Virus record (IMG/VR): IMGVR_UViG_3300049142_000058
Coordinates: 7,909-71,908 of that record
Direction: 5' to 3' (one strand)
Length of the DNA: 64,000 nt
Source of the DNA: a virus
Taxonomy: Duplodnaviria > Caudoviricetes
Shown here: piece by piece, positions 1 through 64,000 of the stretch
Layout of the letters: every line of letters begins with the position of its first letter
How positions within the stretch are numbered: the stretch's first letter is position 1
Program-made: the position numbers and the translations under genes
Notes under the pieces: generated by a model
Told to the model about the DNA's origin: nothing
Database searches by the model: none
What the model saw: only the letters and a program-made list of their open reading frames with translations

Positions 1-257
1 GTGGCGGTGGGGCGGGCCACGCGGCACAGGAGGCATCCGTCCGTGGTGCCGGGCTCTACGGGGCCGCGCGGGTGTCGGCGGCACCGCGTGGTGGGGGGCG
101 GCGTGTCCGCCTGCGCAAGGAGGCGGCGGGCGGTCGCCATGGCTTCCGCGATCCGGCCGAGCTGCTCGGGTGTGGCCTCGATGGGCTCCAGGTGTGCGCC
201 GTGCTCCCCGAGGGTCCGCAGGGCTGCGGAGAGTTCGCGTATGACGGTGCGGTTCAT
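1..257 (-). CDS. Hypothetical early protein, N-terminal part (runs off window)
   Basis: ATG at 257 overlaps the rep stop (ATGA). Reads MNRTVIRELSAALRTLGEH...CRRH...GCLLC open to the window edge. Confidence 0.6.
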   Translation of the reverse strand, partial: MNRTVIRELSAALRTLGEHGAHLEPIEATPEQLGRIAEAMATARRLLAQADTPPPTTRCRRHPRGPVEPGTTDGCLLCRVARPTA

Positions 258-1297
258 GCCGTCCCCCGATGTCCGTGTGTCGCAATGTGCTCGGCGTACA
301 GGCAGTCAGGGCACCTACCGCCGGGCTTCCGGTCCCGGTACGCCCTGCCGCACCCGCAAAGGCGCTCCGGGGCGAGCGGATCAGGCTTTGGCCACTGAAA
401 CTCGGCAGGCTGCTGCGTGCCGGGGCGGCCGGCGCCCGGGGCGTCATCGGGCACGGGCATCATCAACGGGGCCTGTATCGCCCGTCTGCGCCCTTCACTC
501 CCCCGGCTGCGGGAGCGCGCTCCCTCCCGGTGGATCGAGCAGCGTTTGGAGCCGGGACGCAGGAGTTGCACGCCGCACTGCTCGCACCGGCCGAACGGCT
601 CCTCCTGCACCACTGACTGATCGAGTTCCTTGCCGCCCGCGCACGCACCCTCCTGTGGCTGAGGTGAGTCATCAGCCAAAGTGTGGTCAGTCTCCGGGTA
701 AAGGTACTGGTAGGCCCCGGCGGGAACGGGTTCCGGACCCCGTTCCAGAACGGGTTTCCCCCCCGTTCCAGAACGGTTTCCGGAATTCTCGGAACCCCCG
801 GCGGGAACGGGTTCCGGAACACCGTCCTGGAACGGTTTCCGGAACCCGTTGCGCACCGGGTTCCCGGACTCCTCAGCGCCCTGTGCACCGCCGGCGGTCG
901 CCCCCGAAAGCGCCCCCTCCTTGAGGGCCTTCTTGCGCCGGGCCTGTCGCGTGTCGGTGTAGAGGTGCAGGTGTTCCTCCCACGGCACCGGCTTACCCAT
1001 GGGGACGATCAGCAGGTACACAGAGGACTTGTTGGGGCGCCGCTTGCGCTGGAGCAGCCCCACCGCGGTGAGCACCTTCACGCACCGCGTGACGGTCTCC
1101 TCGGTACACCCTGCGATCTGGGCAAGCGTCCGGTTGCTCGGGAATGCATTCGTGCCGTCGGCGTCCGCGTACGTGCCGATCAGGATCCCGACGTGCACGC
1201 ACCTGGACACCTCGGCCCGGCGCATACGCAACGCCTCATCACGAAGCCGGTTGATCCACGCGTTCCTGACGGATTGCGGGAGCGGGGTGGTGGCCAC
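254..1297 (-). CDS. Phage replication initiator (N-terminal wHTH, lambda O-like layout, C-terminal Cys clusters)
   Basis: TYADADGTNAFPSNRTLAQIAGCTEETVTRCVKVL HTH; internal iteron-like repeats; CEQC, CGC and CPDC motifs. Confidence 0.75.
   Translation of the reverse strand: MATTPLPQSVRNAWINRLRDEALRMRRAEVSRCVHVGILIGTYADADGTNAFPSNRTLAQIAGCTEETVTRCVKVLTAVGLLQRKRRPNKSSVYLLIVPMGKPVPWEEHLHLYTDTRQARRKKALKEGALSGATAGGAQGAEESGNPVRNGFRKPFQDGVPEPVPAGGSENSGNRSGTGGKPVLERGPEPVPAGAYQYLYPETDHTLADDSPQPQEGACAGGKELDQSVVQEEPFGRCEQCGVQLLRPGSKRCSIHREGARSRSRGSEGRRRAIQAPLMMPVPDDAPGAGRPGTQQPAEFQWPKPDPLAPERLCGCGRAYRDRKPGGRCPDCLYAEHIATHGHRGTA
721..870. repeat. Iteron-like cluster (GGAACGGGTTCCGGAAC-type, semi-palindromic), putative origin
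   Basis: Multiple GGAACGG(G)TT(T)CC variants inside the rep gene; another copy at about 1356-1378 upstream of the start. Confidence 0.7.
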
Positions 1298-1486
1298 GAG
1301 TGCGCCTCTCTGGGGTAGTGCCTGCCATGTGCAGGGACGTGGGGTTCCGCTGGGCTGGAACCCGTTCCGGAACGGTGTCCGTCACGCACCACACAATTGC
1401 ATCGCCGTCTTGCATCGTCAAGTTGCACGACGAGGGTGATGCCTGGCGTTGCTTACTTCTGATCATGAAACGGGCGTACCCGCACC

Positions 1487-1765
1487 TCACAGGGCCCCGT
1501 CCAGCAGCCGCGCGAGTTCCTCGTCCGAGCACGTGGCCATCGCCTGCTGCCAGTCGATCGGGTGACCGCCCTCCTCCGCGAGCGTCGCCGAGGAGAAGCA
1601 GGCGGTGCACAGGAGCCTCACCAGCCGGTCTCGCGTGGACGTGTGCGGGCTCAGGCGCCGGCGGTGGCCGCACAGTTGGCAGCGCCCCAACGGGGGCACG
1701 GACGCGGTCACCGCGACCACTCCGCATGCGCCTGATCGGTCGCCCGGGTCAGCTTCCGCATCCAC
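1487..1765 (-). CDS. Hypothetical Zn-finger protein
   Basis: CQLC...CTAC; lies within the coupled minus-strand operon. Confidence 0.6.
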   Translation of the reverse strand: MDAEADPGDRSGACGVVAVTASVPPLGRCQLCGHRRRLSPHTSTRDRLVRLLCTACFSSATLAEEGGHPIDWQQAMATCSDEELARLLDGAL

Positions 1766-2109
1766 GCCTCCACCGGCCGGTCCCGGAACAGCACCACCGG
1801 GTCCACCACCCGGTCCACCACCGCGTACCGGCAGGTGAACGACACCCCCGGCAGCATGCAGTCCGGGTCCTCCTCCATCGGGCCGTCCGGCAGCACCTCG
1901 TACAGGCCGCCGTCCGGGGCGAGGGCCGCGTACACGCGGGCCACCTCCCGGCCGCTGGTCACGTACACCACGTCCTGCCGGGCGTGGTCCTCACTGGCCC
2001 CCAGCTCCAGCGCCGTCCCGGTCAGCGTGTGCTGTGCGCCGGTCGCCATGGGCGGCAGCAGCAGGTCCCCCGGCTGGAACCCGGCCCGCCCTCCGTGGAA
2101 GAACCTCAC
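1708..2109 (-). CDS. Arr-like (rifampin ADP-ribosyltransferase family) ART domain protein
   Basis: FFHGG.AGFQPGDLLLP, VYVT and LYEVLPDGPMEEDPD match the Arr H-Y-D motifs. GTG start overlaps the upstream stop (GTGA). Confidence 0.65.
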   Translation of the reverse strand: MRFFHGGRAGFQPGDLLLPPMATGAQHTLTGTALELGASEDHARQDVVYVTSGREVARVYAALAPDGGLYEVLPDGPMEEDPDCMLPGVSFTCRYAVVDRVVDPVVLFRDRPVEAWMRKLTRATDQAHAEWSR

Positions 2110-2534
2110 TTCTTGATCACCGTCCTCCACAGGGACGCCGCGGTGGACAGCACCGACGCCACGGACGCCACGTAATCCGTGTCCGTCTGGTCGATGGCGG
2201 TCTTCCACAGGGCCATGGCCTGCGGCTTGTCGTCGTTGGCGTACGCGACGATGAACCGCATGGCCCACGTCTCGTAGACGTCCGCCCCGGGCACCTGCTG
2301 CATGGCCCACATCTCCCCGCGCGAGCGGTCCGGCGCCTTGCCGTCGTACAGCTTCACCAGGGCCTGCCGGGCGGCCTCCGCGAACGAGCAACACGCCGCG
2401 TACACCTCGAACTGCCCGGGCCCGCTGCGCTCACCGATGGTGCACACCGCAGTGGCCGCGCCGTCCGCGTCGCCGTCAATGGCCGTGGCCAGGGCCACCG
2501 TCACCAGGTGGCCGAGTTCCTGCTGATCCATCAC
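2106..2534 (-). CDS. Hypothetical protein
   Basis: Coupled ORF with typical codon usage. Confidence 0.7.
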   Translation of the reverse strand: MMDQQELGHLVTVALATAIDGDADGAATAVCTIGERSGPGQFEVYAACCSFAEAARQALVKLYDGKAPDRSRGEMWAMQQVPGADVYETWAMRFIVAYANDDKPQAMALWKTAIDQTDTDYVASVASVLSTAASLWRTVIKK

Positions 2535-2842
2535 GCCACCGCCTTACGGGGCAGGCCCTGTGAGTCACGTATCGGCGCACCGGCCAGGTGCAGCAGCTCA
2601 TGCGTCCACGTGTAGGACAGCCCCATGCGGTCCGCCACTGCCTTGATGGGCATCGACGCGTACAGCCGCGCCGCCTCATCCGCCAACGCCAGCGTCTCCT
2701 TCCGCACAACGCTGGAGGGCCGCAGCGTCACACCGGCGTCCAGCAGCTGCGCGCGGGCCTGCCGGTAGGACAGGCCGGCGGCCTCAGCCACCGCCGCGAT
2801 ACTGGCCCCCTCCTCATAGAGGGCCACCATGTCCACGCTCAT
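2531..2842 (-). CDS. Tandem HTH DNA-binding protein
   Basis: Two units: LYEEGASIAAVA...LSY...LL.AG..LR and LYASMPIKAVADRMGLSY. Confidence 0.75.
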   Translation of the reverse strand: MSVDMVALYEEGASIAAVAEAAGLSYRQARAQLLDAGVTLRPSSVVRKETLALADEAARLYASMPIKAVADRMGLSYTWTHELLHLAGAPIRDSQGLPRKAVA

Positions 2843-2965
2843 GGACACACCTTTCAAGGGGTCATCGGGTATGGCCGGGCCCGCCACCCTGGGGGGAGGT
2901 CGGGTGGCGGGCCCGGGGACGGCCGCGGGGCGTAGGGGCGCCCGCTACGGCCGTCATTCAGGTGG

Positions 2966-3133
2966 TCAGTCGGTGATGCCGGACAGGTCGATTCGGCCGC
3001 TGGACCACACCGCGGCGGCCACCACCGCGGCGGCCACCCACCACCAGGACCGGACGGGCTCGATGGCCCACGTCACGGCCCCGGCGACGATGCCGCAGGC
3101 CAGCCCGAGCATGAACCGGCGCCACGGGCTCAC
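2966..3133 (-). CDS. Small membrane protein
   Basis: Two hydrophobic segments; coupled to the vWA gene. Confidence 0.55.
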   Translation of the reverse strand: MSPWRRFMLGLACGIVAGAVTWAIEPVRSWWWVAAAVVAAAVWSSGRIDLSGITD

Positions 3134-3885
3134 AGGAGGATCCCGGCGGCGCGGGCCTCGGCCGTCCACGGCGCGTGCTCGCGCATCAGCCCGTCATACA
3201 GCTCCACATCGCTGACCATGAACGGGTCCTCCGCGTGGAAGAACGACGCGTTGTCCACCGCCCGGCCGCGCAGCTTGTCCAGCCTCTTGAGGAAGTTGAC
3301 CTGCTTGCCGAACCCGACGAACGCGAACCGCACCGCCCGCTCGGACGCCTCCCGCAGCGCGTCCTCCGCCTCCTTCTGGGAGTCCGGGTCGCCGTCCGTC
3401 TGGAAGATCACCAGACCCGGCATGTTCGTGCCCTCGTGCAAGGCCGTCACGTACCGGATGGCCGCCGCATAGTCCGTGGTGCCCCACGGAACCGACTGGT
3501 GGGTCTCGTGGATGACGCCCCGGTAGTTGTCCAGGCTCAGGCTGCGGTCGTGGTCCACGCGGCTGCCGAAGTAGATCAGGGGCACCTGTCCGTCGTCGTC
3601 CAGGTTCGCCGACAGAGCCAGGGCCTGATCCGCCAGGCGCTGCATGCTGCCGTCCGCGTAGAACGGCCTCATGCTGCCGGAGTGGTCCATCACCAGGTAC
3701 ACCGCCGCGCGCTGCCCGGTGAGCCCCTTCTTCTCCAGGGACACCGCGGCCGTCTTGGCGAGGTTGGCCAGCGACGGGGGCAGCTTGTCCAGGCTGATCG
3801 CAGGACCCTGCCCGGTGGGCACCGCCACGGGGGCGGCGGCCGGCGTCACGTCGGCGGCCGGGGCGGACTTGCGGAACAAACGCAT
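3130..3885 (-). CDS. vWA domain protein (vWA-TerF-like)
   Basis: VYLVMDHSGSM MIDAS motif, GTTDY, VIFQTDG, AFVGFG, VDNASFF. Confidence 0.85.
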   Translation of the reverse strand: MRLFRKSAPAADVTPAAAPVAVPTGQGPAISLDKLPPSLANLAKTAAVSLEKKGLTGQRAAVYLVMDHSGSMRPFYADGSMQRLADQALALSANLDDDGQVPLIYFGSRVDHDRSLSLDNYRGVIHETHQSVPWGTTDYAAAIRYVTALHEGTNMPGLVIFQTDGDPDSQKEAEDALREASERAVRFAFVGFGKQVNFLKRLDKLRGRAVDNASFFHAEDPFMVSDVELYDGLMREHAPWTAEARAAGILL

Positions 3886-3967
3886 GTTGAGCTCCAGATG
3901 CGAGGTGGGGTGCCCGGGCGCGCACGCCCGGGGCTTGAGGGGTGGGGTGGGAGGCAGGGGACGACGG

Positions 3968-4288
3968 TCAGTCGTCGCAGTCGTCCCAGTCGTCGGCGTG
4001 CTTGGACCCGTGGCCGGAGGACTTGCCGGAGCCGGTGCCCTTGCCGCGGTTGCTCTTGCCGGTGGTGGACTTGGCCGACCCGCCGGACTTGTTGAGGCTG
4101 GACCCGCTCCGCGAGCTGGACCCGCTCCGCGAGGAGGACCCGCCGCCCTTGCCCGTCACGGCGGCCACCAGCTCCACCGACGTGGACCCGGCCGCCTCGT
4201 CGCAGTCGTCATCCGTCTGGCCGTTGCACCCGACCAGCAGAGCGGCGCCGAGGGCGACCGAGCAGGCGGCAGCAGTGATGCGTCTCAT
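3968..4288 (-). CDS. Gly/Ser-rich lipoprotein
   Basis: Lipobox LLVGC; low-complexity GSS/K tail ending DDWDDCDD. Confidence 0.7.
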   Translation of the reverse strand: MRRITAAACSVALGAALLVGCNGQTDDDCDEAAGSTSVELVAAVTGKGGGSSSRSGSSSRSGSSLNKSGGSAKSTTGKSNRGKGTGSGKSSGHGSKHADDWDDCDD

Positions 4289-4325
4289 GGATCGTTTCTC
4301 CTGTTGCGATGACACCCGGGCCGGT

Positions 4326-4550
4326 TCAGCCGCGGGCGGTGGTCTTGATGCGGGCTCCGCGCCCGCGCAACGTCGCTCCTGCCTCAAGCAGCAGCTCCCT
4401 GGTGACCCAGTACGAGAGGTCCGCGTCCTCGGCGAGCGCCCGGATCGTGGCCCCCGCCTCGTACTTGCGGCGCAGCTCCTGGCCCTTGGCGAGCCGCTGC
4501 TCCTCGTTCATGCGAGGCCGGTACGGGCGCCGGCCGCCGGTCCTGCTCAT
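4326..4550 (-). CDS. HTH DNA-binding protein
   Basis: YEAGATIRALAEDADLSYWVTRELLLEAGATLR, paralogous to 2531-2842. Confidence 0.75.
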   Translation of the reverse strand: MSRTGGRRPYRPRMNEEQRLAKGQELRRKYEAGATIRALAEDADLSYWVTRELLLEAGATLRGRGARIKTTARG

Positions 4551-4891
4551 CCGCCGGCCTCCCCCGTCGTCCGGTGCCGCCAGGACAGCTCCGGACACGT
4601 CCGCCAGCAGCCATCCGGACACCCATCCGCACAGGTCACAGGCCCTACGGTCTCCGTGTCCTGATCCAGGTCCGGACCCTGGTGGACACCATCCGCGGAC
4701 GCCTCCGGACACCTCCGGATGCGCCCGGACGCCGACCATCCGATGACCACCCCGAGGAGTCCGGCGCCCGCGGAGTACGGCGCCCACACGTCCGCCGTAC
4801 GCACCGTCCGGTCCACGCCCTCCGCGAGGGTGATGAGCACCTCAAGCAGCCACACGACCGGCCCCCTCCTCTCGGGCGCGCCGCTGATCAC
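4547..4891 (-). CDS. Hypothetical protein
   Basis: Stop overlaps the next ATG (ATGA). Confidence 0.45.
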   Translation of the reverse strand: MISGAPERRGPVVWLLEVLITLAEGVDRTVRTADVWAPYSAGAGLLGVVIGWSASGRIRRCPEASADGVHQGPDLDQDTETVGPVTCADGCPDGCWRTCPELSWRHRTTGEAGG

Positions 4892-5312
4892 GCATCAGCC
4901 GGTCTTCCAGGTGCTCGCCCTTGACGCACTGCGGGGACTCGCACGTCTGCCGGACCTTGCCGACCGCCTCCCGCCCGTAGTGCTGCTCGAACACCGCGCG
5001 GGCCGCCGTGGTGTGACGGCCACGCCACCGCATCACCGGAGTGCCGTTGTCCTCCGGCCCCGTCCAGTGCGCGTGACCGTCCTGCGTGGCAAGGACCCGG
5101 TCCTCGAGGGCCTGCTCCCACGAGTCCGCGGCAGGCATCGGCCCCCGCTGGAACACCGGCAGCCCCAACCGGCTCCGCATCTCCCGAGGCACGGAGTAAT
5201 CCACGTCCAGCTCCCGCGCTATCGCGAGGTTGGAGTCCCCGCGCTTGAGCCGGCGCGCCACCTCCGACTCCATGAACGCGTCCACCACCGTGCGCGTGGA
5301 GCGGCGCCTCAT
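4842..5312 (-). CDS. HTH plus degenerate HNH-like domain protein
   Basis: LAIARELDV HTH; HWTG...TAARAVFE...CESPQCVKGEHL resembles the HNH_3 scaffold. Confidence 0.65.
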   Translation of the reverse strand: MRRRSTRTVVDAFMESEVARRLKRGDSNLAIARELDVDYSVPREMRSRLGLPVFQRGPMPAADSWEQALEDRVLATQDGHAHWTGPEDNGTPVMRWRGRHTTAARAVFEQHYGREAVGKVRQTCESPQCVKGEHLEDRLMRDQRRAREEGAGRVAA

Positions 5313-5872
5313 GACGCCCCCCGCTCCGGCAGCGCCCACACGCGGATCACGCAGCCCGGGGAGTCCAGGACATCCGGCACCGTCCCGTGGTCGGTCTCGT
5401 AGTACTTGCCGAGCCCGACGTAATCCACGACCTGCGCGTCATCGCGGTACACCAGCGCGGTGGTGAGGGCGTCCTCAGTGGCCCGCACCAGCTTGGACAG
5501 GTCCGGCTTGACCGACGGGCGGCGGGGCGCCGACGGGCGCAGCACGCCCGCGTTACGCCCCGTGCCGAAGTGGCTTTTGGGCCGGGCGAGAGTGAACGTC
5601 ATCGACAGGGCCACGGCCCCGGTGAGCGGCTGGTACCCCTCCACCTTCTGCCGGGCCTCCACCGCGGCGTCCACCACGGCCACGCGCCACGGCTTGACCT
5701 TGGCGGAGGACTCCACCATCCGGCCCCCGCCCTTGTGGCTCTTGCTGCCCTGCGGCCCGGGGATGCCGTGCACGACGACCACCAGGGCGGGCGCAGCGTC
5801 GGCGGCCCTCTCCTGCCCCGTCTGCGCCTCCTCGACGGGCGCCTCCTCGAACAGCGTCGGCTCACTCACCAC
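5309..5872 (-). CDS. rusA: RusA-like Holliday junction resolvase
   Basis: PGPQGSK, KPDLSKLVRATEDAL, YRDDAQVV. Confidence 0.9.
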   Translation of the reverse strand: MVSEPTLFEEAPVEEAQTGQERAADAAPALVVVVHGIPGPQGSKSHKGGGRMVESSAKVKPWRVAVVDAAVEARQKVEGYQPLTGAVALSMTFTLARPKSHFGTGRNAGVLRPSAPRRPSVKPDLSKLVRATEDALTTALVYRDDAQVVDYVGLGKYYETDHGTVPDVLDSPGCVIRVWALPERGAS

Positions 5873-6551
5873 CGGTCACCGTCCCGTCCATCCAGCCCTC
5901 CGGCAGCGACGGCGCCGCGGACACCGCGGTGAGCACCAAGTCATCCGGGTCCGTGGCCCGGCAGTTGGCCGCCGCCTCCAGGTAGGAGCCCTCCAGCTCC
6001 TGCGGGGCCATGCCGGTCTCGTGCAGCAGCTGGTCCAGCAGGACCGTCACCGGCTCTGTAAGGTGCCAGCCGACGACGACCACCCGCGCGGTGCGCGCCT
6101 CCAGGTCCACCTCCTCCACGTGGACCGGCGTGACGAACCGCGCCCCGTCCCGGGCGTCCAGGTAGGCACGCGCGAACTCCGTCACCCGCAGCACGCCCTC
6201 CTGCTCACTCAGGAACCCGCGCACGGTCAGCGGCCCGGCCGCGTCCGTGGGGTCGCTCACGCCGTTCTCGCCGGCGGCCAGCGACCGCAGGAACGCCTCA
6301 TGCGCGGCCTCAAGGGGCCGCTCCACGGCGTACCGGACGGCACGGATGCGCTCCAGCCGCCACGCGTGCGTGCCGCGCGTCGTCGCCGCCGAGCACGGGC
6401 AGCCCTTGACGACTTCCGGGTGGTCGCTGATGCCGCGGCACTGGTGGACGCTGGACCGGCCGCGCTCACACAACCGGGCAGAGCAGCACTCGCAGTTGGG
6501 GCACGGCTTCGACTGCGGCCTCTCATACAGGGGGCCGAACGTCTCAATCAT
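5862..6551 (-). CDS. Hypothetical protein (N-terminal Cys cluster)
   Basis: CPNCECC...C...C...CPC; coupled in operon. Confidence 0.7.
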   Translation of the reverse strand: MIETFGPLYERPQSKPCPNCECCSARLCERGRSSVHQCRGISDHPEVVKGCPCSAATTRGTHAWRLERIRAVRYAVERPLEAAHEAFLRSLAAGENGVSDPTDAAGPLTVRGFLSEQEGVLRVTEFARAYLDARDGARFVTPVHVEEVDLEARTARVVVVGWHLTEPVTVLLDQLLHETGMAPQELEGSYLEAAANCRATDPDDLVLTAVSAAPSLPEGWMDGTVTGGE

Positions 6552-6735
6552 GGGCGGTACCTGTTTCTGGATGCGTGGGATGAGGGGTGATCAGTCCGGC
6601 GCCGGCCTGCGTCTGGCTGCCTCGGCGCCGGGGGGCGCGGTGCCGCCCCGTCCCGCGCAGCGACCACCACACAAGGGCGATGGCCACCGCGAGGGACAGG
6701 AACAGCACCGCGGCCCCGACAAGGGCGCGTGTCAC
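6544..6735 (-). CDS. Small membrane protein
   Basis: GTG overlaps the RecT stop (GTGA); one TM helix. Confidence 0.55.
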   Translation of the reverse strand: MTRALVGAAVLFLSLAVAIALVWWSLRGTGRHRAPRRRGSQTQAGAGLITPHPTHPETGTAHD

Positions 6736-7721
6736 CTCTTGCGCCCGCCGCGCTGCTTCTTCGGCTTGGACCGGCCGCGCCGGACCTTGACCGCGAGCGA
6801 CCGGCCGGCGCGCTCCTGCGAGCCCTCCGCCGACCGCGCCGCGCGCTCCGCCTCCGCCAGGAGCTGCGCCGCCTCCGGGTCCGGGGCGTGCAGGATCTGC
6901 GGCGTGCCGTCTTCCGCGGCGTCCTCCACCGCGACCAGCGCCCGCACCTCCACGGACGTGGGCACGTACTTGGCCATGCGGCGGATCGCCGTCTTCAACC
7001 ACATCGCGAGGAAGTCCTTGTGCCAGAAGGAGTCCCGGCGGCCGTTCGCCTCCGCCCGCTGATACGCGGTGCTGTACTCGTCGCGGATCTCCTCCGCGTC
7101 CTCACGGGACAGGACGATCACCTGCGACCGGCCGCCGCCCTTGATCCGGCAGAACGCGTAAGCCAGGATCACCGGGCCGCGCTCCGCCTTGGGCAGGTGC
7201 ACCGCCGGACGGTGGAAGAAGTCGTCCGGAGCCGCCGCGCTCGGCTCGTAGCTCCACTCGTCGCCCTCGTGGATCATCCCGACGTGCACGGAGTCCACGC
7301 GCCCGGATCGGTACATCAGGTCGATGTAGCCGTGATAGGTGGGCAGGAACACCGCGATCTTGCCCTCAGCCTTGATGACCGCGTGGTGTCCGTCCGGCAG
7401 CAGACCGAACCGCGCGCACGTCAGCAACGACTGGAGGACGCTCGCCGGCGTGCAGTGCCGCACGTCCGGCAGCACGTTGCGCACCGCGGCGAAGAACTTG
7501 CCCACGTCCATGTGCCGCGGCAGCACATCGGTGAACTCCCCCTCATACCGCAGGAGGGCCTCCATGCCCTCGTCCTTGAGGGCCTCCCGCTCCTCATGAC
7601 CGCGCTCGGACTCCGGGAGCGGCTCGGCGTAGTCGTGCTGCACGTCCTCAAGCGGCGGGCCCTCCGGGGCCGGACCGCCGGACGTGGCCGCCTTGACCTT
7701 GGCCAGCAGAGTGTTCGACAT
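6732..7721 (-). CDS. recT: RecT-family single-strand annealing recombinase
   Basis: SVLQSLLTCARFGLLP, FLPTYHGYIDLMYRSG, W..DFLAMWLKTAIRRMAKYVP. Confidence 0.9.
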   Translation of the reverse strand: MSNTLLAKVKAATSGGPAPEGPPLEDVQHDYAEPLPESERGHEEREALKDEGMEALLRYEGEFTDVLPRHMDVGKFFAAVRNVLPDVRHCTPASVLQSLLTCARFGLLPDGHHAVIKAEGKIAVFLPTYHGYIDLMYRSGRVDSVHVGMIHEGDEWSYEPSAAAPDDFFHRPAVHLPKAERGPVILAYAFCRIKGGGRSQVIVLSREDAEEIRDEYSTAYQRAEANGRRDSFWHKDFLAMWLKTAIRRMAKYVPTSVEVRALVAVEDAAEDGTPQILHAPDPEAAQLLAEAERAARSAEGSQERAGRSLAVKVRRGRSKPKKQRGGRKR

Positions 7722-7724
7722 GGC

Positions 7725-8765
7725 TTAGAGCCCCTTCGCGTTGGCAGGCACGTACAGGCGGCGCCCACGGCACTCGCGGTAAATGACCGGGTGGTCGGCC
7801 TTGAGCCGGTCCGTGTCGATCACCTGGACCGTGCGCGTGTACTGGCCGACAAGATCGGGGTGGTTCTTGCGGAACGTGGACTCCGAGAAATTCCCGTTCT
7901 GCTTCCACGTCCAGGCCTCAACCCCACCGGCCTTGACGATCTCGTTCTCCTGCGCGTCATCGCGCATCTGGTTCTCGACCGTGGTCACTTGGACCGTGAG
8001 GGCCTTGATCTGCGCCTTGAGGTCGGCACGCTGGGCGCGCAGTCCCTTGGCGTGATCCACCGGCACCTCGGCCACGGCCTCCGGCTTGGCATCCCACAGG
8101 GCCGCCAGCAGCTCCGTGGTGGACTCCAGCCCGTCAACCGGCGGGGGGAACCCCTCCACGATGTGCCGCTGATACCAGGCCGACGCGGCATTGAACAGCT
8201 CCTCGACCAGCTCCTCATTGCGCTCCTGCCGGAACACGGTGAGCCGGTTACCGCCGATCAGCGCGGCCACGTAGGAGTGCGACCAGCCGCACACCGCGGT
8301 GTACCAGTGGGCTTGAAGGGCCGCGTCCTCCGGCGCCTCCGGCTTGTCCACCCACTCATCGGCCAGGAACTCCGACTTGGTCTTGATCTCCAGCGGAGCG
8401 ACGACCACGCCGGAGTCGGAGAGGATGCCGCGGTCCACGTTGGCGAGCGCCCACGAGTGCTCCAGGTGGGCGAACATCCCCGGCATGACCACCGTCGACA
8501 GGCCGGTGTCGTCCTGGAACCACTGCGCCACGGCGGGCTCCAGGTAGCGCCCGGCCCGCATGTACGTGTTGTCCGGCTCGGTGTAACCGTGCTTCTCCTC
8601 GAACACCCTGCGCGGCCCGCGACGCTTGTTCAGGCCGAGGATGGCGGCCACGTCCGACCCGCCGATGCCGGTACGGCGCATCGCGAGCCAGTCCTCATGC
8701 GGGGCATCCGCCGGCAGCACCAGACGGGCAGTCGGCGCGTCCGGCAGCGGGGTTTGGGTGGTCAA
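7725..8765 (-). CDS. YqaJ-like viral recombinase exonuclease
   Basis: WLAMRRTGIGGSDVAAILG, ANVDR, LEIKTK, LQAHWY; AAGGAG RBS before TTG at 8765. Confidence 0.9.
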   Translation of the reverse strand: MTTQTPLPDAPTARLVLPADAPHEDWLAMRRTGIGGSDVAAILGLNKRRGPRRVFEEKHGYTEPDNTYMRAGRYLEPAVAQWFQDDTGLSTVVMPGMFAHLEHSWALANVDRGILSDSGVVVAPLEIKTKSEFLADEWVDKPEAPEDAALQAHWYTAVCGWSHSYVAALIGGNRLTVFRQERNEELVEELFNAASAWYQRHIVEGFPPPVDGLESTTELLAALWDAKPEAVAEVPVDHAKGLRAQRADLKAQIKALTVQVTTVENQMRDDAQENEIVKAGGVEAWTWKQNGNFSESTFRKNHPDLVGQYTRTVQVIDTDRLKADHPVIYRECRGRRLYVPANAKGL

Positions 8766-8955
8766 CGGGTACTCCTTTTCGATGGCGACCCACCGGGCGC
8801 ATGGGGCGCTCATCGGTGGTGGCCTGCTGGCCCGTGTCCGGGTCCTCGCAGAAGCGGTCAATGAAGATCAGGAACGGCCCGAACGTGAGGGCGTACAGGG
8901 CGATGGCGACCGCGACGCAGGCCAGCACCTCGCCCGTGTCGGTCTGGCAGCTCAT
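8695..8955 (-). CDS. Small membrane protein
   Basis: One TM segment; coupled to the upstream gene. Confidence 0.45.
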   Translation of the reverse strand: MSCQTDTGEVLACVAVAIALYALTFGPFLIFIDRFCEDPDTGQQATTDERPMRPVGRHRKGVPVDHPNPAAGRADCPSGAAGGCPA

Positions 8956-9248
8956 CCGGTGGCCTGCTTGACACGTCCGCGCCCCTGAGCGGGGCGGATC
9001 ATCCGCAGGTCGGCGGCGGGCGTGGCGGGCGCAGCAGCGGCGGCGGTGGAGTCCGGCAGGACGGTGGTCAGCTCCTGGAGCATCCGCAGCTCACAGGGGC
9101 AGAACACGGTGGTCTCGCCGCGCTTCTGGTGCGGCACCTTGTGGCGGTTGTCCCGCAGCCACCGCTCGCCGCACTTGAGCAGAGCTGCCGCCTCCTCGTA
9201 CGTGAGGCAGACGATCTCCGTGCACCGGCAGTGCGCCCGCCTACTCAT
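8952..9248 (-). CDS. Excisionase-like HTH_17 protein
   Basis: LTYEEAAALLKCGERWLRD; second gene of the early operon. Confidence 0.65.
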   Translation of the reverse strand: MSRRAHCRCTEIVCLTYEEAAALLKCGERWLRDNRHKVPHQKRGETTVFCPCELRMLQELTTVLPDSTAAAAAPATPAADLRMIRPAQGRGRVKQATG

Positions 9249-9538
9249 GCCGGGCGGGCTTCCGGCTGGTCCTGCTCGCGGGCCTCCGCCCACGGGGCAA
9301 CCTCACGCTTGGCCTCCAGGACCACGCGCGGGCAGTTCAGTGCCTTCGCCATGGCGTTGAGGTTGCGGGGGGTCGCGTTGCGCTCACCGCGCTCGATGGC
9401 GCCGACGAGCTGCTCACTGACTCCCACGGCCTGCGCGAGCTGCCGCAGGGTCAGGCCCGACTGTTCGCGGGCGTACTTCACCGCTTCCGGCGCATGGTTC
9501 ATAGGGCGCCGACGGCGCCCTTCGAGTGGCTGGCTCAT
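9245..9538 (-). CDS. Cro-like XRE HTH regulator
   Basis: AREQSGLTLRQLAQAVGVSEQLVGAIERGER; divergent from the repressor. Confidence 0.85.
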   Translation of the reverse strand: MSQPLEGRRRRPMNHAPEAVKYAREQSGLTLRQLAQAVGVSEQLVGAIERGERNATPRNLNAMAKALNCPRVVLEAKREVAPWAEAREQDQPEARPA

Positions 9539-9545
9539 GTAGTGA

Positions 9546-9574
9546 AAACTAGCCTCTACTTGCCACCCATGCAA
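9546..9574 (-). promoter_or_regulatory. Early lytic promoter (TTGCAT-17-TAGTTT), probably leaderless
   Basis: -35 at 9569-9574, -10 at 9546-9551, ATG 7 nt downstream. Confidence 0.6.
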
Positions 9575-9724
9575 CTAGTAGCGTGTAGTTGTGCGTAGTC
9601 GCCATGTGGTGCAACGTAGCGGGTCAGACCCCTTACGCAGGGCCACCACTAGGGAGATCACTAGCCACACCTAGGCAACGCACACCACAAATTTGGCGAG
9701 TCTCAGATGGCGAACTAGCCTCTA
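9547..9724. promoter_or_regulatory. Immunity operators: AACTAGCCTCTA direct repeat (9547-9558, 9713-9724) and CTAG cluster
   Basis: Exact 12-bp repeat overlapping both divergent promoters; seven CTAG within about 180 bp. Confidence 0.6.
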
Positions 9725-9744
9725 GTCGTGCCAAGCTGCCACAC

Positions 9745-10203
9745 ATGACCAATCCCGCTAGCCCGTCTCCTCCACCGGAGGGCGTGCTGCTCCAGCGTGC
9801 GCAGAAGCGCAGCGGCCTCACCGTCGTCCAGGCCGCCGAGAAAGCTGGAATGAGCCGCTCGCGGTGGAACCAAATCGTTTCCGGTTATGAGTCCGTCCAC
9901 GGGACGCGCGTCCCCTTCAAGGCGCCCGCCGACACCGTCGCGCGCATGGCCCTCGCCGTCGGCGTCATGCCCGCCCAGCTCAAAGAGGTGCACCGCGGTG
10001 ACGCAGCGAAAGCGCTTGAGGAAATCGTCAAGCACGCACCCCCCAGAGTGCCCAGCGTTGCCAGTCCGACCCTGGACGCCATCACGGCGCTCCTGAACAC
10101 ACTGACTCCCGAAGAACAGGAGGCCGTGGTCAGGCGACTTTCACACTCCCTCCCGCAAGCACCCCGGCAAGAGGACACCGATCGTGACCGCAACGTGAGT
10201 TGA
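9745..10203 (+). CDS. Immunity repressor (XRE HTH)
   Basis: QRAQKRSGLTVVQAAEKAGMSRSRWNQIVSG; divergent from Cro and next to the integrase. Confidence 0.8.
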   Translation: MTNPASPSPPPEGVLLQRAQKRSGLTVVQAAEKAGMSRSRWNQIVSGYESVHGTRVPFKAPADTVARMALAVGVMPAQLKEVHRGDAAKALEEIVKHAPPRVPSVASPTLDAITALLNTLTPEEQEAVVRRLSHSLPQAPRQEDTDRDRNVS

Positions 10204-10306
10204 CAGCCAGCCAGTCACGTTATGACCACAAGCGTTTACTACTTGCCATCAAGGGGGGTGCCTAACGCAGAATCAGATCAATCCTGAACACTAGGGGGAA
10301 CCACCC

Positions 10307-11146
10307 GTGTCCGAAGCGTTGCTAGTCATCATGTGCGGAGTGTCCAGCGTGCTCGGCGCCTGCTGCCTCGCACTGGTCATCCTGTACCGGCGCTACAAGA
10401 GGCAGGCCGCCCAAATATCCCAGCTCAAAACGGAAGTGACAGCACAGAAGATCGCCGTCCTGGCCAGCCTGCCCATGCCCCCGGGTGGTCCCGAACCCGA
10501 CGAACCCGAACCACCGGTTCGCCGCAAGCGTCACCTCTCACTCATAAAGGGCGGCGGAGTCGCCGCATTCATAACGACAATCGGCCAGCACATACGCTCC
10601 GCGTGGAACAGTCGCCGGCCCACAGCGATGGCCACCGCAACAGCACTCACCGCCTGCACCCTCGCGGTGGCCCTCACTTCCGCAGACACCCGGCCCGACA
10701 CGCCGGACCCGGACATTCGCGTCCCCCCCGCCACCGCGCCGGACGCACCCGCCACCACCAAGCAGCCCGAGGACAGGGACGCGATCACCGCCAAGGAGCA
10801 GGACACACCCCGCGCCATCACGCCGGCGGCCGCCCTCGCCGAGCCCGCCGCCGCGGTGCCGGCCGCCGCCGCAAGGACGCCCCCCACCGCCAAGGCACGG
10901 CCCACCGCGAGGACACCGCCTGCCGCCGAGGCAACGCCCGCCTCCGAGAGGAGCGTGCCGCCGGCGTCACCTCCGGCCCAGCTCCCGCCCCCGGCAACGG
11001 CGGCCCCCGGTAAGTGCAACGGCAACGGCAAGTGCAACAGTCACGGGAACGCTCCCGGGAACGGTCACGGTCCCAGGGGCAAGGACTCCGGCGTGAGCAG
11101 GAAGGCACCGCTCATGGCCGGCACGAACGGCGCCCCCACCCCGTAG
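10307..11146 (+). CDS. Membrane protein with Pro/Ala-rich tail, lysogeny-expressed candidate
   Basis: N-terminal TM, second hydrophobic segment, GGGGGA RBS. Confidence 0.65.
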   Translation: MSEALLVIMCGVSSVLGACCLALVILYRRYKRQAAQISQLKTEVTAQKIAVLASLPMPPGGPEPDEPEPPVRRKRHLSLIKGGGVAAFITTIGQHIRSAWNSRRPTAMATATALTACTLAVALTSADTRPDTPDPDIRVPPATAPDAPATTKQPEDRDAITAKEQDTPRAITPAAALAEPAAAVPAAAARTPPTAKARPTARTPPAAEATPASERSVPPASPPAQLPPPATAAPGKCNGNGKCNSHGNAPGNGHGPRGKDSGVSRKAPLMAGTNGAPTP

Positions 11147-11220
11147 ACCACCCACACGCAGCAGCAGGGACCGAACACCGATGACCGGTGTTCGGGCCCT
11201 GCTGTTACCCCGCATCCGCA

Positions 11221-13017
11221 TCAAGAGTACGTCCGGTCTCCTTGCCCCGGTTGCCCCGCGACTGTCGGGTGCTGCGAGCACATCCGCAGCGCCTCCTCGC
11301 GAGCCTCCGTGAACCCGGCCCGTACCTTCTCCTCGTCCTCCCCCCACGCCGCGGCACTGGTCAACGCGAGCGGCCCGGACTCATACCGCACCCGCGTGAC
11401 GACGCTGCGCCCGGTGAACTGGTCCTCCCAATCCCACACCCACCGCCGGGTGACGGACTCCAGCGCCACCCCGGTGGAGAACTGCGTGCCATCCGGCAGG
11501 TACAGCGCGGACCCCCACCACAGCCGCACCCGCTGCGCGGGCTCACGACGCACGTCCTTGACGCCGTTACCGCCGGAGTACGTACGCACCCACCATGCCT
11601 CCGTCATCTTCTCCACACGCGACTCACCGCCGGTCTCGTCCTGCCACACCCGCGCCGTCTCCTCCGCATGGTCCAGCCGCCAGAACGCGAGGCGCACGTC
11701 CACCGGGTCCTCCAGGTGCAGCACGTACACCGCCGGCGCGTTGTCCTGGACGGGCACCTCGAGTTCCGCCACCGCGGCGGCCTCATCGCTCGGTGCCGAC
11801 CCCAGCACCCGCGAGATGGTCTCCATGGCCGCGTCGTCCGCCTCCGGCAGCAGGTGCCCGTACCGGTCGGACGTGGTGGTGATGGACTCATGACCGAGGC
11901 GCCGTTGCACGTACGTGAGGGAGTGCTGCCCGGAGGACAGCAAGGCCGCGGCGTGGGAGTGGCGCAGGTCGTGGAACGTGGGGAACTTGTACTCCGTCAC
12001 CACCCCGTCCGCCTTGGCCTTGGCCACCGCCCGGATCCACCGCTCATAGAACGTGGAGTACGGCAGCCGCTCCCCCTGCCCGTTGTGGAAGATCAACGCG
12101 TTGTGGCTCAGGGACGTGATCCCGTGCGCCTCCAGCTCCTCCCACAGGTCCAGCGGGATACGGATCGTGCGCCGGGACTGCTTGGACTTCGGCTTGCCCA
12201 GGTAGAACCCCTCCTTGGGCTTGCGCTTCCATGCACGCGCCACCCGCAGCGTGCACTTGTCGCCCTCCCTCTTGGCGTGCCGCCGGGCAAGCGCCGACAG
12301 CTCCCCCCACCGCATGCCCGTGGCGTACGCGACCCGCACGAGGAGCTTGTCCGCCGGCCGCGCCAGGAAGGACACGATGCCCTCCACCTCATGAGGTTCG
12401 AGGAACTCCATGTCCTCACCCTCATCGTCCTCCGCGCCGTCGTCGTCGATGCGCGGCAGCCGGGTGCGCTCGCACGGGTTGCGGTCCCGCAGCGGCGGCT
12501 CCCCCTTCACCGCCTCATTGAGGAGCCCGGACAGCAGCCCGTGCAGGTTCTTGAGCGTCTTCGGGCTCATCGGCTTGTACTTCGAGCCGCGGAACACCCA
12601 CGTCTCCGACATGGCCTTGACCCACGCCTGAACCGTCCGGCTGGAGAAGTGCTCTGTGGACCGCACGTCGCAGTTGCCGAACGTGGGGAAGATGTACTTC
12701 TCCAGGTCCCGCAGACAGGCGTGCCGGTAGTCCTCCTCCACACCCACCCGGTTCGTGATGATCTCCGTCGCGAACGCCCGGAACACGTACCGCTCGTCCA
12801 GGTCGTCGGACTCATCCACGTACCCGCGGCCCTTGACCCACCCCGGCGGCCACTGCTGGCCGGCCTCGTTCACCGCGCCCTGGAACACCTTCGCGGAGTC
12901 CTCATCCTCGAAGCGTTCCGTCTGCCACGGCGCCGTGCGGGCGCCGCCCAGTCTCCACTTGACCTGGTAGCTGGTGACCTCACCGTCACGGTTCTTGCGT
13001 GTAGTTATGTAGGCCAT
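11221..13017 (-). CDS. int: Tyrosine integrase with long C-terminal extension
   Basis: ATGMRWGEL (R), KPKSK (K), FHDLRH, LGHESITTTSDRYGH. TACCCT -10 lies 6 nt before ATG 13017. Confidence 0.93.
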   Translation of the reverse strand: MAYITTRKNRDGEVTSYQVKWRLGGARTAPWQTERFEDEDSAKVFQGAVNEAGQQWPPGWVKGRGYVDESDDLDERYVFRAFATEIITNRVGVEEDYRHACLRDLEKYIFPTFGNCDVRSTEHFSSRTVQAWVKAMSETWVFRGSKYKPMSPKTLKNLHGLLSGLLNEAVKGEPPLRDRNPCERTRLPRIDDDGAEDDEGEDMEFLEPHEVEGIVSFLARPADKLLVRVAYATGMRWGELSALARRHAKREGDKCTLRVARAWKRKPKEGFYLGKPKSKQSRRTIRIPLDLWEELEAHGITSLSHNALIFHNGQGERLPYSTFYERWIRAVAKAKADGVVTEYKFPTFHDLRHSHAAALLSSGQHSLTYVQRRLGHESITTTSDRYGHLLPEADDAAMETISRVLGSAPSDEAAAVAELEVPVQDNAPAVYVLHLEDPVDVRLAFWRLDHAEETARVWQDETGGESRVEKMTEAWWVRTYSGGNGVKDVRREPAQRVRLWWGSALYLPDGTQFSTGVALESVTRRWVWDWEDQFTGRSVVTRVRYESGPLALTSAAAWGEDEEKVRAGFTEAREEALRMCSQHPTVAGQPGQGDRTYS

Positions 13018-13092
13018 GGGGGCAGGGTAGCGCGCGTGCGCGCCCACGGTGCGCCCACGGCACCGAAGGACCCTGCCCCCAACAGGCCGTTT

Positions 13093-13170
13093 CCGCAGGT
13101 CAGATACCTGTAGTGTCTTGTACCCGGAACCGGACTCGAACCCGCGATGACACAAACCCGTGACCTGCGG
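13093..13170 (-). other. attP: tRNA 3'-end core GGTTCGAGTCCGGTTCCGGGTA (13121-13142) flanked by inverted CCGCAGGTCA/TGACCTGCGG arm-type sites
   Basis: T-loop GGTTCGAGTCC plus acceptor 3' strand, no 5' half; immediately upstream of int. Confidence 0.8.
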
Positions 13171-13362
13171 GAACTACTTGACGTGCAGGAACGGGCACCG
13201 CATCACGACACCACACGACGGATTACGACGCACCCCGACACCCCGGTGATCCCGCGGGCGCACCACTGGGCGCGCGTCCATGAGCCTGCCCGAACGCCCC
13301 CACCGGCGCCACCACAAACGGCGTCCCGACGGCCCCGCCCCTCCGGTGGTAGCGTGCCTACG

Positions 13363-13431
13363 CCTCCCGCTGAGTATGAGACAGCGGGAGGCCCCAGAAC
13401 CTCCCGTTGCGTAAGAGACAGCGGGAGGTTC
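13363..13431. terminator. Tandem near-identical hairpins (double terminator)
   Basis: CCTCCCGCTG-N9-CAGCGGGAGG followed by GAACCTCCCGTTG-N9-CAGCGGGAGGTTC. Confidence 0.55.
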
Positions 13432-13524
13432 TTTCACGCCCGGCCACACAATGACGAAGGCCCTGATCGCTCGCCGGCGAGGCGCGAGCGATCAGGGCCC
13501 ATCCCCCCAGTGCGGGCCCAGGGG

Positions 13525-14154
13525 TCAGCCGAGCTCCGACCCGATCGCCACCCCGAGCATGACCAGCATCGCGACGAGCAGCGCGACGAACGCACCCGCC
13601 CCGACGGCCATCCAGGGACTCTGCCGGTACAGCACCCGCCACGCCTCCAGTCCCGTACGGCCGTCGGCCCACAGCCGCACGCCGAACACGCTCAGGTGGA
13701 TCGAGGTGTACTGCGCGGGCTGGTCGTCCGCGTCGCCGGTCCGCTTCGACTGCTTGCTGTTCACGTGCCTCTCCTCTTCGAAGTGGGCGATTGCCCGCTC
13801 GCTGTATCCGTAGAACCTGCCGCGCTCGGCGTCGCCCTCTGCGTCCGGCGCGTGATCGCCCCACTCGACGACGTCGCACGTGTTCTCGTGCATCGACCAA
13901 CGCACCCGCACCGCGGGGAAGCCGTCGAGTCCTTCGAGCGCCTGGCGCAGCAACATGACCGACGTCGCGTCGCGTACCGGGATGTAGCCGCCGCGCCGTT
14001 CACCGCCGATCGGCACCGCGAGGTAGCTGACCCCGTCGACGACAACCGCCACTGCGGCGTCGACGAGTGACGGGTCCGCCAACCGCTCCCGGTACCACGA
14101 CGTTTCCCACTCCTCGCGTTTGCCCGGGCGCCGCACCTCGGCGGGACCTTCCAT
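13525..14154 (-). CDS. DUF6302-like protein with C-terminal TM
   Basis: WYRERLADPSL..AAVAV...YLAVPIGGERRGGY motif recognised from Streptomyces accessory modules. Confidence 0.6.
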   Translation of the reverse strand: MEGPAEVRRPGKREEWETSWYRERLADPSLVDAAVAVVVDGVSYLAVPIGGERRGGYIPVRDATSVMLLRQALEGLDGFPAVRVRWSMHENTCDVVEWGDHAPDAEGDAERGRFYGYSERAIAHFEEERHVNSKQSKRTGDADDQPAQYTSIHLSVFGVRLWADGRTGLEAWRVLYRQSPWMAVGAGAFVALLVAMLVMLGVAIGSELG

Positions 14155-14242
14155 GGCACCCCTCATCCTCAATCTCGTCCGCACAGCAGTGGGCCCGGCC
14201 TCCACAACTCGCTCCAGAGGCCGGGCCCACTGCTGTGCGCGC

Positions 14243-14551
14243 TCAGGGCCTGCGGAACACCTCGGTCGGCCTGAACGGCCGCTCCGGAGCGGGCGGCAGG
14301 GCAGTGAAGCGCGGGAGGGCTACGCGCTCCGCCGCGTCCTGTGCGCTCTCCTGCGCGGCCACGGCCTGGTCGTCGGCTACACCGCTCGGCGTCCACTGGT
14401 GGCCGTCCCACTCCAACATCCCGCGCGGCACGTCCGGGTCGACGTGCGCACCCCGCTCGGGTTCGCCGAGGGGGACGGCCTTCCGGTCGCCGGGCGCGGG
14501 CCGGCGGGCATCACGGCGTGCGGCCCACTCGTCCAACGGCTCGTCATCCAC
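14243..14551 (-). CDS. DUF6087-like protein
   Basis: DEPLDEWAARR...GAHVDPDVPR...EWDGHQW.P.GVADD. Confidence 0.65.
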   Translation of the reverse strand: MDDEPLDEWAARRDARRPAPGDRKAVPLGEPERGAHVDPDVPRGMLEWDGHQWTPSGVADDQAVAAQESAQDAAERVALPRFTALPPAPERPFRPTEVFRRP

Positions 14552-14623
14552 GGGTTCACCTTCCCTGTGTCGTCTCGTCTGCCAGTGTGCCGACGGCCGT
14601 GCCGCCACCGGAAGCCCCGCCGG

Positions 14624-15757
14624 TCAGAGCGTGACGGACCAGCCGCCCCGGGCCAGGGTCGTCTCACCGTCCGGCGTGATCGTCACCTTCGCCCCGTACA
14701 CGGGCAGTTCCCCGTCCTGGAGCCACCGCCACCGGATGCCGTCCAACAGGTCGTACAGGCGGCGCGGGCCGCCCTGGTGCACGGTCGCGGAACGGCTGAC
14801 GGGCTTCGTCTCCGCGCGGGCCCACGAGCCGTCCGGGTGAAGCATCCACGCTGTCGGATTGCCCTGGTCGTCGGTGCCGGTGCGATGCTCGATGCCGGGA
14901 GCCGTGAGGGACAGCATCGACCACACCTCCCACGCCTGCATGACGTTCAGGACCGGGTACGGCGAGTCGGTGACCTCGTCGCCCTCCGCATCGCGGGCCT
15001 TGTTGAACAGCTCATCGAGCAGCGGCGGGTAGTCGTCGCCCGTACGGGTGGCCATGAACGCCGCCCGGTCCCACTCGATCCGGCCGGCCGCGCCGCCGTC
15101 GTCGGTCCTGTCGGCGGTCAGGATCAGCCCTGTCCCGGCGATGGTGGTCACCAGTCGCCCGCCCGGGCGCAGCACCCGCAGCCACGATGCCGGGATGTGC
15201 GGCACGGACACCATGGACACGATCCGGTCGTACTCGCCGGGGAGCGCCTCGGTGGCGTCCTGGAGGAGCATCTTCGGGTGGTAGCCGATCGAGTCGAGAC
15301 GCTCCGAGGCGGCTTGGATCAGGTACTGGTCGACGTCCACCGTCGTCACCTGGTGATCGCCCAGGTACGCGCATGCCAGGGCCGCGCTGTAGCCGGAGCC
15401 CGTCGCGACGTCGAGCAGCTGGTGACTGTGGTGGACGTGCCCGTGTCTGAGCATGGTGACCACCAGGCCCGGCAGGGTGCTGGACGATGTGGGCCGTCCC
15501 GTCACCGCCTCACCGTCGGCAGCGTGGTCGGCGTGCACCGGGCCGACCTTGGTCACGAGGGTCTGGTCCGCGTACGCGGCCCGCGCCCAGGCCGCCTCGT
15601 ACGAAGGGCCGTCCGTGGGGGTCCACCCCTCCGGGCCGGCGGTGAACCACCGCGGGACGAACTCGTGCCGGGGTGTTGCCACAACCGGCCGATACCACCG
15701 GGACGTGGGGGGAACCGTTGAGCGGGCGAGCTGCGCGGCGTGGCGCGTCCAGTCCAT
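14624..15757 (-). CDS. PIMT/PCMT-like RiPP O-methyltransferase (aspartimide-forming type)
   Basis: PRHEFVP, PTSSSTLPGLVVTML, LDVATGSGYSAAL, YDRIV, LRPGGRLV. TGATG-coupled to tgmB. Confidence 0.88.
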   Translation of the reverse strand: MDWTRHAAQLARSTVPPTSRWYRPVVATPRHEFVPRWFTAGPEGWTPTDGPSYEAAWARAAYADQTLVTKVGPVHADHAADGEAVTGRPTSSSTLPGLVVTMLRHGHVHHSHQLLDVATGSGYSAALACAYLGDHQVTTVDVDQYLIQAASERLDSIGYHPKMLLQDATEALPGEYDRIVSMVSVPHIPASWLRVLRPGGRLVTTIAGTGLILTADRTDDGGAAGRIEWDRAAFMATRTGDDYPPLLDELFNKARDAEGDEVTDSPYPVLNVMQAWEVWSMLSLTAPGIEHRTGTDDQGNPTAWMLHPDGSWARAETKPVSRSATVHQGGPRRLYDLLDGIRWRWLQDGELPVYGAKVTITPDGETTLARGGWSVTL

Positions 15758-16725
15758 CAGGAAACTCCTTGCAGTTCGTCGGCGATCGCCGCGGCGATCG
15801 GCTGCCCGGTGGCGCCCTGGATCCAGTCCCATTGCCCGCAGGGATTCACCTCAAGGAACCACCACCGTCCATCAGGGTCAACGACGAAATCGGCGGCCCC
15901 GTAGGTGAGGTGGAGCCGGTCCATCAGGGCGCGCATTCCCGCCTCTACGTCGGAGGGCACCGTGGTGGTGGCGTACGTGAGAGAGCCGTAGTCGGCTCGC
16001 CAGTCCTCGTGTGCGGCGTCGCTTCCGGCGTGCACTTCGGTGGCGAACATGCGCGAGCCGACCACCGTGAGGCGGATCTCGTGGCTCTTGTCGACCCAGG
16101 CTTGGAAGAGATGGGCGGTGCTGGCGATGCCTCGCAGATCAGCGAGATCATCCGGGGTGAGGCGGCGGGTGTAGACGGCTTTGAGGTGGCCGTCCTCGAT
16201 CAGCACCGGGGAGGCCACGGGCTTGCAGATCAGCGGGCCGGGCACCTCGGCGGCGAACTGCCGCACCGCGTCCGGCTCGTTTGTGATCAGGGTCGCCGGG
16301 ATGCGCAGCCCGCACGCGCGGGCCGCGTCGAGCTGGACCGGCTTGTACTCGGCGCGGGCCATGAACGTCGGATGGTTGACCCATCGGCAGTCCAGCGCGG
16401 ACAGGACACCGCCCAGGCCGGCGCGGGCCTGCGCAGCCGCGTACCGCTCCTCAGGGCCGGTCATCCCGTCGGGGAACTGGAACGCCCCGGGGGCGCGGTA
16501 GTACACCGCGCCGACCCGGGACAGCTCCACCGTGCGATGCTCGGTGGCCAGATCCCCCGCCCACCCGTCGAGTCCCCAGTCGAGCCGGCCGGTCAGCGAT
16601 ATCCGCTGCGGGAAGTCGGCGGTGTCCATGCGGAACACCTCGACTCCCCGGCCGGTCAGCTCGGTCATGACGCGATCGGTCGGCCAGTCATCGTTGGCCG
16701 CGATCACCAGGACAGGCAGGGACAT
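15757..16725 (-). CDS. tgmB: ATP-grasp RiPP maturase (graspetide synthetase)
   Basis: D.PTDRVMTEL, AVYYRAP, WVNHP, AEYKPVQL, P.TLITN, ICKPV, FQAWVDK..EIR, DWR, YGAADF, WWFLEVNPCGQW. Confidence 0.93.
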   Translation of the reverse strand: MSLPVLVIAANDDWPTDRVMTELTGRGVEVFRMDTADFPQRISLTGRLDWGLDGWAGDLATEHRTVELSRVGAVYYRAPGAFQFPDGMTGPEERYAAAQARAGLGGVLSALDCRWVNHPTFMARAEYKPVQLDAARACGLRIPATLITNEPDAVRQFAAEVPGPLICKPVASPVLIEDGHLKAVYTRRLTPDDLADLRGIASTAHLFQAWVDKSHEIRLTVVGSRMFATEVHAGSDAAHEDWRADYGSLTYATTTVPSDVEAGMRALMDRLHLTYGAADFVVDPDGRWWFLEVNPCGQWDWIQGATGQPIAAAIADELQGVS

Positions 16726-16728
16726 GAG

Positions 16729-17025
16729 TTAGTCCTTCGCCCCTTCGTCCAGCGGCGGCGGGTTGCTCGTCGAGCCGTCCGGCACGGTCGGGCTGTGCGT
16801 GTTGGCCATGCAGGTCAACAGGCCCCCGTCGTACGACAGGTTGACCTGCCGCTCCGTGTCGTAGAAATGCGCCGGAATGACGGCGGCGCCGGTCGAGTCG
16901 GGGGTGCGGGCGAAACGCAGCCCCCACGGCCGGGTGTCCGGCCCCGACGGCGGCTCACTGCTGAACGGGACCCGGCCGCCAGGCGGGGTGAGCGGGAACG
17001 CCTCACGGTCCAAAGCTGTCGTCAT
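16729..17025 (-). CDS. tgmA: Graspetide precursor peptide
   Basis: Leader RPWGLR and YDTERQV; core ANTHSPTVPDGSTSNPPPLDEGAKD. Confidence 0.88.
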   Translation of the reverse strand: MTTALDREAFPLTPPGGRVPFSSEPPSGPDTRPWGLRFARTPDSTGAAVIPAHFYDTERQVNLSYDGGLLTCMANTHSPTVPDGSTSNPPPLDEGAKD

Positions 17026-17088
17026 GAGTGGTGTCTCCTTCAGTCGGTGGTGCCTTGGTGCCCGGCTGTTGGGGCCGGGCCGGTTCGG

Positions 17089-17277
17089 TCAGATTCCGAT
17101 CGGCTGCCGCGCCAGGAAGTACGCGCGGGCCTGTCGCATGAGGCGCTCAAGGCAGTCCTCACACGCGAAGAACGGGCAGTGCTGCCCGTCCCACTGCACC
17201 GGCCCGAGCCAGATCACCCGCAGGCCGGTGCGCTCGCACCCGAGCCAGCAGTCTCCAGTGATCCAGTGCCGTTCCAC
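17089..17277 (-). CDS. Small Zn-binding hypothetical protein
   Basis: CWLGC...ACEDCL. Confidence 0.65.
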   Translation of the reverse strand: MERHWITGDCWLGCERTGLRVIWLGPVQWDGQHCPFFACEDCLERLMRQARAYFLARQPIGI

Positions 17278-17507
17278 GGGACGGTCCTCTCAGTGGGGGT
17301 GAGGAGATCGGCCGGCCCCGCCGTGGGGGAACGGATTAGAGGGCCGGCCGACCGTCTTACCCGGCGAGGCTCGGGGGGTGAGCCACCCCGGCCCCGCCGG
17401 TGTCTACAAGGGGCATGCGGCGTGCGCCGCCATGTGCGGCCCCGTTCCATCCGCTACGGGGGGGACAGACGGGCCAGGGCCGCGGCCCTGGAGGCGTGGG
17501 ACCGTTG

Positions 17508-17906
17508 TCACGTCTCCAGGAGTACGGGGGCGCGCATGAGGGTCCATCCGCCGTGGCCGATGGCTACCTCGCCCTCCAGGGGCTCGCGGCACTGCGTGTG
17601 CAGCACCAGCAGCGCTCGCGCGGTCACGCCAAGGTCGTGCAGCCTCTCCGGCAGGTTGGCCGACGGCGCGTCGGGGGCGAGGAGTTCGTCCACGTGGCGC
17701 AGGGTGCACAGGGCCGCGTCGCGCGTGCTGGTCTGCATGCGCGGGACGATGGCGGCCACCTCCGGGGAGAGCTGACGCACGTACCCCTCGATCGTGCCGA
17801 TCAGCGCGGGCAACGCCTCGCCGGTCGGCGCCGGTTCCCACAGGGCACGCTGACACGTCCTGTGGATCGTCTCGGCGTCGATGGCCGCCGTCTGCTCAGT
17901 GCCCAC
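17508..17906 (-). CDS. DUF6415-like protein
   Basis: IDAETI..T..RAL...L...I.GYVRQL.PEV pattern; a common neighbour of Streptomyces RiPP cassettes. Confidence 0.55.
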   Translation of the reverse strand: MGTEQTAAIDAETIHRTCQRALWEPAPTGEALPALIGTIEGYVRQLSPEVAAIVPRMQTSTRDAALCTLRHVDELLAPDAPSANLPERLHDLGVTARALLVLHTQCREPLEGEVAIGHGGWTLMRAPVLLET

Positions 17907-18465
17907 CGCGGACCTCCTCCACCGTGAGCCGGTCCCGTCCGTACGTCACCAGCCGGGCGACGGCGTCCGCATCGCACAGGGTGCCGGGTCTGTCCATCGG
18001 CACGCACCAGTAGGACCAGTGCATCTCGGGGTCCGTGCACTCCAGACGGGGCACGCCCATGAGCCAATCTCCGTCCAGGAGCTGCACGCCGACGTACCGG
18101 CGCCCCTGCCACTCCGGGCGGTGGGAGGTGTCCGGCGGTACCAGGGCGTAGTACCTGCGGTTCTGCTGGTCGGCGAACACCGGCCCGCCGTGCAGCTGCT
18201 CACGCAGAAAGGCGTTCACCGTCTGCGGGCCCGTAGTGCCTGCCGCAGCGTGGATGATCTCCGCGTTGACAGCGACCGCGGCGAACAGCCTGCCGCACTT
18301 GAGCAGGGCCACACCGCCCTTGTCCCACTCCCGGAGGGCCTGCTCGGCGCCCTGCGCGGCCAGCAGCAGCCACGACTGCACCGACCTTTCACGCTCCCGG
18401 GGGTGCAGCAGCACGCCGTCCGGCGGGTGATGGGTGGTGCTGGTATGTGACGGCGCGGTGCTCAT
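17896..18465 (-). CDS. Conserved Streptomyces hypothetical (prim-pol-like fold possible)
   Basis: WLL.AA....ALREW..GGVALL.CGRLF.AV; GPVFAD...RYYALVP. Confidence 0.65.
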   Translation of the reverse strand: MSTAPSHTSTTHHPPDGVLLHPRERERSVQSWLLLAAQGAEQALREWDKGGVALLKCGRLFAAVAVNAEIIHAAAGTTGPQTVNAFLREQLHGGPVFADQQNRRYYALVPPDTSHRPEWQGRRYVGVQLLDGDWLMGVPRLECTDPEMHWSYWCVPMDRPGTLCDADAVARLVTYGRDRLTVEEVRGGH

Positions 18466-18533
18466 GGGAAACCCCCTGGCCCGAAGTGAGTGTGACGGCT
18501 GCTCAACTCACGGTAGGGACCAGGGGGTGACGT

Positions 18534-18556
18534 AAGGGCTACAGTTTGTAGCCCTT
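18534..18556. promoter_or_regulatory. Perfect 10-bp inverted repeat operator AAGGGCTACA-GTT-TGTAGCCCTT
   Basis: Lies between the regulator gene and the first cargo gene. Confidence 0.6.
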
Positions 18557-18564
18557 CTGCACGC

Positions 18565-19806
18565 TCACACGACGCCGAGCCGGATGCCCATCTCAACCAG
18601 CTCGCTGCGCTTTTGAGTGCGGATCATCGTGCCCACGGTCTCCCGTACGCCGGCGTGCATCCGGGTGGCCTGCGGCGCCAGACGCTCCGCCTTGAGGAAC
18701 GCGCCGAGGGCCTCCTCCCGCTGTCCGTTGTAGAAGTGGGCTCGCCCCACGTCGATGTAGTGGTGGGAGTGCCGTTCCGGCGCGAACTTCTTGGGCAGGC
18801 GCACCTTGACGGCACGGTCCACGGCCAGGCGGCCCTTGCCCATCTCCACGGGCAGGCTCACACCCCAGATGGCTACGTTCGTCGGACCAAACTGGAGCTG
18901 GAAGTCGTTGCGGTCCTCCCCGAGTTCCTCCGCCGCCTGCTTCGCTTTCTTCCAGTGCCGTTCGGTGCTCTCCGGGTCGGCGGACCGCGCGGAGTTGAGC
19001 GCGGCTTTCAGGTGGAACACGCCCCGCAGGGACACCACCTCGGGCCGGCCTTCGCGTAGGCCGCCCAGCTCGGTGAGGGCGCCGTCGATGATGGCTCCCG
19101 CCTCGTCGTGGTCCCCTATGCACAGGAACTCGCCGGCGTCGTACCACTGCGCGGCCAGGATGCGCAGCGGGTCCTCACTGGTCTGCGCCGCCCACAGCAC
19201 CCGCTCCGTGGCCAGGGTGGCGTCTGAGGTGTGGCCCAGCTTGTACAGGTACTGCATGGCGCACTCATACGCGGAGGCGAGCAGCCCGAAGGCTTCCCGC
19301 CGCGTGTCCCCGTTGAGCACCTCACACGCCACCTGGAGGTCGCGCAGCAAGGCGGGCAGGACGGCGCCGGACTTGGACAGGGCCGCGGCCTGCCGGTGAG
19401 CATTCGCCTCACCGACACGGCGCCGCAGCTCCAGCAGGTCAACCGCCGCCGCCTCCAGGTCGGAGGGCCGGGCGGGGCGGCCGTGCCGCAGCAGCGCATG
19501 ACGTACAGCAGCGACGGAGGCGACCGCCGCCTGCCCCTCTATGTCGGAGGCCACCGGCATGTACGGTCCGCCGGTGATTTCGGTGGGGTGACAGTCCAGG
19601 GCTTTGGCGAACTGGAGGACCACGGGCGGGCGGTCCAGGCTTCGGCGACCTTGTTCGAAGGCTTTCACGGAGGCGAGAGAGTATCCGGTTTCGGTGGCGA
19701 GGCGCTGCTGTGTCCAGCGGCGGCGCGCACGGAGGCGGGCAAGGCGCTGCCCGTTGCTCTCAGTGCTCCCCCGTGTGTCAGCGTAGTGGGGCATACTGGG
19801 CTCCAT
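18565..19806 (-). CDS. XRE HTH regulator with TPR-like C-terminal domain
   Basis: LARLRARRRWTQQRLA..TGYS...VKAFEQGRR; FGPTNVAIWGVS; RHSHHYIDVGRA; AERLAPQ. Confidence 0.88.
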   Translation of the reverse strand: MEPSMPHYADTRGSTESNGQRLARLRARRRWTQQRLATETGYSLASVKAFEQGRRSLDRPPVVLQFAKALDCHPTEITGGPYMPVASDIEGQAAVASVAAVRHALLRHGRPARPSDLEAAAVDLLELRRRVGEANAHRQAAALSKSGAVLPALLRDLQVACEVLNGDTRREAFGLLASAYECAMQYLYKLGHTSDATLATERVLWAAQTSEDPLRILAAQWYDAGEFLCIGDHDEAGAIIDGALTELGGLREGRPEVVSLRGVFHLKAALNSARSADPESTERHWKKAKQAAEELGEDRNDFQLQFGPTNVAIWGVSLPVEMGKGRLAVDRAVKVRLPKKFAPERHSHHYIDVGRAHFYNGQREEALGAFLKAERLAPQATRMHAGVRETVGTMIRTQKRSELVEMGIRLGVV

Positions 19807-19860
19807 CCATTCCTAGCGTCCACTGGGAACGGTACCCCTGTCGGCCGGCCGGGAGACTGG

Positions 19861-19897
19861 GAAAGCCCCTTACGTCACCGTGACGTGAGGGGCTTTC
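19861..19897. terminator. Hairpin GAAAGCCCC...GGGGCTTTC
   Basis: Near-perfect 18-bp inverted repeat. Confidence 0.55.
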
Positions 19898-19926
19898 GCC
19901 GTTCAAACAGGCCGTACAAACGCCAA

Positions 19927-19958
19927 CGCCCCGCCCGGTTTCCAGGCCGGGCGGGGCG
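19927..19958 (-). terminator. GC hairpin ending the late transcript
   Basis: CGCCCCGCCCGG-N8-CCGGGCGGGGCG. Confidence 0.55.
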
Positions 19959-20053
19959 CGGTGGTGCACTGTCCGAGTAGCGGCGCAAGCAGCCAGCAAG
20001 CATGCTCATAGGGACACCCTCACGGTAACTCCGCCCACCGACATCCGGGCCGG

Positions 20054-20488
20054 TCAGCCGTGGGGCTCCGGTGTCCGGGAGTCCAGCCGCCGCCGGTGAG
20101 GCTCCTGCCCGGGGTGGGCCTGCGCGTAGTGCGCGAGGAGGGCCTCCTCGATGCGTCGGTCCGCCGCCGCGCGCCGCTGCTCCACCTCCGCGGTGATCGC
20201 AGCGGACACGTCCTCACTGGTGAAGTTCGCCGGCAGCACCAGGGGCCCGGGCAGCTCCCTGCCCGGGTCTTCCTCATGGGCCCATCCGCAGCCCGTCATG
20301 CACGGGTACCGCACCGCGGTGGACCTCAGCGACCACGGCAGTTGCGGCGGCGGGATCATCGTGAACACCGGGGCCGCCGGCTCAGGCTCCCGCGTGGCCG
20401 CCTCCCACCAGTCCCGCATCATCCGCGCCCGCTGCTCCGGCGGCATCTGCGCGAGCAGCTCCTCCGCTTGCTTCACCGTGTCGTCCAT
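20054..20488 (-). CDS. Hypothetical protein (YPCMTGCGWAHEE motif)
   Basis: Typical codon usage. Confidence 0.65.
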   Translation of the reverse strand: MDDTVKQAEELLAQMPPEQRARMMRDWWEAATREPEPAAPVFTMIPPPQLPWSLRSTAVRYPCMTGCGWAHEEDPGRELPGPLVLPANFTSEDVSAAITAEVEQRRAAADRRIEEALLAHYAQAHPGQEPHRRRLDSRTPEPHG

Positions 20489-20554
20489 CCGGCCAGCATG
20501 GCAGGGCCCCGCCCCCGGGGCCGGGTGGGGGACGGGGCTCGTCTCAGGGTGGGC

Positions 20555-21268
20555 TTACGGGTACTGCCGCCGGAACGGGTCGAGCCCCCACGCTTGCGGC
20601 ACCGTCTCCGGCTCGTCATGCTGCGGCTCGGTCGGCTGGCAGTCGTAGCGCGGGGCGTCCGTATCGAAGTCTGTGACGGGCGTGCACTGGTAGGTGGCGC
20701 CCTTGTAGGTGAACGTCCACCCGGCGGGCGGCCGGCCGTCGGCTCCGTCGGTTCCGTCACGGCCCGCGGGTCCCGGCGATCCCTCCGGCCCGGGCGCTCC
20801 TTCCGGTCCGGGTGACCCCGCAGGACCGGGCGGACCCGCGACGGTGGAGTCCGCACCCGCCGGCCCGGACGGGCCCGGCACCGTCGAGTCGGCGCCGTCC
20901 TTGCCCGGCGCCCCCGCTGGCCCGGATGGGCCCGGCGACGGCGTGATCGTGGGCGCGTCCTTCCCCCGCTCGCCGGCGGGCCCCCGTTCACCCTGTCGGC
21001 CAGGGGCGCCGACACCGCTCTGGCCGGGCTCCCCGCGCGACCCAGGGGGCCCGGCGACAGGCCTCCCGCCGAGCTGCTGCACCTGCCTGGCCAGCAGATC
21101 CCGGGCCTTGTTCGCGCCCCGCAGATCGGTCGCTGTCGAGCGCAGATCGTTCGACATGGTGACGACCTGCACGCAAAGCCACCCCAGCAGCAGCACAGCA
21201 GCAACACCGGTGAGCCAGATCAGCCACTCCGCGCGGGGCAGGGGAAGCCTCTTGAGGACGCGGGTCAT
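20555..21268 (-). CDS. Membrane-anchored collagen-like protein (lysis cassette)
   Basis: N-terminal TM, coiled coil, Gly-X-Y repeats; ATGA-coupled. Confidence 0.75.
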
Positions 21269-21615
21269 TTCGACACCACCGCCCACACCGATATCGCCGC
21301 TGCGAGCAACCCCATGAGGACGGGCACGATCGCCTGGTACAGGCGGGCCTGCCGCTCCCTCTCGCGCCGGTCCCGCTCAGCCAACTGGTACTGCTCGAAG
21401 GCAGCCTCTACGGCCTCCCGGGCGCTGATCTCCTTCTGCAACTCCTGCGAGAGGGCAGTGATCCGCTGGTCCGTGTGAGCCGACTGAAGGGTGTACACCT
21501 CAGCCGACACCAGCCGGTCAAGGCGGCGGTTCAGCGACGCCATCCCGTCGCGGAACTCATCACGCATGGCGTCCACCGTGCGCCCGAGCTCCCCCACGCT
21601 CAGATCATCGGGCAC
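21265..21615 (-). CDS. Membrane protein, lysis cassette
   Basis: Coiled coil plus C-terminal TM. Confidence 0.7.
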
Positions 21616-21655
21616 GCCGGCCGCCGCTGATTGGGAGCGGCCGGCTTGCGGCCCC

Positions 21656-21949
21656 TCATGTGCGGCTCTGGCGGATCAGCTCACCGACATCGTCCGTCGG
21701 CGCGTACTTGGGCGGACGGGCGTACCCGAGGAGCATCCCGGCGGCGCCCTTGAGCCAGAGCGGCCCGCCGAGCTTCTCGGCCGCCCGCTCAACGAGCCGG
21801 AACACCAGGTAGTAGGCGGCGACGATGGCGAGCGTCACGCCCGCCTGAGCCTTGTTGCTGTCGAGCGTGAACCCGAGTCCGGTCAGGGCGACGATGATCC
21901 AGCCGGCGACGAGGGGAACGACCGTACGGAGGACGGAGGGGAGCAGCAC
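21656..21949 (-). CDS. Holin
   Basis: Small multi-TM protein immediately after the endolysin; GYARPPKY tail. Confidence 0.75.
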   Translation of the reverse strand: MLLPSVLRTVVPLVAGWIIVALTGLGFTLDSNKAQAGVTLAIVAAYYLVFRLVERAAEKLGGPLWLKGAAGMLLGYARPPKYAPTDDVGELIRQSRT

Positions 21950-21950
21950 G

Positions 21951-22916
21951 TCAGGACTCCTTGAAGACGAGCGCCGTGAGGACGGCGCTGGTGATGGTGA
22001 CCGGAGCGTCGGACTGGTTCAGCAGCCGCACCCGCATGCCGCGGCCCTTCGCGAGCCGTTTCGTCAGCGGCACCACGCCGTAAGTGCCGCCGGGCGTGCC
22101 GATGATCTCGTGGATCGGGTGATCCGCCCTGTGCTCGTCGCCCTCGTACTCCGACATGCGGACCTGGACGACGTGGCCGACGGCCAGGCCGTCGAGGGTG
22201 AGACTCACGCTGCCGGTGAACTTCGCGGCGCCCCGCACGAACACACTGCCGCCGGCGGCATGGTCGCCGGCGGTGTCCGCCCACTCCTGCGTGAACTCGA
22301 TGGAGTCCCACGCGCCCGGCCGCAGCGTGAAGGCCTTCGCCAGGCCGACGTTCACATAGTTGGGCACGTCTTCCTCCTGTTGTGTCTGGCCGTTGGCGGC
22401 GGCGACGATCCGCGGGAACAGCACCTCACGGAACTGGCGGATGCGGGCCGCTCCCGGGCAGGCCGTGCCGTCCGTCGACCACTGCGGGAACATGCTGTGA
22501 TAGCCGAACCCCGGGTCATCGTGGCTGCGGCAGATCCGCAGCGGGATCCCGTGGTGCTCGTGCAACCACACGCCGATGCGGACCAGCATGTCGAGCTGCT
22601 CGTCCGTCCACGGGTCTGACCCCTTCGTGTTCGACGCCGTCTCGGCGCTGACAGCGCCGGTTCCGTCGGCTCGCCGGTTCGCTCCCGCATTCGCGTCCGC
22701 CCTGGTCTCAGTCCCGATGTACTGAGCAGCGCTGCCGTCGTGGCCCACCCCGAAATGAGATTCGAGGTTGGTGGAATCCCGCCAGAACTCATACGTGCGC
22801 TGCGGCGTCCACGGCGCGACGATGGTGTGCACGATGAACTGCGTCGGCCGGATCGCCGCCTGGTTGTCGGACTCCGGTTGGAGCTCCAGCTTCTTTACGA
22901 ACGGGCACCAGGCCAT
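21951..22916 (-). CDS. Endolysin, N-acetylmuramoyl-L-alanine amidase (Amidase_2)
   Basis: FIVHTIV, ESHFGV, SAETAS, FGYHS, TACPG. TGATG-coupled start MAWCP. Confidence 0.9.
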   Translation of the reverse strand: MAWCPFVKKLELQPESDNQAAIRPTQFIVHTIVAPWTPQRTYEFWRDSTNLESHFGVGHDGSAAQYIGTETRADANAGANRRADGTGAVSAETASNTKGSDPWTDEQLDMLVRIGVWLHEHHGIPLRICRSHDDPGFGYHSMFPQWSTDGTACPGAARIRQFREVLFPRIVAAANGQTQQEEDVPNYVNVGLAKAFTLRPGAWDSIEFTQEWADTAGDHAAGGSVFVRGAAKFTGSVSLTLDGLAVGHVVQVRMSEYEGDEHRADHPIHEIIGTPGGTYGVVPLTKRLAKGRGMRVRLLNQSDAPVTITSAVLTALVFKES

Positions 22917-23212
22917 CAGGGGGTCTCCTCCGGCTCGGACGGCGGGGTGTAGCCGGACAGGGTGGACGCCACGGCCGGGTCGAAGTTGGCGGCCACCAGC
23001 GCGTCGTACGCGCCCTTCTTCTGCGCCGCCTCCGCGGCCTGCACGTCGGCCTTGTGCTGGTCCTGAGCCGCCCGCCACTGGGACAGCTTGACCGCGTACG
23101 CCTCCGCGTCCAGGAGCGTGGCGCCGGGCGGGGGCGTCGGGTCGGGGTGCGTCGTCTCCATCGTGCCGAGTCGGCCGTCCGGGAACTCGTAGTACAGCGT
23201 CTGAACTGCCAT
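22916..23212 (-). CDS. Small tail-fibre chaperone-like protein (copy 2)
   Basis: YYEFPDGRL...PPGATLLDAEAY...LVAANF..AVASTLSGY; paralog of 24030-24326. Confidence 0.65.
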   Translation of the reverse strand: MAVQTLYYEFPDGRLGTMETTHPDPTPPPGATLLDAEAYAVKLSQWRAAQDQHKADVQAAEAAQKKGAYDALVAANFDPAVASTLSGYTPPSEPEETP

Positions 23213-23224
23213 GACTGGGGCCCC

Positions 23225-23926
23225 TTAGCCGATCAGGTTGGTAAAGATCCAGGCGCGCAGCGTCGCCTGAATACGGGTGATCACCGCGCCGCCCGCGCCG
23301 CGGCCGGCCTGGATCTGCATCGTGATCGTCCGCGTCTCGCCAGGGGTCAGCGTCAGATTGCTGATCTTGTTCTCCTGGGCGTGCGTGTTGAACACCATCG
23401 CGTTGCCCTGGTTGGCGAGGTAGACCATGTCGTCGGAGTCCAGGCCGATCATGCCCGCGCCGCCGTTCGCGGGCAGGTTCAAGTCCAGGTCCACCTCCCG
23501 GAAAAGGATCACGTGGGCCGGGCGGCACGCGTCCGGATTGGTGATCGTCAGGGAGATGGAGTCGATGTTCTCCTCCGGCGTCGTCGGCACGGGGATCGGC
23601 GACGGCAGCACATCGTTGCGGGAGATCTCAAAGAAGTCCTGCCGCACCGGCGGGTCCGTACGCAGTTCACCCGTCGCCGGGTCGCAGTACGCCCCGCCGC
23701 CCTCCGTGACCGGGCAGGTGTACGGCCACGTCTGCGTGTTGGCCGTGATCGGGTCCGCGGCGGTACCGGTACCGGTGAGCCCGCAGCCGGCGGTTACGGC
23801 CGCGGCACCAGCCGCGGCGCTGATCACGTACGGGTTGCCGGTGGAGCCCGCCCCCGTCACGGTGGTGTTGGCACCGGCCATGATCACGCAATTGCACTGA
23901 CCGCCGCCGCACTTGCAGCTAGCCAT
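23225..23926 (-). CDS. Minor tail/fibre protein (copy 2)
   Basis: MASCKCGGGQCNC...; paralog of 24341-25180. Confidence 0.7.
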   Translation of the reverse strand: MASCKCGGGQCNCVIMAGANTTVTGAGSTGNPYVISAAAGAAAVTAGCGLTGTGTAADPITANTQTWPYTCPVTEGGGAYCDPATGELRTDPPVRQDFFEISRNDVLPSPIPVPTTPEENIDSISLTITNPDACRPAHVILFREVDLDLNLPANGGAGMIGLDSDDMVYLANQGNAMVFNTHAQENKISNLTLTPGETRTITMQIQAGRGAGGAVITRIQATLRAWIFTNLIG

Positions 23927-23953
23927 GAATCCCCCCGAAGGAGTGGAAATCAC

Positions 23954-23989
23954 AGCCCGGCCGGATACGCCAGCAGCAGCAACAGTCTA
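23954..23989 (-). promoter_or_regulatory. Conserved phage promoter motif copy (TANNNT...GCTGCTGGCGTA-N3-GGCCGGGCT)
   Basis: One of 8 copies upstream of late genes (also at 25207, 26012, 33029, 33854, 36598, 47540, 62825). Confidence 0.65.
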
Positions 23990-24029
23990 GAGCCCGCACC
24001 TGCACACTCAGCAGGCCCGCAACCTCACA

Positions 24030-24326
24030 TCAGTCCAGGTCCACCAACGGCTCGTGCCCGGACAGGCGGGAGGCCACCGCCTGCGGCAGCCCCACGGCGC
24101 GCAGCGCCAGATACGCCGTCTCAGACAGCGCGAGCTCCGCCACCTGCTGCGCCTCCTCCTGCGCGGCCCGCTCCGCCTCGAGGACGGCTATGCCCGCGCG
24201 GAAAGCCTCCTCGGTCAGCTCCACCGCGCCCTCCGGCGTCGGCGTGCTCACGCCCTCCGAAAGGACCACCTGCCGCAGCCGCCCGTCCGGGAGCTGGAGG
24301 TAACGCGTCGTCGTGGCCTCATCCAT
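24030..24326 (-). CDS. Small tail-fibre chaperone-like protein (copy 1)
   Basis: RYLQLPDGRL...PEGAVELTEEAF...LRAVGLPQAVASRLSGH. Confidence 0.65.
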   Translation of the reverse strand: MDEATTTRYLQLPDGRLRQVVLSEGVSTPTPEGAVELTEEAFRAGIAVLEAERAAQEEAQQVAELALSETAYLALRAVGLPQAVASRLSGHEPLVDLD

Positions 24327-24340
24327 GGCACAGGCCCCAA

Positions 24341-25180
24341 TCAGCTCAGAGGAATGGAGAACAGCCACGCCCGGACGGTGGCCTGGATACGCGAGTACGT
24401 TGCCCCTCCGGCGCCCCGGCCGACGGTGACGTTCAAGGGGATCGCCACCGTCCCGCCGGCCGGAATGGTCACCTGGTGCATCACACTGTGCTGCCCGTGC
24501 CAGGCCGTCATGGACGTGGTGCCCGTGTTCTTCATGTAGTTGAGGTCATCGCCGGCGACCCCGGACGCCGCCTGCCCGCCGTCGGCAGGGAGGTTGAAGT
24601 CCACGTCCACCGTCCGGTGCACGAGCACGAACGCTTCCCGGCACGGGTCCGGGTTGGTCAGGTTGATGCTGACCGTGTCCACCGTGGTCTCCGCGGCAGG
24701 CACGGTGCGCGCGGTGAACGCGTCGTTGATGCTCGCCTCACGGTAGCGGGCCCGAAACGGCGGGTCCGTCCTCAAGCGGCCCGTCGCCGCATCGCAGTAC
24801 ACCGCACCGCCGTTGGCGCCAATCGGGCACGTGAACGGCCACGCAGCGACGTTGGCTCTCACCGGGCTGCTGGCGGACCCGTCACCCAAGATGCCGCAGC
24901 CCGCGGTTACCGTGGCCGCGCCCGCCGGCACGTACATGCCGTTGGGCCGCATGACGAGGTTGTTGCCCGCGTCCTCGGAGATGTCCGCCGAGATGACGCC
25001 GGTCGTCCTGTTGAAGGCGACCCCGGCACCGTTGGACAGGCAGTTACGCACCTCGACGCAGTTCATCACCGCACTCACGACGTACGGATTGAGCGTGCTC
25101 CCCGTACCCGTGACGGTCGTGTTCGTGCCCGCCTGCACAACGCACTGGCAGTCCCCGCCGCCGCACTGGCACCGCGCCAT
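24341..25180 (-). CDS. Minor tail/fibre protein (copy 1)
   Basis: MARCQCGGGDCQC...VTAGCG...W.FTCP...YCD.ATG.LRTDPP...NPD.CR. Confidence 0.7.
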   Translation of the reverse strand: MARCQCGGGDCQCVVQAGTNTTVTGTGSTLNPYVVSAVMNCVEVRNCLSNGAGVAFNRTTGVISADISEDAGNNLVMRPNGMYVPAGAATVTAGCGILGDGSASSPVRANVAAWPFTCPIGANGGAVYCDAATGRLRTDPPFRARYREASINDAFTARTVPAAETTVDTVSINLTNPDPCREAFVLVHRTVDVDFNLPADGGQAASGVAGDDLNYMKNTGTTSMTAWHGQHSVMHQVTIPAGGTVAIPLNVTVGRGAGGATYSRIQATVRAWLFSIPLS

Positions 25181-25264
25181 GAGCCCCTCCAGAGGAGTGC
25201 CATCACAGCCCGGCCACGTACGCCAGCAGCACGGCAAGTGTAAGGGCGCGCCCCGAGCCGACCG

Positions 25265-25984
25265 CTACGCGTACAGACGGACGATCACGATGCCGTCCCC
25301 GCCCACGCCCCCATCCACATCCCCACCGAAGGACAGCGCCCCGCCGGCACCCGCGCCCCGACCGCGCGGCCCGAGCCCGTTGCCCTGCGTCGTACGGCCC
25401 AGCCCGCCGGTGCCCATAAAGGAGTCACCGCCGAACCCGGCCATCCCGTTGGTGCCGTTCAGCCTGATCGCGCTACCGGACGCGCCGCCGCCCATCGTGA
25501 TGTCGCCCGTACCGGCGTTGGGCCCGGCGATGCCCTGCGAGGTGTCCATCGCCGCGCTGGACGGCATGTTCGCGGTACCGCCGAAACCCCCCGGGGCGAT
25601 CACCAGCGACCCGAAGGAGGACGGGCCGCCGTCCCCTCCCTCATTGGACGCGTTGCCCGCGGTCCCGCCCGCCCCCACCTTGACGGTGACGGTCGCCCCG
25701 AGGTCGGACGCCTCGATCAGGGAACGGGAGTAGCCGCCGCCGGTGCCCCCCGGGCGCACCACGGCCTCACCGGTATCAGCGTTGGCGCCCGCTGACCCAC
25801 CGCCGGCGCCCTGCACCTCCACGTCCACGCGCGCCAGCCACGGGAACGAGGCCTTGCTGAACGTGAACGTGCCCGGGTTCGGGTAGACGATCTCCCGCCG
25901 CAGCCCCATGGACCCGGGGACCATGGTCAACTCGCCGTTGCTGTTGATCTCGAAGTACTCGCCGTCTGCGCAGGCCCTCGCCAC
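25265..25984 (-). CDS. Glycine-rich minor tail protein
   Basis: GTFTF...VEVQGAGGG...GGTGGGYS...VGAGG..G..GG.SSFG. Confidence 0.75.
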   Translation of the reverse strand: MARACADGEYFEINSNGELTMVPGSMGLRREIVYPNPGTFTFSKASFPWLARVDVEVQGAGGGSAGANADTGEAVVRPGGTGGGYSRSLIEASDLGATVTVKVGAGGTAGNASNEGGDGGPSSFGSLVIAPGGFGGTANMPSSAAMDTSQGIAGPNAGTGDITMGGGASGSAIRLNGTNGMAGFGGDSFMGTGGLGRTTQGNGLGPRGRGAGAGGALSFGGDVDGGVGGDGIVIVRLYA

Positions 25985-26059
25985 GGAATGTCTCCACCTC
26001 TTGGATTCCGTAGCCCGGCCGGTACGCCAGCAGCTCACCCCAGGGTAGCCACGCCCCCG

Positions 26060-26674
26060 TTAGGTGAGGACGCCCACCGCCATCGCGTGCACCTTGACTC
26101 CGGCGCCGACCGGTAGCGCCGTCTGCCCACCGACGAGCACGCCCGTGGACTGCCACACCCGCACCACCGCCTGCACGGTGGTCACGCTCTCCAGGGTGAC
26201 GAACAGGCCGCGAGCGTCGCCCGGGTCGGAGTCCACGGCGAGCGCGCTGATAACGGGCGGCTGTGCGAACGGCCGGGGGTAGACCCACGTTGCCCGCCCG
26301 TTGGTCGCCGTGGTGATGACGCTCGCGGCCGGCGGCGCCCCCGGCGGCCCGGGCGGTCCCGGCGGTCCGGGGACGGTGGAGTCCGCACCGGGCGGCCCGG
26401 GCGGTCCCGGCGGTCCGGGCACGGTGGAGTCCGCCCCCGGCGGCCCGGGCGGTCCCGGCGGTCCGGGCACCGTGGAGTCCGCCCCCGGCGGCCCGGGCGG
26501 TCCCGGCGGTCCGGGCACCGTGGAGTCCGCCCCCGGCGGCCCGGGCGGTCCCGGCGGTCCGGTCTCACCCTGCCTGCCGCGCGGCCCGGGCTGCCGCGCC
26601 TGCCTCTGGGCATCACGCAGCACCCCCGCAAGCGGGTTGTCGGGAATGAGCCTGGCCGGCGGCCGGTGAGCCAT
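26060..26674 (-). CDS. Collagen-like minor tail protein
   Basis: ([16 protein letters not shown])x4 followed by a beta-rich C-terminus. Confidence 0.75.
26342..26562. repeat. 48-bp tandem repeat, about 4.5 units
   Basis: GGCGGCCCGGGCGGTCCCGGCGGTCCGGG(C/G)AC(G/C)GTGGAGTCCGC(A/C)CC(C/G) units. Confidence 0.9.
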
Positions 26675-26683
26675 CGCTTCCTC

Positions 26684-27700
26684 CTACGCGCTTACGGGAC
26701 CGAACTGCACCTTGACCTGCTCGCCCTTGCCGTCCGCGGTCACACTCAGGCCCGTGATCTTCATCCGCTGGGAGATGTTCCGGCACGTCGCCGTCGTCGC
26801 CACGTCCACACACCACCCGGGCACCAGCCGGGCAATGTCCACGCTCGTGTCCGGGGACAACGTCACCTCGGATGAGTCGATGTAGACCGGCACCGGCAGG
26901 GAGGAGTTCAACCGCGACTGCGCCGCCGCCTCCGCACTGGCCTGGTCCTTGATGCTGCTGTCCTGCACGGACCGCTCGATGAGCCCGTAGTACGGGTGGA
27001 TGCCGCCCGCCGTGCCCACCACCCCGGACGCCTCATCCCCGTACACCACCCACCGGGTGGCCATGGCGGTGCCGTCCTCCGCGACGCTCAGCCCGTCCGG
27101 GAGGTCCGCGTCGGTGATCAGGCCCACGCTCGCACTCCAGTTGTCCGGCATGAGCAGCAACGTCTCACCGAACGCGGTCCAGTCCATGCCGGAGTCCGCG
27201 AGGTCGCGCAGGTGGTCACCGCTCTGCCCGATGTCGGCCCGGTACTCACGAGATCCGGACACGCCGGAGTCCGCGAGCACGGTCACGGTGTGCCCGGGGT
27301 CATCCGGCTGGAACGCATCCGCGATCAGCCACTGCGCGATGTGCGTGAGGTCGGTGCTCGTAAACCGACGGTCCTCATGCGGAGTGCGCCGGTTGAGGAC
27401 AGACACGATGTCCGCCGCGGAGATGGTCACCGTGCCCACCCCCCAATTCGGTTGGATGATCTGCCCGCCCCACACGTAGGAGTCGTTGCGGTACAGGTGC
27501 AGCCAGTGCCGCATGGCCCGCATGTCCCCGAGCACGCCGCAGCAGTCCACGTCCGGCTCGATGGTCACGCTCGCCGTGCTCGCATCGTTGAGGACACGCG
27601 TCCACTGCACCCGGGTGAGGGTCTGCCCCTGCGTGAGAATCGCCCCGCCACGGTCAGCGATGTACGCGGTGTACTCCGCGGCGCAGCCAAGACCGGTCAC
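26684..27700 (-). CDS. Minor tail protein (Gp37-like/Tal position)
   Basis: LHLYRNDSYVWGG; follows the distal tail gene. Confidence 0.75.
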   Translation of the reverse strand: MTGLGCAAEYTAYIADRGGAILTQGQTLTRVQWTRVLNDASTASVTIEPDVDCCGVLGDMRAMRHWLHLYRNDSYVWGGQIIQPNWGVGTVTISAADIVSVLNRRTPHEDRRFTSTDLTHIAQWLIADAFQPDDPGHTVTVLADSGVSGSREYRADIGQSGDHLRDLADSGMDWTAFGETLLLMPDNWSASVGLITDADLPDGLSVAEDGTAMATRWVVYGDEASGVVGTAGGIHPYYGLIERSVQDSSIKDQASAEAAAQSRLNSSLPVPVYIDSSEVTLSPDTSVDIARLVPGWCVDVATTATCRNISQRMKITGLSVTADGKGEQVKVQFGPVSA

Positions 27701-29037
27701 AGGGCCCTCCCGGAGATGCCGAACGTCAACCGGGCGTCGGTAGCGGGGGGCTCGAACGCGTCGGTGGTGAGCAGCAGGCAGTACTCGGCGCAGTCCAGGA
27801 CCGGCCAGGACGGCGGCGCGCCGTCCCGCCCGAACACCGTGTTGGCGGAGGAGCAGGACCCGCCGCAGAACACCGTGGCCCGCCCCGTCTGCCCGTCAAG
27901 GACCAGCTCGGCCCCGGCCGGCAGGTAGTTCACGTTCCACTGCGCGTAGGGCTCACACCGTTTCCTCTCGGCGATCTCCGCGCACGTCAAGGCGCCGTCT
28001 ACGCCGGTCCGCTGGAACAGCGTCACGGTGAGGCGCCGAACGTCGCTGCTGCCCGCGTACAGGCTGATGATCGGCACGTCATCCGTCCACCCGTTCCGGT
28101 CGGACAGGTCGATGGGGTAGGTGGCCTCGTTGACGGCGAGCGCGTCACAGAAGCACGTCACGGGCGCTGACGGCACGGGCGGCGCCGCCGACAGGCAGCC
28201 GGGGTCCGCGCACCCGTCCTGAGAGTCCGCGCACGGCGCGAGCTGGCAGTCCCTGCACCCTGGCACCCAGTCCGGCAGCCGCGGGTCGTGGATGCACCAG
28301 TCGATACAGGCCCCGTCGGTGTCCGTCGGCAGCGCCACGTCGATGAGATCCACCGCGTCGGTGTACGCGAACGGGCTTGCGGCGGTCATCGTCCACTCCA
28401 CCTGCACGATGTCCGCACCCATGGCGCACGCGCCGCCGGAGCAGGAGCCGTCACCGTGGCGGCCGGTAACCCGCGGCCCGCCCGTGAGCGCCACTCGCCG
28501 GAACGTCCGGCGGTGCTGCCGGTTGAACTCATCCCGGGTCATCTCCTCCCCGGGACAGCACGCATACATCTCCACGCAGTCCCCGCCGCACTGGCTGCCC
28601 GTGCAGCCCTGCAACGCGGCCTTGAGGAACTGGAGCCCGTACTCCACGCCGCAGCACGTGGACCCGAGCAGGATGCCCGTGAACGTCAGCTCCCGCGGCT
28701 GCACGCGCGCCGGCCCGAGCGACCCGCCGCCCGTCACGGCCGTATTCACCGCCCTGGACACCGGGAAGTCGTCCACGCCTTCGACGCTGAGCAGAAGCAC
28801 GCCGGCGAACTCAAGGGACTCCGGCACGTCCGGGTCGTACCACGGCGCCGGAGTGAGCGGGTCATTCGGCGTGGTGTACGGCTGCCCGTCGTCATCCAGC
28901 ACCGCGGCGGTGAGCGTCTCGCAGGAGCAGATGTCCGCTCCGCTCGTGAGCGGCGAGCCCACCGTGTCCAGGTAGGCGCGCAGACGTGCATGGTTGACCA
29001 CCTCCGACCCGCCGACCCTCACGTAATCAGGGAGCAC
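27697..29037 (-). CDS. Distal tail protein, Cys-rich
   Basis: Follows the TMP; PAPWYDPDVPES.EFAG, GPARVQPREL, TMTAASPFAY. Confidence 0.75.
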   Translation of the reverse strand: MLPDYVRVGGSEVVNHARLRAYLDTVGSPLTSGADICSCETLTAAVLDDDGQPYTTPNDPLTPAPWYDPDVPESLEFAGVLLLSVEGVDDFPVSRAVNTAVTGGGSLGPARVQPRELTFTGILLGSTCCGVEYGLQFLKAALQGCTGSQCGGDCVEMYACCPGEEMTRDEFNRQHRRTFRRVALTGGPRVTGRHGDGSCSGGACAMGADIVQVEWTMTAASPFAYTDAVDLIDVALPTDTDGACIDWCIHDPRLPDWVPGCRDCQLAPCADSQDGCADPGCLSAAPPVPSAPVTCFCDALAVNEATYPIDLSDRNGWTDDVPIISLYAGSSDVRRLTVTLFQRTGVDGALTCAEIAERKRCEPYAQWNVNYLPAGAELVLDGQTGRATVFCGGSCSSANTVFGRDGAPPSWPVLDCAEYCLLLTTDAFEPPATDARLTFGISGRAL

Positions 29038-29051
29038 GAGAACACCTCTCC

Positions 29052-32000
29052 TCAGGTCAGGTTGGCCAGCGCGATACGGCGCATGACCACGCGGGCCGTC
29101 TGCTCCGGGTCGTTGGCCGCCTGCACGGTGATGTTGTTGGTGACGGAGGCGCCGCCGCGGCCGAGCCCGGCCAGGGCGGGACGGCCGTTCACCGGCAGCA
29201 CCACCCCGGCCCGGGTGAGGTCACCGACGGCGGGCTGGACGACGGGGCCGGCGACCACGTTGGACAGGGTGGACAGCTCCCCGGTGACCGCCTGCGCGAT
29301 GGAGCCCGCCGCGGTCCTGGCCGACGCCAGCACCTCCCGCATGCTGTCCACGAAGCCCAGGTTCAGGCCCTGCCCGGTGAGGCCGCCGATCTTCTTGAAC
29401 ACCACGGACGGGGACTTGATACCGAGGGCCTTGCGGATGGACTTCTGCATCGCCAAGGCGATGTCCACCATGAGCTTTTCGATGTCCTTCTGCTGGCCCT
29501 TCAACCCGGCCAGGAACCCCTTGCTGGCGTTCTTGCCGGCGTCGAACAGGCCATCCGCAGCGGTCTTGCCGAGCACGTTGCTGGCGCCCACAAGCTGCTT
29601 CTGGAGGCTGTTGATTCGCTTGAGGGTGTCCGTGGACTGGCTGGACAGGAACGACGCCAACTGCGCGCCCTGCTGCGGGCCGAGCCCCACGATCTGCGCC
29701 AGCAGGTCCTTACGCAGCCCGCGCTTACCCAGGGAAGCGATCTGCTTAGTGAAGGACTCCACCTGCCCGATGGCCTGGTCCAGACCCTCCGTGATGTTGA
29801 ACAGGTTCACCCCACCTTGCGTGAGGTTCTGGAGACTGAACCCCTGGAGCGCGGAGGCGGCGGTGTCCGTGGCGAACTTCTGCGCGTCGGCCAGCTTCTT
29901 GGCGATAGCGTCCCGCTGGTTGGCGAGCCCCACCAGCCTCTTGTTGCCGTCCGCCACGAGCTTGAGGAGCCGGTCGTCCAGCTTGGTGTTCTTGCCCTTG
30001 AACGCGTCCCGGATGTCCTGCGCGATCTTGTCCGTGGTCCGCTTGATCTCCGCCGCGGAGCCGGTCAGGCCGATGACGAAACCCTTGCCGGTGTCCTTAC
30101 CGATCTGGATGAACACCTTGGACGGCGAGCTGATCTTGAGGACGCTCTTCGCGGAGTCGATCGCGGAGGACACGACCTCCTTAGCCGCCGACGCGACGCT
30201 TCCGGCCATGGCCTTGACGCCGTTGATGAGTCCGCGCACCAGGTCCCGGCCCACACCCACCAGGGCGGACACCGCCCCGGACAGTGCGCCCCGGATCTTG
30301 CCGGGCAGGCCGGTGAAGAAGCTGACCACGTTGGACCCGGCAGTGCGCGCCGCGTTCAGCATGGACGTGCCGGCACTGCGCAGCGTGGCCCCGAGCCGAC
30401 TCGGCAGCGACGAAAGCACGGACACCGCGCGCCCGGGCAACTGCTGGAAGAAGGCGACCACGGAGGAGATGCCGGAGGACACCGCTGCCCGGCCGGCCGC
30501 CCACGCAGAGAAGAACAGCCCGGCGAGCCGGGATCCCAGGGAGGAGAGCGCCCCGAGCGCCCTGCCGGGCAGCTGCTGGAAGAAGGTGAGCACGGCGGAG
30601 ACGCCGGAGGACACCGCCGCCCGCCCGGCCGCCATCGCGGAGAAGAACAGCCCGGCGATGGTTGAGCCGAGGGAGGACAGCGCGCCGGCTACTCGGCCGG
30701 GCAGTTGGGTGAGGGTCAGGATCAGGTAGCCGATGGCGGTACCGATCACCGTGCCGATGAGCGCAGGCAGGGCCTGCAATCCGGCCATGATCTGGCCGGG
30801 CAGGCTGGTGAAGAAGGTCAGGATGGCCGTGCCCGCTGTCGTCAAGGCGGTCAGGATTGTCTGACCGAGCATGGACAGAAGCCCGAGAATTATTCCGGGA
30901 AGGCCCGTAAAGAAATTCAGAATGGTCTGGCCGACGGCGGTGAAAAACCCGCCTATTTGCCCTGGCAAGGCAGAAAAGAAACCGGGAATTGCCGTGACGA
31001 AATTGCTTACGGACGTAGCGACTTGGGTGACGAATCCGACGACGCCGACAAAGGCGGTCTTCAAGGCCGAGCCCACCGCGTTCACAACGTCCCGCACCGG
31101 CTGGAACCGCTGATACAGCAGGTACACGGCCAGCGCCACGCCTGCCACCGCGGCAGCGATCACCCCGAGCGGGGTAGCGACAAACGCCGCGTTCAACGCC
31201 AGCCACGCAGCCTGTGCCACGACCAGCGCCCCCCTGACGAGCATGAACGCCTTGACCAGTGCCGTCGTAGCAGCAGCCGCCACCAGCACCGGCGCAGCGA
31301 ACTCCACGACGGGAGCGACGATCTGCGCCAGGAGTGACACCAGCGGGGCGAGCGGAATGAGCAGGTCAGTCGCTGACCGGGCCAGGGAAGCTACCGCTGC
31401 CGCGGTCGGCGCCAGCGCAGGTGCCAGCTGGACCACGGCGTTCGCCATGTTCTGGAAGGCAACCGTCAGCTGAGGCAGGGCCGCGGATGCGGCACCGCCG
31501 AGCCCGGCCACCAACGTCTGAATCGCGGGCCCTGCGGTGGTCAGAATCGGCACCAGGGCCGGAGCGATCTGCCCTACCTGCCTGACCACCTCGCCCAGGA
31601 TCGGCCCGAGCTGCTGCCCGATGGTGGCCAGGGTGGTGAAGATGTTCCCTATCGCGGACTGCGCCGCGTCCGTGTTGACGAACGCAGCGACCTGCCCAGT
31701 GATCTGCTCCAGCCGTGTGAGAAACCCGGCCCCCGCAGAATCGGCAGCGCCGAACACCCCGGACAAGATGCTGCCCACGTTGGACGCGATCGCCCCGAGC
31801 TGCTGGAACACCGCCACGGCGTCCCGCACCCACACGACGGCCTGCCCCGAGGAGCCCGCCTCTTGCAGGAATTCCCCGAATCTCTGCCCGGCACTGCTGA
31901 TTGCCGAACCGAACTGCGCACCGAATGCGTTCGATATCGACGCAGCAACACGCAGGATTCCGGCCGTCAGCTTGTTGGTGGTCTGGGACAGGCCCTCAAC

Positions 32001-33002
32001 ACTTAGCCCGGTTGCGTCCAGGATGGACCGCACATTGGCCACGCCCTGCGTGCCCTGGACGTAACCGAGGACGCCCCGGGCCGCGTCACCCCACGCCGCG
32101 GAGATCCTGGTCAGGCCGGACTGCAACGGCCCCTGGAGGGCCTGCGCCGTCTTGGTGATCTGCCCGGTGATCTGCTCAAAGAACGCGTCTTGAACAGACG
32201 CCTTGAGGTCATCGAACGCAGGCTTCAACGCCCGCACCTCAAGGGCCGCCGCCTGCGCCGCCGGGCTCAGCTTCTCCAGCGTCTTCTGGAACGCCTCCGC
32301 GTCCCCTGTGAGCGCAGCGGAGAAGGCTTCGCTGACCCCGTCCAGCGCCAGCTTGAGGGTGCCGAGCGCAGCCTGATACCCGAGGATGACCGCCGGCGCA
32401 GCGGCGATGATGCCGACCGCCGGAGCCAGAGCCGCCGTCAACGCGATGACGCCCTGCGCTGCGCCCACCGCGGCGATGCCGATAGCGGCGATCCCAAGGC
32501 CGGACGCGAGGATGCCGGCCACCCTGCCGGCGATGCTGCCGAGGCCGGCGAGCGCCTGCGTGAACCGGTCCCGGTCCACGTTGGCGTTGACCGTGATCGT
32601 CGGTGCGACGTGCGCCCGTATTTGGGCGTCGAAGTCGTCCAGGTCCGGGACGACCCGGATGGACACCTCCTCACCCGCCAGGTGGGCACGGATCGCGTTC
32701 ACGAACCCGGCCATGTCCGGGTTCACAGGAACGGCAAGATCGTTCAGGTTGGCAATCGTGCTGAGTGATTGCACCTGCGCGTAGAAACGAGAGAGATCGG
32801 CCTCGATGCGGACCTGGATTGCACGCCTGAGATCGCGTTCGATGTTGCTGCGGATCCGACGACCGATGGTCCGGGTCGTGCGGTCAAGCGCCCGCTGAAT
32901 CCGCTGCCCGAGCTCCTCGGCGTCCGCCACCACCCCGGAGTCGTCCAGGGTGATGACAATCCGCGCCGAACCCGCAACGTCGTCACCGGCCGGGGTGCTC
33001 AT
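29052..33002 (-). CDS. Tape measure protein
   Basis: 1316 aa Ala/Gly-rich helical protein with periodic W/F repeats; LKISSPSKVF and LGIKSPSVVF motifs. Confidence 0.93.
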   Translation of the reverse strand: MSTPAGDDVAGSARIVITLDDSGVVADAEELGQRIQRALDRTTRTIGRRIRSNIERDLRRAIQVRIEADLSRFYAQVQSLSTIANLNDLAVPVNPDMAGFVNAIRAHLAGEEVSIRVVPDLDDFDAQIRAHVAPTITVNANVDRDRFTQALAGLGSIAGRVAGILASGLGIAAIGIAAVGAAQGVIALTAALAPAVGIIAAAPAVILGYQAALGTLKLALDGVSEAFSAALTGDAEAFQKTLEKLSPAAQAAALEVRALKPAFDDLKASVQDAFFEQITGQITKTAQALQGPLQSGLTRISAAWGDAARGVLGYVQGTQGVANVRSILDATGLSVEGLSQTTNKLTAGILRVAASISNAFGAQFGSAISSAGQRFGEFLQEAGSSGQAVVWVRDAVAVFQQLGAIASNVGSILSGVFGAADSAGAGFLTRLEQITGQVAAFVNTDAAQSAIGNIFTTLATIGQQLGPILGEVVRQVGQIAPALVPILTTAGPAIQTLVAGLGGAASAALPQLTVAFQNMANAVVQLAPALAPTAAAVASLARSATDLLIPLAPLVSLLAQIVAPVVEFAAPVLVAAAATTALVKAFMLVRGALVVAQAAWLALNAAFVATPLGVIAAAVAGVALAVYLLYQRFQPVRDVVNAVGSALKTAFVGVVGFVTQVATSVSNFVTAIPGFFSALPGQIGGFFTAVGQTILNFFTGLPGIILGLLSMLGQTILTALTTAGTAILTFFTSLPGQIMAGLQALPALIGTVIGTAIGYLILTLTQLPGRVAGALSSLGSTIAGLFFSAMAAGRAAVSSGVSAVLTFFQQLPGRALGALSSLGSRLAGLFFSAWAAGRAAVSSGISSVVAFFQQLPGRAVSVLSSLPSRLGATLRSAGTSMLNAARTAGSNVVSFFTGLPGKIRGALSGAVSALVGVGRDLVRGLINGVKAMAGSVASAAKEVVSSAIDSAKSVLKISSPSKVFIQIGKDTGKGFVIGLTGSAAEIKRTTDKIAQDIRDAFKGKNTKLDDRLLKLVADGNKRLVGLANQRDAIAKKLADAQKFATDTAASALQGFSLQNLTQGGVNLFNITEGLDQAIGQVESFTKQIASLGKRGLRKDLLAQIVGLGPQQGAQLASFLSSQSTDTLKRINSLQKQLVGASNVLGKTAADGLFDAGKNASKGFLAGLKGQQKDIEKLMVDIALAMQKSIRKALGIKSPSVVFKKIGGLTGQGLNLGFVDSMREVLASARTAAGSIAQAVTGELSTLSNVVAGPVVQPAVGDLTRAGVVLPVNGRPALAGLGRGGASVTNNITVQAANDPEQTARVVMRRIALANLT

Positions 33003-33063
33003 CGGGCAACCTCACCTGGGGTGGGGGTTGCCCGGTCTGCTACGCCAGCGGCTCAGCACCAGG

Positions 33064-33415
33064 TTAGCCGCTGACCGCGCGTCCTATCTGTGCGTCCTGC
33101 GTGGACATCGTCGACATGAGAGCCCGCACCGCATCCAGGTCCATGGCCCTGCCGCGCGCACGTCCGGCCGCCGGCTTCTTCTGGTGCCCGGGCGGCGGCG
33201 CGTACAGCTTGGCCCGGTTGCGCTGCCGTTCCCCGTCATCCGCCGCCGACTGATCAAGGCGCGCCTCCACCGCGGCGAGCAGCGTCCGCAGCCGCCACCC
33301 GTGGATGTCCACACCCTCAAGGGCCAACTGGCCCTCTAGCGCGTCCCAGGCGTCCGCCGCTGCTGAGGCGAGCCGGAGGACCGCCCAGTAGGGCGGTTGG
33401 ACGCCCCACCCCCGT
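33064..33415 (-). CDS. Tail assembly chaperone, -1 frameshift extension
   Basis: -1 frame relative to the upstream chaperone; ends just before the TMP. Confidence 0.6.
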
Positions 33416-33824
33416 ACAGCTCCGCCACCCACTCCATGAGCTCCGTGAGCACCCGCGCGGGCAACCGCAGCTGGTGCACCACCGTGGCGTCGGGGACACC
33501 CTGCGCGTACTCCTCCGCCGCGTCCCAGCTCGGGAAGGACTGCACCACCTTGCCGCCCACGACGACATCCGCGCGGTTGAACAGCTCCCGGGACTCCGGC
33601 GTCATGAGGTCCGACAGGAACGCCCGCAGCGCCCCCATGGCCTTGACCAGCTCCTTGGGATCGGCGTTCTCGCCGCCCCCGCTGACCGCTTTCTGTGACT
33701 CCCGCAGCCGGCCGTAAGCGTCCAGGAACTCATCCCCGTACACCTCCGCGACGAATCCGAGGACGATGTCCGTGCCGATCCTCGCCTCATGCGGCTCGGT
33801 GTTGAGGGAGAACGTTTTCTGCAT
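33336..33824 (-). CDS. Tail assembly chaperone
   Basis: MQKTFSLNTEPHEARIG...ELMEWVAELYGG; lies before the TMP. Confidence 0.75.
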   Translation of the reverse strand: MQKTFSLNTEPHEARIGTDIVLGFVAEVYGDEFLDAYGRLRESQKAVSGGGENADPKELVKAMGALRAFLSDLMTPESRELFNRADVVVGGKVVQSFPSWDAAEEYAQGVPDATVVHQLRLPARVLTELMEWVAELYGGGASNRPTGRSSGSPQQRRTPGTR

Positions 33825-33967
33825 GGCAGGGCCCCTATGTGCCTGTTGCACGGAGCCCGGTCTAATACGCCAGCAGCTACACCCCGCAGGGTAGCCGAGG
33901 CCCCCCTCACACGAGGACGGCTCCACCCCCGCCGACAGGGGTGGAGCCACAGGGCACTATGCGCGGG

Positions 33968-34357
33968 TCACAGCACCTGCCGCATCGCCTCCGCAAGGAA
34001 GTTGTCCCCCTCATAGCCGGGGTGCATCACCTGCCGGCGGTACAGGACGCTGCCCTCCACCTCGAACCTGAGCCTCCCTCCCGGCCGGCGCGCCCGGATG
34101 ATGTGAGGACGCGTCCCGAAGATCACGTACCGGGCTGCGGGGTGGCTGCACACCACCTCCGCCGTGAGCCCGCGGCCGGTCCCCTCGATGATCGGGTCCT
34201 CCACGTACTCACCCATGGACCCATGAGCGGCGCCGAGCTGCCGCGCCCGGTCCGCTACCCGGTTCGCGCGGCGCCGCAGGTTGCGCTCCACCACCCCACC
34301 GGGCAGCCGCAGGAACCGCTCCAGCCTCGTGCGGTCAATGGTCACCTTCACAGCCAT
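33968..34357 (-). CDS. HK97 gp10-like tail completion protein
   Basis: ARYVIFGTRPHIIR...VMHPG. Confidence 0.8.
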   Translation of the reverse strand: MAVKVTIDRTRLERFLRLPGGVVERNLRRRANRVADRARQLGAAHGSMGEYVEDPIIEGTGRGLTAEVVCSHPAARYVIFGTRPHIIRARRPGGRLRFEVEGSVLYRRQVMHPGYEGDNFLAEAMRQVL

Positions 34358-34947
34358 CAGATCACCCCCAGCGGCGGGCACGGCGCGCACCCGGGCAACG
34401 CCACCGTGACGCGCTGCTCGATCCCCACACAGCCGCCCTGCGGGCCCACCGCGCGGGACTGCCCCAGCACGAACTTGCGCCCACGCCGGCCGCCGCCCGT
34501 CGCCGGCACGCAGCACAGCAGCGCGGAGTACACCGTGGCCGCGTCCACGTGCAGCACCTGCGCCGCCCGCTCCAACTCCTCACATGAGGGCGGGCACCCC
34601 TCCTCCGTGGGGATCGGCGCGCACCGCAGCAGCGTCACCACCAGCTCCACCGCAGTCACCGGCGGCGGCACACACTCCCGCAGGTCCCGCACCGTGCGGT
34701 CCTCCGCGGGGAACGTCGTCACGGTGGACGGGTACACCCGGGCCATGCTCACGGACAGCTGACCCGTGTTACTGGAACAGGGGTCCTCGCAGCGGTCCCA
34801 CGCCGGCGCGCCGGGCACCACGCACGCGCCGCAGTCCGGGCAGCCGGGCTGCCCGTCGATGGTCGCCGCGGTGTCCTCGAGGGCGGCGCACACGCACGCC
34901 AGGACCTGCTTGGTCAACTCATGGATGGCCAACGGCTGTAGCGCCAC
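34357..34947 (-). CDS. Tail terminator/head-tail joining protein, Cys-rich
   Basis: Position in the module; AWD.C...GQL.V, VTLLRCAP. Confidence 0.65.
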   Translation of the reverse strand: MALQPLAIHELTKQVLACVCAALEDTAATIDGQPGCPDCGACVVPGAPAWDRCEDPCSSNTGQLSVSMARVYPSTVTTFPAEDRTVRDLRECVPPPVTAVELVVTLLRCAPIPTEEGCPPSCEELERAAQVLHVDAATVYSALLCCVPATGGGRRGRKFVLGQSRAVGPQGGCVGIEQRVTVALPGCAPCPPLGVI

Positions 34948-34960
34948 GGCGTCCTCCTCC

Positions 34961-35785
34961 TCACGGCCATGTCGTCGTCCTGGGGCGCCGGTAGTCCGGG
35001 CTCCAGACACGCGAGGGGGACGTCTGCCGGTAGGGGTTCACGACGGCGAGCCACTGGTCCACCAGGGGCAGGCCGGTGCGCATGCCGTCCAGGGCGGCGA
35101 TGGTGGCCGTCATGTCGATGTCCACGCCTTGCCGGGACACGCGGGTCACGTTGCGGTTGGTCGTCAGACGGCAGCCGCACGCCCCCGCCCCGCCGCACCC
35201 CTTGATGTAGTGGCACGTCAGCTCAGACACGGCCTGGAGCGCGAGCTCGTCCAGCGGCAGCCCAGTGCGGTAGGTGACGCAGAACGCCCCCTCCGTACCG
35301 CACGGCGCGCTCATCGTCTGGCAGTCCGGCCAGCAGCCGCCGTCCACGCGCACCAGCGTGTTGCCGTTGTCCACCCGGTAGGCGGTGCCGTCGTTGGGGA
35401 GCGTGACCCCGTTCAACTGCACGGACACGATGTCGTACACCGGCCCCTCAAGGCGTACCTCGCACAGCTCCTCACAGGAGCAGTCCGAGGAGCAGCCGCA
35501 GGGGGACGCGTTGTGCCACTGCCCGTCCACCATGTACGGGAACAGCCCGCCGCCGTACCCGGCCCGTGAGTCGACGAACAGCGGGAAGTCGTCCATGCAG
35601 GACTTGCGGCACGGTCTCACCGTGAGGGGGCAGGACGGCCCGAGCCGGCGCCCTGAGAGCGCCCACAGGATGCGCGTCGCCAGGAGCTGCCACTTGGCCA
35701 CCGTCTCCTCGTCCACGTCCTCCGGCAGCGTGCAGCAGGACATGTCCAACGGGCCCCACGGTTCGCAGGGGTTGCTCTGGAGCAC
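34961..35785 (-). CDS. Head-to-tail adaptor, Cys-rich
   Basis: ILWALSGRR, VTRVSRQGV, TGL.LVDQWL..VNP. Confidence 0.75.
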   Translation of the reverse strand: MLQSNPCEPWGPLDMSCCTLPEDVDEETVAKWQLLATRILWALSGRRLGPSCPLTVRPCRKSCMDDFPLFVDSRAGYGGGLFPYMVDGQWHNASPCGCSSDCSCEELCEVRLEGPVYDIVSVQLNGVTLPNDGTAYRVDNGNTLVRVDGGCWPDCQTMSAPCGTEGAFCVTYRTGLPLDELALQAVSELTCHYIKGCGGAGACGCRLTTNRNVTRVSRQGVDIDMTATIAALDGMRTGLPLVDQWLAVVNPYRQTSPSRVWSPDYRRPRTTTWP

Positions 35786-35883
35786 CTCGGCGCCTCCTCG
35801 ACGCGATAGCGGGGCGCCCGCCACCGCCCGCACCCCTCACGGGGCGAACGGGCGGCAGACGGGCGCTCAGGGCGTTGAGAGGG

Positions 35884-36570
35884 TCACGGGACGGGGACGG
35901 GCACCGGCACGTAGTCACAGGACGGCACCGGCGGCGCCACCGTCGTAAGGAACGTCCGGCGGTGGCAGGCAGCCCCGAGCGGGGTGAGCATCGGCCCCGG
36001 CGTGCCGGCCGCGTCCTGCTCCTGCACGTCGTACGGGCCCGTGCCCCAGTTACCGCCCGCCTTGGTGGAGCCGGTGACCTGGAGGGTGACCGCCTCCGAG
36101 CCGATCTCCAGGTCCCCGAGGAGCCCGTTCGTCACGAAGGGCAAGAGGAAGTAGAGCCACTGCCCCTCCGCGCCCTCCGCGCACTCCTCGCCCAACACTT
36201 CCGCCCACAGCTCCAACGCAAAGCCCGTGTTGCACCGGATGCTGCACGTGTCGAAGCCGATGGGGTTGCCGGCGTAGTCCAGGTACACCGGGTTGCCGGT
36301 GAGGATCTCGATCATCTCCGGGGACACGGAGAACACATTCAATTCCAGGTCAAAGCCCCGGAACGTGGGACAGCCTCGCTTGAACCCGCACACCTTGCCG
36401 TTGGCGGCCTTGTACTCGATGTCGTCGCCGTCGTCGGAGTTGTTGTTCATGGCGAGGCTGGAGAAGCACTCGAACACGAACCCGTTGTCCGGGCCGGGGA
36501 TGGGGTTACCGCACTGGTCCAGGCGCGTGATGCGCATGACGTCGGCGTTTGCGATGAGCGGACAGCTCAT
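35884..36570 (-). CDS. Major tail (tube) protein
   Basis: MRITRLDQCG, ANGKVC, FALELWAE, YFLLPFV; preceded by a conserved promoter. Confidence 0.8.
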   Translation of the reverse strand: MSCPLIANADVMRITRLDQCGNPIPGPDNGFVFECFSSLAMNNNSDDGDDIEYKAANGKVCGFKRGCPTFRGFDLELNVFSVSPEMIEILTGNPVYLDYAGNPIGFDTCSIRCNTGFALELWAEVLGEECAEGAEGQWLYFLLPFVTNGLLGDLEIGSEAVTLQVTGSTKAGGNWGTGPYDVQEQDAAGTPGPMLTPLGAACHRRTFLTTVAPPVPSCDYVPVPVPVP

Positions 36571-36597
36571 GGCCTGCGACCTCCGGAAGTGGAGTTC

Positions 36598-36640
36598 GCT
36601 CGGCCGAATACACCAGGCAGCGGTACCGAACAGGATAGCG
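36598..36640 (-). promoter_or_regulatory. Conserved late promoter (near-identical to 47540-47583)
   Basis: GCTCGGCCGAATACACCAGGCAGCG-N5/6-GAACAGGATAGCG in both places. Confidence 0.7.
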
Positions 36641-36725
36641 GCGCCCCGGCCGGTGAGCAGGGGCGCCGTGGTGGGGACTACATGGGGGCCGTCGCCGGCG
36701 CGTGCACCGTGCCCCCGCCGTCAGG

Positions 36726-37196
36726 TCAGGCCACCCTTGCGTACCTCAGAGTGGTCTGCTGGAGGTCGCCGGAACCGATCCCGGCCACCTCAGTGGTCCC
36801 CCTGATGTCGATCCGTGCGGCCTCCACCCGGACCGTCCTCGGCGAAGTGGTCGCGTACTCCACGCTGATCCCGGCGGAGCTGTTCCACTGCAAGGCCGTG
36901 GCGGACCCCTCAGCGAACTCAGCGATCTGCACCACGATGACCTCACTGCCTGGCACGACGGCGCCCGCGGTCACGTCCCACAGCCGGGCGACGATGACCG
37001 CGTTCTCACCCGTGGACATCCTGCCGAGGTTGCCCCGCACCATCGCGTCCAGGTGGTACGTGCCGGGCGCAGGGAGCGCGAGGGACAGCCCCAAGTCGAC
37101 GAACGCGCCGGAGGCCGCCGGCATGAGGTCCACGCCCGCCGGCAGCACTGCGAACCCGTGACCGCGCATGGTGAGACTGGATGCTGTTCCGGTCAT
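36726..37196 (-). CDS. Virion accessory beta-sandwich protein (paralog 4)
   Basis: LPAPGTYHLDA.VRG...LWDVTAGA.VPGS. Confidence 0.65.
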   Translation of the reverse strand: MTGTASSLTMRGHGFAVLPAGVDLMPAASGAFVDLGLSLALPAPGTYHLDAMVRGNLGRMSTGENAVIVARLWDVTAGAVVPGSEVIVVQIAEFAEGSATALQWNSSAGISVEYATTSPRTVRVEAARIDIRGTTEVAGIGSGDLQQTTLRYARVA

Positions 37197-37681
37197 GACG
37201 GGCTGTCTCCTTCCGGGGCAACCCAGTGAGCCGTGACGTACGTGCGGCCGTCGCCGTTGCTGACGATGCTCGCCGTGCCGGACGGGCCCAGGCGGTACGC
37301 GCCGAGCTGGACGGTGTCCCCGGCTGCGAAGCCGTGCATGAACTGGCGGGAGGCGGTGGCCTGGACCTGGTCGCCCTGGTCTCCCGCCGCCTCGCTTTGG
37401 AACACCGCCATGGCCTCAGTGCCGGGGATGAGCGCACCGTTCTTGTAGACGCCGATGGTGACGCCGCACCCTGCGCCCACGGCAGCGGCCGGGAGGGCCG
37501 CGACCGCACGGGCCTGGACGTTGACCTCCCACACACCGGCGCGCGGGATGGTGACCGCCGGGACCTCTGTGACGATCTCCCACGCCCGATCCGCACCGGC
37601 CAGGGTCCGGCTGAGCGTGAGGACGGGCGTCTGTGCCCATGCCCCGTCAACCCGGTTGAGGCTGGCGGCCGTTCCGGTCAT
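37193..37681 (-). CDS. Virion accessory beta-sandwich protein (paralog 3)
   Basis: IPRAGVWEVN.QAR...AAGDTVQL (C1q/BclA-like pattern). Confidence 0.65.
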   Translation of the reverse strand: MTGTAASLNRVDGAWAQTPVLTLSRTLAGADRAWEIVTEVPAVTIPRAGVWEVNVQARAVAALPAAAVGAGCGVTIGVYKNGALIPGTEAMAVFQSEAAGDQGDQVQATASRQFMHGFAAGDTVQLGAYRLGPSGTASIVSNGDGRTYVTAHWVAPEGDSPS

Positions 37682-38370
37682 CAGTCGCTCACCTTCTGCC
37701 ACATGATCCCCTGCTGCGCGATGCCGCTGGTCAGGTAGTGCTGGAGGTTGGCATTGGCCTGCGTTTGTCCGTCACCGGTGGCCCGAAGTCCTCGAATCTC
37801 GTACGTCGTCGGCGTTGTGATCGTGACGTATCCCTCGCACACCGCGTTGCCGCCGATGCTCTTGAGGCCGGTTTCCGGGTTCACCGTGCCGGGCTGGTCA
37901 TGCAGGAGCACCCACCGGGGGCTGCCGGGCACGAACTGATTCGTCGTGGTGTTGAACCACAGGGCTGTGATGGAGGCGATGTGCCGGCCGTTGAAGTTCC
38001 AGGTCGCGAGCGCGAAACAATGGGCGGTGAGCCGGTAGACGCCCGGCTCGGGGAGCAGCACCTGACTGTTCGGCAGGACGACTTGCTGGCCGATGGCCGT
38101 CGTGCGCAGGTCCGCCATGCCAGCCACGCGGGACCCGAACAGCGGGGTGAGCCGCGCCCCGACTCTCCAGGTCTCCGGGCACGCCCCGGCCGCCGGGGGC
38201 GTCACGTCCACGTCCACGGACCGCTCGGTGCCCACCGCCGTACCGGGGGCGATGCCCGTGACCTCCGTACCCGGCACGAGCAGGCCACTCGCCGTCTGCG
38301 TCAGGGCGTTGCACGCCGCCGGGTCCAGCTTCGGATCAATGCGGTACGTCCGCCCGCAGGCCCCGGCCAT
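37681..38370 (-). CDS. Virion accessory protein (paralog 2)
   Basis: LDPAACNALTQ..SGLLVP...ERSVDVDV..P...CPETW.VGARLTP. Confidence 0.7.
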   Translation of the reverse strand: MAGACGRTYRIDPKLDPAACNALTQTASGLLVPGTEVTGIAPGTAVGTERSVDVDVTPPAAGACPETWRVGARLTPLFGSRVAGMADLRTTAIGQQVVLPNSQVLLPEPGVYRLTAHCFALATWNFNGRHIASITALWFNTTTNQFVPGSPRWVLLHDQPGTVNPETGLKSIGGNAVCEGYVTITTPTTYEIRGLRATGDGQTQANANLQHYLTSGIAQQGIMWQKVSD

Positions 38371-39020
38371 CAGTCGCTCACCTTCTTGAAACGGAAGTTG
38401 TGGGCCCACAGGACTTTCCCCGTGGTGCTTCCGGCGTCAGTACGCCAGGACGCCTCAACTCGGATCGTGGTCGGGCCGGTCACCCGGTATAGAGCCCCCG
38501 CCGACGCGTTGGCTTGGATGCCCCGCAACACGGCCTCCGTGGCGTGGTCGGTCAACAGGATCACGCGCCGGCCAGCCGTCGGGACCGCGGCGCCCGCGGT
38601 GACGTCGAGGATCTGCGCGTCGATGATGGCGTTGGAGAAGCTGCCCACGCCGGCGATGGACCCCTGCACGTCCGCGATCACCTCATAGAGGCCGGCCTCC
38701 GGTAGCACCAGCTGCGCCCCGGTGACGGGAACCCATGTGTTGGCAGGAGTGGAGTCAAGGCCGACCACGCCCGATGCCTGCCCGGACACGGGCGTGAGCC
38801 GGGCGCCGACGGTCCACGTCTCGGGGCAGGCGTCCGGCGCGGGGGCCGCCACGTCCACGTCGACGGACCGCTCTGTGCCGACCGCGCCGCCCGGTGCGAT
38901 ACCGGCAAGCGCGGTCTGAGGCACCAGCAGCCCGGCCGCCCCCTGGTCGAGGGCGTTGCACGGTGCAGGGTCGAGGCGCGGCAGGACGCGGACGTTACCG
39001 CCGCAGCAGTTGCCGGCCAT
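38370..39020 (-). CDS. Virion accessory protein (paralog 1)
   Basis: MAGNCCGG...LDPAPCNALDQ..AGLLVP...CPETWTVGARLTP. Confidence 0.7.
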   Translation of the reverse strand: MAGNCCGGNVRVLPRLDPAPCNALDQGAAGLLVPQTALAGIAPGGAVGTERSVDVDVAAPAPDACPETWTVGARLTPVSGQASGVVGLDSTPANTWVPVTGAQLVLPEAGLYEVIADVQGSIAGVGSFSNAIIDAQILDVTAGAAVPTAGRRVILLTDHATEAVLRGIQANASAGALYRVTGPTTIRVEASWRTDAGSTTGKVLWAHNFRFKKVSD

Positions 39021-39223
39021 CACTCACCGCCGGCGGGGGCCTGGGGCGGGCTGGCGTCCAGGTCGGGCAGGGCCGCGAGGTAGGCGGCCTCGTCGACCTC
39101 CTGATAGCCCAGCTCGGCGTACGGGGAGGCGTCCCGCAGGTTGTAGACGACCTGCACGCCCTCGCCGTCCTTCGAGAAGTAGCGCGGGTTCGGGGTCGCA
39201 GCCTCGGCGTCAGGTGTGGTCAC
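39020..39223 (-). CDS. Small hypothetical protein
   Basis: GYQEVDEAAY; coupled. Confidence 0.55.
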   Translation of the reverse strand: MTTPDAEAATPNPRYFSKDGEGVQVVYNLRDASPYAELGYQEVDEAAYLAALPDLDASPPQAPAGGE

Positions 39224-39230
39224 GAGTGCC

Positions 39231-42122
39231 TCACTTCCAGGTCCAGTTGAGGAGGTAGTTCGCGGCAGCCGTCGTGCCGACAAACGTGGCGTGCTCCAAC
39301 GCGGTGTCGTCGTCCTTGGCGACGGACCACGTCATCGTCACGCCGGCCGGGATCGTCACGTTCGCCCCGCTGGACATCGTCACCGTGACGAAGCCGGACA
39401 GAACCGTGAGAGTGACGCTCTGCAAGCCAGGGAACTCCGTGGCGAGTTGCTGGTTGGCGACCCCCGTGATGTTGCGGACACCGGTCTGCACAGGGCCCGG
39501 GAGCATCTCCGCCGCGGTGCACTCGACGGGGGCCACCGGCGTGTACGGCTGCGTCAGGTCCCCGTCCAGGTACGTACCGAGCAGCGCCGGGGCGGCGCCG
39601 CCGCACGGGTCAACGGCCCACAGCTCCGTGAACGTCACATCGCCGACCCCGTCGCCGTCGGTGTCATCGCAGCCGCAGCGCTCCACCACCTGCTTCGCGC
39701 AGTCGGTAGTGCTCCCGCCGCTGCCGCCGCAGGTGGCGAGGTGCCAGCCGTCCGGGATGCTGTCCTGCCGCTGCCCGTCCTCGTCCAGGTAGTAGACCGT
39801 GTTGTCGCAGCACACCATCCGCGTCCACGACCGCGTCTCCGGGATGACCTCGTAGAACACCTTGAGGTGCACCATCAGGCCGGCGCCGCCGCCGACGGTC
39901 TCCTCCACATCGAGATAGAGGACGTTCCGTCCGGCCTGGGCGCCCGGGATGGTGTCCGGGCCGAACGTGTAGGTGACGCCGTTGTGCGTGGCCGTGGCCG
40001 GGAGGGTCTGCCAGGCCCCGCTGTTGAGGCGGAACGCGCGACCGATCTGGTCGGCGTTGAACACGGTCGCCTGGACCTTGATGGTGGCCGGGTCGGCGTT
40101 GGCCGGCAGGTCGAAGAACGCGCGGGGGTACCAGTGCGTGTTGAGGAGCGAGGGGCCCTCGTTCGGCAGGGGCGGGGAGGACTGGGCGGACGCGCCGTCG
40201 GGGTGCGGGCTCACCCACCAGGCCGGCCGCGCGGTGTCGGAGTCCACGACCGACCACGCTGTCGAGTACTGCCGCTGATACATGTCGTACCAGGGCGGAT
40301 TGGTCGTGTTGAGATCGGTGGTCCACTTCCAGACGGGGTCCACCGTGTTGTCGTTGCGGTGCTCCTCGTTGGAGATGAACTCGACCTCTTGCGTCGTGTC
40401 CTGCTCGATGCACACCTGGACCGGCTGGCAGCACGCTTCCGGCTCAGGCTCGGGCGGCGGCTGGCACACCCCGGGCGTACCGAGCACCGTGTACGGGGTG
40501 GTGCCGTCGAGGAGGGTGTCCGTGGTGGAGGTCACCGTGCCGTCGCAGCCGCGGCAGATGGTGCGCAGGAACTGCCCGCTGGGGATCACCGTGATGGCGC
40601 CGGCCCAGTAGTTGAAGAACCGGCCGCACAGAGCGATACGGCTGTTGGGCGGCGGCGCGGTCGTGAACTGCGTGACCGCCCCCGCGGTACGGAAGCGGGC
40701 GCTCGTCTCCACCTGCGGGTCGGTCACGTACGAGCAGGGCTCAGGCGGGGTGGCATCTGACGCGCGGGTCAGCACACCGGTTGAGGCGTCGTAGGAGTAC
40801 CCGGTGGGCAGGTCAACGACTTCCAGCCCGGCGGGGAGCTGCGCGGTGTTGAGCGCCGCACTGACCGCGTTGAAGTGGAGGTAGACGGAGAACTCCACGA
40901 CAGACGGCCGGGAGAACGTCCACTTGGTGGGCGCCACACTGGGGTTCGGGAAGACGTGCAGGCCCCACCATGAGCCGTCGCTGTTGTTGTAGGCAGGCGG
41001 CATGGCTTGAGTGCCGGCGGTGTTCGTCGCCGTCCAGGTCACGCCGTTGGACAGGCTGCCGGAGGCCGCGGTGCCGGTGATGATGGCCGGGTCGTTGGCG
41101 CCGTCGTCGCACAGGATGAGGGTTTCGCAGTCGCTGCACGGCTTGGGCTCGCACACGCCTACGGTGCCCGTGGGGGTGTAGGCGGCCCCGTCAAGGGTGT
41201 AGTCGCTGTGCCCGACGATGGCGCCGGTCTCATCGCGCCGATAGTCGCGCACGAAGGGGGTCACGGTGCCGTCTGCCGCGGTGTCGCACAGATGGACGAT
41301 GTCCTGTTCCGGCTGCTCAGTCCCGGTCGGGCAGACGGTGATCGTGCCGGTGGGGATGTAGGTGGCGCCGGTCGTGGCGTTCACCAGCCGCACGGAGGCG
41401 ATCGTGCCGTCCGCCGCGTATGAGTACTCCACCAGGACCAGGCCGACGACGTTGCCGGACGCGTCCACGTCGCAGAACGTGCCGGACACCTGCACGCTCT
41501 GGGAGTCCCCGCACGCGCCGGTCCCGGCAGGTGGAGCGCCCGCGCTGTAAGCGCCCGTCGTGAGGTTGATCCACCCTTCGGAGGTGATCAAGCCGTCGCA
41601 GTCCCGCTGCACGGTCACCGCGATGGGCGTGCCGTCCGCCAGGCACAGACCGACGGTCGCCACCGGGGTGGTGGGAGAGGCGCACTCCTCGACGGCCGGG
41701 CACGCGCCGACGGTGCCCGCCGGGGTGTAGGCGGTGAGCCCGTCCAGCGTGGTGTCACCGGCGGCGGTGAGCGCCCCGGTGGTGTTGTCCACGGTCCAGT
41801 GCCGCAGGAACTGTGTGGTGGTGCCGTCCGCCGCGGTGTCGCACAGCAGTTGCTGGATGTGGTCCACCTCGGTGGACGTGGAGGTGCCGGCGCAGGGCTG
41901 GAGGGTGCCCTGCGGGGCGTAGGCGGCGCCGGTCGTCGGGTTGACGATCCGGGTCCCCACCCGGTCCCCGCTGCTGGTGTCGTAGACCGGCTCCACGAGC
42001 ACGGTGGCGGCCACGGTGCCGTCGGCGAGCACGTCACACAGCAGCACCGTTTCCACATCCACCCGGGCCGCTACGGCTGCCGAGTTGAAGATGACTGGAG
42101 TACCGCATCCGCAGTCGCTCAC
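39231..42122 (-). CDS. 963-aa Cys-rich repeat virion protein with lectin/jelly-roll-like insert
   Basis: Repeated LCD..ADGT...F.R.Y...G...TL.G..Y...GT...C modules. Confidence 0.75.
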   Translation of the reverse strand: MSDCGCGTPVIFNSAAVAARVDVETVLLCDVLADGTVAATVLVEPVYDTSSGDRVGTRIVNPTTGAAYAPQGTLQPCAGTSTSTEVDHIQQLLCDTAADGTTTQFLRHWTVDNTTGALTAAGDTTLDGLTAYTPAGTVGACPAVEECASPTTPVATVGLCLADGTPIAVTVQRDCDGLITSEGWINLTTGAYSAGAPPAGTGACGDSQSVQVSGTFCDVDASGNVVGLVLVEYSYAADGTIASVRLVNATTGATYIPTGTITVCPTGTEQPEQDIVHLCDTAADGTVTPFVRDYRRDETGAIVGHSDYTLDGAAYTPTGTVGVCEPKPCSDCETLILCDDGANDPAIITGTAASGSLSNGVTWTATNTAGTQAMPPAYNNSDGSWWGLHVFPNPSVAPTKWTFSRPSVVEFSVYLHFNAVSAALNTAQLPAGLEVVDLPTGYSYDASTGVLTRASDATPPEPCSYVTDPQVETSARFRTAGAVTQFTTAPPPNSRIALCGRFFNYWAGAITVIPSGQFLRTICRGCDGTVTSTTDTLLDGTTPYTVLGTPGVCQPPPEPEPEACCQPVQVCIEQDTTQEVEFISNEEHRNDNTVDPVWKWTTDLNTTNPPWYDMYQRQYSTAWSVVDSDTARPAWWVSPHPDGASAQSSPPLPNEGPSLLNTHWYPRAFFDLPANADPATIKVQATVFNADQIGRAFRLNSGAWQTLPATATHNGVTYTFGPDTIPGAQAGRNVLYLDVEETVGGGAGLMVHLKVFYEVIPETRSWTRMVCCDNTVYYLDEDGQRQDSIPDGWHLATCGGSGGSTTDCAKQVVERCGCDDTDGDGVGDVTFTELWAVDPCGGAAPALLGTYLDGDLTQPYTPVAPVECTAAEMLPGPVQTGVRNITGVANQQLATEFPGLQSVTLTVLSGFVTVTMSSGANVTIPAGVTMTWSVAKDDDTALEHATFVGTTAAANYLLNWTWK

Positions 42123-44494
42123 AGGTCCACTCCCTCACTCCAGTTGATCGTCACAGTGCCCGTGAGGGCGGTGATGGTCAGCGGCCCTATGAGCCGTACG
42201 TCCATGTCCCTCGTGATGGCCCACGAGGCGGTCTCACCGTTGGCGAGGGGGCTGGTGCCTTCCGCGGTGGTGATCTGGCCGGTGCCGCCGCGGGCGGTGG
42301 CCTCCACGGCGCGCAGCGTGCCGAACGCGGCGGCCGTCCAAGACTGGCCCGCGCTGAGCACCCGGCGGTGCGCCTGCACGCCGATGGGGCGCTCCACCAC
42401 CGGGTCCGGGCTGTCGCAGTCCACCGGCGACACAGGGGTGTACGCGGCGGCCAGGTCGCAGGTGTACGTGCCGATGGAGGTGGGCGTGCCCGTGCAGTCC
42501 ACGCCGAGCAACTCCACGTAGGAGGTGTCCGCGATGCCGTCGCCGTCCGTGTCGTCGCACTTCTCGACCTGCACGATGTTCTGTGCCGGGCACGGTGGTT
42601 CGGGGCAGCACTCCCCGCCGCCGGTCTGGCACTGGCCGGGCTCGCCGGTGACGGTGTACGGCTGCCCGTCAAGGGTGGTGTCCGTGACCGTGAGGACGGC
42701 GCCGGTCTCACAGTCGGTGGTGACGTTGCGCAGGAACTGCGTAGCGCATCCGGTCTGGTCGTAGACCGTCGTCGCGGTGAAGGCGGACAGCTGCCATGCG
42801 GTGTGGCGCGGCGGCGGGCAGGTCGCGCCGCTGTCGTCGTAGGCGTCGAATGCGACCACGACGGCGATGTTCCCGGCGGCGAGATCGGCGGCCGGGACCT
42901 CGGCCTCGGCGGTGAGCGTCCCGGCCCACCCCACGGGGGTGTCGGGCGGAGCGAGCGCGAGGCCTACCCGGTTGGCGTCCCCGGGGCCGTTGTAGAGGCC
43001 GAGGAACCCGGTGGCACGGCATCCGGCGTCAGGGCCGAGCTGAGTGACGTCCACCTGCACCTTCACGTGCGCCGTGCCGGCGTCGCAGACGGGCCGCGGG
43101 GCCTGGATGGTCGCCGCGGCGGTTCGTACGGTGCCACCGGTGCCCGGCTGCGGGCCTGACGCGGCCGGGAGGGTCAGCGTGCCGCCGTCCCACAGCGCCT
43201 GAGCCCCCGGCGTGGCCACGCCTGTGGTGTACGGGTAGTACGGTCCGCCGGGGGTGTCGGTGACGGTCGGGGCGGGGGCGCCGTCGGTCGGCACGTCGCA
43301 CACGAGGAGCGTGCTCGTGTCGCGGCACGGCTGCGTGGGCTCCCCCTCGCAGACGGTGATGGTGCCGGTCGGCTGGTAGTTGGCGCCGGCGAGCGTGTAG
43401 TCCGTGTGGCCGACGATCTGCCCGTTCTCGTCGCGCCGGTAGTCGCGGATGAACCGGGTCACGGTGTCGTCGGCCGCGATGTCGCAGAGGACGAGGAGGC
43501 CTTGTTCCGGCTGGGCGACGCCGGCCGGGCACGTCGTGATCGTGCCCTGCGCGGTGTAGGTCTGGCCGGTGGTGGCGTTCACGAGGCGGACGCTGGACAC
43601 GCTGCCGTCTGCCGCGTAGGTGTACTCGATCAGGACCAGGCCGACGACGTTGCCGTTCGCGTCGAGGTCGCAGAACGTGCCGGTCGTCGAGATGCTGCGG
43701 GACTGGCCGCACGCCACGGTGCCGGCCGGGGGCTGGCCGGTCGAGTAGGCGCCGGTCGTGAGGTTGATCCAGCCCTCTTCGCGGGTGACGCCCTGGCAGT
43801 CGCGGGTGACCACCACGGCAATCGGTGTCCCGTCGGCGAGACACAGCCCCACGGTGGCGGCCGGTTCGCGCGGCTGGTCGCAGTTCGAGGTCTGCGCGCA
43901 GTCCTGCACCGTGCCCATGACCACATGCGGGGTTTGTCCGTCAAGGCTCACGTCCTGGTAGGTGGCCTGGCCGTTGGAGAGGAACGTGTACCGGCGCAGG
44001 AAGCTACCGGTGTCGTCGCACAGGATCTGCGTGTGGCACTGCATGCTGCCCATCTCGCAGTCCACCGGCGCCACGGGGGTGTAGGGCGCCGACGGGTCGC
44101 CCTGGTAGGTGAGCAGCACCTCGGTGGTGCCGTCCTGCTTGATGCACCACAGCTCGGTGTACGTGGTGTCCGCAAGGCCGTCACCGGTGGTGTCATCGCA
44201 GCGGGTGACGCACACGGTGTCCGCGCAGCCTCCGCACCCGTCGCAGGGGCCGACACCGGCCGGAGCCGCACCGGGGGTGAACACGCCGGTGGCCGGGTCG
44301 GTCCACCCCACCACCTCCGGCACCGTTGGGGCCGCCCCGCAGTCCACGCACCCGGACCGCATGACCACCAGGACCGTGGAGCAGTCCGAGGCACGGCACA
44401 GCGCGGTCGTGGTGATGGACGGGGCGCAGCAGGACTCTCCGGGCGTCCCGCCGCCGGAACCCCCGCAGGAGCAGCCCTCGAAGGAGACAGCCAT
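42119..44494 (-). CDS. 791-aa Cys-rich repeat virion protein (paralog)
   Basis: Shares the VGLCLADGTPIAV...EGWINLTTGAYS...GTFCD...SVRLVNATTG block. Confidence 0.75.
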   Translation of the reverse strand: MAVSFEGCSCGGSGGGTPGESCCAPSITTTALCRASDCSTVLVVMRSGCVDCGAAPTVPEVVGWTDPATGVFTPGAAPAGVGPCDGCGGCADTVCVTRCDDTTGDGLADTTYTELWCIKQDGTTEVLLTYQGDPSAPYTPVAPVDCEMGSMQCHTQILCDDTGSFLRRYTFLSNGQATYQDVSLDGQTPHVVMGTVQDCAQTSNCDQPREPAATVGLCLADGTPIAVVVTRDCQGVTREEGWINLTTGAYSTGQPPAGTVACGQSRSISTTGTFCDLDANGNVVGLVLIEYTYAADGSVSSVRLVNATTGQTYTAQGTITTCPAGVAQPEQGLLVLCDIAADDTVTRFIRDYRRDENGQIVGHTDYTLAGANYQPTGTITVCEGEPTQPCRDTSTLLVCDVPTDGAPAPTVTDTPGGPYYPYTTGVATPGAQALWDGGTLTLPAASGPQPGTGGTVRTAAATIQAPRPVCDAGTAHVKVQVDVTQLGPDAGCRATGFLGLYNGPGDANRVGLALAPPDTPVGWAGTLTAEAEVPAADLAAGNIAVVVAFDAYDDSGATCPPPRHTAWQLSAFTATTVYDQTGCATQFLRNVTTDCETGAVLTVTDTTLDGQPYTVTGEPGQCQTGGGECCPEPPCPAQNIVQVEKCDDTDGDGIADTSYVELLGVDCTGTPTSIGTYTCDLAAAYTPVSPVDCDSPDPVVERPIGVQAHRRVLSAGQSWTAAAFGTLRAVEATARGGTGQITTAEGTSPLANGETASWAITRDMDVRLIGPLTITALTGTVTINWSEGVDL

Positions 44495-44943
44495 CAGTTA
44501 CCGCCCTCCGGGTGTACCTGCCGGCGGTGGGAGTTCCGCCCGCGGTTGGTGGTGAAGGTGCGCCCGCACACGTCGCACACGTAACCGGCCGTCGGCTCGG
44601 GCGTGGGGAGCTGCTCGGGCTCCGTGGCGGGCAGATACGGGAGCGGCTGCGCACCGGGCGGATACGCATGCTCGGGTACTTCGGGGAGCGGCTCCCCAGG
44701 AATCCCCTCGCGTTCCTGGGAAGCCGCTGTCTGTGCCTCCTCCACCAGGGGGGAGCGGTAGGGGTGGCCGTTGATGAGGGAGCCCACGAGCAGCTCCTCC
44801 GGCATCTCCGTGTACAGGTCGCCCGGTACGCCGAACTCACAGTGGGACACCGTGGTGACGGGCGGGTCCTGCGCGATGGCCCATCGGGCGAACTGAGCGT
44901 CCGTGCCGGGGGCGGGGCGCACTCGGATCAGGTTCAGCAGCAC
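44494..44943 (-). CDS. Hypothetical with C-terminal C2H2 zinc finger
   Basis: YVCDVCGRTFTTNRGRNSHRRQVH. Confidence 0.75.
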   Translation of the reverse strand: MLLNLIRVRPAPGTDAQFARWAIAQDPPVTTVSHCEFGVPGDLYTEMPEELLVGSLINGHPYRSPLVEEAQTAASQEREGIPGEPLPEVPEHAYPPGAQPLPYLPATEPEQLPTPEPTAGYVCDVCGRTFTTNRGRNSHRRQVHPEGGN

Positions 44944-45767
44944 AGGTCGACCCTCACCATCGCTGCGGTGCAGCAGGCGACCTCAATCACGCTGGTGCGC
45001 TCCGCCAGCACGCGCCGGTCGTTGAGGCGGGTGTCGATGCTGCCGGCCTCCGTGGGCGGGTAGACCTGCACCGCGTCCTGCCGTACGCGTACGGGCGGGG
45101 TGATGTAGAGCCACGCCTCGCCGGCGGGGGCCTCCGTGCAGCCGGTGCCGCCGACGTTGGCCGCGTACCCGGAGCCGAAGATCACGCCGTTGCCCATGAG
45201 GGTCTCCGGGCACTGCGTGTCCCTGGTGCGCGTCACCACGTTGCAGCAGCCCAGCAGGGCGGCAGCCGCGGCGGGCACGTGCAGCAGGCCCTCACCGCCG
45301 TACGTCTCCGCGAGCCAGCCCTCCAGGGCGGCCACAGCCTGCTGGACGGACAGGGCGCCGGAGGCGGGGGTGAGGTCATTGCCCTGCGCCATCTGGCACA
45401 GGGCGTTGCTCATGAACCACTCCTCAAGGGCGCGCTGCTCGCCCATGCGGAGCTGCTCACGGGCGCGTGCCACCGCCTCCTCATGGGTGTCGCTGATCGC
45501 GGAGCACTCATACCCGCCGTACACCGTGACGGGGTCGAACTCGCACACCCCGGGCCGGTCAAACGTCTTGGCCGCCGGGTTAGGGGTGGTGGGCGGCGGG
45601 CAGTTCGCCTGCCACGGGTGCGCGGTGGCGCATGAGAGCGGCTGGAACTGCGTTCCGTTCAGCTCGTGCAGGTCGGCCGCTTGCACCACATCCACACAGC
45701 CGCCCAGCAGCCCGTACGGGCTCGGGTTGCCGGCGATCGGCGCTACGGACGTGTAGTAGCCCGCCAT
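44934..45767 (-). CDS. Capsid-associated (decoration/minor capsid) protein
   Basis: Directly after the MCP; SPYGLL, F.P.TVY.GYECS, N..RVLAER. Confidence 0.65.
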   Translation of the reverse strand: MAGYYTSVAPIAGNPSPYGLLGGCVDVVQAADLHELNGTQFQPLSCATAHPWQANCPPPTTPNPAAKTFDRPGVCEFDPVTVYGGYECSAISDTHEEAVARAREQLRMGEQRALEEWFMSNALCQMAQGNDLTPASGALSVQQAVAALEGWLAETYGGEGLLHVPAAAAALLGCCNVVTRTRDTQCPETLMGNGVIFGSGYAANVGGTGCTEAPAGEAWLYITPPVRVRQDAVQVYPPTEAGSIDTRLNDRRVLAERTSVIEVACCTAAMVRVDLCC

Positions 45768-45835
45768 CTGCCTTCACCTCCGTTCCGTGACAGCCCCGGC
45801 CAGGCAGACCGGCCGGGGCTGGTTCGGTGTGGGGG

Positions 45836-47512
45836 TCAGGCGGTCGGGCAGGTGACGGTGGCGCGCGGGCCCACGGAGCCGTCGGCGCAGATCGGGATGG
45901 TGATCGCGCGGGCCTCCGGGCCGCGGTAGATGAGCGCGTTGCAGGACTCGAAGAACAGCGCGGTCATGTCGTTGGTCTTCAGGAGCGTGCTGTCGTGGAT
46001 CACGCCGAGGTTGATCTCCGGGCCGCGGCCCATGGCGAACGCGCCCGCCGGGTACAGCAGCACCTCCACCGTGGCGGGCCAGTCGGTCGCCGGCGTGGTG
46101 GCGCCGATCTCGGTGGGGACGGCCGGGGGCAGGCCCTTGACCCAGTTCACGCGGACGCCGAGATCCTGGAACGCGTTCTCGATGCAGTTCGACGGGAGGT
46201 CACAGACCTGCGTGCCGGAGCGGCGGGCGATGTCCGCGAGGAACATCTGCCGCAGCCACCACGGCATCGCCACTTCCAGGTTGATGGTGGAGCACAGGTG
46301 CCACCGCTCCGTCATGTCCGCGATCTGGAGGGCCAGGGCGCCGAACACGGCGGTGAAGGAGGCGAAGGACTGCGCGGTGGTCACCGCGGTGGCCTTGGCG
46401 CGGGCCTGGGCGTACATGGCCGCCTTGAGGCGGAACTCATACGCCACCATGGCGCGGCGGATCCAGAAGGTCGTGAGCTCCGGGAAGAACCGCTGAGTGA
46501 GGATGCCGGACTGCACGCAGGTGCCGTACACGTCGCAGCGGACCTCGATCGGGTCCTGACAGGGGATCTTGAAGCACGGCTTCTCCGGCCCACCCGGCAC
46601 GCCCGCGGCCTTGTCCATGGCCTCGGTCCAGATCCAGGATTGGTCAGCGATGTCCAGTTCCGGGGTCATGTAGTACCGCAGGCCGCCGCGGGAGAGGTTG
46701 ACTTCCGGCAGGTCCCACAGGTTGTCCGGGCAGGAGTACTCGGTGAACGTGTAGAGCGTCTCGGACGGGGCGCACCAGCCGCCGGACGCCACCAGGTCCC
46801 CGCCCTTGAGGCGTCGCTGATCGGTCGCCTGGATGAGCTTGAGGGTGCCCTCCTCCACGCTGCCCGCGTCGTTGACCGTCAGCTCCTTGGAGAACGGGAG
46901 CTGGTAGGACGCGGCGAGGGCCTGGCCGCCGCCGTTGACCAGGTTGGCGACGTTGGTCACGGCGTCCGTGAGGGCGCCCATGTCCAGGCCGGCGCCGAGG
47001 CTGACGCCGGGCACCTCCGCGGAGGCGGTGATGGTGAGGGCCGGGGCGGTGTTCTGCGGGACGCGCTGCGGGCTGCGGCGGATGACGGACAGGTCCAGGG
47101 CGGGGCGGCGGCTGATCGCGGACGCGGCGACCGTGACGGGCTCCTCAACGACCGTTGCCTCAACGGTGGGAGCCTCGCCACCCGCGCCACCCTCGGCGCC
47201 CTGGTCGGCTTCCTGACCGCCCGCGGGCCCTTCCTCGGCGGCCGGCGGCTCTTCCCCCCGGAGCTGCGCCTCCAGGGCCTCGATCTCCGCGAGGGCGGCC
47301 TCTGCCGCTTCCCCGCGGCTTGCCTGCTCGGTGCGGATGTCCTCCGCCGCCGCGGCGTAGCTCTTGAGCTCATCCAGGTCGGTGGTGGTGAAGCCCTTGA
47401 GGCTGTCCTGCTTCTTGGCGTCGAACGCGGCGAGCGCGGCCTCAAGGGCCTGCGCGAGCTCGTCGTTGGAGAGGGTGCTGAGGTCTTCCGGCAGTTCGAA
47501 CGGCTGCGGCAT
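45836..47512 (-). CDS. Major capsid protein with N-terminal scaffold-like acidic helix
   Basis: LVASGGWCAPSE, LPEVNLSRGG.RY, KPC..IPC, GIL...FPE, DST.L.TND..ALF.E. Confidence 0.88.
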   Translation of the reverse strand: MPQPFELPEDLSTLSNDELAQALEAALAAFDAKKQDSLKGFTTTDLDELKSYAAAAEDIRTEQASRGEAAEAALAEIEALEAQLRGEEPPAAEEGPAGGQEADQGAEGGAGGEAPTVEATVVEEPVTVAASAISRRPALDLSVIRRSPQRVPQNTAPALTITASAEVPGVSLGAGLDMGALTDAVTNVANLVNGGGQALAASYQLPFSKELTVNDAGSVEEGTLKLIQATDQRRLKGGDLVASGGWCAPSETLYTFTEYSCPDNLWDLPEVNLSRGGLRYYMTPELDIADQSWIWTEAMDKAAGVPGGPEKPCFKIPCQDPIEVRCDVYGTCVQSGILTQRFFPELTTFWIRRAMVAYEFRLKAAMYAQARAKATAVTTAQSFASFTAVFGALALQIADMTERWHLCSTINLEVAMPWWLRQMFLADIARRSGTQVCDLPSNCIENAFQDLGVRVNWVKGLPPAVPTEIGATTPATDWPATVEVLLYPAGAFAMGRGPEINLGVIHDSTLLKTNDMTALFFESCNALIYRGPEARAITIPICADGSVGPRATVTCPTA

Positions 47513-47539
47513 CGCGCGGACTCCTGGTGCTGGAATCTC

Positions 47540-47583
47540 GCTCGGCCGAATACACCAGGCAGCGCTATGGGAACAGGATAGCG
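47540..47583 (-). promoter_or_regulatory. Conserved late promoter upstream of the MCP
   Basis: TATCCT -10 followed by GCTGCCTGGTGTATTCGGCCGAGC. Confidence 0.7.
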
Positions 47584-47674
47584 ACATGAGGCCGCTACCA
47601 GGGGTGTCCCTTGAGGTGGAGCCCCCCGGGGTGGGGACGGCACCCCGGGGGAGCTGTTGAGCAGAAGGCTACGC

Positions 47675-47833
47675 CTACGGCTTCGGGCGGACGGTGGCGC
47701 CGGGCACGCCATCGGCGTACCGCTTGGCGACCGGCTCCTGCTGGAACTCGTTGAGGACCTTCACCGTCCCGTCCTCTTCCGTCTTCACGACCTGGAACAT
47801 GGTCCGGTTACGGCCGCCGCAGTTGCATCCCAT
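47675..47833 (-). CDS. Small MGCNCG-type actinophage head-module protein (52 aa)
   Basis: Manually translated: MGCNCGGRNRTMFQVVKTEEDG...KP*; RBS GAAAGGAG. Confidence 0.7.
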   Translation of the reverse strand: MGCNCGGRNRTMFQVVKTEEDGTVKVLNEFQQEPVAKRYADGVPGATVRPKP

Positions 47834-47837
47834 GGGC

Positions 47838-50800
47838 TCAGTTCTCCTTCTGGTGCGGTACCGCCGAGGCGGTCACTACCTCGCGTACGGGCGCGAGTTG
47901 CTCGGTGAGCCGCGCGACTTCCGCGGCGCCTTCCTGGTGGGCCACCACGGCGGCGGCGAGCCGGCTCATGAACGACGGGTCCGTGAGCACGGCGGCGGCG
48001 AGCTCCGCCATGTCGCCGCCGGTCGGGGTGGCGTGCTCCCGCGCCGGGGGGTCGGTGTCATCGGCCCGGGCGTGTACGGGCTCAGGCTCCGGCTGCCGGG
48101 CGTTGCCGGCGGGGGTGGTGTCCTGGTCGCCGGGCTCCTCGGCAGGCGCCTGTACGGCGGCCTGCTCCTGCTGCGCGTCCTCGGCGAGCGCGAGCGCGGC
48201 GGCGGACGCGGCGAGCGCCATGTTGCTGCGGTCCACCACAGAGGCGAGGAGCGGCGTGGAGTGCCCAGGTACTGGCACGGACAGCACCGCGCGGAGCTGC
48301 CAACGCCCGTCCGGGCCCTGCCTCATGTGGTAGCTGGGCTGTGTGGCCGCGAAAACCGTGCGGTCCCAGTCGGACAGCCACGGCGCGCCGGCCCCTGAGA
48401 ACCACAGCCCGCGGTCGTTGAGCCCGACGGTGACCACACCCGCAACGGTGCGGGTGTCATCGAACTGGCAGGCTGCGGTCTCACACTCCGCGCCGTCCCG
48501 GTGGTGGCCCGCGTTCATGGTGTAGGCGCCGGCCCGTACCTCGGTGCCGTCATCCAGCACGAACCGCTGCCGCAGGAAGTGGCTCATGTCCAGGGCGCCG
48601 AGGGACTCGATGGTGAGCTTGCGGCCGGGGTATCCGGCGTGCGGCTCACCTGCCTTGGCCACCCACCCGTAGATGCGGCCGCCCGCGTAGTGGACACCGC
48701 CGGAGCCCTCCGGCAGCTCCTCCTCGGTGGGCTCACGGAACCATGCGGCGGGCATCGGGGGGAGGGTGCTCATCGCGGTCCACGCGGACGCGATCAGCTC
48801 CTCCTCTGCCCCATCGGTGGCGGTGTCCGCCGCGGCGGTGAGGTCGCTACCTTCCGGCAGGTCGGTGGCGCCGACGTACAGGCCGCGGGCCAGGCGCACC
48901 AGCTCCTCCGCCTCCACGGCATCGGTGAGCCAGCGGCGGGCGGTGGACACGTCGATGCCCAGGGCGCTGGCCACGTCTCGCGCGGTCAGCGGCACGGCGG
49001 AGGCCCGGACGTGCTGCACCACGCGCTTGCGGGTGCTCTCATGGGCAGCGAAGGCCGCGGCGGTCTGCTCCTCCAGGGCCGCGGTACGCTCCTGCGCCTG
49101 TCGCTCCGCAGCAGCGAATACGTCCTCCGCGGGCTCCTGCACCACCTCGTCCTCTGGCACCTGCGGGAGCGGGTCCAGCACGATGCGGGCCCGGTCGTAC
49201 GCCGGCATGGCGACGAGGGTGGCGCCGCGCAGGCGAGCGCTGGTGATGCGGACCAGGTAGTCCCCCGCGGACTCCCGGTGCACCACGGTGCCCTCTTCCG
49301 GGTTGTCCGGGTCGCCGGCTGCGGCGGTGAGCGCGGCGCGGATGGCGGGTACGTCCGGCAGGAGGGACATGGTGCCGCCGGGGCCGGTGATGAATTGCGT
49401 GGTGTGGTTGGTGCGCGCGAGGGTGCCGCCGGCAGATGCCGTCCACTCCCCGCCGCCGGTGGCGGTCACGGCGTAACTGCCGTCTTCCATGGGCAGCACG
49501 CTCACCTGCGCGAAGGACGCTGCCAGGATGAGCGGCAGCTCCTCCTCACCGTCCTCGGTGGCCGGGGAGCGGTCCACGAACTCCATGGTCACGTCGTCCA
49601 GGTCCACGCTCACCCCGAGGGGCGCGCCCTGTTCGAGGAGCCACTCCGCGTCATAGCCGGCGGAGGTGAGGGAGTACAGCACGCCGGTGCCGGGGATGCG
49701 GTCCCCCTCCCGGGTGACGGACTGGATGGCGCCGCACAGCTCCGCGCCGTCGTGGCCGCCGCGCATCTCCTCCGCGTACTGGAGCGGCCACGGGCCCGCG
49801 CCGGACCACTTGAGCGCACCGGGGGTGAATATTCGGCCGTCGCCTGTCTCCTCGTTTTCGAACGCGAGTGCGGTTCCTTCCGGGGTGGTCCATGTGCGCA
49901 CAAGGGTCGGGGGTTCCTGCGCTGCCACCTGCACGGGTGTGGCCATAGGGGGTTCCTCCTCTTCAGGGGGGCCGAGCGGGATGTCCGAGTAGTCGCCGGC
50001 GAACGCCACGCGGATGCGGTCGAACGTGATCGGCCCGACCCGGCTCACGAGGTCGTGGAAGCGCTCCGGGTCATCGCTGTACGCGGCGCAGATGTGCGCG
50101 GCCCAGGGCGAGTAGGGCTCTGGGAGGTTCTCGGCGCCGAACGTGGCGTAGGCCGCGTACTCCGCCGCGGTGAGGGCGTCCACCATGGACGGGCTGCCGT
50201 CGGGCAGGCCCTCCCCATCACCGACGGCCCACACCCATGAGGGGTTGTCGCTGTCGGGGTTCCAGTGGTTGGCGCCGAAGATGCGGGCCTGGATGTTCTG
50301 GTCCAGGTTGCCGACTGCCTCCTCCAGCCGCTCGAACAGCTCATCGCGCTGCTCCTCGGGGATGGCGTCGCCGTCTCCGCCGAGGAAGAACAGCGTGCAG
50401 TGGAGGTCTTCCGGGGCCTCCCCGCCCTCAATGGCGAGGCGCTGCGCGTCCTCGGGGGTGGGCATGAGCGCGATCATGGCGCCCTTGAGGTGGGAGCCGT
50501 CCGCCGCAGCGCTCACCGTGGAATCCAAGACTCGGCCCGCCGATAGGCCTTTCGATTCCAAGGCGGCGGTGCGGTCGGCGGTGGACAACTTGAGGATGCA
50601 CCGGCAGTTGCACACCAGCTCCGGCGGCGCATCGGGGTCCCCGGGGGCCTGCATGGCGACGCCGGCCACCTGGAACGCGTCATCCAGCAGGCGCAGCTGC
50701 CCGTCCACCTCGTCATGGGCGTGCCGTACGCGCCCGTCGCCTCTGGTGCGCCACTGCTTGACGAGGGGCCGGTCCGGGCCGGTGAGAGCCTGACCCGCGG

Positions 50801-51347
50801 CGAGGGTGGCGGAGTTCCACGCGCGGCTCGCCTCGGTGGCGGCGATGAGCCGCTCCCGGGTGGGACCGAGCTGCGCCCCCTCACGGTCGAACGCGGCGAG
50901 CAGCCGGGCGCGCAGGGCGTCCACGTCCTCACCCGCGTTGACACCCGCCGCGAGTTCCCGGGTGGCTACGTCCGCGAGCCGCTCACCCACGGCGTTCAGC
51001 AGGTGCTCGGTGCTGGTGACGTAGTCCCAGAGCTGCGGGGGCAGCGTGTCATCCTCATACCGGCCGGGCAGGTCGTACCAGCCGTCCGGCAGGGGCGCCT
51101 CCACCTGCGCCGCGGATGCGTCGGCGGCGGCCTCAGCGACGCGCAGGAGACGGCGCATCATCCGGGGCATGCGCTGCGCCCACATGGACGCGATACGGGA
51201 CACGGAGAACCGGGCGGCCACCAGCTCCGTCGCGTCCTCGAGGGCGCTCGCGTACTCGCCGGCGACCTGGGACAGGATGGCGCGTATCTCGCGCGCCACT
51301 TGCTCCTCGGCAGTCTGGAGGGCGGCCTCCAGCTCCTCATCGTCCAC
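47838..51347 (-). CDS. MuF + 2H-phosphoesterase + capsid maturation protease + wHTH fusion
   Basis: KQWRT.GD.RVR.AH...NCRC (MuF); LHCTLFFLG...AHICAAY (2H); TGDGRIF...GHDGA..G.I (protease); LTARDVA.ALGI..STARRWL (HTH). Confidence 0.8.
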   Translation of the reverse strand: MDDEELEAALQTAEEQVAREIRAILSQVAGEYASALEDATELVAARFSVSRIASMWAQRMPRMMRRLLRVAEAAADASAAQVEAPLPDGWYDLPGRYEDDTLPPQLWDYVTSTEHLLNAVGERLADVATRELAAGVNAGEDVDALRARLLAAFDREGAQLGPTRERLIAATEASRAWNSATLAAGQALTGPDRPLVKQWRTRGDGRVRHAHDEVDGQLRLLDDAFQVAGVAMQAPGDPDAPPELVCNCRCILKLSTADRTAALESKGLSAGRVLDSTVSAAADGSHLKGAMIALMPTPEDAQRLAIEGGEAPEDLHCTLFFLGGDGDAIPEEQRDELFERLEEAVGNLDQNIQARIFGANHWNPDSDNPSWVWAVGDGEGLPDGSPSMVDALTAAEYAAYATFGAENLPEPYSPWAAHICAAYSDDPERFHDLVSRVGPITFDRIRVAFAGDYSDIPLGPPEEEEPPMATPVQVAAQEPPTLVRTWTTPEGTALAFENEETGDGRIFTPGALKWSGAGPWPLQYAEEMRGGHDGAELCGAIQSVTREGDRIPGTGVLYSLTSAGYDAEWLLEQGAPLGVSVDLDDVTMEFVDRSPATEDGEEELPLILAASFAQVSVLPMEDGSYAVTATGGGEWTASAGGTLARTNHTTQFITGPGGTMSLLPDVPAIRAALTAAAGDPDNPEEGTVVHRESAGDYLVRITSARLRGATLVAMPAYDRARIVLDPLPQVPEDEVVQEPAEDVFAAAERQAQERTAALEEQTAAAFAAHESTRKRVVQHVRASAVPLTARDVASALGIDVSTARRWLTDAVEAEELVRLARGLYVGATDLPEGSDLTAAADTATDGAEEELIASAWTAMSTLPPMPAAWFREPTEEELPEGSGGVHYAGGRIYGWVAKAGEPHAGYPGRKLTIESLGALDMSHFLRQRFVLDDGTEVRAGAYTMNAGHHRDGAECETAACQFDDTRTVAGVVTVGLNDRGLWFSGAGAPWLSDWDRTVFAATQPSYHMRQGPDGRWQLRAVLSVPVPGHSTPLLASVVDRSNMALAASAAALALAEDAQQEQAAVQAPAEEPGDQDTTPAGNARQPEPEPVHARADDTDPPAREHATPTGGDMAELAAAVLTDPSFMSRLAAAVVAHQEGAAEVARLTEQLAPVREVVTASAVPHQKEN

Positions 51348-51540
51348 GGGGCACCTCCGGGGCTTCGCCGTCCTCGCAGATCGGGCACATGGCGTACGTG
51401 TGGCTGCGGGTGACGCCCTGCGGGGTGAGGATGTGCAAGGTGGCGCACACGAGCGTCAGGGCCTTGCAGCGCGGACACCACTCCTCCCGCGCGTCGCCCA
51501 TGTGGGCCGTGACAACCGGCTGTATGCGGGACTCGCTCAT
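51337..51540 (-). CDS. Small Zn-ribbon protein
   Basis: WCPRC...MCPIC. Confidence 0.65.
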   Translation of the reverse strand: MSESRIQPVVTAHMGDAREEWCPRCKALTLVCATLHILTPQGVTRSHTYAMCPICEDGEAPEVPRGR

Positions 51541-53357
51541 GCTGCCGCCGTAAAGCAGGACGACGACTTGAGCAGCCGCGCCATGTTGGCGTACTCATGC
51601 GGCAGCCGGGCGGCGATGAGCGCCCGGGCGTAGTCGTCCAGGGTCCGGGTGAGGCAGTCCGGGTCCATGCCGTACCGGTGGGCGATCTCCGGTACGCGCA
51701 CCCACACCCCTTCCAGGAGCCGCCAGTCGTCCACCTGCGGGGCGTCCACCGGGTACGCGGCGTGCATCTCCGCGGGCGCGATGTCCCGGGCGCGGGAGCG
51801 CTCACTGCGGGGGCATACGGCGCTGGTGCGGATGCGGGCGCCAACGGTGTGCAGGGCGTTGTAGATGAGCCCGTCCAGGGCCGCGCACACGCTGTCCAGG
51901 GGGTCAGCGCGGGGGGTGAGGACGGAGACGCTCGCGGTGGGCTCGCTGGTGTTGTCCGGGCCGGTGTTGGTCTGGTCAGCGGGCGGGGCGGTGGTCTCGG
52001 ATACGGGGAGTGTGGTCACGTCGGCTCCGTCGTTGGGCTGCTCGTCGTCGTTGGTCTGCTCGTCCTCTTCGGGGGGCGCGTCGTCCTCTTCGAAGCCGGT
52101 TTCTCGGCGCAGGGCCTGGGCGGAGATCACGCCGCGGTCGAACACCTCAAGGGCGGTCTGGGACCGGTTGGCCTGGACGCGCAGGGAGGCCGTGTCGTAC
52201 CAGACGAGCCACTCCTCGGCGTCCTCCACGCCGTCGGTGTCCTCCAGCAGCGGGCGCAGCCACTGCGTGGTGAGGGCGTTGCACACGAGGGCGAGGCGGG
52301 GCTCCACTCCCATGCGGACGCCCTCCGCGCTGATCATCCACGCGGTCCAGTGATTCAGCTCCGAGAGCCCATTGATCAGCTCCGCAGGGATCTCGCAGCC
52401 GGCGGCGAACCGGCGGATCGCCTCATCGCGCAGCCGGATGGCGATCTCATCGAACGTGGAATCGAACGTGACGAGGCGGATGTCCCCGATGGACTCCGAG
52501 GGGACTTCCAGGATGATCGGCACCGTGGCGGCGGCGGACGTGGGCTCACGGATGGCGGTTTCCGCGACCTGCATGAACGTGTCGATCAAGTCGTCTTCGG
52601 AGTCCGACTGTCCGGGGGCGGTGGGGAAGCGCACGCCCTTGGGGATGAGGAGCACGCCGCGGCCGGTGATGCGGCTGCGGGCGATGGCGGCCACCGCGGC
52701 GTTGAGGAGCTCCAGCTCCTCCAGGATGACGAGGGAGGACCGTACGGGGCTGTCTGCCTCGATGCGGCGGCGCGGGTGGGCGTCCCATACGCGGATGGCT
52801 GCGGGCGCGGTGTCGTCGGGCTTGTCCGGGTCGTACTCCGGTATCTCGATCAGCTCGCCGTCTATCTCGGCGGTCATGCCGGTGGAGGAGCGCTGTACTT
52901 CCTCCGTGGACAGCACGTGCCATCGGACGCCGGTGACGGTGGGGGGTGCGCCTGCCTCCTGTGCGGGGGTCTTGGCGGTGACCGGCTGGATGATGATCCA
53001 TGCCTCACCGGGGACCACGAGGTGGGGGCCGAAGTCCCCGAGGAACTGTGACTGCCCGTCCGGGCCGCCGGCGATGGAGGCCACCAGCTCCGCGGCGGGG
53101 TGGTCGTCCGGGGCGCGTTCTACCGTGCCGTCCGGGGCGCGGCGGCCGGCGAACAGGCGGGCGCCGCTCATGGCGTTGCCGATCCAGTTGCACACGAACC
53201 GCACTTCGGGGACGCGGTCGAACATGTCCCAGGCCTCCGCCTGCCACTTCTGGCCGCTCGCGGAGGTGGGGGACTGTCCGCGGCTGTTCTGGGGCGTGCG
53301 GGCGTAGCGGGCGGCGGCCGCGGTGAGGGACGGCAGCTTGGCCGGCGCGGTGGTCAC
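51537..53357 (-). CDS. Portal protein
   Basis: AW.MFD.VPEVRF, ADSPVR, SRITGRG.L.IP, A.VPIIL, R..AI.R.A.G.EIP.E, NHW.AW. Confidence 0.88.
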   Translation of the reverse strand: MTTAPAKLPSLTAAAARYARTPQNSRGQSPTSASGQKWQAEAWDMFDRVPEVRFVCNWIGNAMSGARLFAGRRAPDGTVERAPDDHPAAELVASIAGGPDGQSQFLGDFGPHLVVPGEAWIIIQPVTAKTPAQEAGAPPTVTGVRWHVLSTEEVQRSSTGMTAEIDGELIEIPEYDPDKPDDTAPAAIRVWDAHPRRRIEADSPVRSSLVILEELELLNAAVAAIARSRITGRGVLLIPKGVRFPTAPGQSDSEDDLIDTFMQVAETAIREPTSAAATVPIILEVPSESIGDIRLVTFDSTFDEIAIRLRDEAIRRFAAGCEIPAELINGLSELNHWTAWMISAEGVRMGVEPRLALVCNALTTQWLRPLLEDTDGVEDAEEWLVWYDTASLRVQANRSQTALEVFDRGVISAQALRRETGFEEDDAPPEEDEQTNDDEQPNDGADVTTLPVSETTAPPADQTNTGPDNTSEPTASVSVLTPRADPLDSVCAALDGLIYNALHTVGARIRTSAVCPRSERSRARDIAPAEMHAAYPVDAPQVDDWRLLEGVWVRVPEIAHRYGMDPDCLTRTLDDYARALIAARLPHEYANMARLLKSSSCFTAAA

Positions 53358-53689
53358 TCGTTGTCCCACGTGTCATCGCGGCGGTTGAGGAGGGCCTGCG
53401 CTCCGGCGAGGGCGAACCACTCGATGCCGTGGATGAGGAGGGGCGCGCGGTCGAACGTGCCGGTCACGGTGAGGTAGACGGTGAGGGTGATGCCGCTGAC
53501 CCAGAAGCCGGCGCAGTAGGGGCAGCTGATCAGCTTGGTGGCCCACTTGCGGGGGCGGGAGTCCGGCTTGTTGGCGTGCCAGGCATACAGGCGGTTGCGG
53601 ATGGGGTCCGCGATGGTGTCGTGGACGACCAGTTGGGTTCCCCGGTAGGCGGCGAGGGCCAGGATCAGCAGGACAGGCAGTGAGATCAA
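53354..53689 (-). CDS. DUF1360-like membrane protein with CPYC motif
   Basis: LAAYRGTQLVVHDTI..PIR, LISCPYCAGFWV. Confidence 0.8.
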   Translation of the reverse strand: MISLPVLLILALAAYRGTQLVVHDTIADPIRNRLYAWHANKPDSRPRKWATKLISCPYCAGFWVSGITLTVYLTVTGTFDRAPLLIHGIEWFALAGAQALLNRRDDTWDNE

Positions 53690-53877
53690 CGGACGCCCCC
53701 GACGTGAAGGATCTACCGGTTTACAGGCCACATCGTAGGTCACGCCTTGGATTCTTCGGCGAAAGAGCCGTCTCACCGTGTTTTCTTCGGTCAATGGCGG
53801 TGTGTGTCACGTGGCTCACACGGACCGGGTTGCCGTAATTCGTCCGCAGTGTCGGAGCCGCGCCCTACCTTGGACGC

Positions 53878-54183
53878 ATGACTGATCACACGGAGACACC
53901 GGACGAGCAGGAGCCGCGCCACTGCCTCGGCGGTGGCCCTGAGATCGCGAGCGGCACCGGATCGCAGGACGTGGCGGCCCCCGCTCCTTGCACCTGCGGG
54001 GGCATGACCGAGGGCCTGCGGCAGCTGCGGGACAGCGGCACCCCCATGCAGAAGGTGGAGCTGCCCACGGAGGAGGGCACGGAGGTGCTGCTGTACGGGC
54101 CGGGCCCGGAGTTCACCCTCGGGGGCATCGTGGTCATCCCGGCGAGCCTGGACAGCTACGACGAGGAGGCCGGCGACCAGTGA
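53878..54183 (+). CDS. Hypothetical moron protein (probably leaderless)
   Basis: TACCTT -10 lies 6 nt before the ATG. Confidence 0.6.
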   Translation: MTDHTETPDEQEPRHCLGGGPEIASGTGSQDVAAPAPCTCGGMTEGLRQLRDSGTPMQKVELPTEEGTEVLLYGPGPEFTLGGIVVIPASLDSYDEEAGDQ

Positions 54184-54461
54184 CCCTCTTCCGATTCCCT
54201 GACCCTGATGCCGCGGCCGACCGGTGGGCGCGCGCCGGCGGCCTGCGTGAGCAGGCGCGGCGCCGCACCAAGCTGTGGCTGCACCGGCGCGGCTGGATCG
54301 CGAGCCCGTCCCTGTCGTTCATGAACGTGCCGTTCGGCCCGGACCGGCGGGACCTCGCCGGCGAGGTGCTGCGAGCGGTCGGGCAGGCGGTGCACGAGCG
54401 TGAGGTGCGCGAGGCGTATGAGGAGCACGCGGAGCGCGAGGCGCAGCGGGCCGCCCAGTAG
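54180..54461 (+). CDS. Hypothetical moron protein
   Basis: GTGA-coupled to the previous gene. Confidence 0.55.
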   Translation: MTLFRFPDPDAAADRWARAGGLREQARRRTKLWLHRRGWIASPSLSFMNVPFGPDRRDLAGEVLRAVGQAVHEREVREAYEEHAEREAQRAAQ

Positions 54462-54513
54462 CCCGCCCACCTTGCTTTCCCAGACGCCCGACGGCCGCAC
54501 GCTTATGAAACGA

Positions 54514-54544
54514 AGGGCCCCGCACCGTGCTGGTGCGGGGCCCT
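54514..54544. terminator. Bidirectional hairpin AGGGCCCCGCACC-N5-GGTGCGGGGCCCT (related copy at 54925-54950)
   Basis: Lies between convergent genes. Confidence 0.65.
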
Positions 54545-54557
54545 CGGCGTGCAGGGG

Positions 54558-54845
54558 CTACGGCAGGTTGCGGTGCCGTCGGTCGTCGGCGCCGCACTCG
54601 GAGGCGGGCACGTCCGGGTCGGCGGTGGAAGCCACGGCCACGTCGTAGGCGACGGCAGCAGCGTCCGCCAGGCAGGCGTACAGCATGTCCTCCTCGGCGG
54701 TCTCCACGAAGTACAGGACGGCGTGCCCCCCGCAGAGGGTGCACCGCGCGCCCCCGGGCTCGCTCTGGTCCACGAGGCCGACGTGCCCCTCTCCAGTGCC
54801 GTAGCCGCCGGACCGGCGGTGGGCGAGGTACGTCTGCTTGTCCAT
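54558..54845 (-). CDS. Hypothetical moron protein
   Basis: MDKQTYLAHRRSGGYG...CTLCGG; AAGGAG RBS. Confidence 0.6.
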   Translation of the reverse strand: MDKQTYLAHRRSGGYGTGEGHVGLVDQSEPGGARCTLCGGHAVLYFVETAEEDMLYACLADAAAVAYDVAVASTADPDVPASECGADDRRHRNLP

Positions 54846-54960
54846 GGGCGTGTGCTCCTTGTGGTGGCCTGCTGGGGACGGAAGCGCGCGACGGTGGGGT
54901 GCGTGAGGGGTTCGGGAGCAGCGGGGGCCCCGCACCGTGGTGCGGGGCTCTCTCTTGGCC

Positions 54961-55071
54961 TTAGCGGTCCTGGTCGTACCAGGCTGCCCGGTCGGCGCGG
55001 GTCTCCATCCGGGCGAAGTACTCCTCTTCGGTCTCGCCGGGGAGCTGGTAGTCGCTGTCGTTGTCGCACAT
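54961..55071 (-). CDS. 36-aa acidic peptide
   Basis: MCDNDSDYQLPGETEEEYFARME...; AAGGAG RBS. Confidence 0.5.
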   Translation of the reverse strand: MCDNDSDYQLPGETEEEYFARMETRADRAAWYDQDR

Positions 55072-55093
55072 GGGGCGCTCCTTGCGTGGCGGC

Positions 55094-55360
55094 TCAGTAG
55101 TACAGGTTCTTGTCGGTGTCCCAGCGGTCGTCGGCGGGGCGGGCGGCGCGGTAGCTGGTCTCCCAGTAGGTGCCGAGCTCCTCCCATGCCTCCATGAACT
55201 CCGCCTCCGTGGTGACCACGCGGGACGCGACCACCTGACGGCCCATGTAGCGGAGGCCGTCGTCCCCACCCCAGATGTTTTTCCAGGCGGTGACCGTGGT
55301 GTAGGTGGCGGCGGGGGCGTCGGTGGTGGTGGTCTCGGCGGTGGCGGTGGTGGCGGTCAT
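55094..55360 (-). CDS. Hypothetical moron protein
   Basis: GGGAG RBS; downstream of a consensus promoter. Confidence 0.65.
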   Translation of the reverse strand: MTATTATAETTTTDAPAATYTTVTAWKNIWGGDDGLRYMGRQVVASRVVTTEAEFMEAWEELGTYWETSYRAARPADDRWDTDKNLYY

Positions 55361-55398
55361 GAGGTGCTCCCTGGTGTCGTGCGCTGCGTCGTGACACC

Positions 55399-55428
55399 AC
55401 TATATGCACCATGAGGTTGCAACGTCAA
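55399..55428 (-). promoter_or_regulatory. Consensus sigma70/HrdB promoter TTGACG-18-TATAGT
   Basis: Direct sequence match. Confidence 0.7.
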
Positions 55429-55471
55429 GGTGCTATCTAGTCCACATACATGCGCGTGCATCGTTGTGGAT

Positions 55472-56896
55472 CTACCGCCGGCCCGGGGCGCTCCCCTTAT
55501 CCGCCACCGTGCGCCCGTACCGCTGCGCCGCCCTGGACGGCCGCCCCGTCTGCCGGGTGGGAGCCTTCACCGTCGCCTCCCCCACGAGGTCCAGCTCCGC
55601 CACGGCGTACCGCATCGCATCACTGCCGTGGTCATCGACCTTGAGCGGCTCCTCCGGCTCCGCCTTGGTCGCCGCGGACGTGGGCGGCGTCTTCGCCCAC
55701 ACATACGTCGGGATCTCATCCTCAAGGCACATGGGCTTCTTGGCCTCCGCGAGGGCCTCGTCCCGCTCGATGAGCACGCCCCGCATGACGTACAGCCGCC
55801 GCTTGCCGTCCCCTGCCGGGCGCATGCGCTGCTGCACGGCCTGGATGCCGTCCTTGACCCGCTTCACGGCCGGCGTGGTGGTCAGACCTAGCTCACGCTC
55901 CAGCACGGCGCGCCCCTCCGCGTCGTGGTCACACACGACCGTCATGGGCTTGGGCTCGGTCCAGTTGCCCTCATCGTCGGTGACGGCCTTGAGGATGTCC
56001 CGCGCGTGCTGGTCCACCGTGCGGCCGGTCATGTACAGCTCCCGGTACAGCCACATGCGGCCGTCCGGGTCGATCGCCCACCACTGGCACGTGAACGGGT
56101 TGCGGAAACCGAAGTCCACGCTCCACAGCCGCGGCCAGTCCGCCGGCGGGACGAACGGGTCCACCAGGTGGATGGCGGGGTCCCACTCCTCATAGATCAC
56201 GCCCTCCGCGTTGGTCCACCGCCCCTCACGCAGCCGCTGCGCCCGCACGCCGGTGAGCGCGGCCAGCTTCTCCATGTACTCCCGGCCCACCTGAGTGAAG
56301 GAGCCGTCCCGGTTGACGTACGCAGGGTTGTCCCGGTGCGTGGAGGTGATCATGCGCAGCAGCCCGGCGTCCGCGCGCTGCTTGATCCAGTGCTGCGGGT
56401 GGGAGGGGTTCGTGGCGAGCACCACCTGCCGGTAGGTGGCGGCCTGGCCCCTGAGACGGGATATGAGCGTCTCGTACAGGTCCAGGGAGACCTCCACCGC
56501 CTCATCCACGAAGACCCGGTCCAGCTCAGCGGACAGGAACTTCTCAGGGCGGTCCCCGCCGGCTACCAGGATCTGGCTGCCGTTGGCGTACCGGAACGCT
56601 GCCGGATCCTTGCCGGAGCCGCCGTACCAGCGCACTGAGCCGTCCGCGAGCGCAGCCGCGGCCACCTGCCGCTGAAACGTCACCAGGGTGGTGGCCACGA
56701 GGCTGGTGTGCGTGGAGCGCAGCATCAGCCCGCGCATGTTCGGCACCTGCATGGCGGTCAGGTGCATTTTCCAGGCCGCGGCCAGCGTCTTGCCGCTTCC
56801 CGCCCGTCCGACTGCCACCAACTCGGTGTCACGGCACAGCATGAAATCGCGGTGCGCGCCCCGCGGCTCATACGTGACGACCGGTGGACCGCTCAC
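55472..56896 (-). CDS. Terminase large subunit
   Basis: GRAGSGKT (Walker A), VFVDEA (Walker B), ATNP, SVDFG, DDHGSDAMRY. Confidence 0.93.
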   Translation of the reverse strand: MSGPPVVTYEPRGAHRDFMLCRDTELVAVGRAGSGKTLAAAWKMHLTAMQVPNMRGLMLRSTHTSLVATTLVTFQRQVAAAALADGSVRWYGGSGKDPAAFRYANGSQILVAGGDRPEKFLSAELDRVFVDEAVEVSLDLYETLISRLRGQAATYRQVVLATNPSHPQHWIKQRADAGLLRMITSTHRDNPAYVNRDGSFTQVGREYMEKLAALTGVRAQRLREGRWTNAEGVIYEEWDPAIHLVDPFVPPADWPRLWSVDFGFRNPFTCQWWAIDPDGRMWLYRELYMTGRTVDQHARDILKAVTDDEGNWTEPKPMTVVCDHDAEGRAVLERELGLTTTPAVKRVKDGIQAVQQRMRPAGDGKRRLYVMRGVLIERDEALAEAKKPMCLEDEIPTYVWAKTPPTSAATKAEPEEPLKVDDHGSDAMRYAVAELDLVGEATVKAPTRQTGRPSRAAQRYGRTVADKGSAPGRR

Positions 56897-57297
56897 ACCA
56901 GTTCCTCCGGGCTCAGGCCGACAATCTGGTAGGTGGTCACCTCGCCGGAGTGCTCGATTTGCTTCGGCGCCTCCAGCCCGTGCAGGCGGACGATGCGCTC
57001 GGTCATGCGTCCCGCCTCCGCTGCGGCGCGCACGTTGCCCTTGAGTGCCTCCGGCATGAGGGCGGCGATCAGCCGCTCATACCGCATGCCGGCGAGCTGC
57101 CGCATGGTGTCGGCGCTCTCGTTCTCCTCCTTGCGGGCCTTGTCCAGGGCGCGCCGTACGTCCCGGCATGCGCTGTGGCGGTCCCGGTACTGGAGCCGGG
57201 TGGTGATGGTGTCCCAGTCCACCCCGGCCAGCCGCATCTGTATCGCCTTGGCGCGGCGTTCTGCCACGGCCGCTTGCTGCGCCTTGGATGCGGGCAT
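56893..57297 (-). CDS. Terminase small subunit (HTH)
   Basis: RRAKAIQMRLAG..W..I...L.Y; RLHGLEAP; directly upstream of terL. Confidence 0.85.
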   Translation of the reverse strand: MPASKAQQAAVAERRAKAIQMRLAGVDWDTITTRLQYRDRHSACRDVRRALDKARKEENESADTMRQLAGMRYERLIAALMPEALKGNVRAAAEAGRMTERIVRLHGLEAPKQIEHSGEVTTYQIVGLSPEELV

Positions 57298-57382
57298 TGG
57301 TCACCTCCTGTGTCTGGTCGGGGCCGCGTCCCTATTGGGGCCGCGTGGCGGGGTCATGGGGCCCCGTGGGCGGGTGGGGTGG

Positions 57383-58000
57383 TTAGGCGGCCATGAGCCG
57401 GTGCAGGTCTGCCCGGGCCTGGGGGTCGGTCTGGAAGGCGCCGGTGTAGGAGGCGGTGACCATGACGCTGCCGGGCTTGCGGGCGCCGCGGTGGGCGAGG
57501 CAGCCGTGTTCGCTGCGGATGATGCAGGCGGAGCCGAGGGGGGCTAGGTGCGTGTCCAGGGCGTCGGTCACCTGCCGGGTGAGTTGCTCCTGTGTCTGGA
57601 GGCGGCGGGCGTACACGTCCAGGACCCTGGGGAGCTTGGACAGGCCGGCGACCTTGCCGTCCGGGTGCGGCTGATAGGCGATGTCGGCGGTGCCGGTGAA
57701 CGGCAGCATGTGGTGGGCGCAGAGGCTGGTGAAGGGGACGCCGGTGACGACGATGGGGGTACCGGGGTGGTCCACGGGGAACACGCGTGCGAGGTGCTTG
57801 CCGGGGTGCTCGTCGTAGCCGGCGGTCATCTCGGTGAGGGCGCGCAGGACCCGGTCCGGGGTGTCCACGACCTCGGGGTGGTCGGGGTCGATGCCGCGGG
57901 CAGTGAGCCAGGCGCGTACGCCGTCCCGGAAGACGTGGGCGGCTCCCTCGTGGTCGCCTTCCCGGACGAGGGGGTGCGTGCGGGGGAAGTAGGTGGTCAT
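57383..58000 (-). CDS. folE: GTP cyclohydrolase I
   Basis: DTPDRV.RA, FTSLCAHHMLPF.G, GLSKLPR, RLQTQE, HGCLAHRG. Confidence 0.95.
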   Translation of the reverse strand: MTTYFPRTHPLVREGDHEGAAHVFRDGVRAWLTARGIDPDHPEVVDTPDRVLRALTEMTAGYDEHPGKHLARVFPVDHPGTPIVVTGVPFTSLCAHHMLPFTGTADIAYQPHPDGKVAGLSKLPRVLDVYARRLQTQEQLTRQVTDALDTHLAPLGSACIIRSEHGCLAHRGARKPGSVMVTASYTGAFQTDPQARADLHRLMAA

Positions 58001-58003
58001 GGC

Positions 58004-58741
58004 TCAGCGGCCCCTTTCGTCGCCCCACGCCTGCACGTGGAGACGTCCGGACAGGTTGAAGCCCGCGGCCATGGCCGGGTCGGCGATGGCGCGCAGGTGG
58101 GTGGTGATGGTGTGGGCGTCGGTGCCCTCCGGCATGACCCACACGAGGCGCGGCGGGATGCCGTAGTGCTCGGTGAGCCGGGTGACCTGCTCCACGTGCA
58201 GCTCGGTGGCGCACACGAACTTGAACGCGGCGCGCTCCGTCCAGCGCAGGACGGCGAGGGCCTTGCCGTTGATGCGCTTGTGCTCCGGGTCGCCGGCGTG
58301 CTGGAGCTTCGGGGAGACGTTGAAGCGGGTCACGGTGTCAGCGGTGTACGGGGTGGGCGCGATGGTGCCGTTGGTCTCCACCTCGATCTCCACGCCGGCC
58401 GCGGTGAGCGCGTGCAGGAGTGAGGTCCAGCCGGGTTTGTTCTGCTGGAGGAGGGGCTCCCCGCCGGTGATGACGACGATGTCCGGGTCGCCGTCCAGCA
58501 GCTGCGGCATGAGGTCCCCGACGCGTCGCCGCTTGAGTTCCTTGCGGAGGTCGAACCGGGAGGCGTCCCACGTGTAGGGGGTGTCGCACCAGTCGCAGGA
58601 GAGGTTGCAGGCGCCGAGGCGGAGGAAGGAGGCGCGCCGGCCGGTGCTCGGGCCCTCTCCTTGCACGGTGCGGCTGAACGTCTCGGACACGATCAGGGTG
58701 TGGTCGGCGGACACGGTGACGGGGACGGTGTCGGCGCTCAC
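58004..58741 (-). CDS. queE: 7-carboxy-7-deazaguanine synthase (radical SAM)
   Basis: VQGEG, RLGACNLSCDWCDT, VITGGEPLLQ, ETNGT, SPKL, LHV.AWG..RG. Confidence 0.95.
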   Translation of the reverse strand: MSADTVPVTVSADHTLIVSETFSRTVQGEGPSTGRRASFLRLGACNLSCDWCDTPYTWDASRFDLRKELKRRRVGDLMPQLLDGDPDIVVITGGEPLLQQNKPGWTSLLHALTAAGVEIEVETNGTIAPTPYTADTVTRFNVSPKLQHAGDPEHKRINGKALAVLRWTERAAFKFVCATELHVEQVTRLTEHYGIPPRLVWVMPEGTDAHTITTHLRAIADPAMAAGFNLSGRLHVQAWGDERGR

Positions 58742-59187
58742 GCGGCGGCCCCGAGGTGTGAGGGGGTCCAGGTGGCGGCGTTGACGTGGGTCTCCTGCAC
58801 GTGGACGCGGGAGACGTACGCCCCGGGGGCGCGCACGAGCCGCTCCAGGCTGTCGGCGGCCACCTCCGCGAGCATGGCGGCCACGTTCTCGACGGTGGGG
58901 TAGCCGGGCACCTCGTGGACCTTGCAACTGTTGGCGCGCAGCACGGGCAGCAGGGGATCGTCCGGGCCGAGCATGACGCCGTGGTCCAGGTGCTCGTCGA
59001 TCCAGGTGCGCAGCTCCCGCTTGAACGGGCCGAACTCCACGACGAGGCCCGTGGCGTCCAGGTCGGGGGCCTGGACGGTGATGTCGAACCACCAGGAGTG
59101 CCCGTGCAGAGACAAGCACTTGCCGGGCAGGTGCGGGAGGCGGTGGGCGGTCTCCGCGTTGTGCCGGACGGTGACGGCGTGGGGCAT
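58738..59187 (-). CDS. queD: 6-carboxy-5,6,7,8-tetrahydropterin synthase
   Basis: AHRL...GKC..LHGHSW, LDHG, PTVENVA, VQET. Confidence 0.93.
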   Translation of the reverse strand: MPHAVTVRHNAETAHRLPHLPGKCLSLHGHSWWFDITVQAPDLDATGLVVEFGPFKRELRTWIDEHLDHGVMLGPDDPLLPVLRANSCKVHEVPGYPTVENVAAMLAEVAADSLERLVRAPGAYVSRVHVQETHVNAATWTPSHLGAAA

Positions 59188-59198
59188 GGCGGTGCTCC

Positions 59199-59642
59199 TC
59201 AGATGTCGTGGGTGTAGGGGATGGCCACGGTGTAGCGGGTGGTGCCGTTGTCGTGGCCGATGTCGTCGTGGACGCCGACGACATCGAGGTGCACGGCGCG
59301 CAGCCGGTAGGTGCCGCCCCACTGCTGCCACTCCGGGGCCACGTAGCCGTCCAGGTGGGCCCACAGCCGGTCTGCCACGTCCTCGTTGGTGGCGTCCTTG
59401 AACGGGCGGCGCGTCAGCTCGTGGATGCGCCGCTCGAGCGCAGCGTTCGTCTCCTGGAAGGAGGGGTAGCCGTGGCGGCCGACGGTGTCGTAGACGACGG
59501 TGACGGCGCCGGTGTGGGAGTGAGCGCGCAGCCCCATGGGCCGGTTGACGTTCGTGAAGTAGATGCCGATGGGGCCGACGGTGACCGTGCGGACGAGGCC
59601 GGCGGTGTCGGGGGTGGGGGTGGTGGGCTGCTCGGTGGTCAT
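59199..59642 (-). CDS. Divergent QueD-like T-fold protein
   Basis: HSHTGAVTV resembles HGHxxxVxV and ATNEDVA resembles PTxENxA; lacks the QueD Cys. Confidence 0.6.
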   Translation of the reverse strand: MTTEQPTTPTPDTAGLVRTVTVGPIGIYFTNVNRPMGLRAHSHTGAVTVVYDTVGRHGYPSFQETNAALERRIHELTRRPFKDATNEDVADRLWAHLDGYVAPEWQQWGGTYRLRAVHLDVVGVHDDIGHDNGTTRYTVAIPYTHDI

Positions 59643-60550
59643 GAGGTGGTCCCTTGCTGGTCTCGGGTGGCGCCGTGGGAGGCGTGGACGAGGTTGGTTG
59701 TGCTGCCTTCCGCGAGGTACAGGTGCAGCCCGGGCGGGGAGGGTGCGCCGTGGCGGCTGATGGGGTTGCGGGGGCTGTCCGGGATGCTGATGAGGCCGTG
59801 GCGTTGCCGGAAATACAGCTCCATGCGGCGCCATGCGACGGCGGCGAGGGCCGCGGCATGGCGGGCGTTGTAGGCGGCGCGGGAGGCGAACACGGCCGGG
59901 TCGGCGTGGTGGGCGCGCAGCAGGTCCCGGTGCTGGAGGAGCCCGGCCTTGTCCCGCAGGTTGACCTTGACCCACTGGCCGCGGGCGGTGTCGAACAGGC
60001 TCAGGTAGCCGTAGCGGAAGCTGGAGCCCCACGTGGAGGAGTCCACGGAGTAGAAGGGGAACTCCCGCAGGACGCGCCACGTGGTCATGCCGAAGCCGTG
60101 GAAGACGGCGCGGCCGTCGGCGATCTGGAAGACCTTGGCCAGCCACTTGATGACTTCCGGCACCGGGTTGCCCAGCAGCTTGCCGAGGGCGATGTACGTA
60201 TAGCCGTCGGCGATGTACCGCTCCAGCCACTCCCACGGGTCCCCGGTGTGGAAGACGGGGATCGGGGTGAGGCCGTGTTCCAGCTCAAGGCGCCGCTGGT
60301 TGTCCCAGGTGGCTTGCGGGCCACCGATCACGTCCAGGTTGGCGTACAGGGTGAGCTGCTCATCCCAGCGGTGGCACCACGCCGCGTAGTCCTCAAGGGT
60401 GAGGTGCAGGCCCAGGGTGCGGGCGGAGTGCGCGCCGGAGTCCCCGAACACCCACGTGCCGGGGGTGGCCATCTTGCCGGTGAGGTCGCGCATGTCGGTG
60501 GTGCGGAAGAACGCGTAGGAGCACAGCACCTTGAACGGCTGATCGGTCAC
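59639..60550 (-). CDS. DpdA/TGT-like transglycosylase (paralog B)
   Basis: GDSGAHS, NLDVIG, PVFH, IALGKL, HGFG, YSVDSSTW. Confidence 0.8.
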   Translation of the reverse strand: MTDQPFKVLCSYAFFRTTDMRDLTGKMATPGTWVFGDSGAHSARTLGLHLTLEDYAAWCHRWDEQLTLYANLDVIGGPQATWDNQRRLELEHGLTPIPVFHTGDPWEWLERYIADGYTYIALGKLLGNPVPEVIKWLAKVFQIADGRAVFHGFGMTTWRVLREFPFYSVDSSTWGSSFRYGYLSLFDTARGQWVKVNLRDKAGLLQHRDLLRAHHADPAVFASRAAYNARHAAALAAVAWRRMELYFRQRHGLISIPDSPRNPISRHGAPSPPGLHLYLAEGSTTNLVHASHGATRDQQGTTS

Positions 60551-61476
60551 GCGGCGGCCTCCTGCTGGCGGGCGCGGTGCAGGCCGACGGACGCGCGGAT
60601 GATCTTGGTGGTGGTGGTCTCCGCGAGGTACAGGTGCAGCCCGGCCGGGGCGGGCGGCCGTCCGTCCCGGGCGACCGGGTCACGGGGGCTCGGCGGGATG
60701 GTGATCGGGCCGTGACGGTGGCGCAGGTACTCCTCAGCGCGGCGCCACGCGATGGCGGCGAGCCCGGCCCACGCGGTGCGGTCGTACGTGGTCTTGCTCG
60801 CGAAGTGCATGGGGTCCGCGCCGTGGGCGCGCAGCAGGTCCCGGTGCTCAAGCAGCGCGGCCTTGTCCCGCATCTGGAAGGTGATGAACTGCGCGCGGCC
60901 GGGGTCGAACACCTTGACCAGGCCGAACCGGAAGGGCTGGGCCCAGGTGGAGGAGTCCACGCTGTAGAACGGGAACTCCTTGAGGGCGGGCCACACGGTG
61001 AGGCCGAAGCCGTGGAAGACGGCGCGGCCGTCGGCGATCTGGAAGGCCTTCGCGAGCCACGGCAGCACCTCGGCGATGGGGTTACCCAGCAGCTTGCCGA
61101 GGGCTATGTACGTGTAGCCCTCGTCGATGTAGCGCTCCAGCCACTCCCACGGGTCCCCGGTGTGGAACACGGGGATGGGGGTGAGGCCGTGCTCGGTCTC
61201 AAGGCGCTTCTGGTTCTCCCACGTGGCCTGCGGGCCGCCGATGACGTCCAGGTTGGCGTACAGGGTGAGGTGGTGGTTCCAGCGGTGGCACCACGCCGCG
61301 TAGTCCTCAAGGGTCAGGTGCAGCCCCAGGGTGCGGGCGGAGTGCGCGCCGGAGTCCCCGAACACCATGGACTCCGTAGCGATCTTGGCGAGGAACGCGT
61401 CCATGTTGGTGCCGCGGTAATAGGCGTATGAGGACAGCACCTTGAGCGGCTGGTCCAGGCCGGCGTGAGTGGTCAT
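60547..61476 (-). CDS. DpdA/TGT-like transglycosylase (paralog A)
   Basis: Same motifs; central DNA nearly identical to paralog B. Confidence 0.8.
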   Translation of the reverse strand: MTTHAGLDQPLKVLSSYAYYRGTNMDAFLAKIATESMVFGDSGAHSARTLGLHLTLEDYAAWCHRWNHHLTLYANLDVIGGPQATWENQKRLETEHGLTPIPVFHTGDPWEWLERYIDEGYTYIALGKLLGNPIAEVLPWLAKAFQIADGRAVFHGFGLTVWPALKEFPFYSVDSSTWAQPFRFGLVKVFDPGRAQFITFQMRDKAALLEHRDLLRAHGADPMHFASKTTYDRTAWAGLAAIAWRRAEEYLRHRHGPITIPPSPRDPVARDGRPPAPAGLHLYLAETTTTKIIRASVGLHRARQQEAAA

Positions 61477-62153
61477 GCTGCGGCGCCCTGCCGGTACAGC
61501 TCCACCTCGTTGAGCAGGCCGCGCAGCTTGGCCTCATCGTCGGTGCCCTCGTGGTGGTCCAGGGCGCGGCGCCACCGGTCGAACACGCCGGCGTCCACGG
61601 TGATCTTGATCTGCGGGCGGAACACGTCCTCATTGGGGGCGCCGTGCTTCTCCACCAGCTCCTCCGGCTCATCCGGCGGGGCGGCGAGGAGGTTGGTGAT
61701 GTCCTCAAGGTCTTGGGAGCTGTAGCCGGTGCCCTCAAGGGTGTCCAGGGAGCCGAGGAGTTCGGAGAGAGCGTCGTAGTCGTACGTGCCCTTGTCGGAG
61801 GTGCGGTTGTCGGCGATGTTCACCGCGGTGGCGGTCTGGTCATCGCACTCCAGCACATCCGCGCGGGCCACGGGCTGCCAGGACGGCACACCGCCGCACA
61901 GGCCGCAGCCCTTGTGTCCGCAGCTGCCGGGCCCGTGCTCGGCTATGGCCTGCACGGTGTGGTTACCCGCGAGGACGACGAGGCGCCCGTTGCCCTCATC
62001 GCGCACCACGATGGCCCGGTACTGGCCGTTACGGCGCAGGCTCGCGAGGATCGTGGGGACGTCGCCCCTCTTGGCGTTACCCGGGAACGGCGTCAGCTCC
62101 TCCACGGGCAGGAGGACGCCGGTGGCCTTGACGCGTACGGGGGTGGTGGTCAT
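61473..62153 (-). CDS. ParB/Srx-like domain protein (paralog B)
   Basis: NAKRGDV..I..SL..NGQYRAIVV...VLAGNHT..A; IADNRT.D. Confidence 0.85.
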   Translation of the reverse strand: MTTTPVRVKATGVLLPVEELTPFPGNAKRGDVPTILASLRRNGQYRAIVVRDEGNGRLVVLAGNHTVQAIAEHGPGSCGHKGCGLCGGVPSWQPVARADVLECDDQTATAVNIADNRTSDKGTYDYDALSELLGSLDTLEGTGYSSQDLEDITNLLAAPPDEPEELVEKHGAPNEDVFRPQIKITVDAGVFDRWRRALDHHEGTDDEAKLRGLLNEVELYRQGAAA

Positions 62154-62156
62154 GAG

Positions 62157-62795
62157 TCACTCCGAGGGGTGGGCGCGGCGGGCGCGGTCGAGGAGGTAGC
62201 GGAAGCGCTCCGCGTCGTCGTTGGGATTGGGGCACTGGAGGGTGAGCCCGTAGAAGTCATCCCGGACGTCCTGCGGGACGCGGAACTTGAGGACGGGCCA
62301 GAACTCGCCGGCGGGGGCGTCGCCGTCCTCGGCCGGCGCCGCGTCCGGGTCCGGGCCGTCCGGGCTGCGGTAGGTGTCTTGGAGCTCATCCAGGGAGGGC
62401 GGCGGGGCGAGGAGCCGCTCCACGTCCGCATCGCTGTAGGCGGTGCCGGCGTAGTCCCCATCCAGTTGTGAGAGCACCTCGGCCAGGGCATCCAGGTCCG
62501 TCTTGCCGCGCTGCGCGGTGCGGTTGGCGGCGAGCATGATCTTGCGGGCCTGGTGGTCGTCCACGTCCATCACGACGGCGTCAATGTGGGTGTGGCCCAG
62601 CTCCCGCGCGGCCTGGAGCGTGTGGTTGCCGGACAGCACATGCCGGCTGGAGGCCTGGACGACGATGGGCAGGAAGCGCCCGTTCTCCTCCAGGGACTCC
62701 TTGATCGCGGCCACGTCGCCGCGGTTGGGGTTCTCCGGGTGCGGCACCAGGGAGTCGACAGGCACGTACTCCAGCAGGTCACGGATGGACTGCAC
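62157..62795 (-). CDS. ParB/Srx-like domain protein (paralog A)
   Basis: PHPENPNRGDV..I.ESL.ENG...PIVV...VLSGNHTL.AA; LAANRT. Confidence 0.85.
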   Translation of the reverse strand: MQSIRDLLEYVPVDSLVPHPENPNRGDVAAIKESLEENGRFLPIVVQASSRHVLSGNHTLQAARELGHTHIDAVVMDVDDHQARKIMLAANRTAQRGKTDLDALAEVLSQLDGDYAGTAYSDADVERLLAPPPSLDELQDTYRSPDGPDPDAAPAEDGDAPAGEFWPVLKFRVPQDVRDDFYGLTLQCPNPNDDAERFRYLLDRARRAHPSE

Positions 62796-62824
62796 AGCTC
62801 TCCCCGGGCACAAGGGGGTCGAGA

Positions 62825-62860
62825 CTCGGCCGATACGCCAGGCAGTCACCAGCAGGATAG
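62825..62860 (-). promoter_or_regulatory. Conserved phage promoter motif upstream of the ParB-DpdA-Que operon
   Basis: CTCGGCCGATACGCCAGGCAG-N8-AGGATA, same family as the MCP and major tail promoters. Confidence 0.65.
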
Positions 62861-62914
62861 GCGCAGGTGGGCCCCACCGTGGCGGTGCAACCGGGAGTGG
62901 CCTTGTTGAGGGGG

Positions 62915-63667
62915 TCAGGCACGCCCTGATCTGCGGCTGTCCTGCTCCTCCTGCCACTCACGGAAGGAGCGGCCGTTCATGCGGCGCCGGTACTGGGGGA
63001 TGTTGTTGGAGGGGATGCCGACCGGCGCCGGGCCCAGGACGGCCAGGAGGTCTGAGGCGGTCTGGTTGTGCCAGCCGGCGGCGCGGATGGCTTCCTCGTC
63101 GGTGAACACGTCGGCCACGCGGTCCCGGCGGGGGTCAAGCAGCGCGTCCTGTCGGCCGCCGTAGGAGTACACCCACCGGAAGTTGCGGGGCGGGGCGGGC
63201 TCCACGAGGCGCCGGAACCGCTCCACCTCCTTGGTGTAGGCGTAGAAGTTCACCCCGGGGCGGAAGTGCATCACGCGCAGCCACGCGGCGAGGTACTCAT
63301 CGCTCAGGAAGTCCCCGGCGTCATGGACGCGCACCCATGCGCCCTGCATGCGGGGGCTGCCCAGCTCCGCCACCATCTGGCGTTGCCAGCCGGGCAGGTC
63401 GTCCAGCACGTAGGCAAGGTTCTGCTGGTGGCGCTTGATGACCCCGGGGAAGTTGTACGTCCCGTTCCTCGCGTAACAGGCCAAACCACAGACCCCAGCA
63501 GCCGGGCACGTCTTGACGGTGCGTCCGTCCGGCAGGCGCGTGGCCAGGGCGGGCAACGTCCAGTTCCATATGCCCTCCTCCCGCAGCTCAGAGTTCTGCG
63601 TGAGGAGCCTCTCAGGGCGGCGCGCCCACCGCGGGCGTACTCGAGGTGCCGGCATATCCGTGGTCAT
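62915..63667 (-). CDS. GP88-like protein (radical-SAM-like Cys motif)
   Basis: WTLPA, TCPAAGVCGLACYA, VRVHDAGDF, FYAYTK, YSYGG. Confidence 0.8.
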   Translation of the reverse strand: MTTDMPAPRVRPRWARRPERLLTQNSELREEGIWNWTLPALATRLPDGRTVKTCPAAGVCGLACYARNGTYNFPGVIKRHQQNLAYVLDDLPGWQRQMVAELGSPRMQGAWVRVHDAGDFLSDEYLAAWLRVMHFRPGVNFYAYTKEVERFRRLVEPAPPRNFRWVYSYGGRQDALLDPRRDRVADVFTDEEAIRAAGWHNQTASDLLAVLGPAPVGIPSNNIPQYRRRMNGRSFREWQEEQDSRRSGRA

Positions 63668-63999
63668 GCCGCGTCCACTCCCGCGGCCTTGAGGAGAGCG
63701 GCCACGGTCACGACCCCGTCATGAGCGTGGCGGGAGTCCAGCACCGCCACGAGGGTGCGCAGGCCGCGGAGCACCATGTCCGGCGCCTCCTCCCCCGGGA
63801 ACGTCTCCCGGGCCGCGGTCATGAGGCGGGCGGCCTCCTCGCGGTCGGCGGGCGCGTAGTGCAGCACCAGGGGCACCCGCTCATGGGAGAACTGCGGGGT
63901 AAGCCCCGCCGGGGCGTGGGTTGTGTCGGCCGGCGCGGGGGTGTCGGCGCCGTCGGCCGCGGCCTGCTGGGCGGCCGGGGCGGGCGTGGGGGTAGAGGC
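63664..63999 (-). CDS. Hypothetical protein, C-terminal part (open to window edge)
   Basis: Frame open from 63999 (ASTPTPAPAAQQ...) through VPLVLHY...GVDAA*. Confidence 0.6.
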   Translation of the reverse strand, partial: ASTPTPAPAAQQAAADGADTPAPADTTHAPAGLTPQFSHERVPLVLHYAPADREEAARLMTAARETFPGEEAPDMVLRGLRTLVAVLDSRHAHDGVVTVAALLKAAGVDAA

Positions 64000-64000
64000 G

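What the first reader, a model, noticed from the sequence alone, without database searches (positions are those of the whole stretch)
14624..17025. Complete graspimiditide-type RiPP cluster carried by a phage
Seen: precursor (RPWGLR leader; core ANTHSPTVPDGSTSNPPPLDEGAKD), ATP-grasp ligase and PIMT homolog, translationally coupled. Known: graspetide ligases form Thr/Ser-Asp ester macrocycles, and partner PIMT enzymes convert the Asp of a DG motif to aspartimide (fuscimiditide, amycolimiditide). Inference: the phage makes a hairpin macrocyclic peptide with no exporter or peptidase in the cassette. That points to an intracellular role, such as lysis-lysogeny signalling, anti-defence or protease inhibition, rather than a secreted antibiotic.
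Basis: partly seen in the sequence, partly recalled or inferred. Interest (0 to 1): 0.75.

Follow-up and report, generated by a model that had tools for sequence, protein, structure and literature searches.

The report
Phage-carried graspimiditide peptide gene cassette
A temperate Streptomyces phage carries, next to its integration site, a complete and well-conserved gene set for a small cross-linked peptide (a graspimiditide); the chemistry is a known kind, but phage carriage is new and gives a practical way to find out what these peptides do.

Summary
On the minus strand, a 98-aa precursor (17025-16729), an MvdD-type ATP-grasp ligase (16725-15757) and a PIMT-like methyltransferase (15757-14624) are tightly coupled and match the TIGR04186/04187/04188 system.

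The record is a complete 71.9-kb temperate Streptomyces siphophage. The cassette lies after the lysis genes and about 1.1 kb from attP and the integrase.

The cassette is not phage-specific. At least 79 actinomycete species, nearly all Streptomyces, and 15 plasmid records carry it with an almost invariant core (THxPTVPDGxxxNPPPLDEGxKD). At least 10 of 83 loci sit in phages of three unrelated lineages. All four genes are under purifying selection.

I predict two Thr-to-Glu/Asp esters and an aspartimide at the invariant Asp-Gly.

Lack of an exporter or peptidase is normal for graspimiditides, so it says little about an intracellular role. The invariant core argues against phage-specific lysis-lysogeny signalling. 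Function is unknown. Anti-phage protection of the lysogen is my favoured guess, by analogy with the PIMT-bearing lanthivirins.

Other windows of this scan already reported phage-borne graspetides of the two-gene type. I found no paper describing phage-borne graspetides.

The parts
16729..17025 (-). Precursor peptide (tgmA-type), 98 aa. Leader carries RPWGLRF; the C-terminal 23-residue core is THSPTVPDGSTSNPPPLDEGAKD.
   Evidence: TIGR04186 E 2.1e-11. AAGGAG ribosome-binding site. Core almost invariant in 79 homologues. dN/dS 0.18-0.30.
15757..16725 (-). MvdD-type ATP-grasp graspetide ligase (tgmB-type), 322 aa.
   Evidence: TIGR04187 417.6 bits, over the cut-off of 350. PF21068. Nearest solved structure 9bou_A, E 7e-46. 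dN/dS 0.09-0.25.
14624..15757 (-). PIMT-like peptide aspartyl O-methyltransferase with a C-terminal extension, 377 aa. It belongs to a divergent lineage.
   Evidence: TIGR04188 aligned full length, 265 bits, below the cut-off of 380. PF01135. PTSSSTLP and DVATGSGY motifs kept; the C-terminal motif reads WLQDGELP. Start overlaps the ligase stop.
14243..14551 (-). DUF6087 protein, about 102 aa. It is the fourth conserved gene of the cassette; its role is unknown.
   Evidence: PF19565 E 2.5e-27. Present after the methyltransferase in about 33 loci, including a plasmid. 25 invariant columns. dN/dS 0.13-0.25. AF2 pLDDT 70.7, no PDB match.
13525..14205 (-). DUF6302 protein, between the cassette and attP. 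It is shared only with the closest phage relatives.
   Evidence: PF19819 E 4.5e-38. 76% identical in L007 and L091 only.
13123..13142 (.). Probable attP core, resembling the 3' end of tRNA-Leu(UAA).
   Evidence: 19 of 20 match to the tRNA-Leu(taa) that lies beside a 49%-identical integrase in L020.
11221..13155 (-). Tyrosine integrase. The true start is probably near 13017.
   Evidence: PF00589 E 2.9e-19. phrog_1 E 4.8e-52.
17089..17277 (-). 62-aa cysteine-rich protein just upstream of the precursor.
   Evidence: ORF with GC3 of 0.87. 84% identical in L007, 45% in L031. No family match.
17508..17906 (-). DUF6415 protein.
   Evidence: PF19979 E 5.3e-7. DUF6415 genes also lie upstream of the cassette in other loci.
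17896..18465 (-). 189-aa protein of unknown family ('f8'), recurrent upstream of the cassette.
   Evidence: Homologues lie upstream of the precursor in 6 other loci. No Pfam, PHROG or NCBIfam match.
18565..19806 (-). XRE-type HTH plus TPR regulator, 413 aa.
   Evidence: PF13560. phrog_5823 E 3.6e-76. AF2 pLDDT 88; Foldseek top hit PlcR-PapR-DNA 3u3w_A, E 5.6e-4, also ComR. Only 27% identical between closely related phages.
21954..23006 (-). Endolysin homologue. It marks the end of the lysis module upstream of the cargo region.
   Evidence: 75-78% identical to the gene of L002 and L007, whose L081 homologue matches phrog_880 endolysin.

Best explanation
The cassette is a working four-gene graspimiditide unit (precursor, ATP-grasp ligase, aspartyl O-methyltransferase, DUF6087). 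A temperate Streptomyces siphophage carries it as accessory cargo in the slot between the lysis genes and attP/integrase.

Shown:
- The gene identities, their coupling and their position in the phage.
- The same unit, with an almost invariant core, sits on chromosomes and plasmids and in at least three unrelated phage lineages.
- All four genes are under purifying selection.

Inferred from established graspimiditide chemistry:
- The ligase binds the leader and makes two omega-ester links, Thr(-19) to Glu(-5) and Thr(-23) to Asp(-1). The spacing is 4 and 4, as in fuscimiditide.
- The methyltransferase then methylates the invariant loop Asp(-16). This Asp cyclises onto Gly(-15) to give an aspartimide, which later opens to isoAsp.

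Inferred about role:
- The peptide is the same whatever carries it, so it acts on a target conserved across Streptomyces or their phages, and it benefits the cell that holds the element.
- My favoured role, at about one in three, is protection of the lysogen against other phages from inside the cell, as shown for the PIMT-bearing lanthivirins.
For: Identity:
- TIGR04186, TIGR04187 and TIGR04188 matches, with Pfam PCMT and the MvdD domain.
- Coupling read directly from the sequence.

Phage and position:
- Structural, recombination and integrase genes in a complete virus record.
- Endolysin homologue at 21954-23006 and attP-like site at 13123-13142.

Conserved core: T(-23) 99%, T(-19) 99%, D(-16)/G(-15) 100%, and D(-6), E(-5), K(-2) and D(-1) each 100%, in 79 precursors whose ligases are 61-95% identical.

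Mobility:
- 15 Streptomyces plasmid records hold the ligase at 60-80% identity.
- L007 is a related prophage: capsid 56% identical about 41 kb upstream, integrase and tRNA-Met downstream.
- L003 is a Gilgamesh-like 126-kb phage, with the cassette in a swapped block beside the portal gene.
- L004, L038, L039, L051 and L052 are Raleigh-like prophages with the cassette between tail/lysis genes and the integrase plus tRNA.
- The phage-borne copies fall in different parts of the ligase tree.

Selection: dN/dS 0.09-0.35 for all four genes.

Precedent for the role: lanthiphages carry a PIMT domain, mostly lack transporters, are enriched on prophages and plasmids, and act intracellularly on phage transcription (10.1101/2024.06.26.600839; 10.64898/2026.08.26.747419).
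Against: - No chemistry was tested; the cross-link map is a prediction from spacing rules.
- The methyltransferase scores below the TIGR04188 cut-off. Its motif I has Ala for the first Gly, and its C-terminal motif is WxxxGxxP rather than WxxxGxP.
- For the anti-phage role: PADLOC found no defence protein among the window's neighbours, and association with defence islands was not tested.
- Most copies (about 70 of 83 loci) show no phage genes within 10 kb.
- Two loci have three ABC-transporter genes upstream, which would fit export.
- Nothing shows when the cassette is expressed, and no promoter or terminator could be called.
Confidence: 0.6

Rival explanations
1. The peptide works outside the cell, as assumed for chromosomal copies. 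Host proteases remove the leader and host transporters export it. It then inhibits a protease, as microviridins do, or acts on competitors or on development. The phage merely spreads a host fitness gene.
For: - The same core occurs in non-phage loci of many species.
- Spent medium of S. albus trims the albusimiditide leader, and the authors propose reliance on host proteases and transporters.
- Three ABC-transporter genes lie upstream in L010 and L012.
- Microviridin-type graspetides are protease inhibitors.
Against: - No bioactivity has been found for any graspimiditide.
- No transporter lies near the cassette in the window or in most loci.
- The precursor has no signal sequence features that I could see.
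- A secreted weapon would be expected to diversify, or to come with an immunity gene.
Confidence: 0.25
2. It is a lysis-lysogeny or phage-to-phage signal. The cross-linked peptide would be sensed by the adjacent XRE-HTH plus TPR regulator, in the manner of arbitrium or PlcR/ComR systems.
For: - The regulator at 18565-19806 is predicted as HTH plus a TPR superhelix, and its best structural match is PlcR bound to its peptide, followed by ComR.
- It lies in the lysogeny region of a temperate phage.
- XRE regulators co-occur with group-13 clusters (PMC13097080).
Against: - The core peptide is invariant across unrelated phages, plasmids and chromosomes, so it carries no phage-specific information.
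- The regulators of the three closest phages are only about 27% identical although the enzymes are 86-95% identical.
- The Gilgamesh-like phage has the four genes without such a regulator beside them.
- Foldseek TM-scores are low, 0.22-0.28.
- Cultured phage Raleigh has the regulator but no peptide genes.
Confidence: 0.07
3. It is a phage counter-defence or host-takeover factor made during lytic growth, for example an inhibitor of a host protease or defence enzyme.
For: - All genes run in the same direction as the late operon, so read-through is possible.
- The Gilgamesh-like phage carries the cassette next to the portal gene rather than next to an integrase.
- The aspartimide could act as an electrophilic trap (PMC13001092).
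Against: - Most copies lie in non-phage DNA, where a counter-defence gene has no use.
- None of 50,697 cultured phage records has this ligase family apart from two distant hits.
- The position next to attP is typical of genes expressed from the prophage.
Confidence: 0.08

Closest known systems
Fuscimiditide system ThfA/ThfB/ThfM (Thermobifida fusca) and the other characterised graspimiditides (amycolimiditide, albusimiditide, SsfA)
   Same: - Precursor, ATP-grasp ligase and PIMT homologue in one coupled operon.
- Thr donors on the N-terminal side, acidic acceptors on the C-terminal side, and an Asp-Gly in the loop.
- The 23-residue core with two predicted esters is closest in size and spacing to fuscimiditide, which has two esters with three residues between cross-links.
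   Different: - The core sequence is unrelated; there was no hit to the solved peptides.
- One predicted acceptor is Glu.
- The methyltransferase is a divergent lineage.
- A fourth conserved gene, DUF6087, is present.
- The cassette is carried by phages and plasmids.
- The product has not been characterised.
TIGR04186/04187/04188 'SAV_5884' system, i.e. group 13 graspetides (PGAP names tgmA/tgmB)
   Same: - The ligase is over the curated cut-off and the precursor matches the target model.
- Plasmid homologues are annotated tgmA/tgmB.
- XRE-type regulators lie nearby, as reported for group 13.
   Different: - The methyltransferase of this subfamily scores about 260 bits. The sister subfamily scores about 350 bits and the cut-off is 380.
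- DUF6087 is not listed among the co-occurring families in the supplement that I could search.
Lanthiphages/lanthivirins (PIMT-bearing class I lanthipeptide clusters with anti-phage function, S. coelicolor coi cluster)
   Same: - Actinobacterial RiPP with a PIMT-type methyltransferase acting on an Asp-Gly.
- No protease in the cluster and usually no transporter.
- More often on prophages and plasmids than related clusters.
   Different: - The primary chemistry differs: thioether rings there, ester rings here.
- There is no sequence relation between the precursors.
- The anti-phage role is shown there and is only a hypothesis here.
Type I pamtide / imiditide pairs (precursor plus PIMT homologue only)
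   Same: - The methyltransferase belongs to the same family.
- Cultured S. venezuelae phages (PapayaSalad, Austintatious, Ididsumtinwong, Bioscum, Alderaan) carry such a methyltransferase (TIGR04188 337 bits for PapayaSalad).
- In PapayaSalad it lies between the endolysin and the regulator/integrase, behind a 48-aa Gly/Ser-rich ORF with an SDGSG motif. This is the same genomic slot.
   Different: - Those phages have no ATP-grasp ligase and no ester rings.
- Their methyltransferase is only 31% identical.
Two-gene graspetide cassettes of Streptomyces phages noted earlier in this scan (group 11, prunipeptin type)
   Same: A graspetide precursor plus MvdD-type ligase carried as phage cargo in Streptomyces (earlier AI notes, which I did not check).
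   Different: Those cassettes have no methyltransferase and a different precursor family. This window has the aspartimide-forming three-enzyme-type layout plus DUF6087.

Membership tests
Graspimiditide (aspartimidylated graspetide, group 13) | Precursor with a leader and a core that has Thr/Ser donors on the N-terminal side and Asp/Glu acceptors on the C-terminal side | tested here: met
   TIGR04186 E 2.1e-11. Thr(-23), Thr(-19), Asp(-6), Glu(-5) and Asp(-1) are 99-100% conserved in 79 homologues.
Graspimiditide (aspartimidylated graspetide, group 13) | MvdD/MdnC-type ATP-grasp ligase next to the precursor | tested here: met
   TIGR04187 417.6 bits over the cut-off of 350, and PF21068. Its start lies 3 nt after the precursor stop.
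Graspimiditide (aspartimidylated graspetide, group 13) | PIMT homologue with the extra C-terminal domain | tested here: met
   PF01135, and TIGR04188 aligned over positions 2-362 of 363. The score of 265 bits is below the curated cut-off of 380, so this is a divergent member.
Graspimiditide (aspartimidylated graspetide, group 13) | Conserved Asp-Xaa dyad in the region between donors and acceptors | tested here: met
   Asp-Gly is 100% conserved in 79 precursors and lies 3-4 residues after the inner Thr.
Graspimiditide (aspartimidylated graspetide, group 13) | WxxxGxP motif near the C-terminus of the methyltransferase (PMC13001092) | tested here: inconclusive
   The window and its subfamily read WLQDGELP (WxxxGxxP). 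The sister subfamily and the PapayaSalad enzyme have the canonical spacing.
Graspimiditide (aspartimidylated graspetide, group 13) | Three-gene cluster (the criterion used by Choi et al.) | tested here: not met
   A fourth gene, DUF6087, is conserved directly after the methyltransferase in about 33 loci. The three defining genes are all present.
Graspimiditide (aspartimidylated graspetide, group 13) | Omega-ester macrocycles and an aspartimide in the product | not testable with these tools
   This needs co-expression and mass spectrometry.
Anti-phage PIMT-bearing RiPPs (lanthiphage/lanthivirin-like) | Frequent residence on prophages and plasmids | tested here: met
   At least 10 of 83 loci lie in three phage lineages, and 15 plasmid records carry the ligase. 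No comparison with a background rate was made.
Anti-phage PIMT-bearing RiPPs (lanthiphage/lanthivirin-like) | Colocalisation with known defence systems | tested here: not met
   PADLOC found no defence protein among ten proteins of the cassette and its neighbours in the window. Other loci were not scanned.
Anti-phage PIMT-bearing RiPPs (lanthiphage/lanthivirin-like) | Protection against phage infection when expressed | not testable with these tools
   This needs plaque assays.
RRNPP-type peptide signalling (PlcR, ComR, AimR) | HTH plus TPR receptor encoded beside the peptide gene | tested here: met
   AF2 model with pLDDT 88. Foldseek hits PlcR-PapR at E 5.6e-4 and ComR at 2.4e-3, but with TM-scores of 0.22-0.29.
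RRNPP-type peptide signalling (PlcR, ComR, AimR) | Peptide and receptor vary together between elements, giving specificity | tested here: not met
   The core is identical in WIN, L002 and L007, while their regulators are about 27% identical.

The most novel reading that the evidence does not exclude
Graspimiditides would be a second family of PIMT-marked RiPPs that act inside Streptomyces cells against infecting phages, as lanthivirins do. Temperate phages and plasmids would trade the four-gene cassette as a superinfection-exclusion weapon. The aspartimide/isoAsp hairpin would be the shared active feature, and DUF6087 would be a partner or immunity factor. This would give the first biological function for any graspimiditide.
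Probability: 0.25. Interest if true: 0.8.

Novelty: new variant of a known kind. Interest (0 to 1): 0.6.

Why it matters
More than a thousand graspimiditide clusters are known and four products have been solved, but none has a known function. The field's own review calls linking aspartimidylated RiPPs to biology 'the bigger challenge' (PMC13001092).

A copy that rides in the attP-proximal cargo slot of temperate phages, in three unrelated phage lineages and under purifying selection, turns that question into simple experiments. One can compare lysogens with and without the cassette for phage resistance, competition and development.

It also adds three things:
- DUF6087, an overlooked fourth gene.
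- Evidence that an almost invariant peptide is spread by phages, plasmids and tRNA-linked islands.
- A link between the graspimiditides and the PIMT-plus-peptide pairs already present in cultured Streptomyces phages.

None of the held papers that I searched mentions phage-borne graspetides.

Tried and rejected
- blastn of the cassette DNA against 50,697 phage records found nothing.
- The consensus promoter and terminator scan of 11-21 kb was uninformative in this 70% G+C DNA.
- The PADLOC scan of the cassette and its neighbours gave only a generic methyltransferase hit and HTH hits.
- DUF6087: the AF2 model is of moderate confidence. Foldseek found no PDB match at E 0.001 or better. The weak dsRBD-like alpha-beta-beta-beta-alpha resemblance (probability 0.3 or less) is not evidence.
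- I looked for the core motif in papers and supplements to assign it to one of Choi's clusters. No text holds PPPLDEG, and the supplements and the published versions are not held.
- The TIGR04188 search of 301 Streptomyces species gave 118 genomes over the cut-off. Generic methyltransferase hits occur in every genome, so sub-cut-off hits cannot be counted as this subfamily.
- tblastn of two flanking proteins against plasmids was uninformative. The same protein searched against phages identified it as a minor tail protein.
- The careful ML tree did not finish in the time allowed, so only the quick IQ-TREE with SH-aLRT support is used.
- I considered that the record is a prophage with host flanks and rejected it. 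The integrase and the attP-like site are internal, phage recombination genes lie beyond them, and no complete tRNA is present.
- My GC3-based gene caller missed some genes, for example the endolysin and many ligase ORFs in loci. Neighbourhood counts are therefore lower bounds.
Full report
**What is there.** The window has about 70% G+C, and nearly every gene lies on the minus strand. At the reported place three ORFs follow one another.
- A 98-aa precursor at 17025-16729.
- A 322-aa ATP-grasp enzyme at 16725-15757.
- A methyltransferase ending at 14624.

NCBIfam places them in the three models of one system:
- TIGR04186, the target peptide: E 2.1e-11, over the cut-off.
- TIGR04187, the ATP-grasp maturase: 417.6 bits, cut-off 350.
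- TIGR04188, the system's methyltransferase: aligned end to end, but 265 bits against a cut-off of 380.

Pfam adds the MvdD pre-ATP-grasp domain and PCMT. The sequence shows an AAGGAG site 9 nt before the precursor ATG and a 3-nt gap between the precursor stop and the ligase start. The ligase stop and the methyltransferase start overlap as TGATG, so the methyltransferase begins at 15757.

**A fourth gene.** Comparing the phage's proteins with related loci showed that the ORF just downstream of the methyltransferase is conserved wherever the methyltransferase is 62% or more identical.
- It is DUF6087 (PF19565, E 2.5e-27).
- In 24 aligned homologues the conserved part starts at MDDEPL. In the window this corresponds to a GTG at 14551, behind a GGGAAGG site.
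- It is present in about 33 loci, including an unannotated stretch of a plasmid.
- Its dN/dS is 0.13-0.25.
- The AlphaFold model (pLDDT 70.7) shows a small alpha-beta-beta-beta-alpha core and a proline-rich tail. It has no significant PDB match. Its role is unknown.

**The vehicle.** The window is bases 7909-71908 of a 71,908-bp IMG/VR virus record that CheckV rates 100% complete.
- PHROGs identify the large terminase, portal, MuF/protease fusion, major capsid, head-tail adaptor, major tail, tape measure and minor tail proteins, and RecE/RecT-like genes.
- Pfam finds a tyrosine integrase.
- The structural genes are about 68% identical in DNA to Streptomyces phages TurkishDelight, TP1604 and YDN12.
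- An endolysin homologue lies at about 21954-23006.

Reading along the minus strand, the order after the endolysin is:
1. XRE-HTH regulator (19806-18565).
2. An unknown 189-aa gene.
3. DUF6415.
4. A 62-aa cysteine-rich gene.
5. The four-gene cassette.
6. DUF6302.
7. A 20-nt stretch (13123-13142) that matches 19 of 20 bases of the 3' end of tRNA-Leu(UAA).
8. The integrase.

No complete tRNA is present. This is the free arrangement of a temperate phage. After integration, the cassette would lie at the far end of the prophage, next to the junction.

**Relatives.** A pattern scan of one genome per prokaryotic species returned 79 loci, nearly all Streptomyces, with ligases 43-95% identical.
- All but three loci have a precursor just upstream; in one further locus (L078) the matching frame runs on into the ligase gene.
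- Over 79 precursors the core is almost fixed as THxPTVPDGxxxNPPPLDEGxKD. The two Thr are 99% conserved. Asp-Gly, Asp-Glu-Gly, Lys and the final Asp are 100% conserved.
- The quick ligase tree splits the family into two well-supported subfamilies (99% SH-aLRT each).
- Subfamily A includes the window. It has the divergent methyltransferase (about 260 bits on TIGR04188) and DUF6087.
- Subfamily B has a methyltransferase that is only 31-42% identical to the window's (about 350 bits) and no DUF6087.
- The ligase family also occurs on 15 Streptomyces plasmid records at 60-80% identity, annotated tgmA/tgmB. One of them is a 48.5-kb plasmid with relaxase and transfer genes.

**How often in phages.**
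- *Cultured phages.* Among 50,697 records, only two distant ligase hits exist: a Leptospira phage and a gut phage.
- *IMG/VR.* Besides the window's own record, four contigs hold a relative.
- *Lineage 1, the window's own kind.* L002/L091 is a syntenic metagenomic phage contig. L007 is a prophage in Streptomyces sp. NPDC126510, with a capsid gene 56% identical about 41 kb upstream and an integrase plus tRNA-Met just downstream. L081 has an endolysin 7 kb upstream.
- *Lineage 2.* L003/L092 is a 126-kb contig whose portal-MuF protein is 82% identical to Streptomyces phage Gilgamesh. The four genes lie in a 5.2-kb block where Gilgamesh has five other genes.
- *Lineage 3.* L004/L093, L038, L039, L051 and L052 have homologues of the minor tail, tail fibre, endolysin and gp23/24 genes of phage Raleigh upstream of the cassette. 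Where the flank reaches far enough, an integrase and a tRNA gene lie downstream.
- *A more distant case.* L094 has a ligase 47% identical, a different core and an endolysin nearby.

At least 10 of 83 loci are therefore phage-borne, in three unrelated backbones. In the temperate ones the cassette sits in the same slot, between the lysis genes and the integrase. The phage copies fall in different parts of the ligase tree, so the cassette has moved in or out of phages several times. Nine further loci have a tRNA gene within 10 kb. These counts are lower bounds, because I read only 10-kb flanks and probed with only three phage types.

**Is it functional?** Between the window and L007, L091, L008 and L009, dN/dS values are as follows:
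- Precursor: 0.18-0.30.
- Ligase: 0.09-0.25.
- Methyltransferase: 0.24-0.35.
- DUF6087: 0.13-0.25.

The methyltransferase keeps the PTSSSTLP stretch and a DVATGSGY SAM-binding motif, with Ala in place of the first Gly. Its C-terminal motif reads WLQDGELP instead of the WxxxGxP described for RiPP PIMTs (PMC13001092).

**Predicted product.** Characterised graspimiditides are stem-loop hairpins. Their Thr-to-Asp esters have equal spacing on both stems, and the modified Asp lies in the loop, followed by Gly.
- Only two hydroxyl residues are conserved here, at -23 and -19.
- The equal-spacing rule pairs Thr(-19) with Glu(-5) and Thr(-23) with Asp(-1).
- Asp(-16)-Gly(-15) is then the aspartimide site.
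- The invariant Asp(-6) and Lys(-2) remain unexplained. A third link, or a link through the C-terminal carboxylate as proposed for SsfA, cannot be excluded.

All of this is inference.

The lack of an exporter and a peptidase is the rule for this class.
- Choi et al. selected three-gene clusters and suggested reliance on host proteases and transporters.
- No native protease is known for any graspimiditide.

So the lack of these genes does not point to an intracellular role. A lysis-lysogeny signal would need specificity, but the peptide is the same in unrelated phages, plasmids and chromosomes.

The neighbouring regulator does have the HTH-plus-TPR architecture of peptide-sensing regulators. 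Foldseek's best hit is PlcR with its peptide, and ComR follows. Three points count against it being the peptide's receptor:
- It is only about 27% identical among the three closest phages, although their enzymes are 86-95% identical.
- The Gilgamesh-like phage lacks it beside the cassette.
- Cultured phage Raleigh has such a regulator in this slot without any peptide genes.

I read it as an exchangeable local regulator. This fits the reported co-occurrence of XRE-family regulator pairs with group-13 clusters.

**Most likely role.** Function is unknown for the whole class. The evidence comes down to four points:
- The peptide is the same whatever carries it.
- It sits in the cargo slot of temperate phages.
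- It also occurs on plasmids and on tRNA-linked islands.
- It is under purifying selection.

This is the profile of an accessory gene that benefits the carrier cell. The nearest functional precedent is the lanthiphage/lanthivirin family. These class I lanthipeptide clusters carry a PIMT domain, mostly lack transporters, are enriched on prophages and plasmids, and protect Streptomyces from phages from inside the cell. On that analogy I favour protection of the lysogen against other phages, at about one in three. Against it, PADLOC found no defence gene among the window's neighbours, and most copies show no phage context. An extracellular role like that of microviridins is the main rival.

**Novelty.** The enzyme chemistry and the cluster type are known, and PGAP already names such genes tgmA/tgmB. 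Three things are new:
- Carriage by phages in three lineages.
- The conserved fourth gene, together with the divergent methyltransferase subfamily.
- The near-invariance of this core.

The phage-BGC survey, the pamtide paper and the graspimiditide papers do not mention phage-borne graspetides. Earlier notes of this scan report two-gene graspetide cassettes in other Streptomyces phages, and one further three-gene case. I did not check those.

Noticed in passing
window 13123-13142 (between DUF6302 and the integrase): A 20-nt stretch matches 19 of 20 bases of the 3' end (T-arm and acceptor) of tRNA-Leu(UAA). That tRNA lies next to a 49%-identical integrase in L020. This fits an attP aimed at the bldA-type tRNA. 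The integrase ORF as listed (start 13155) overruns this site, so the true start is probably near 13017.
   Followed up: partly
L090 (Streptomyces phage PapayaSalad) 3600-4939; also Austintatious, Ididsumtinwong, Bioscum, Alderaan: Cultured S. venezuelae phages carry a RiPP-type PIMT homologue (TIGR04188 337 bits for PapayaSalad) without an ATP-grasp gene. In PapayaSalad it lies directly behind a 48-aa Gly/Ser-rich ORF with an SDGSG motif, between the endolysin and the regulator/serine integrase. This looks like a phage-borne type I pamtide/imiditide pair.
   Followed up: partly
window 18565-19806 (-): The 413-aa XRE regulator is predicted with confidence (pLDDT 88) as an HTH plus a TPR superhelix. 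Foldseek ranks PlcR-PapR-DNA first and ComR among the hits, so it has the RRNPP-like architecture. Homologues in closely related phages are only about 27% identical.
   Followed up: partly
window 17089-17277 (-): A 62-aa protein with five cysteines (CxxxC ... HCxxxxCxxC pattern) lies immediately upstream of the precursor. It is 84% identical in the L007 prophage and matches no family. It may be a small zinc-binding protein.
   Followed up: no
L092 7380-12553 versus L095 (Gilgamesh) 4054-7971: In a Gilgamesh-like 126-kb phage contig, the four-gene cassette occupies a non-syntenic block upstream of the portal gene. Gilgamesh has gp39-43 there, including thymidylate kinase and a MutT-like gene. 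This is a swap hotspot in a large phage.
   Followed up: partly
L010 440-5981 and L012 19-5456: Three tandem ABC-transporter genes (phrog_2392-like, 570-643 aa) lie 4-10 kb upstream of the cassette in two chromosomal loci of the window's closest clade. They could be an exporter for the peptide, or they could be unrelated.
   Followed up: no
L094 about 700-3044: An IMG/VR provirus contig carries a more distant ligase (47% identical) and methyltransferase (31%). Its precursor core is different: Ser/Thr-rich, then Asp/Glu-rich, ending in NDTD. An endolysin gene lies nearby. This is another phage-borne graspimiditide-type cluster of a different peptide family.
   Followed up: no
L096 (Streptomyces phage Raleigh) 8386-11106: Raleigh's slot between the lysis genes and the integrase holds a 450-aa regulator, a small regulator, and gp27 and gp28. 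Homologues of gp26-gp28 lie directly upstream of the cassette in several non-phage loci (L016, L042, L048, L049, L060, L075). The regulatory genes and the peptide genes seem to travel as loosely linked modules.
   Followed up: partly
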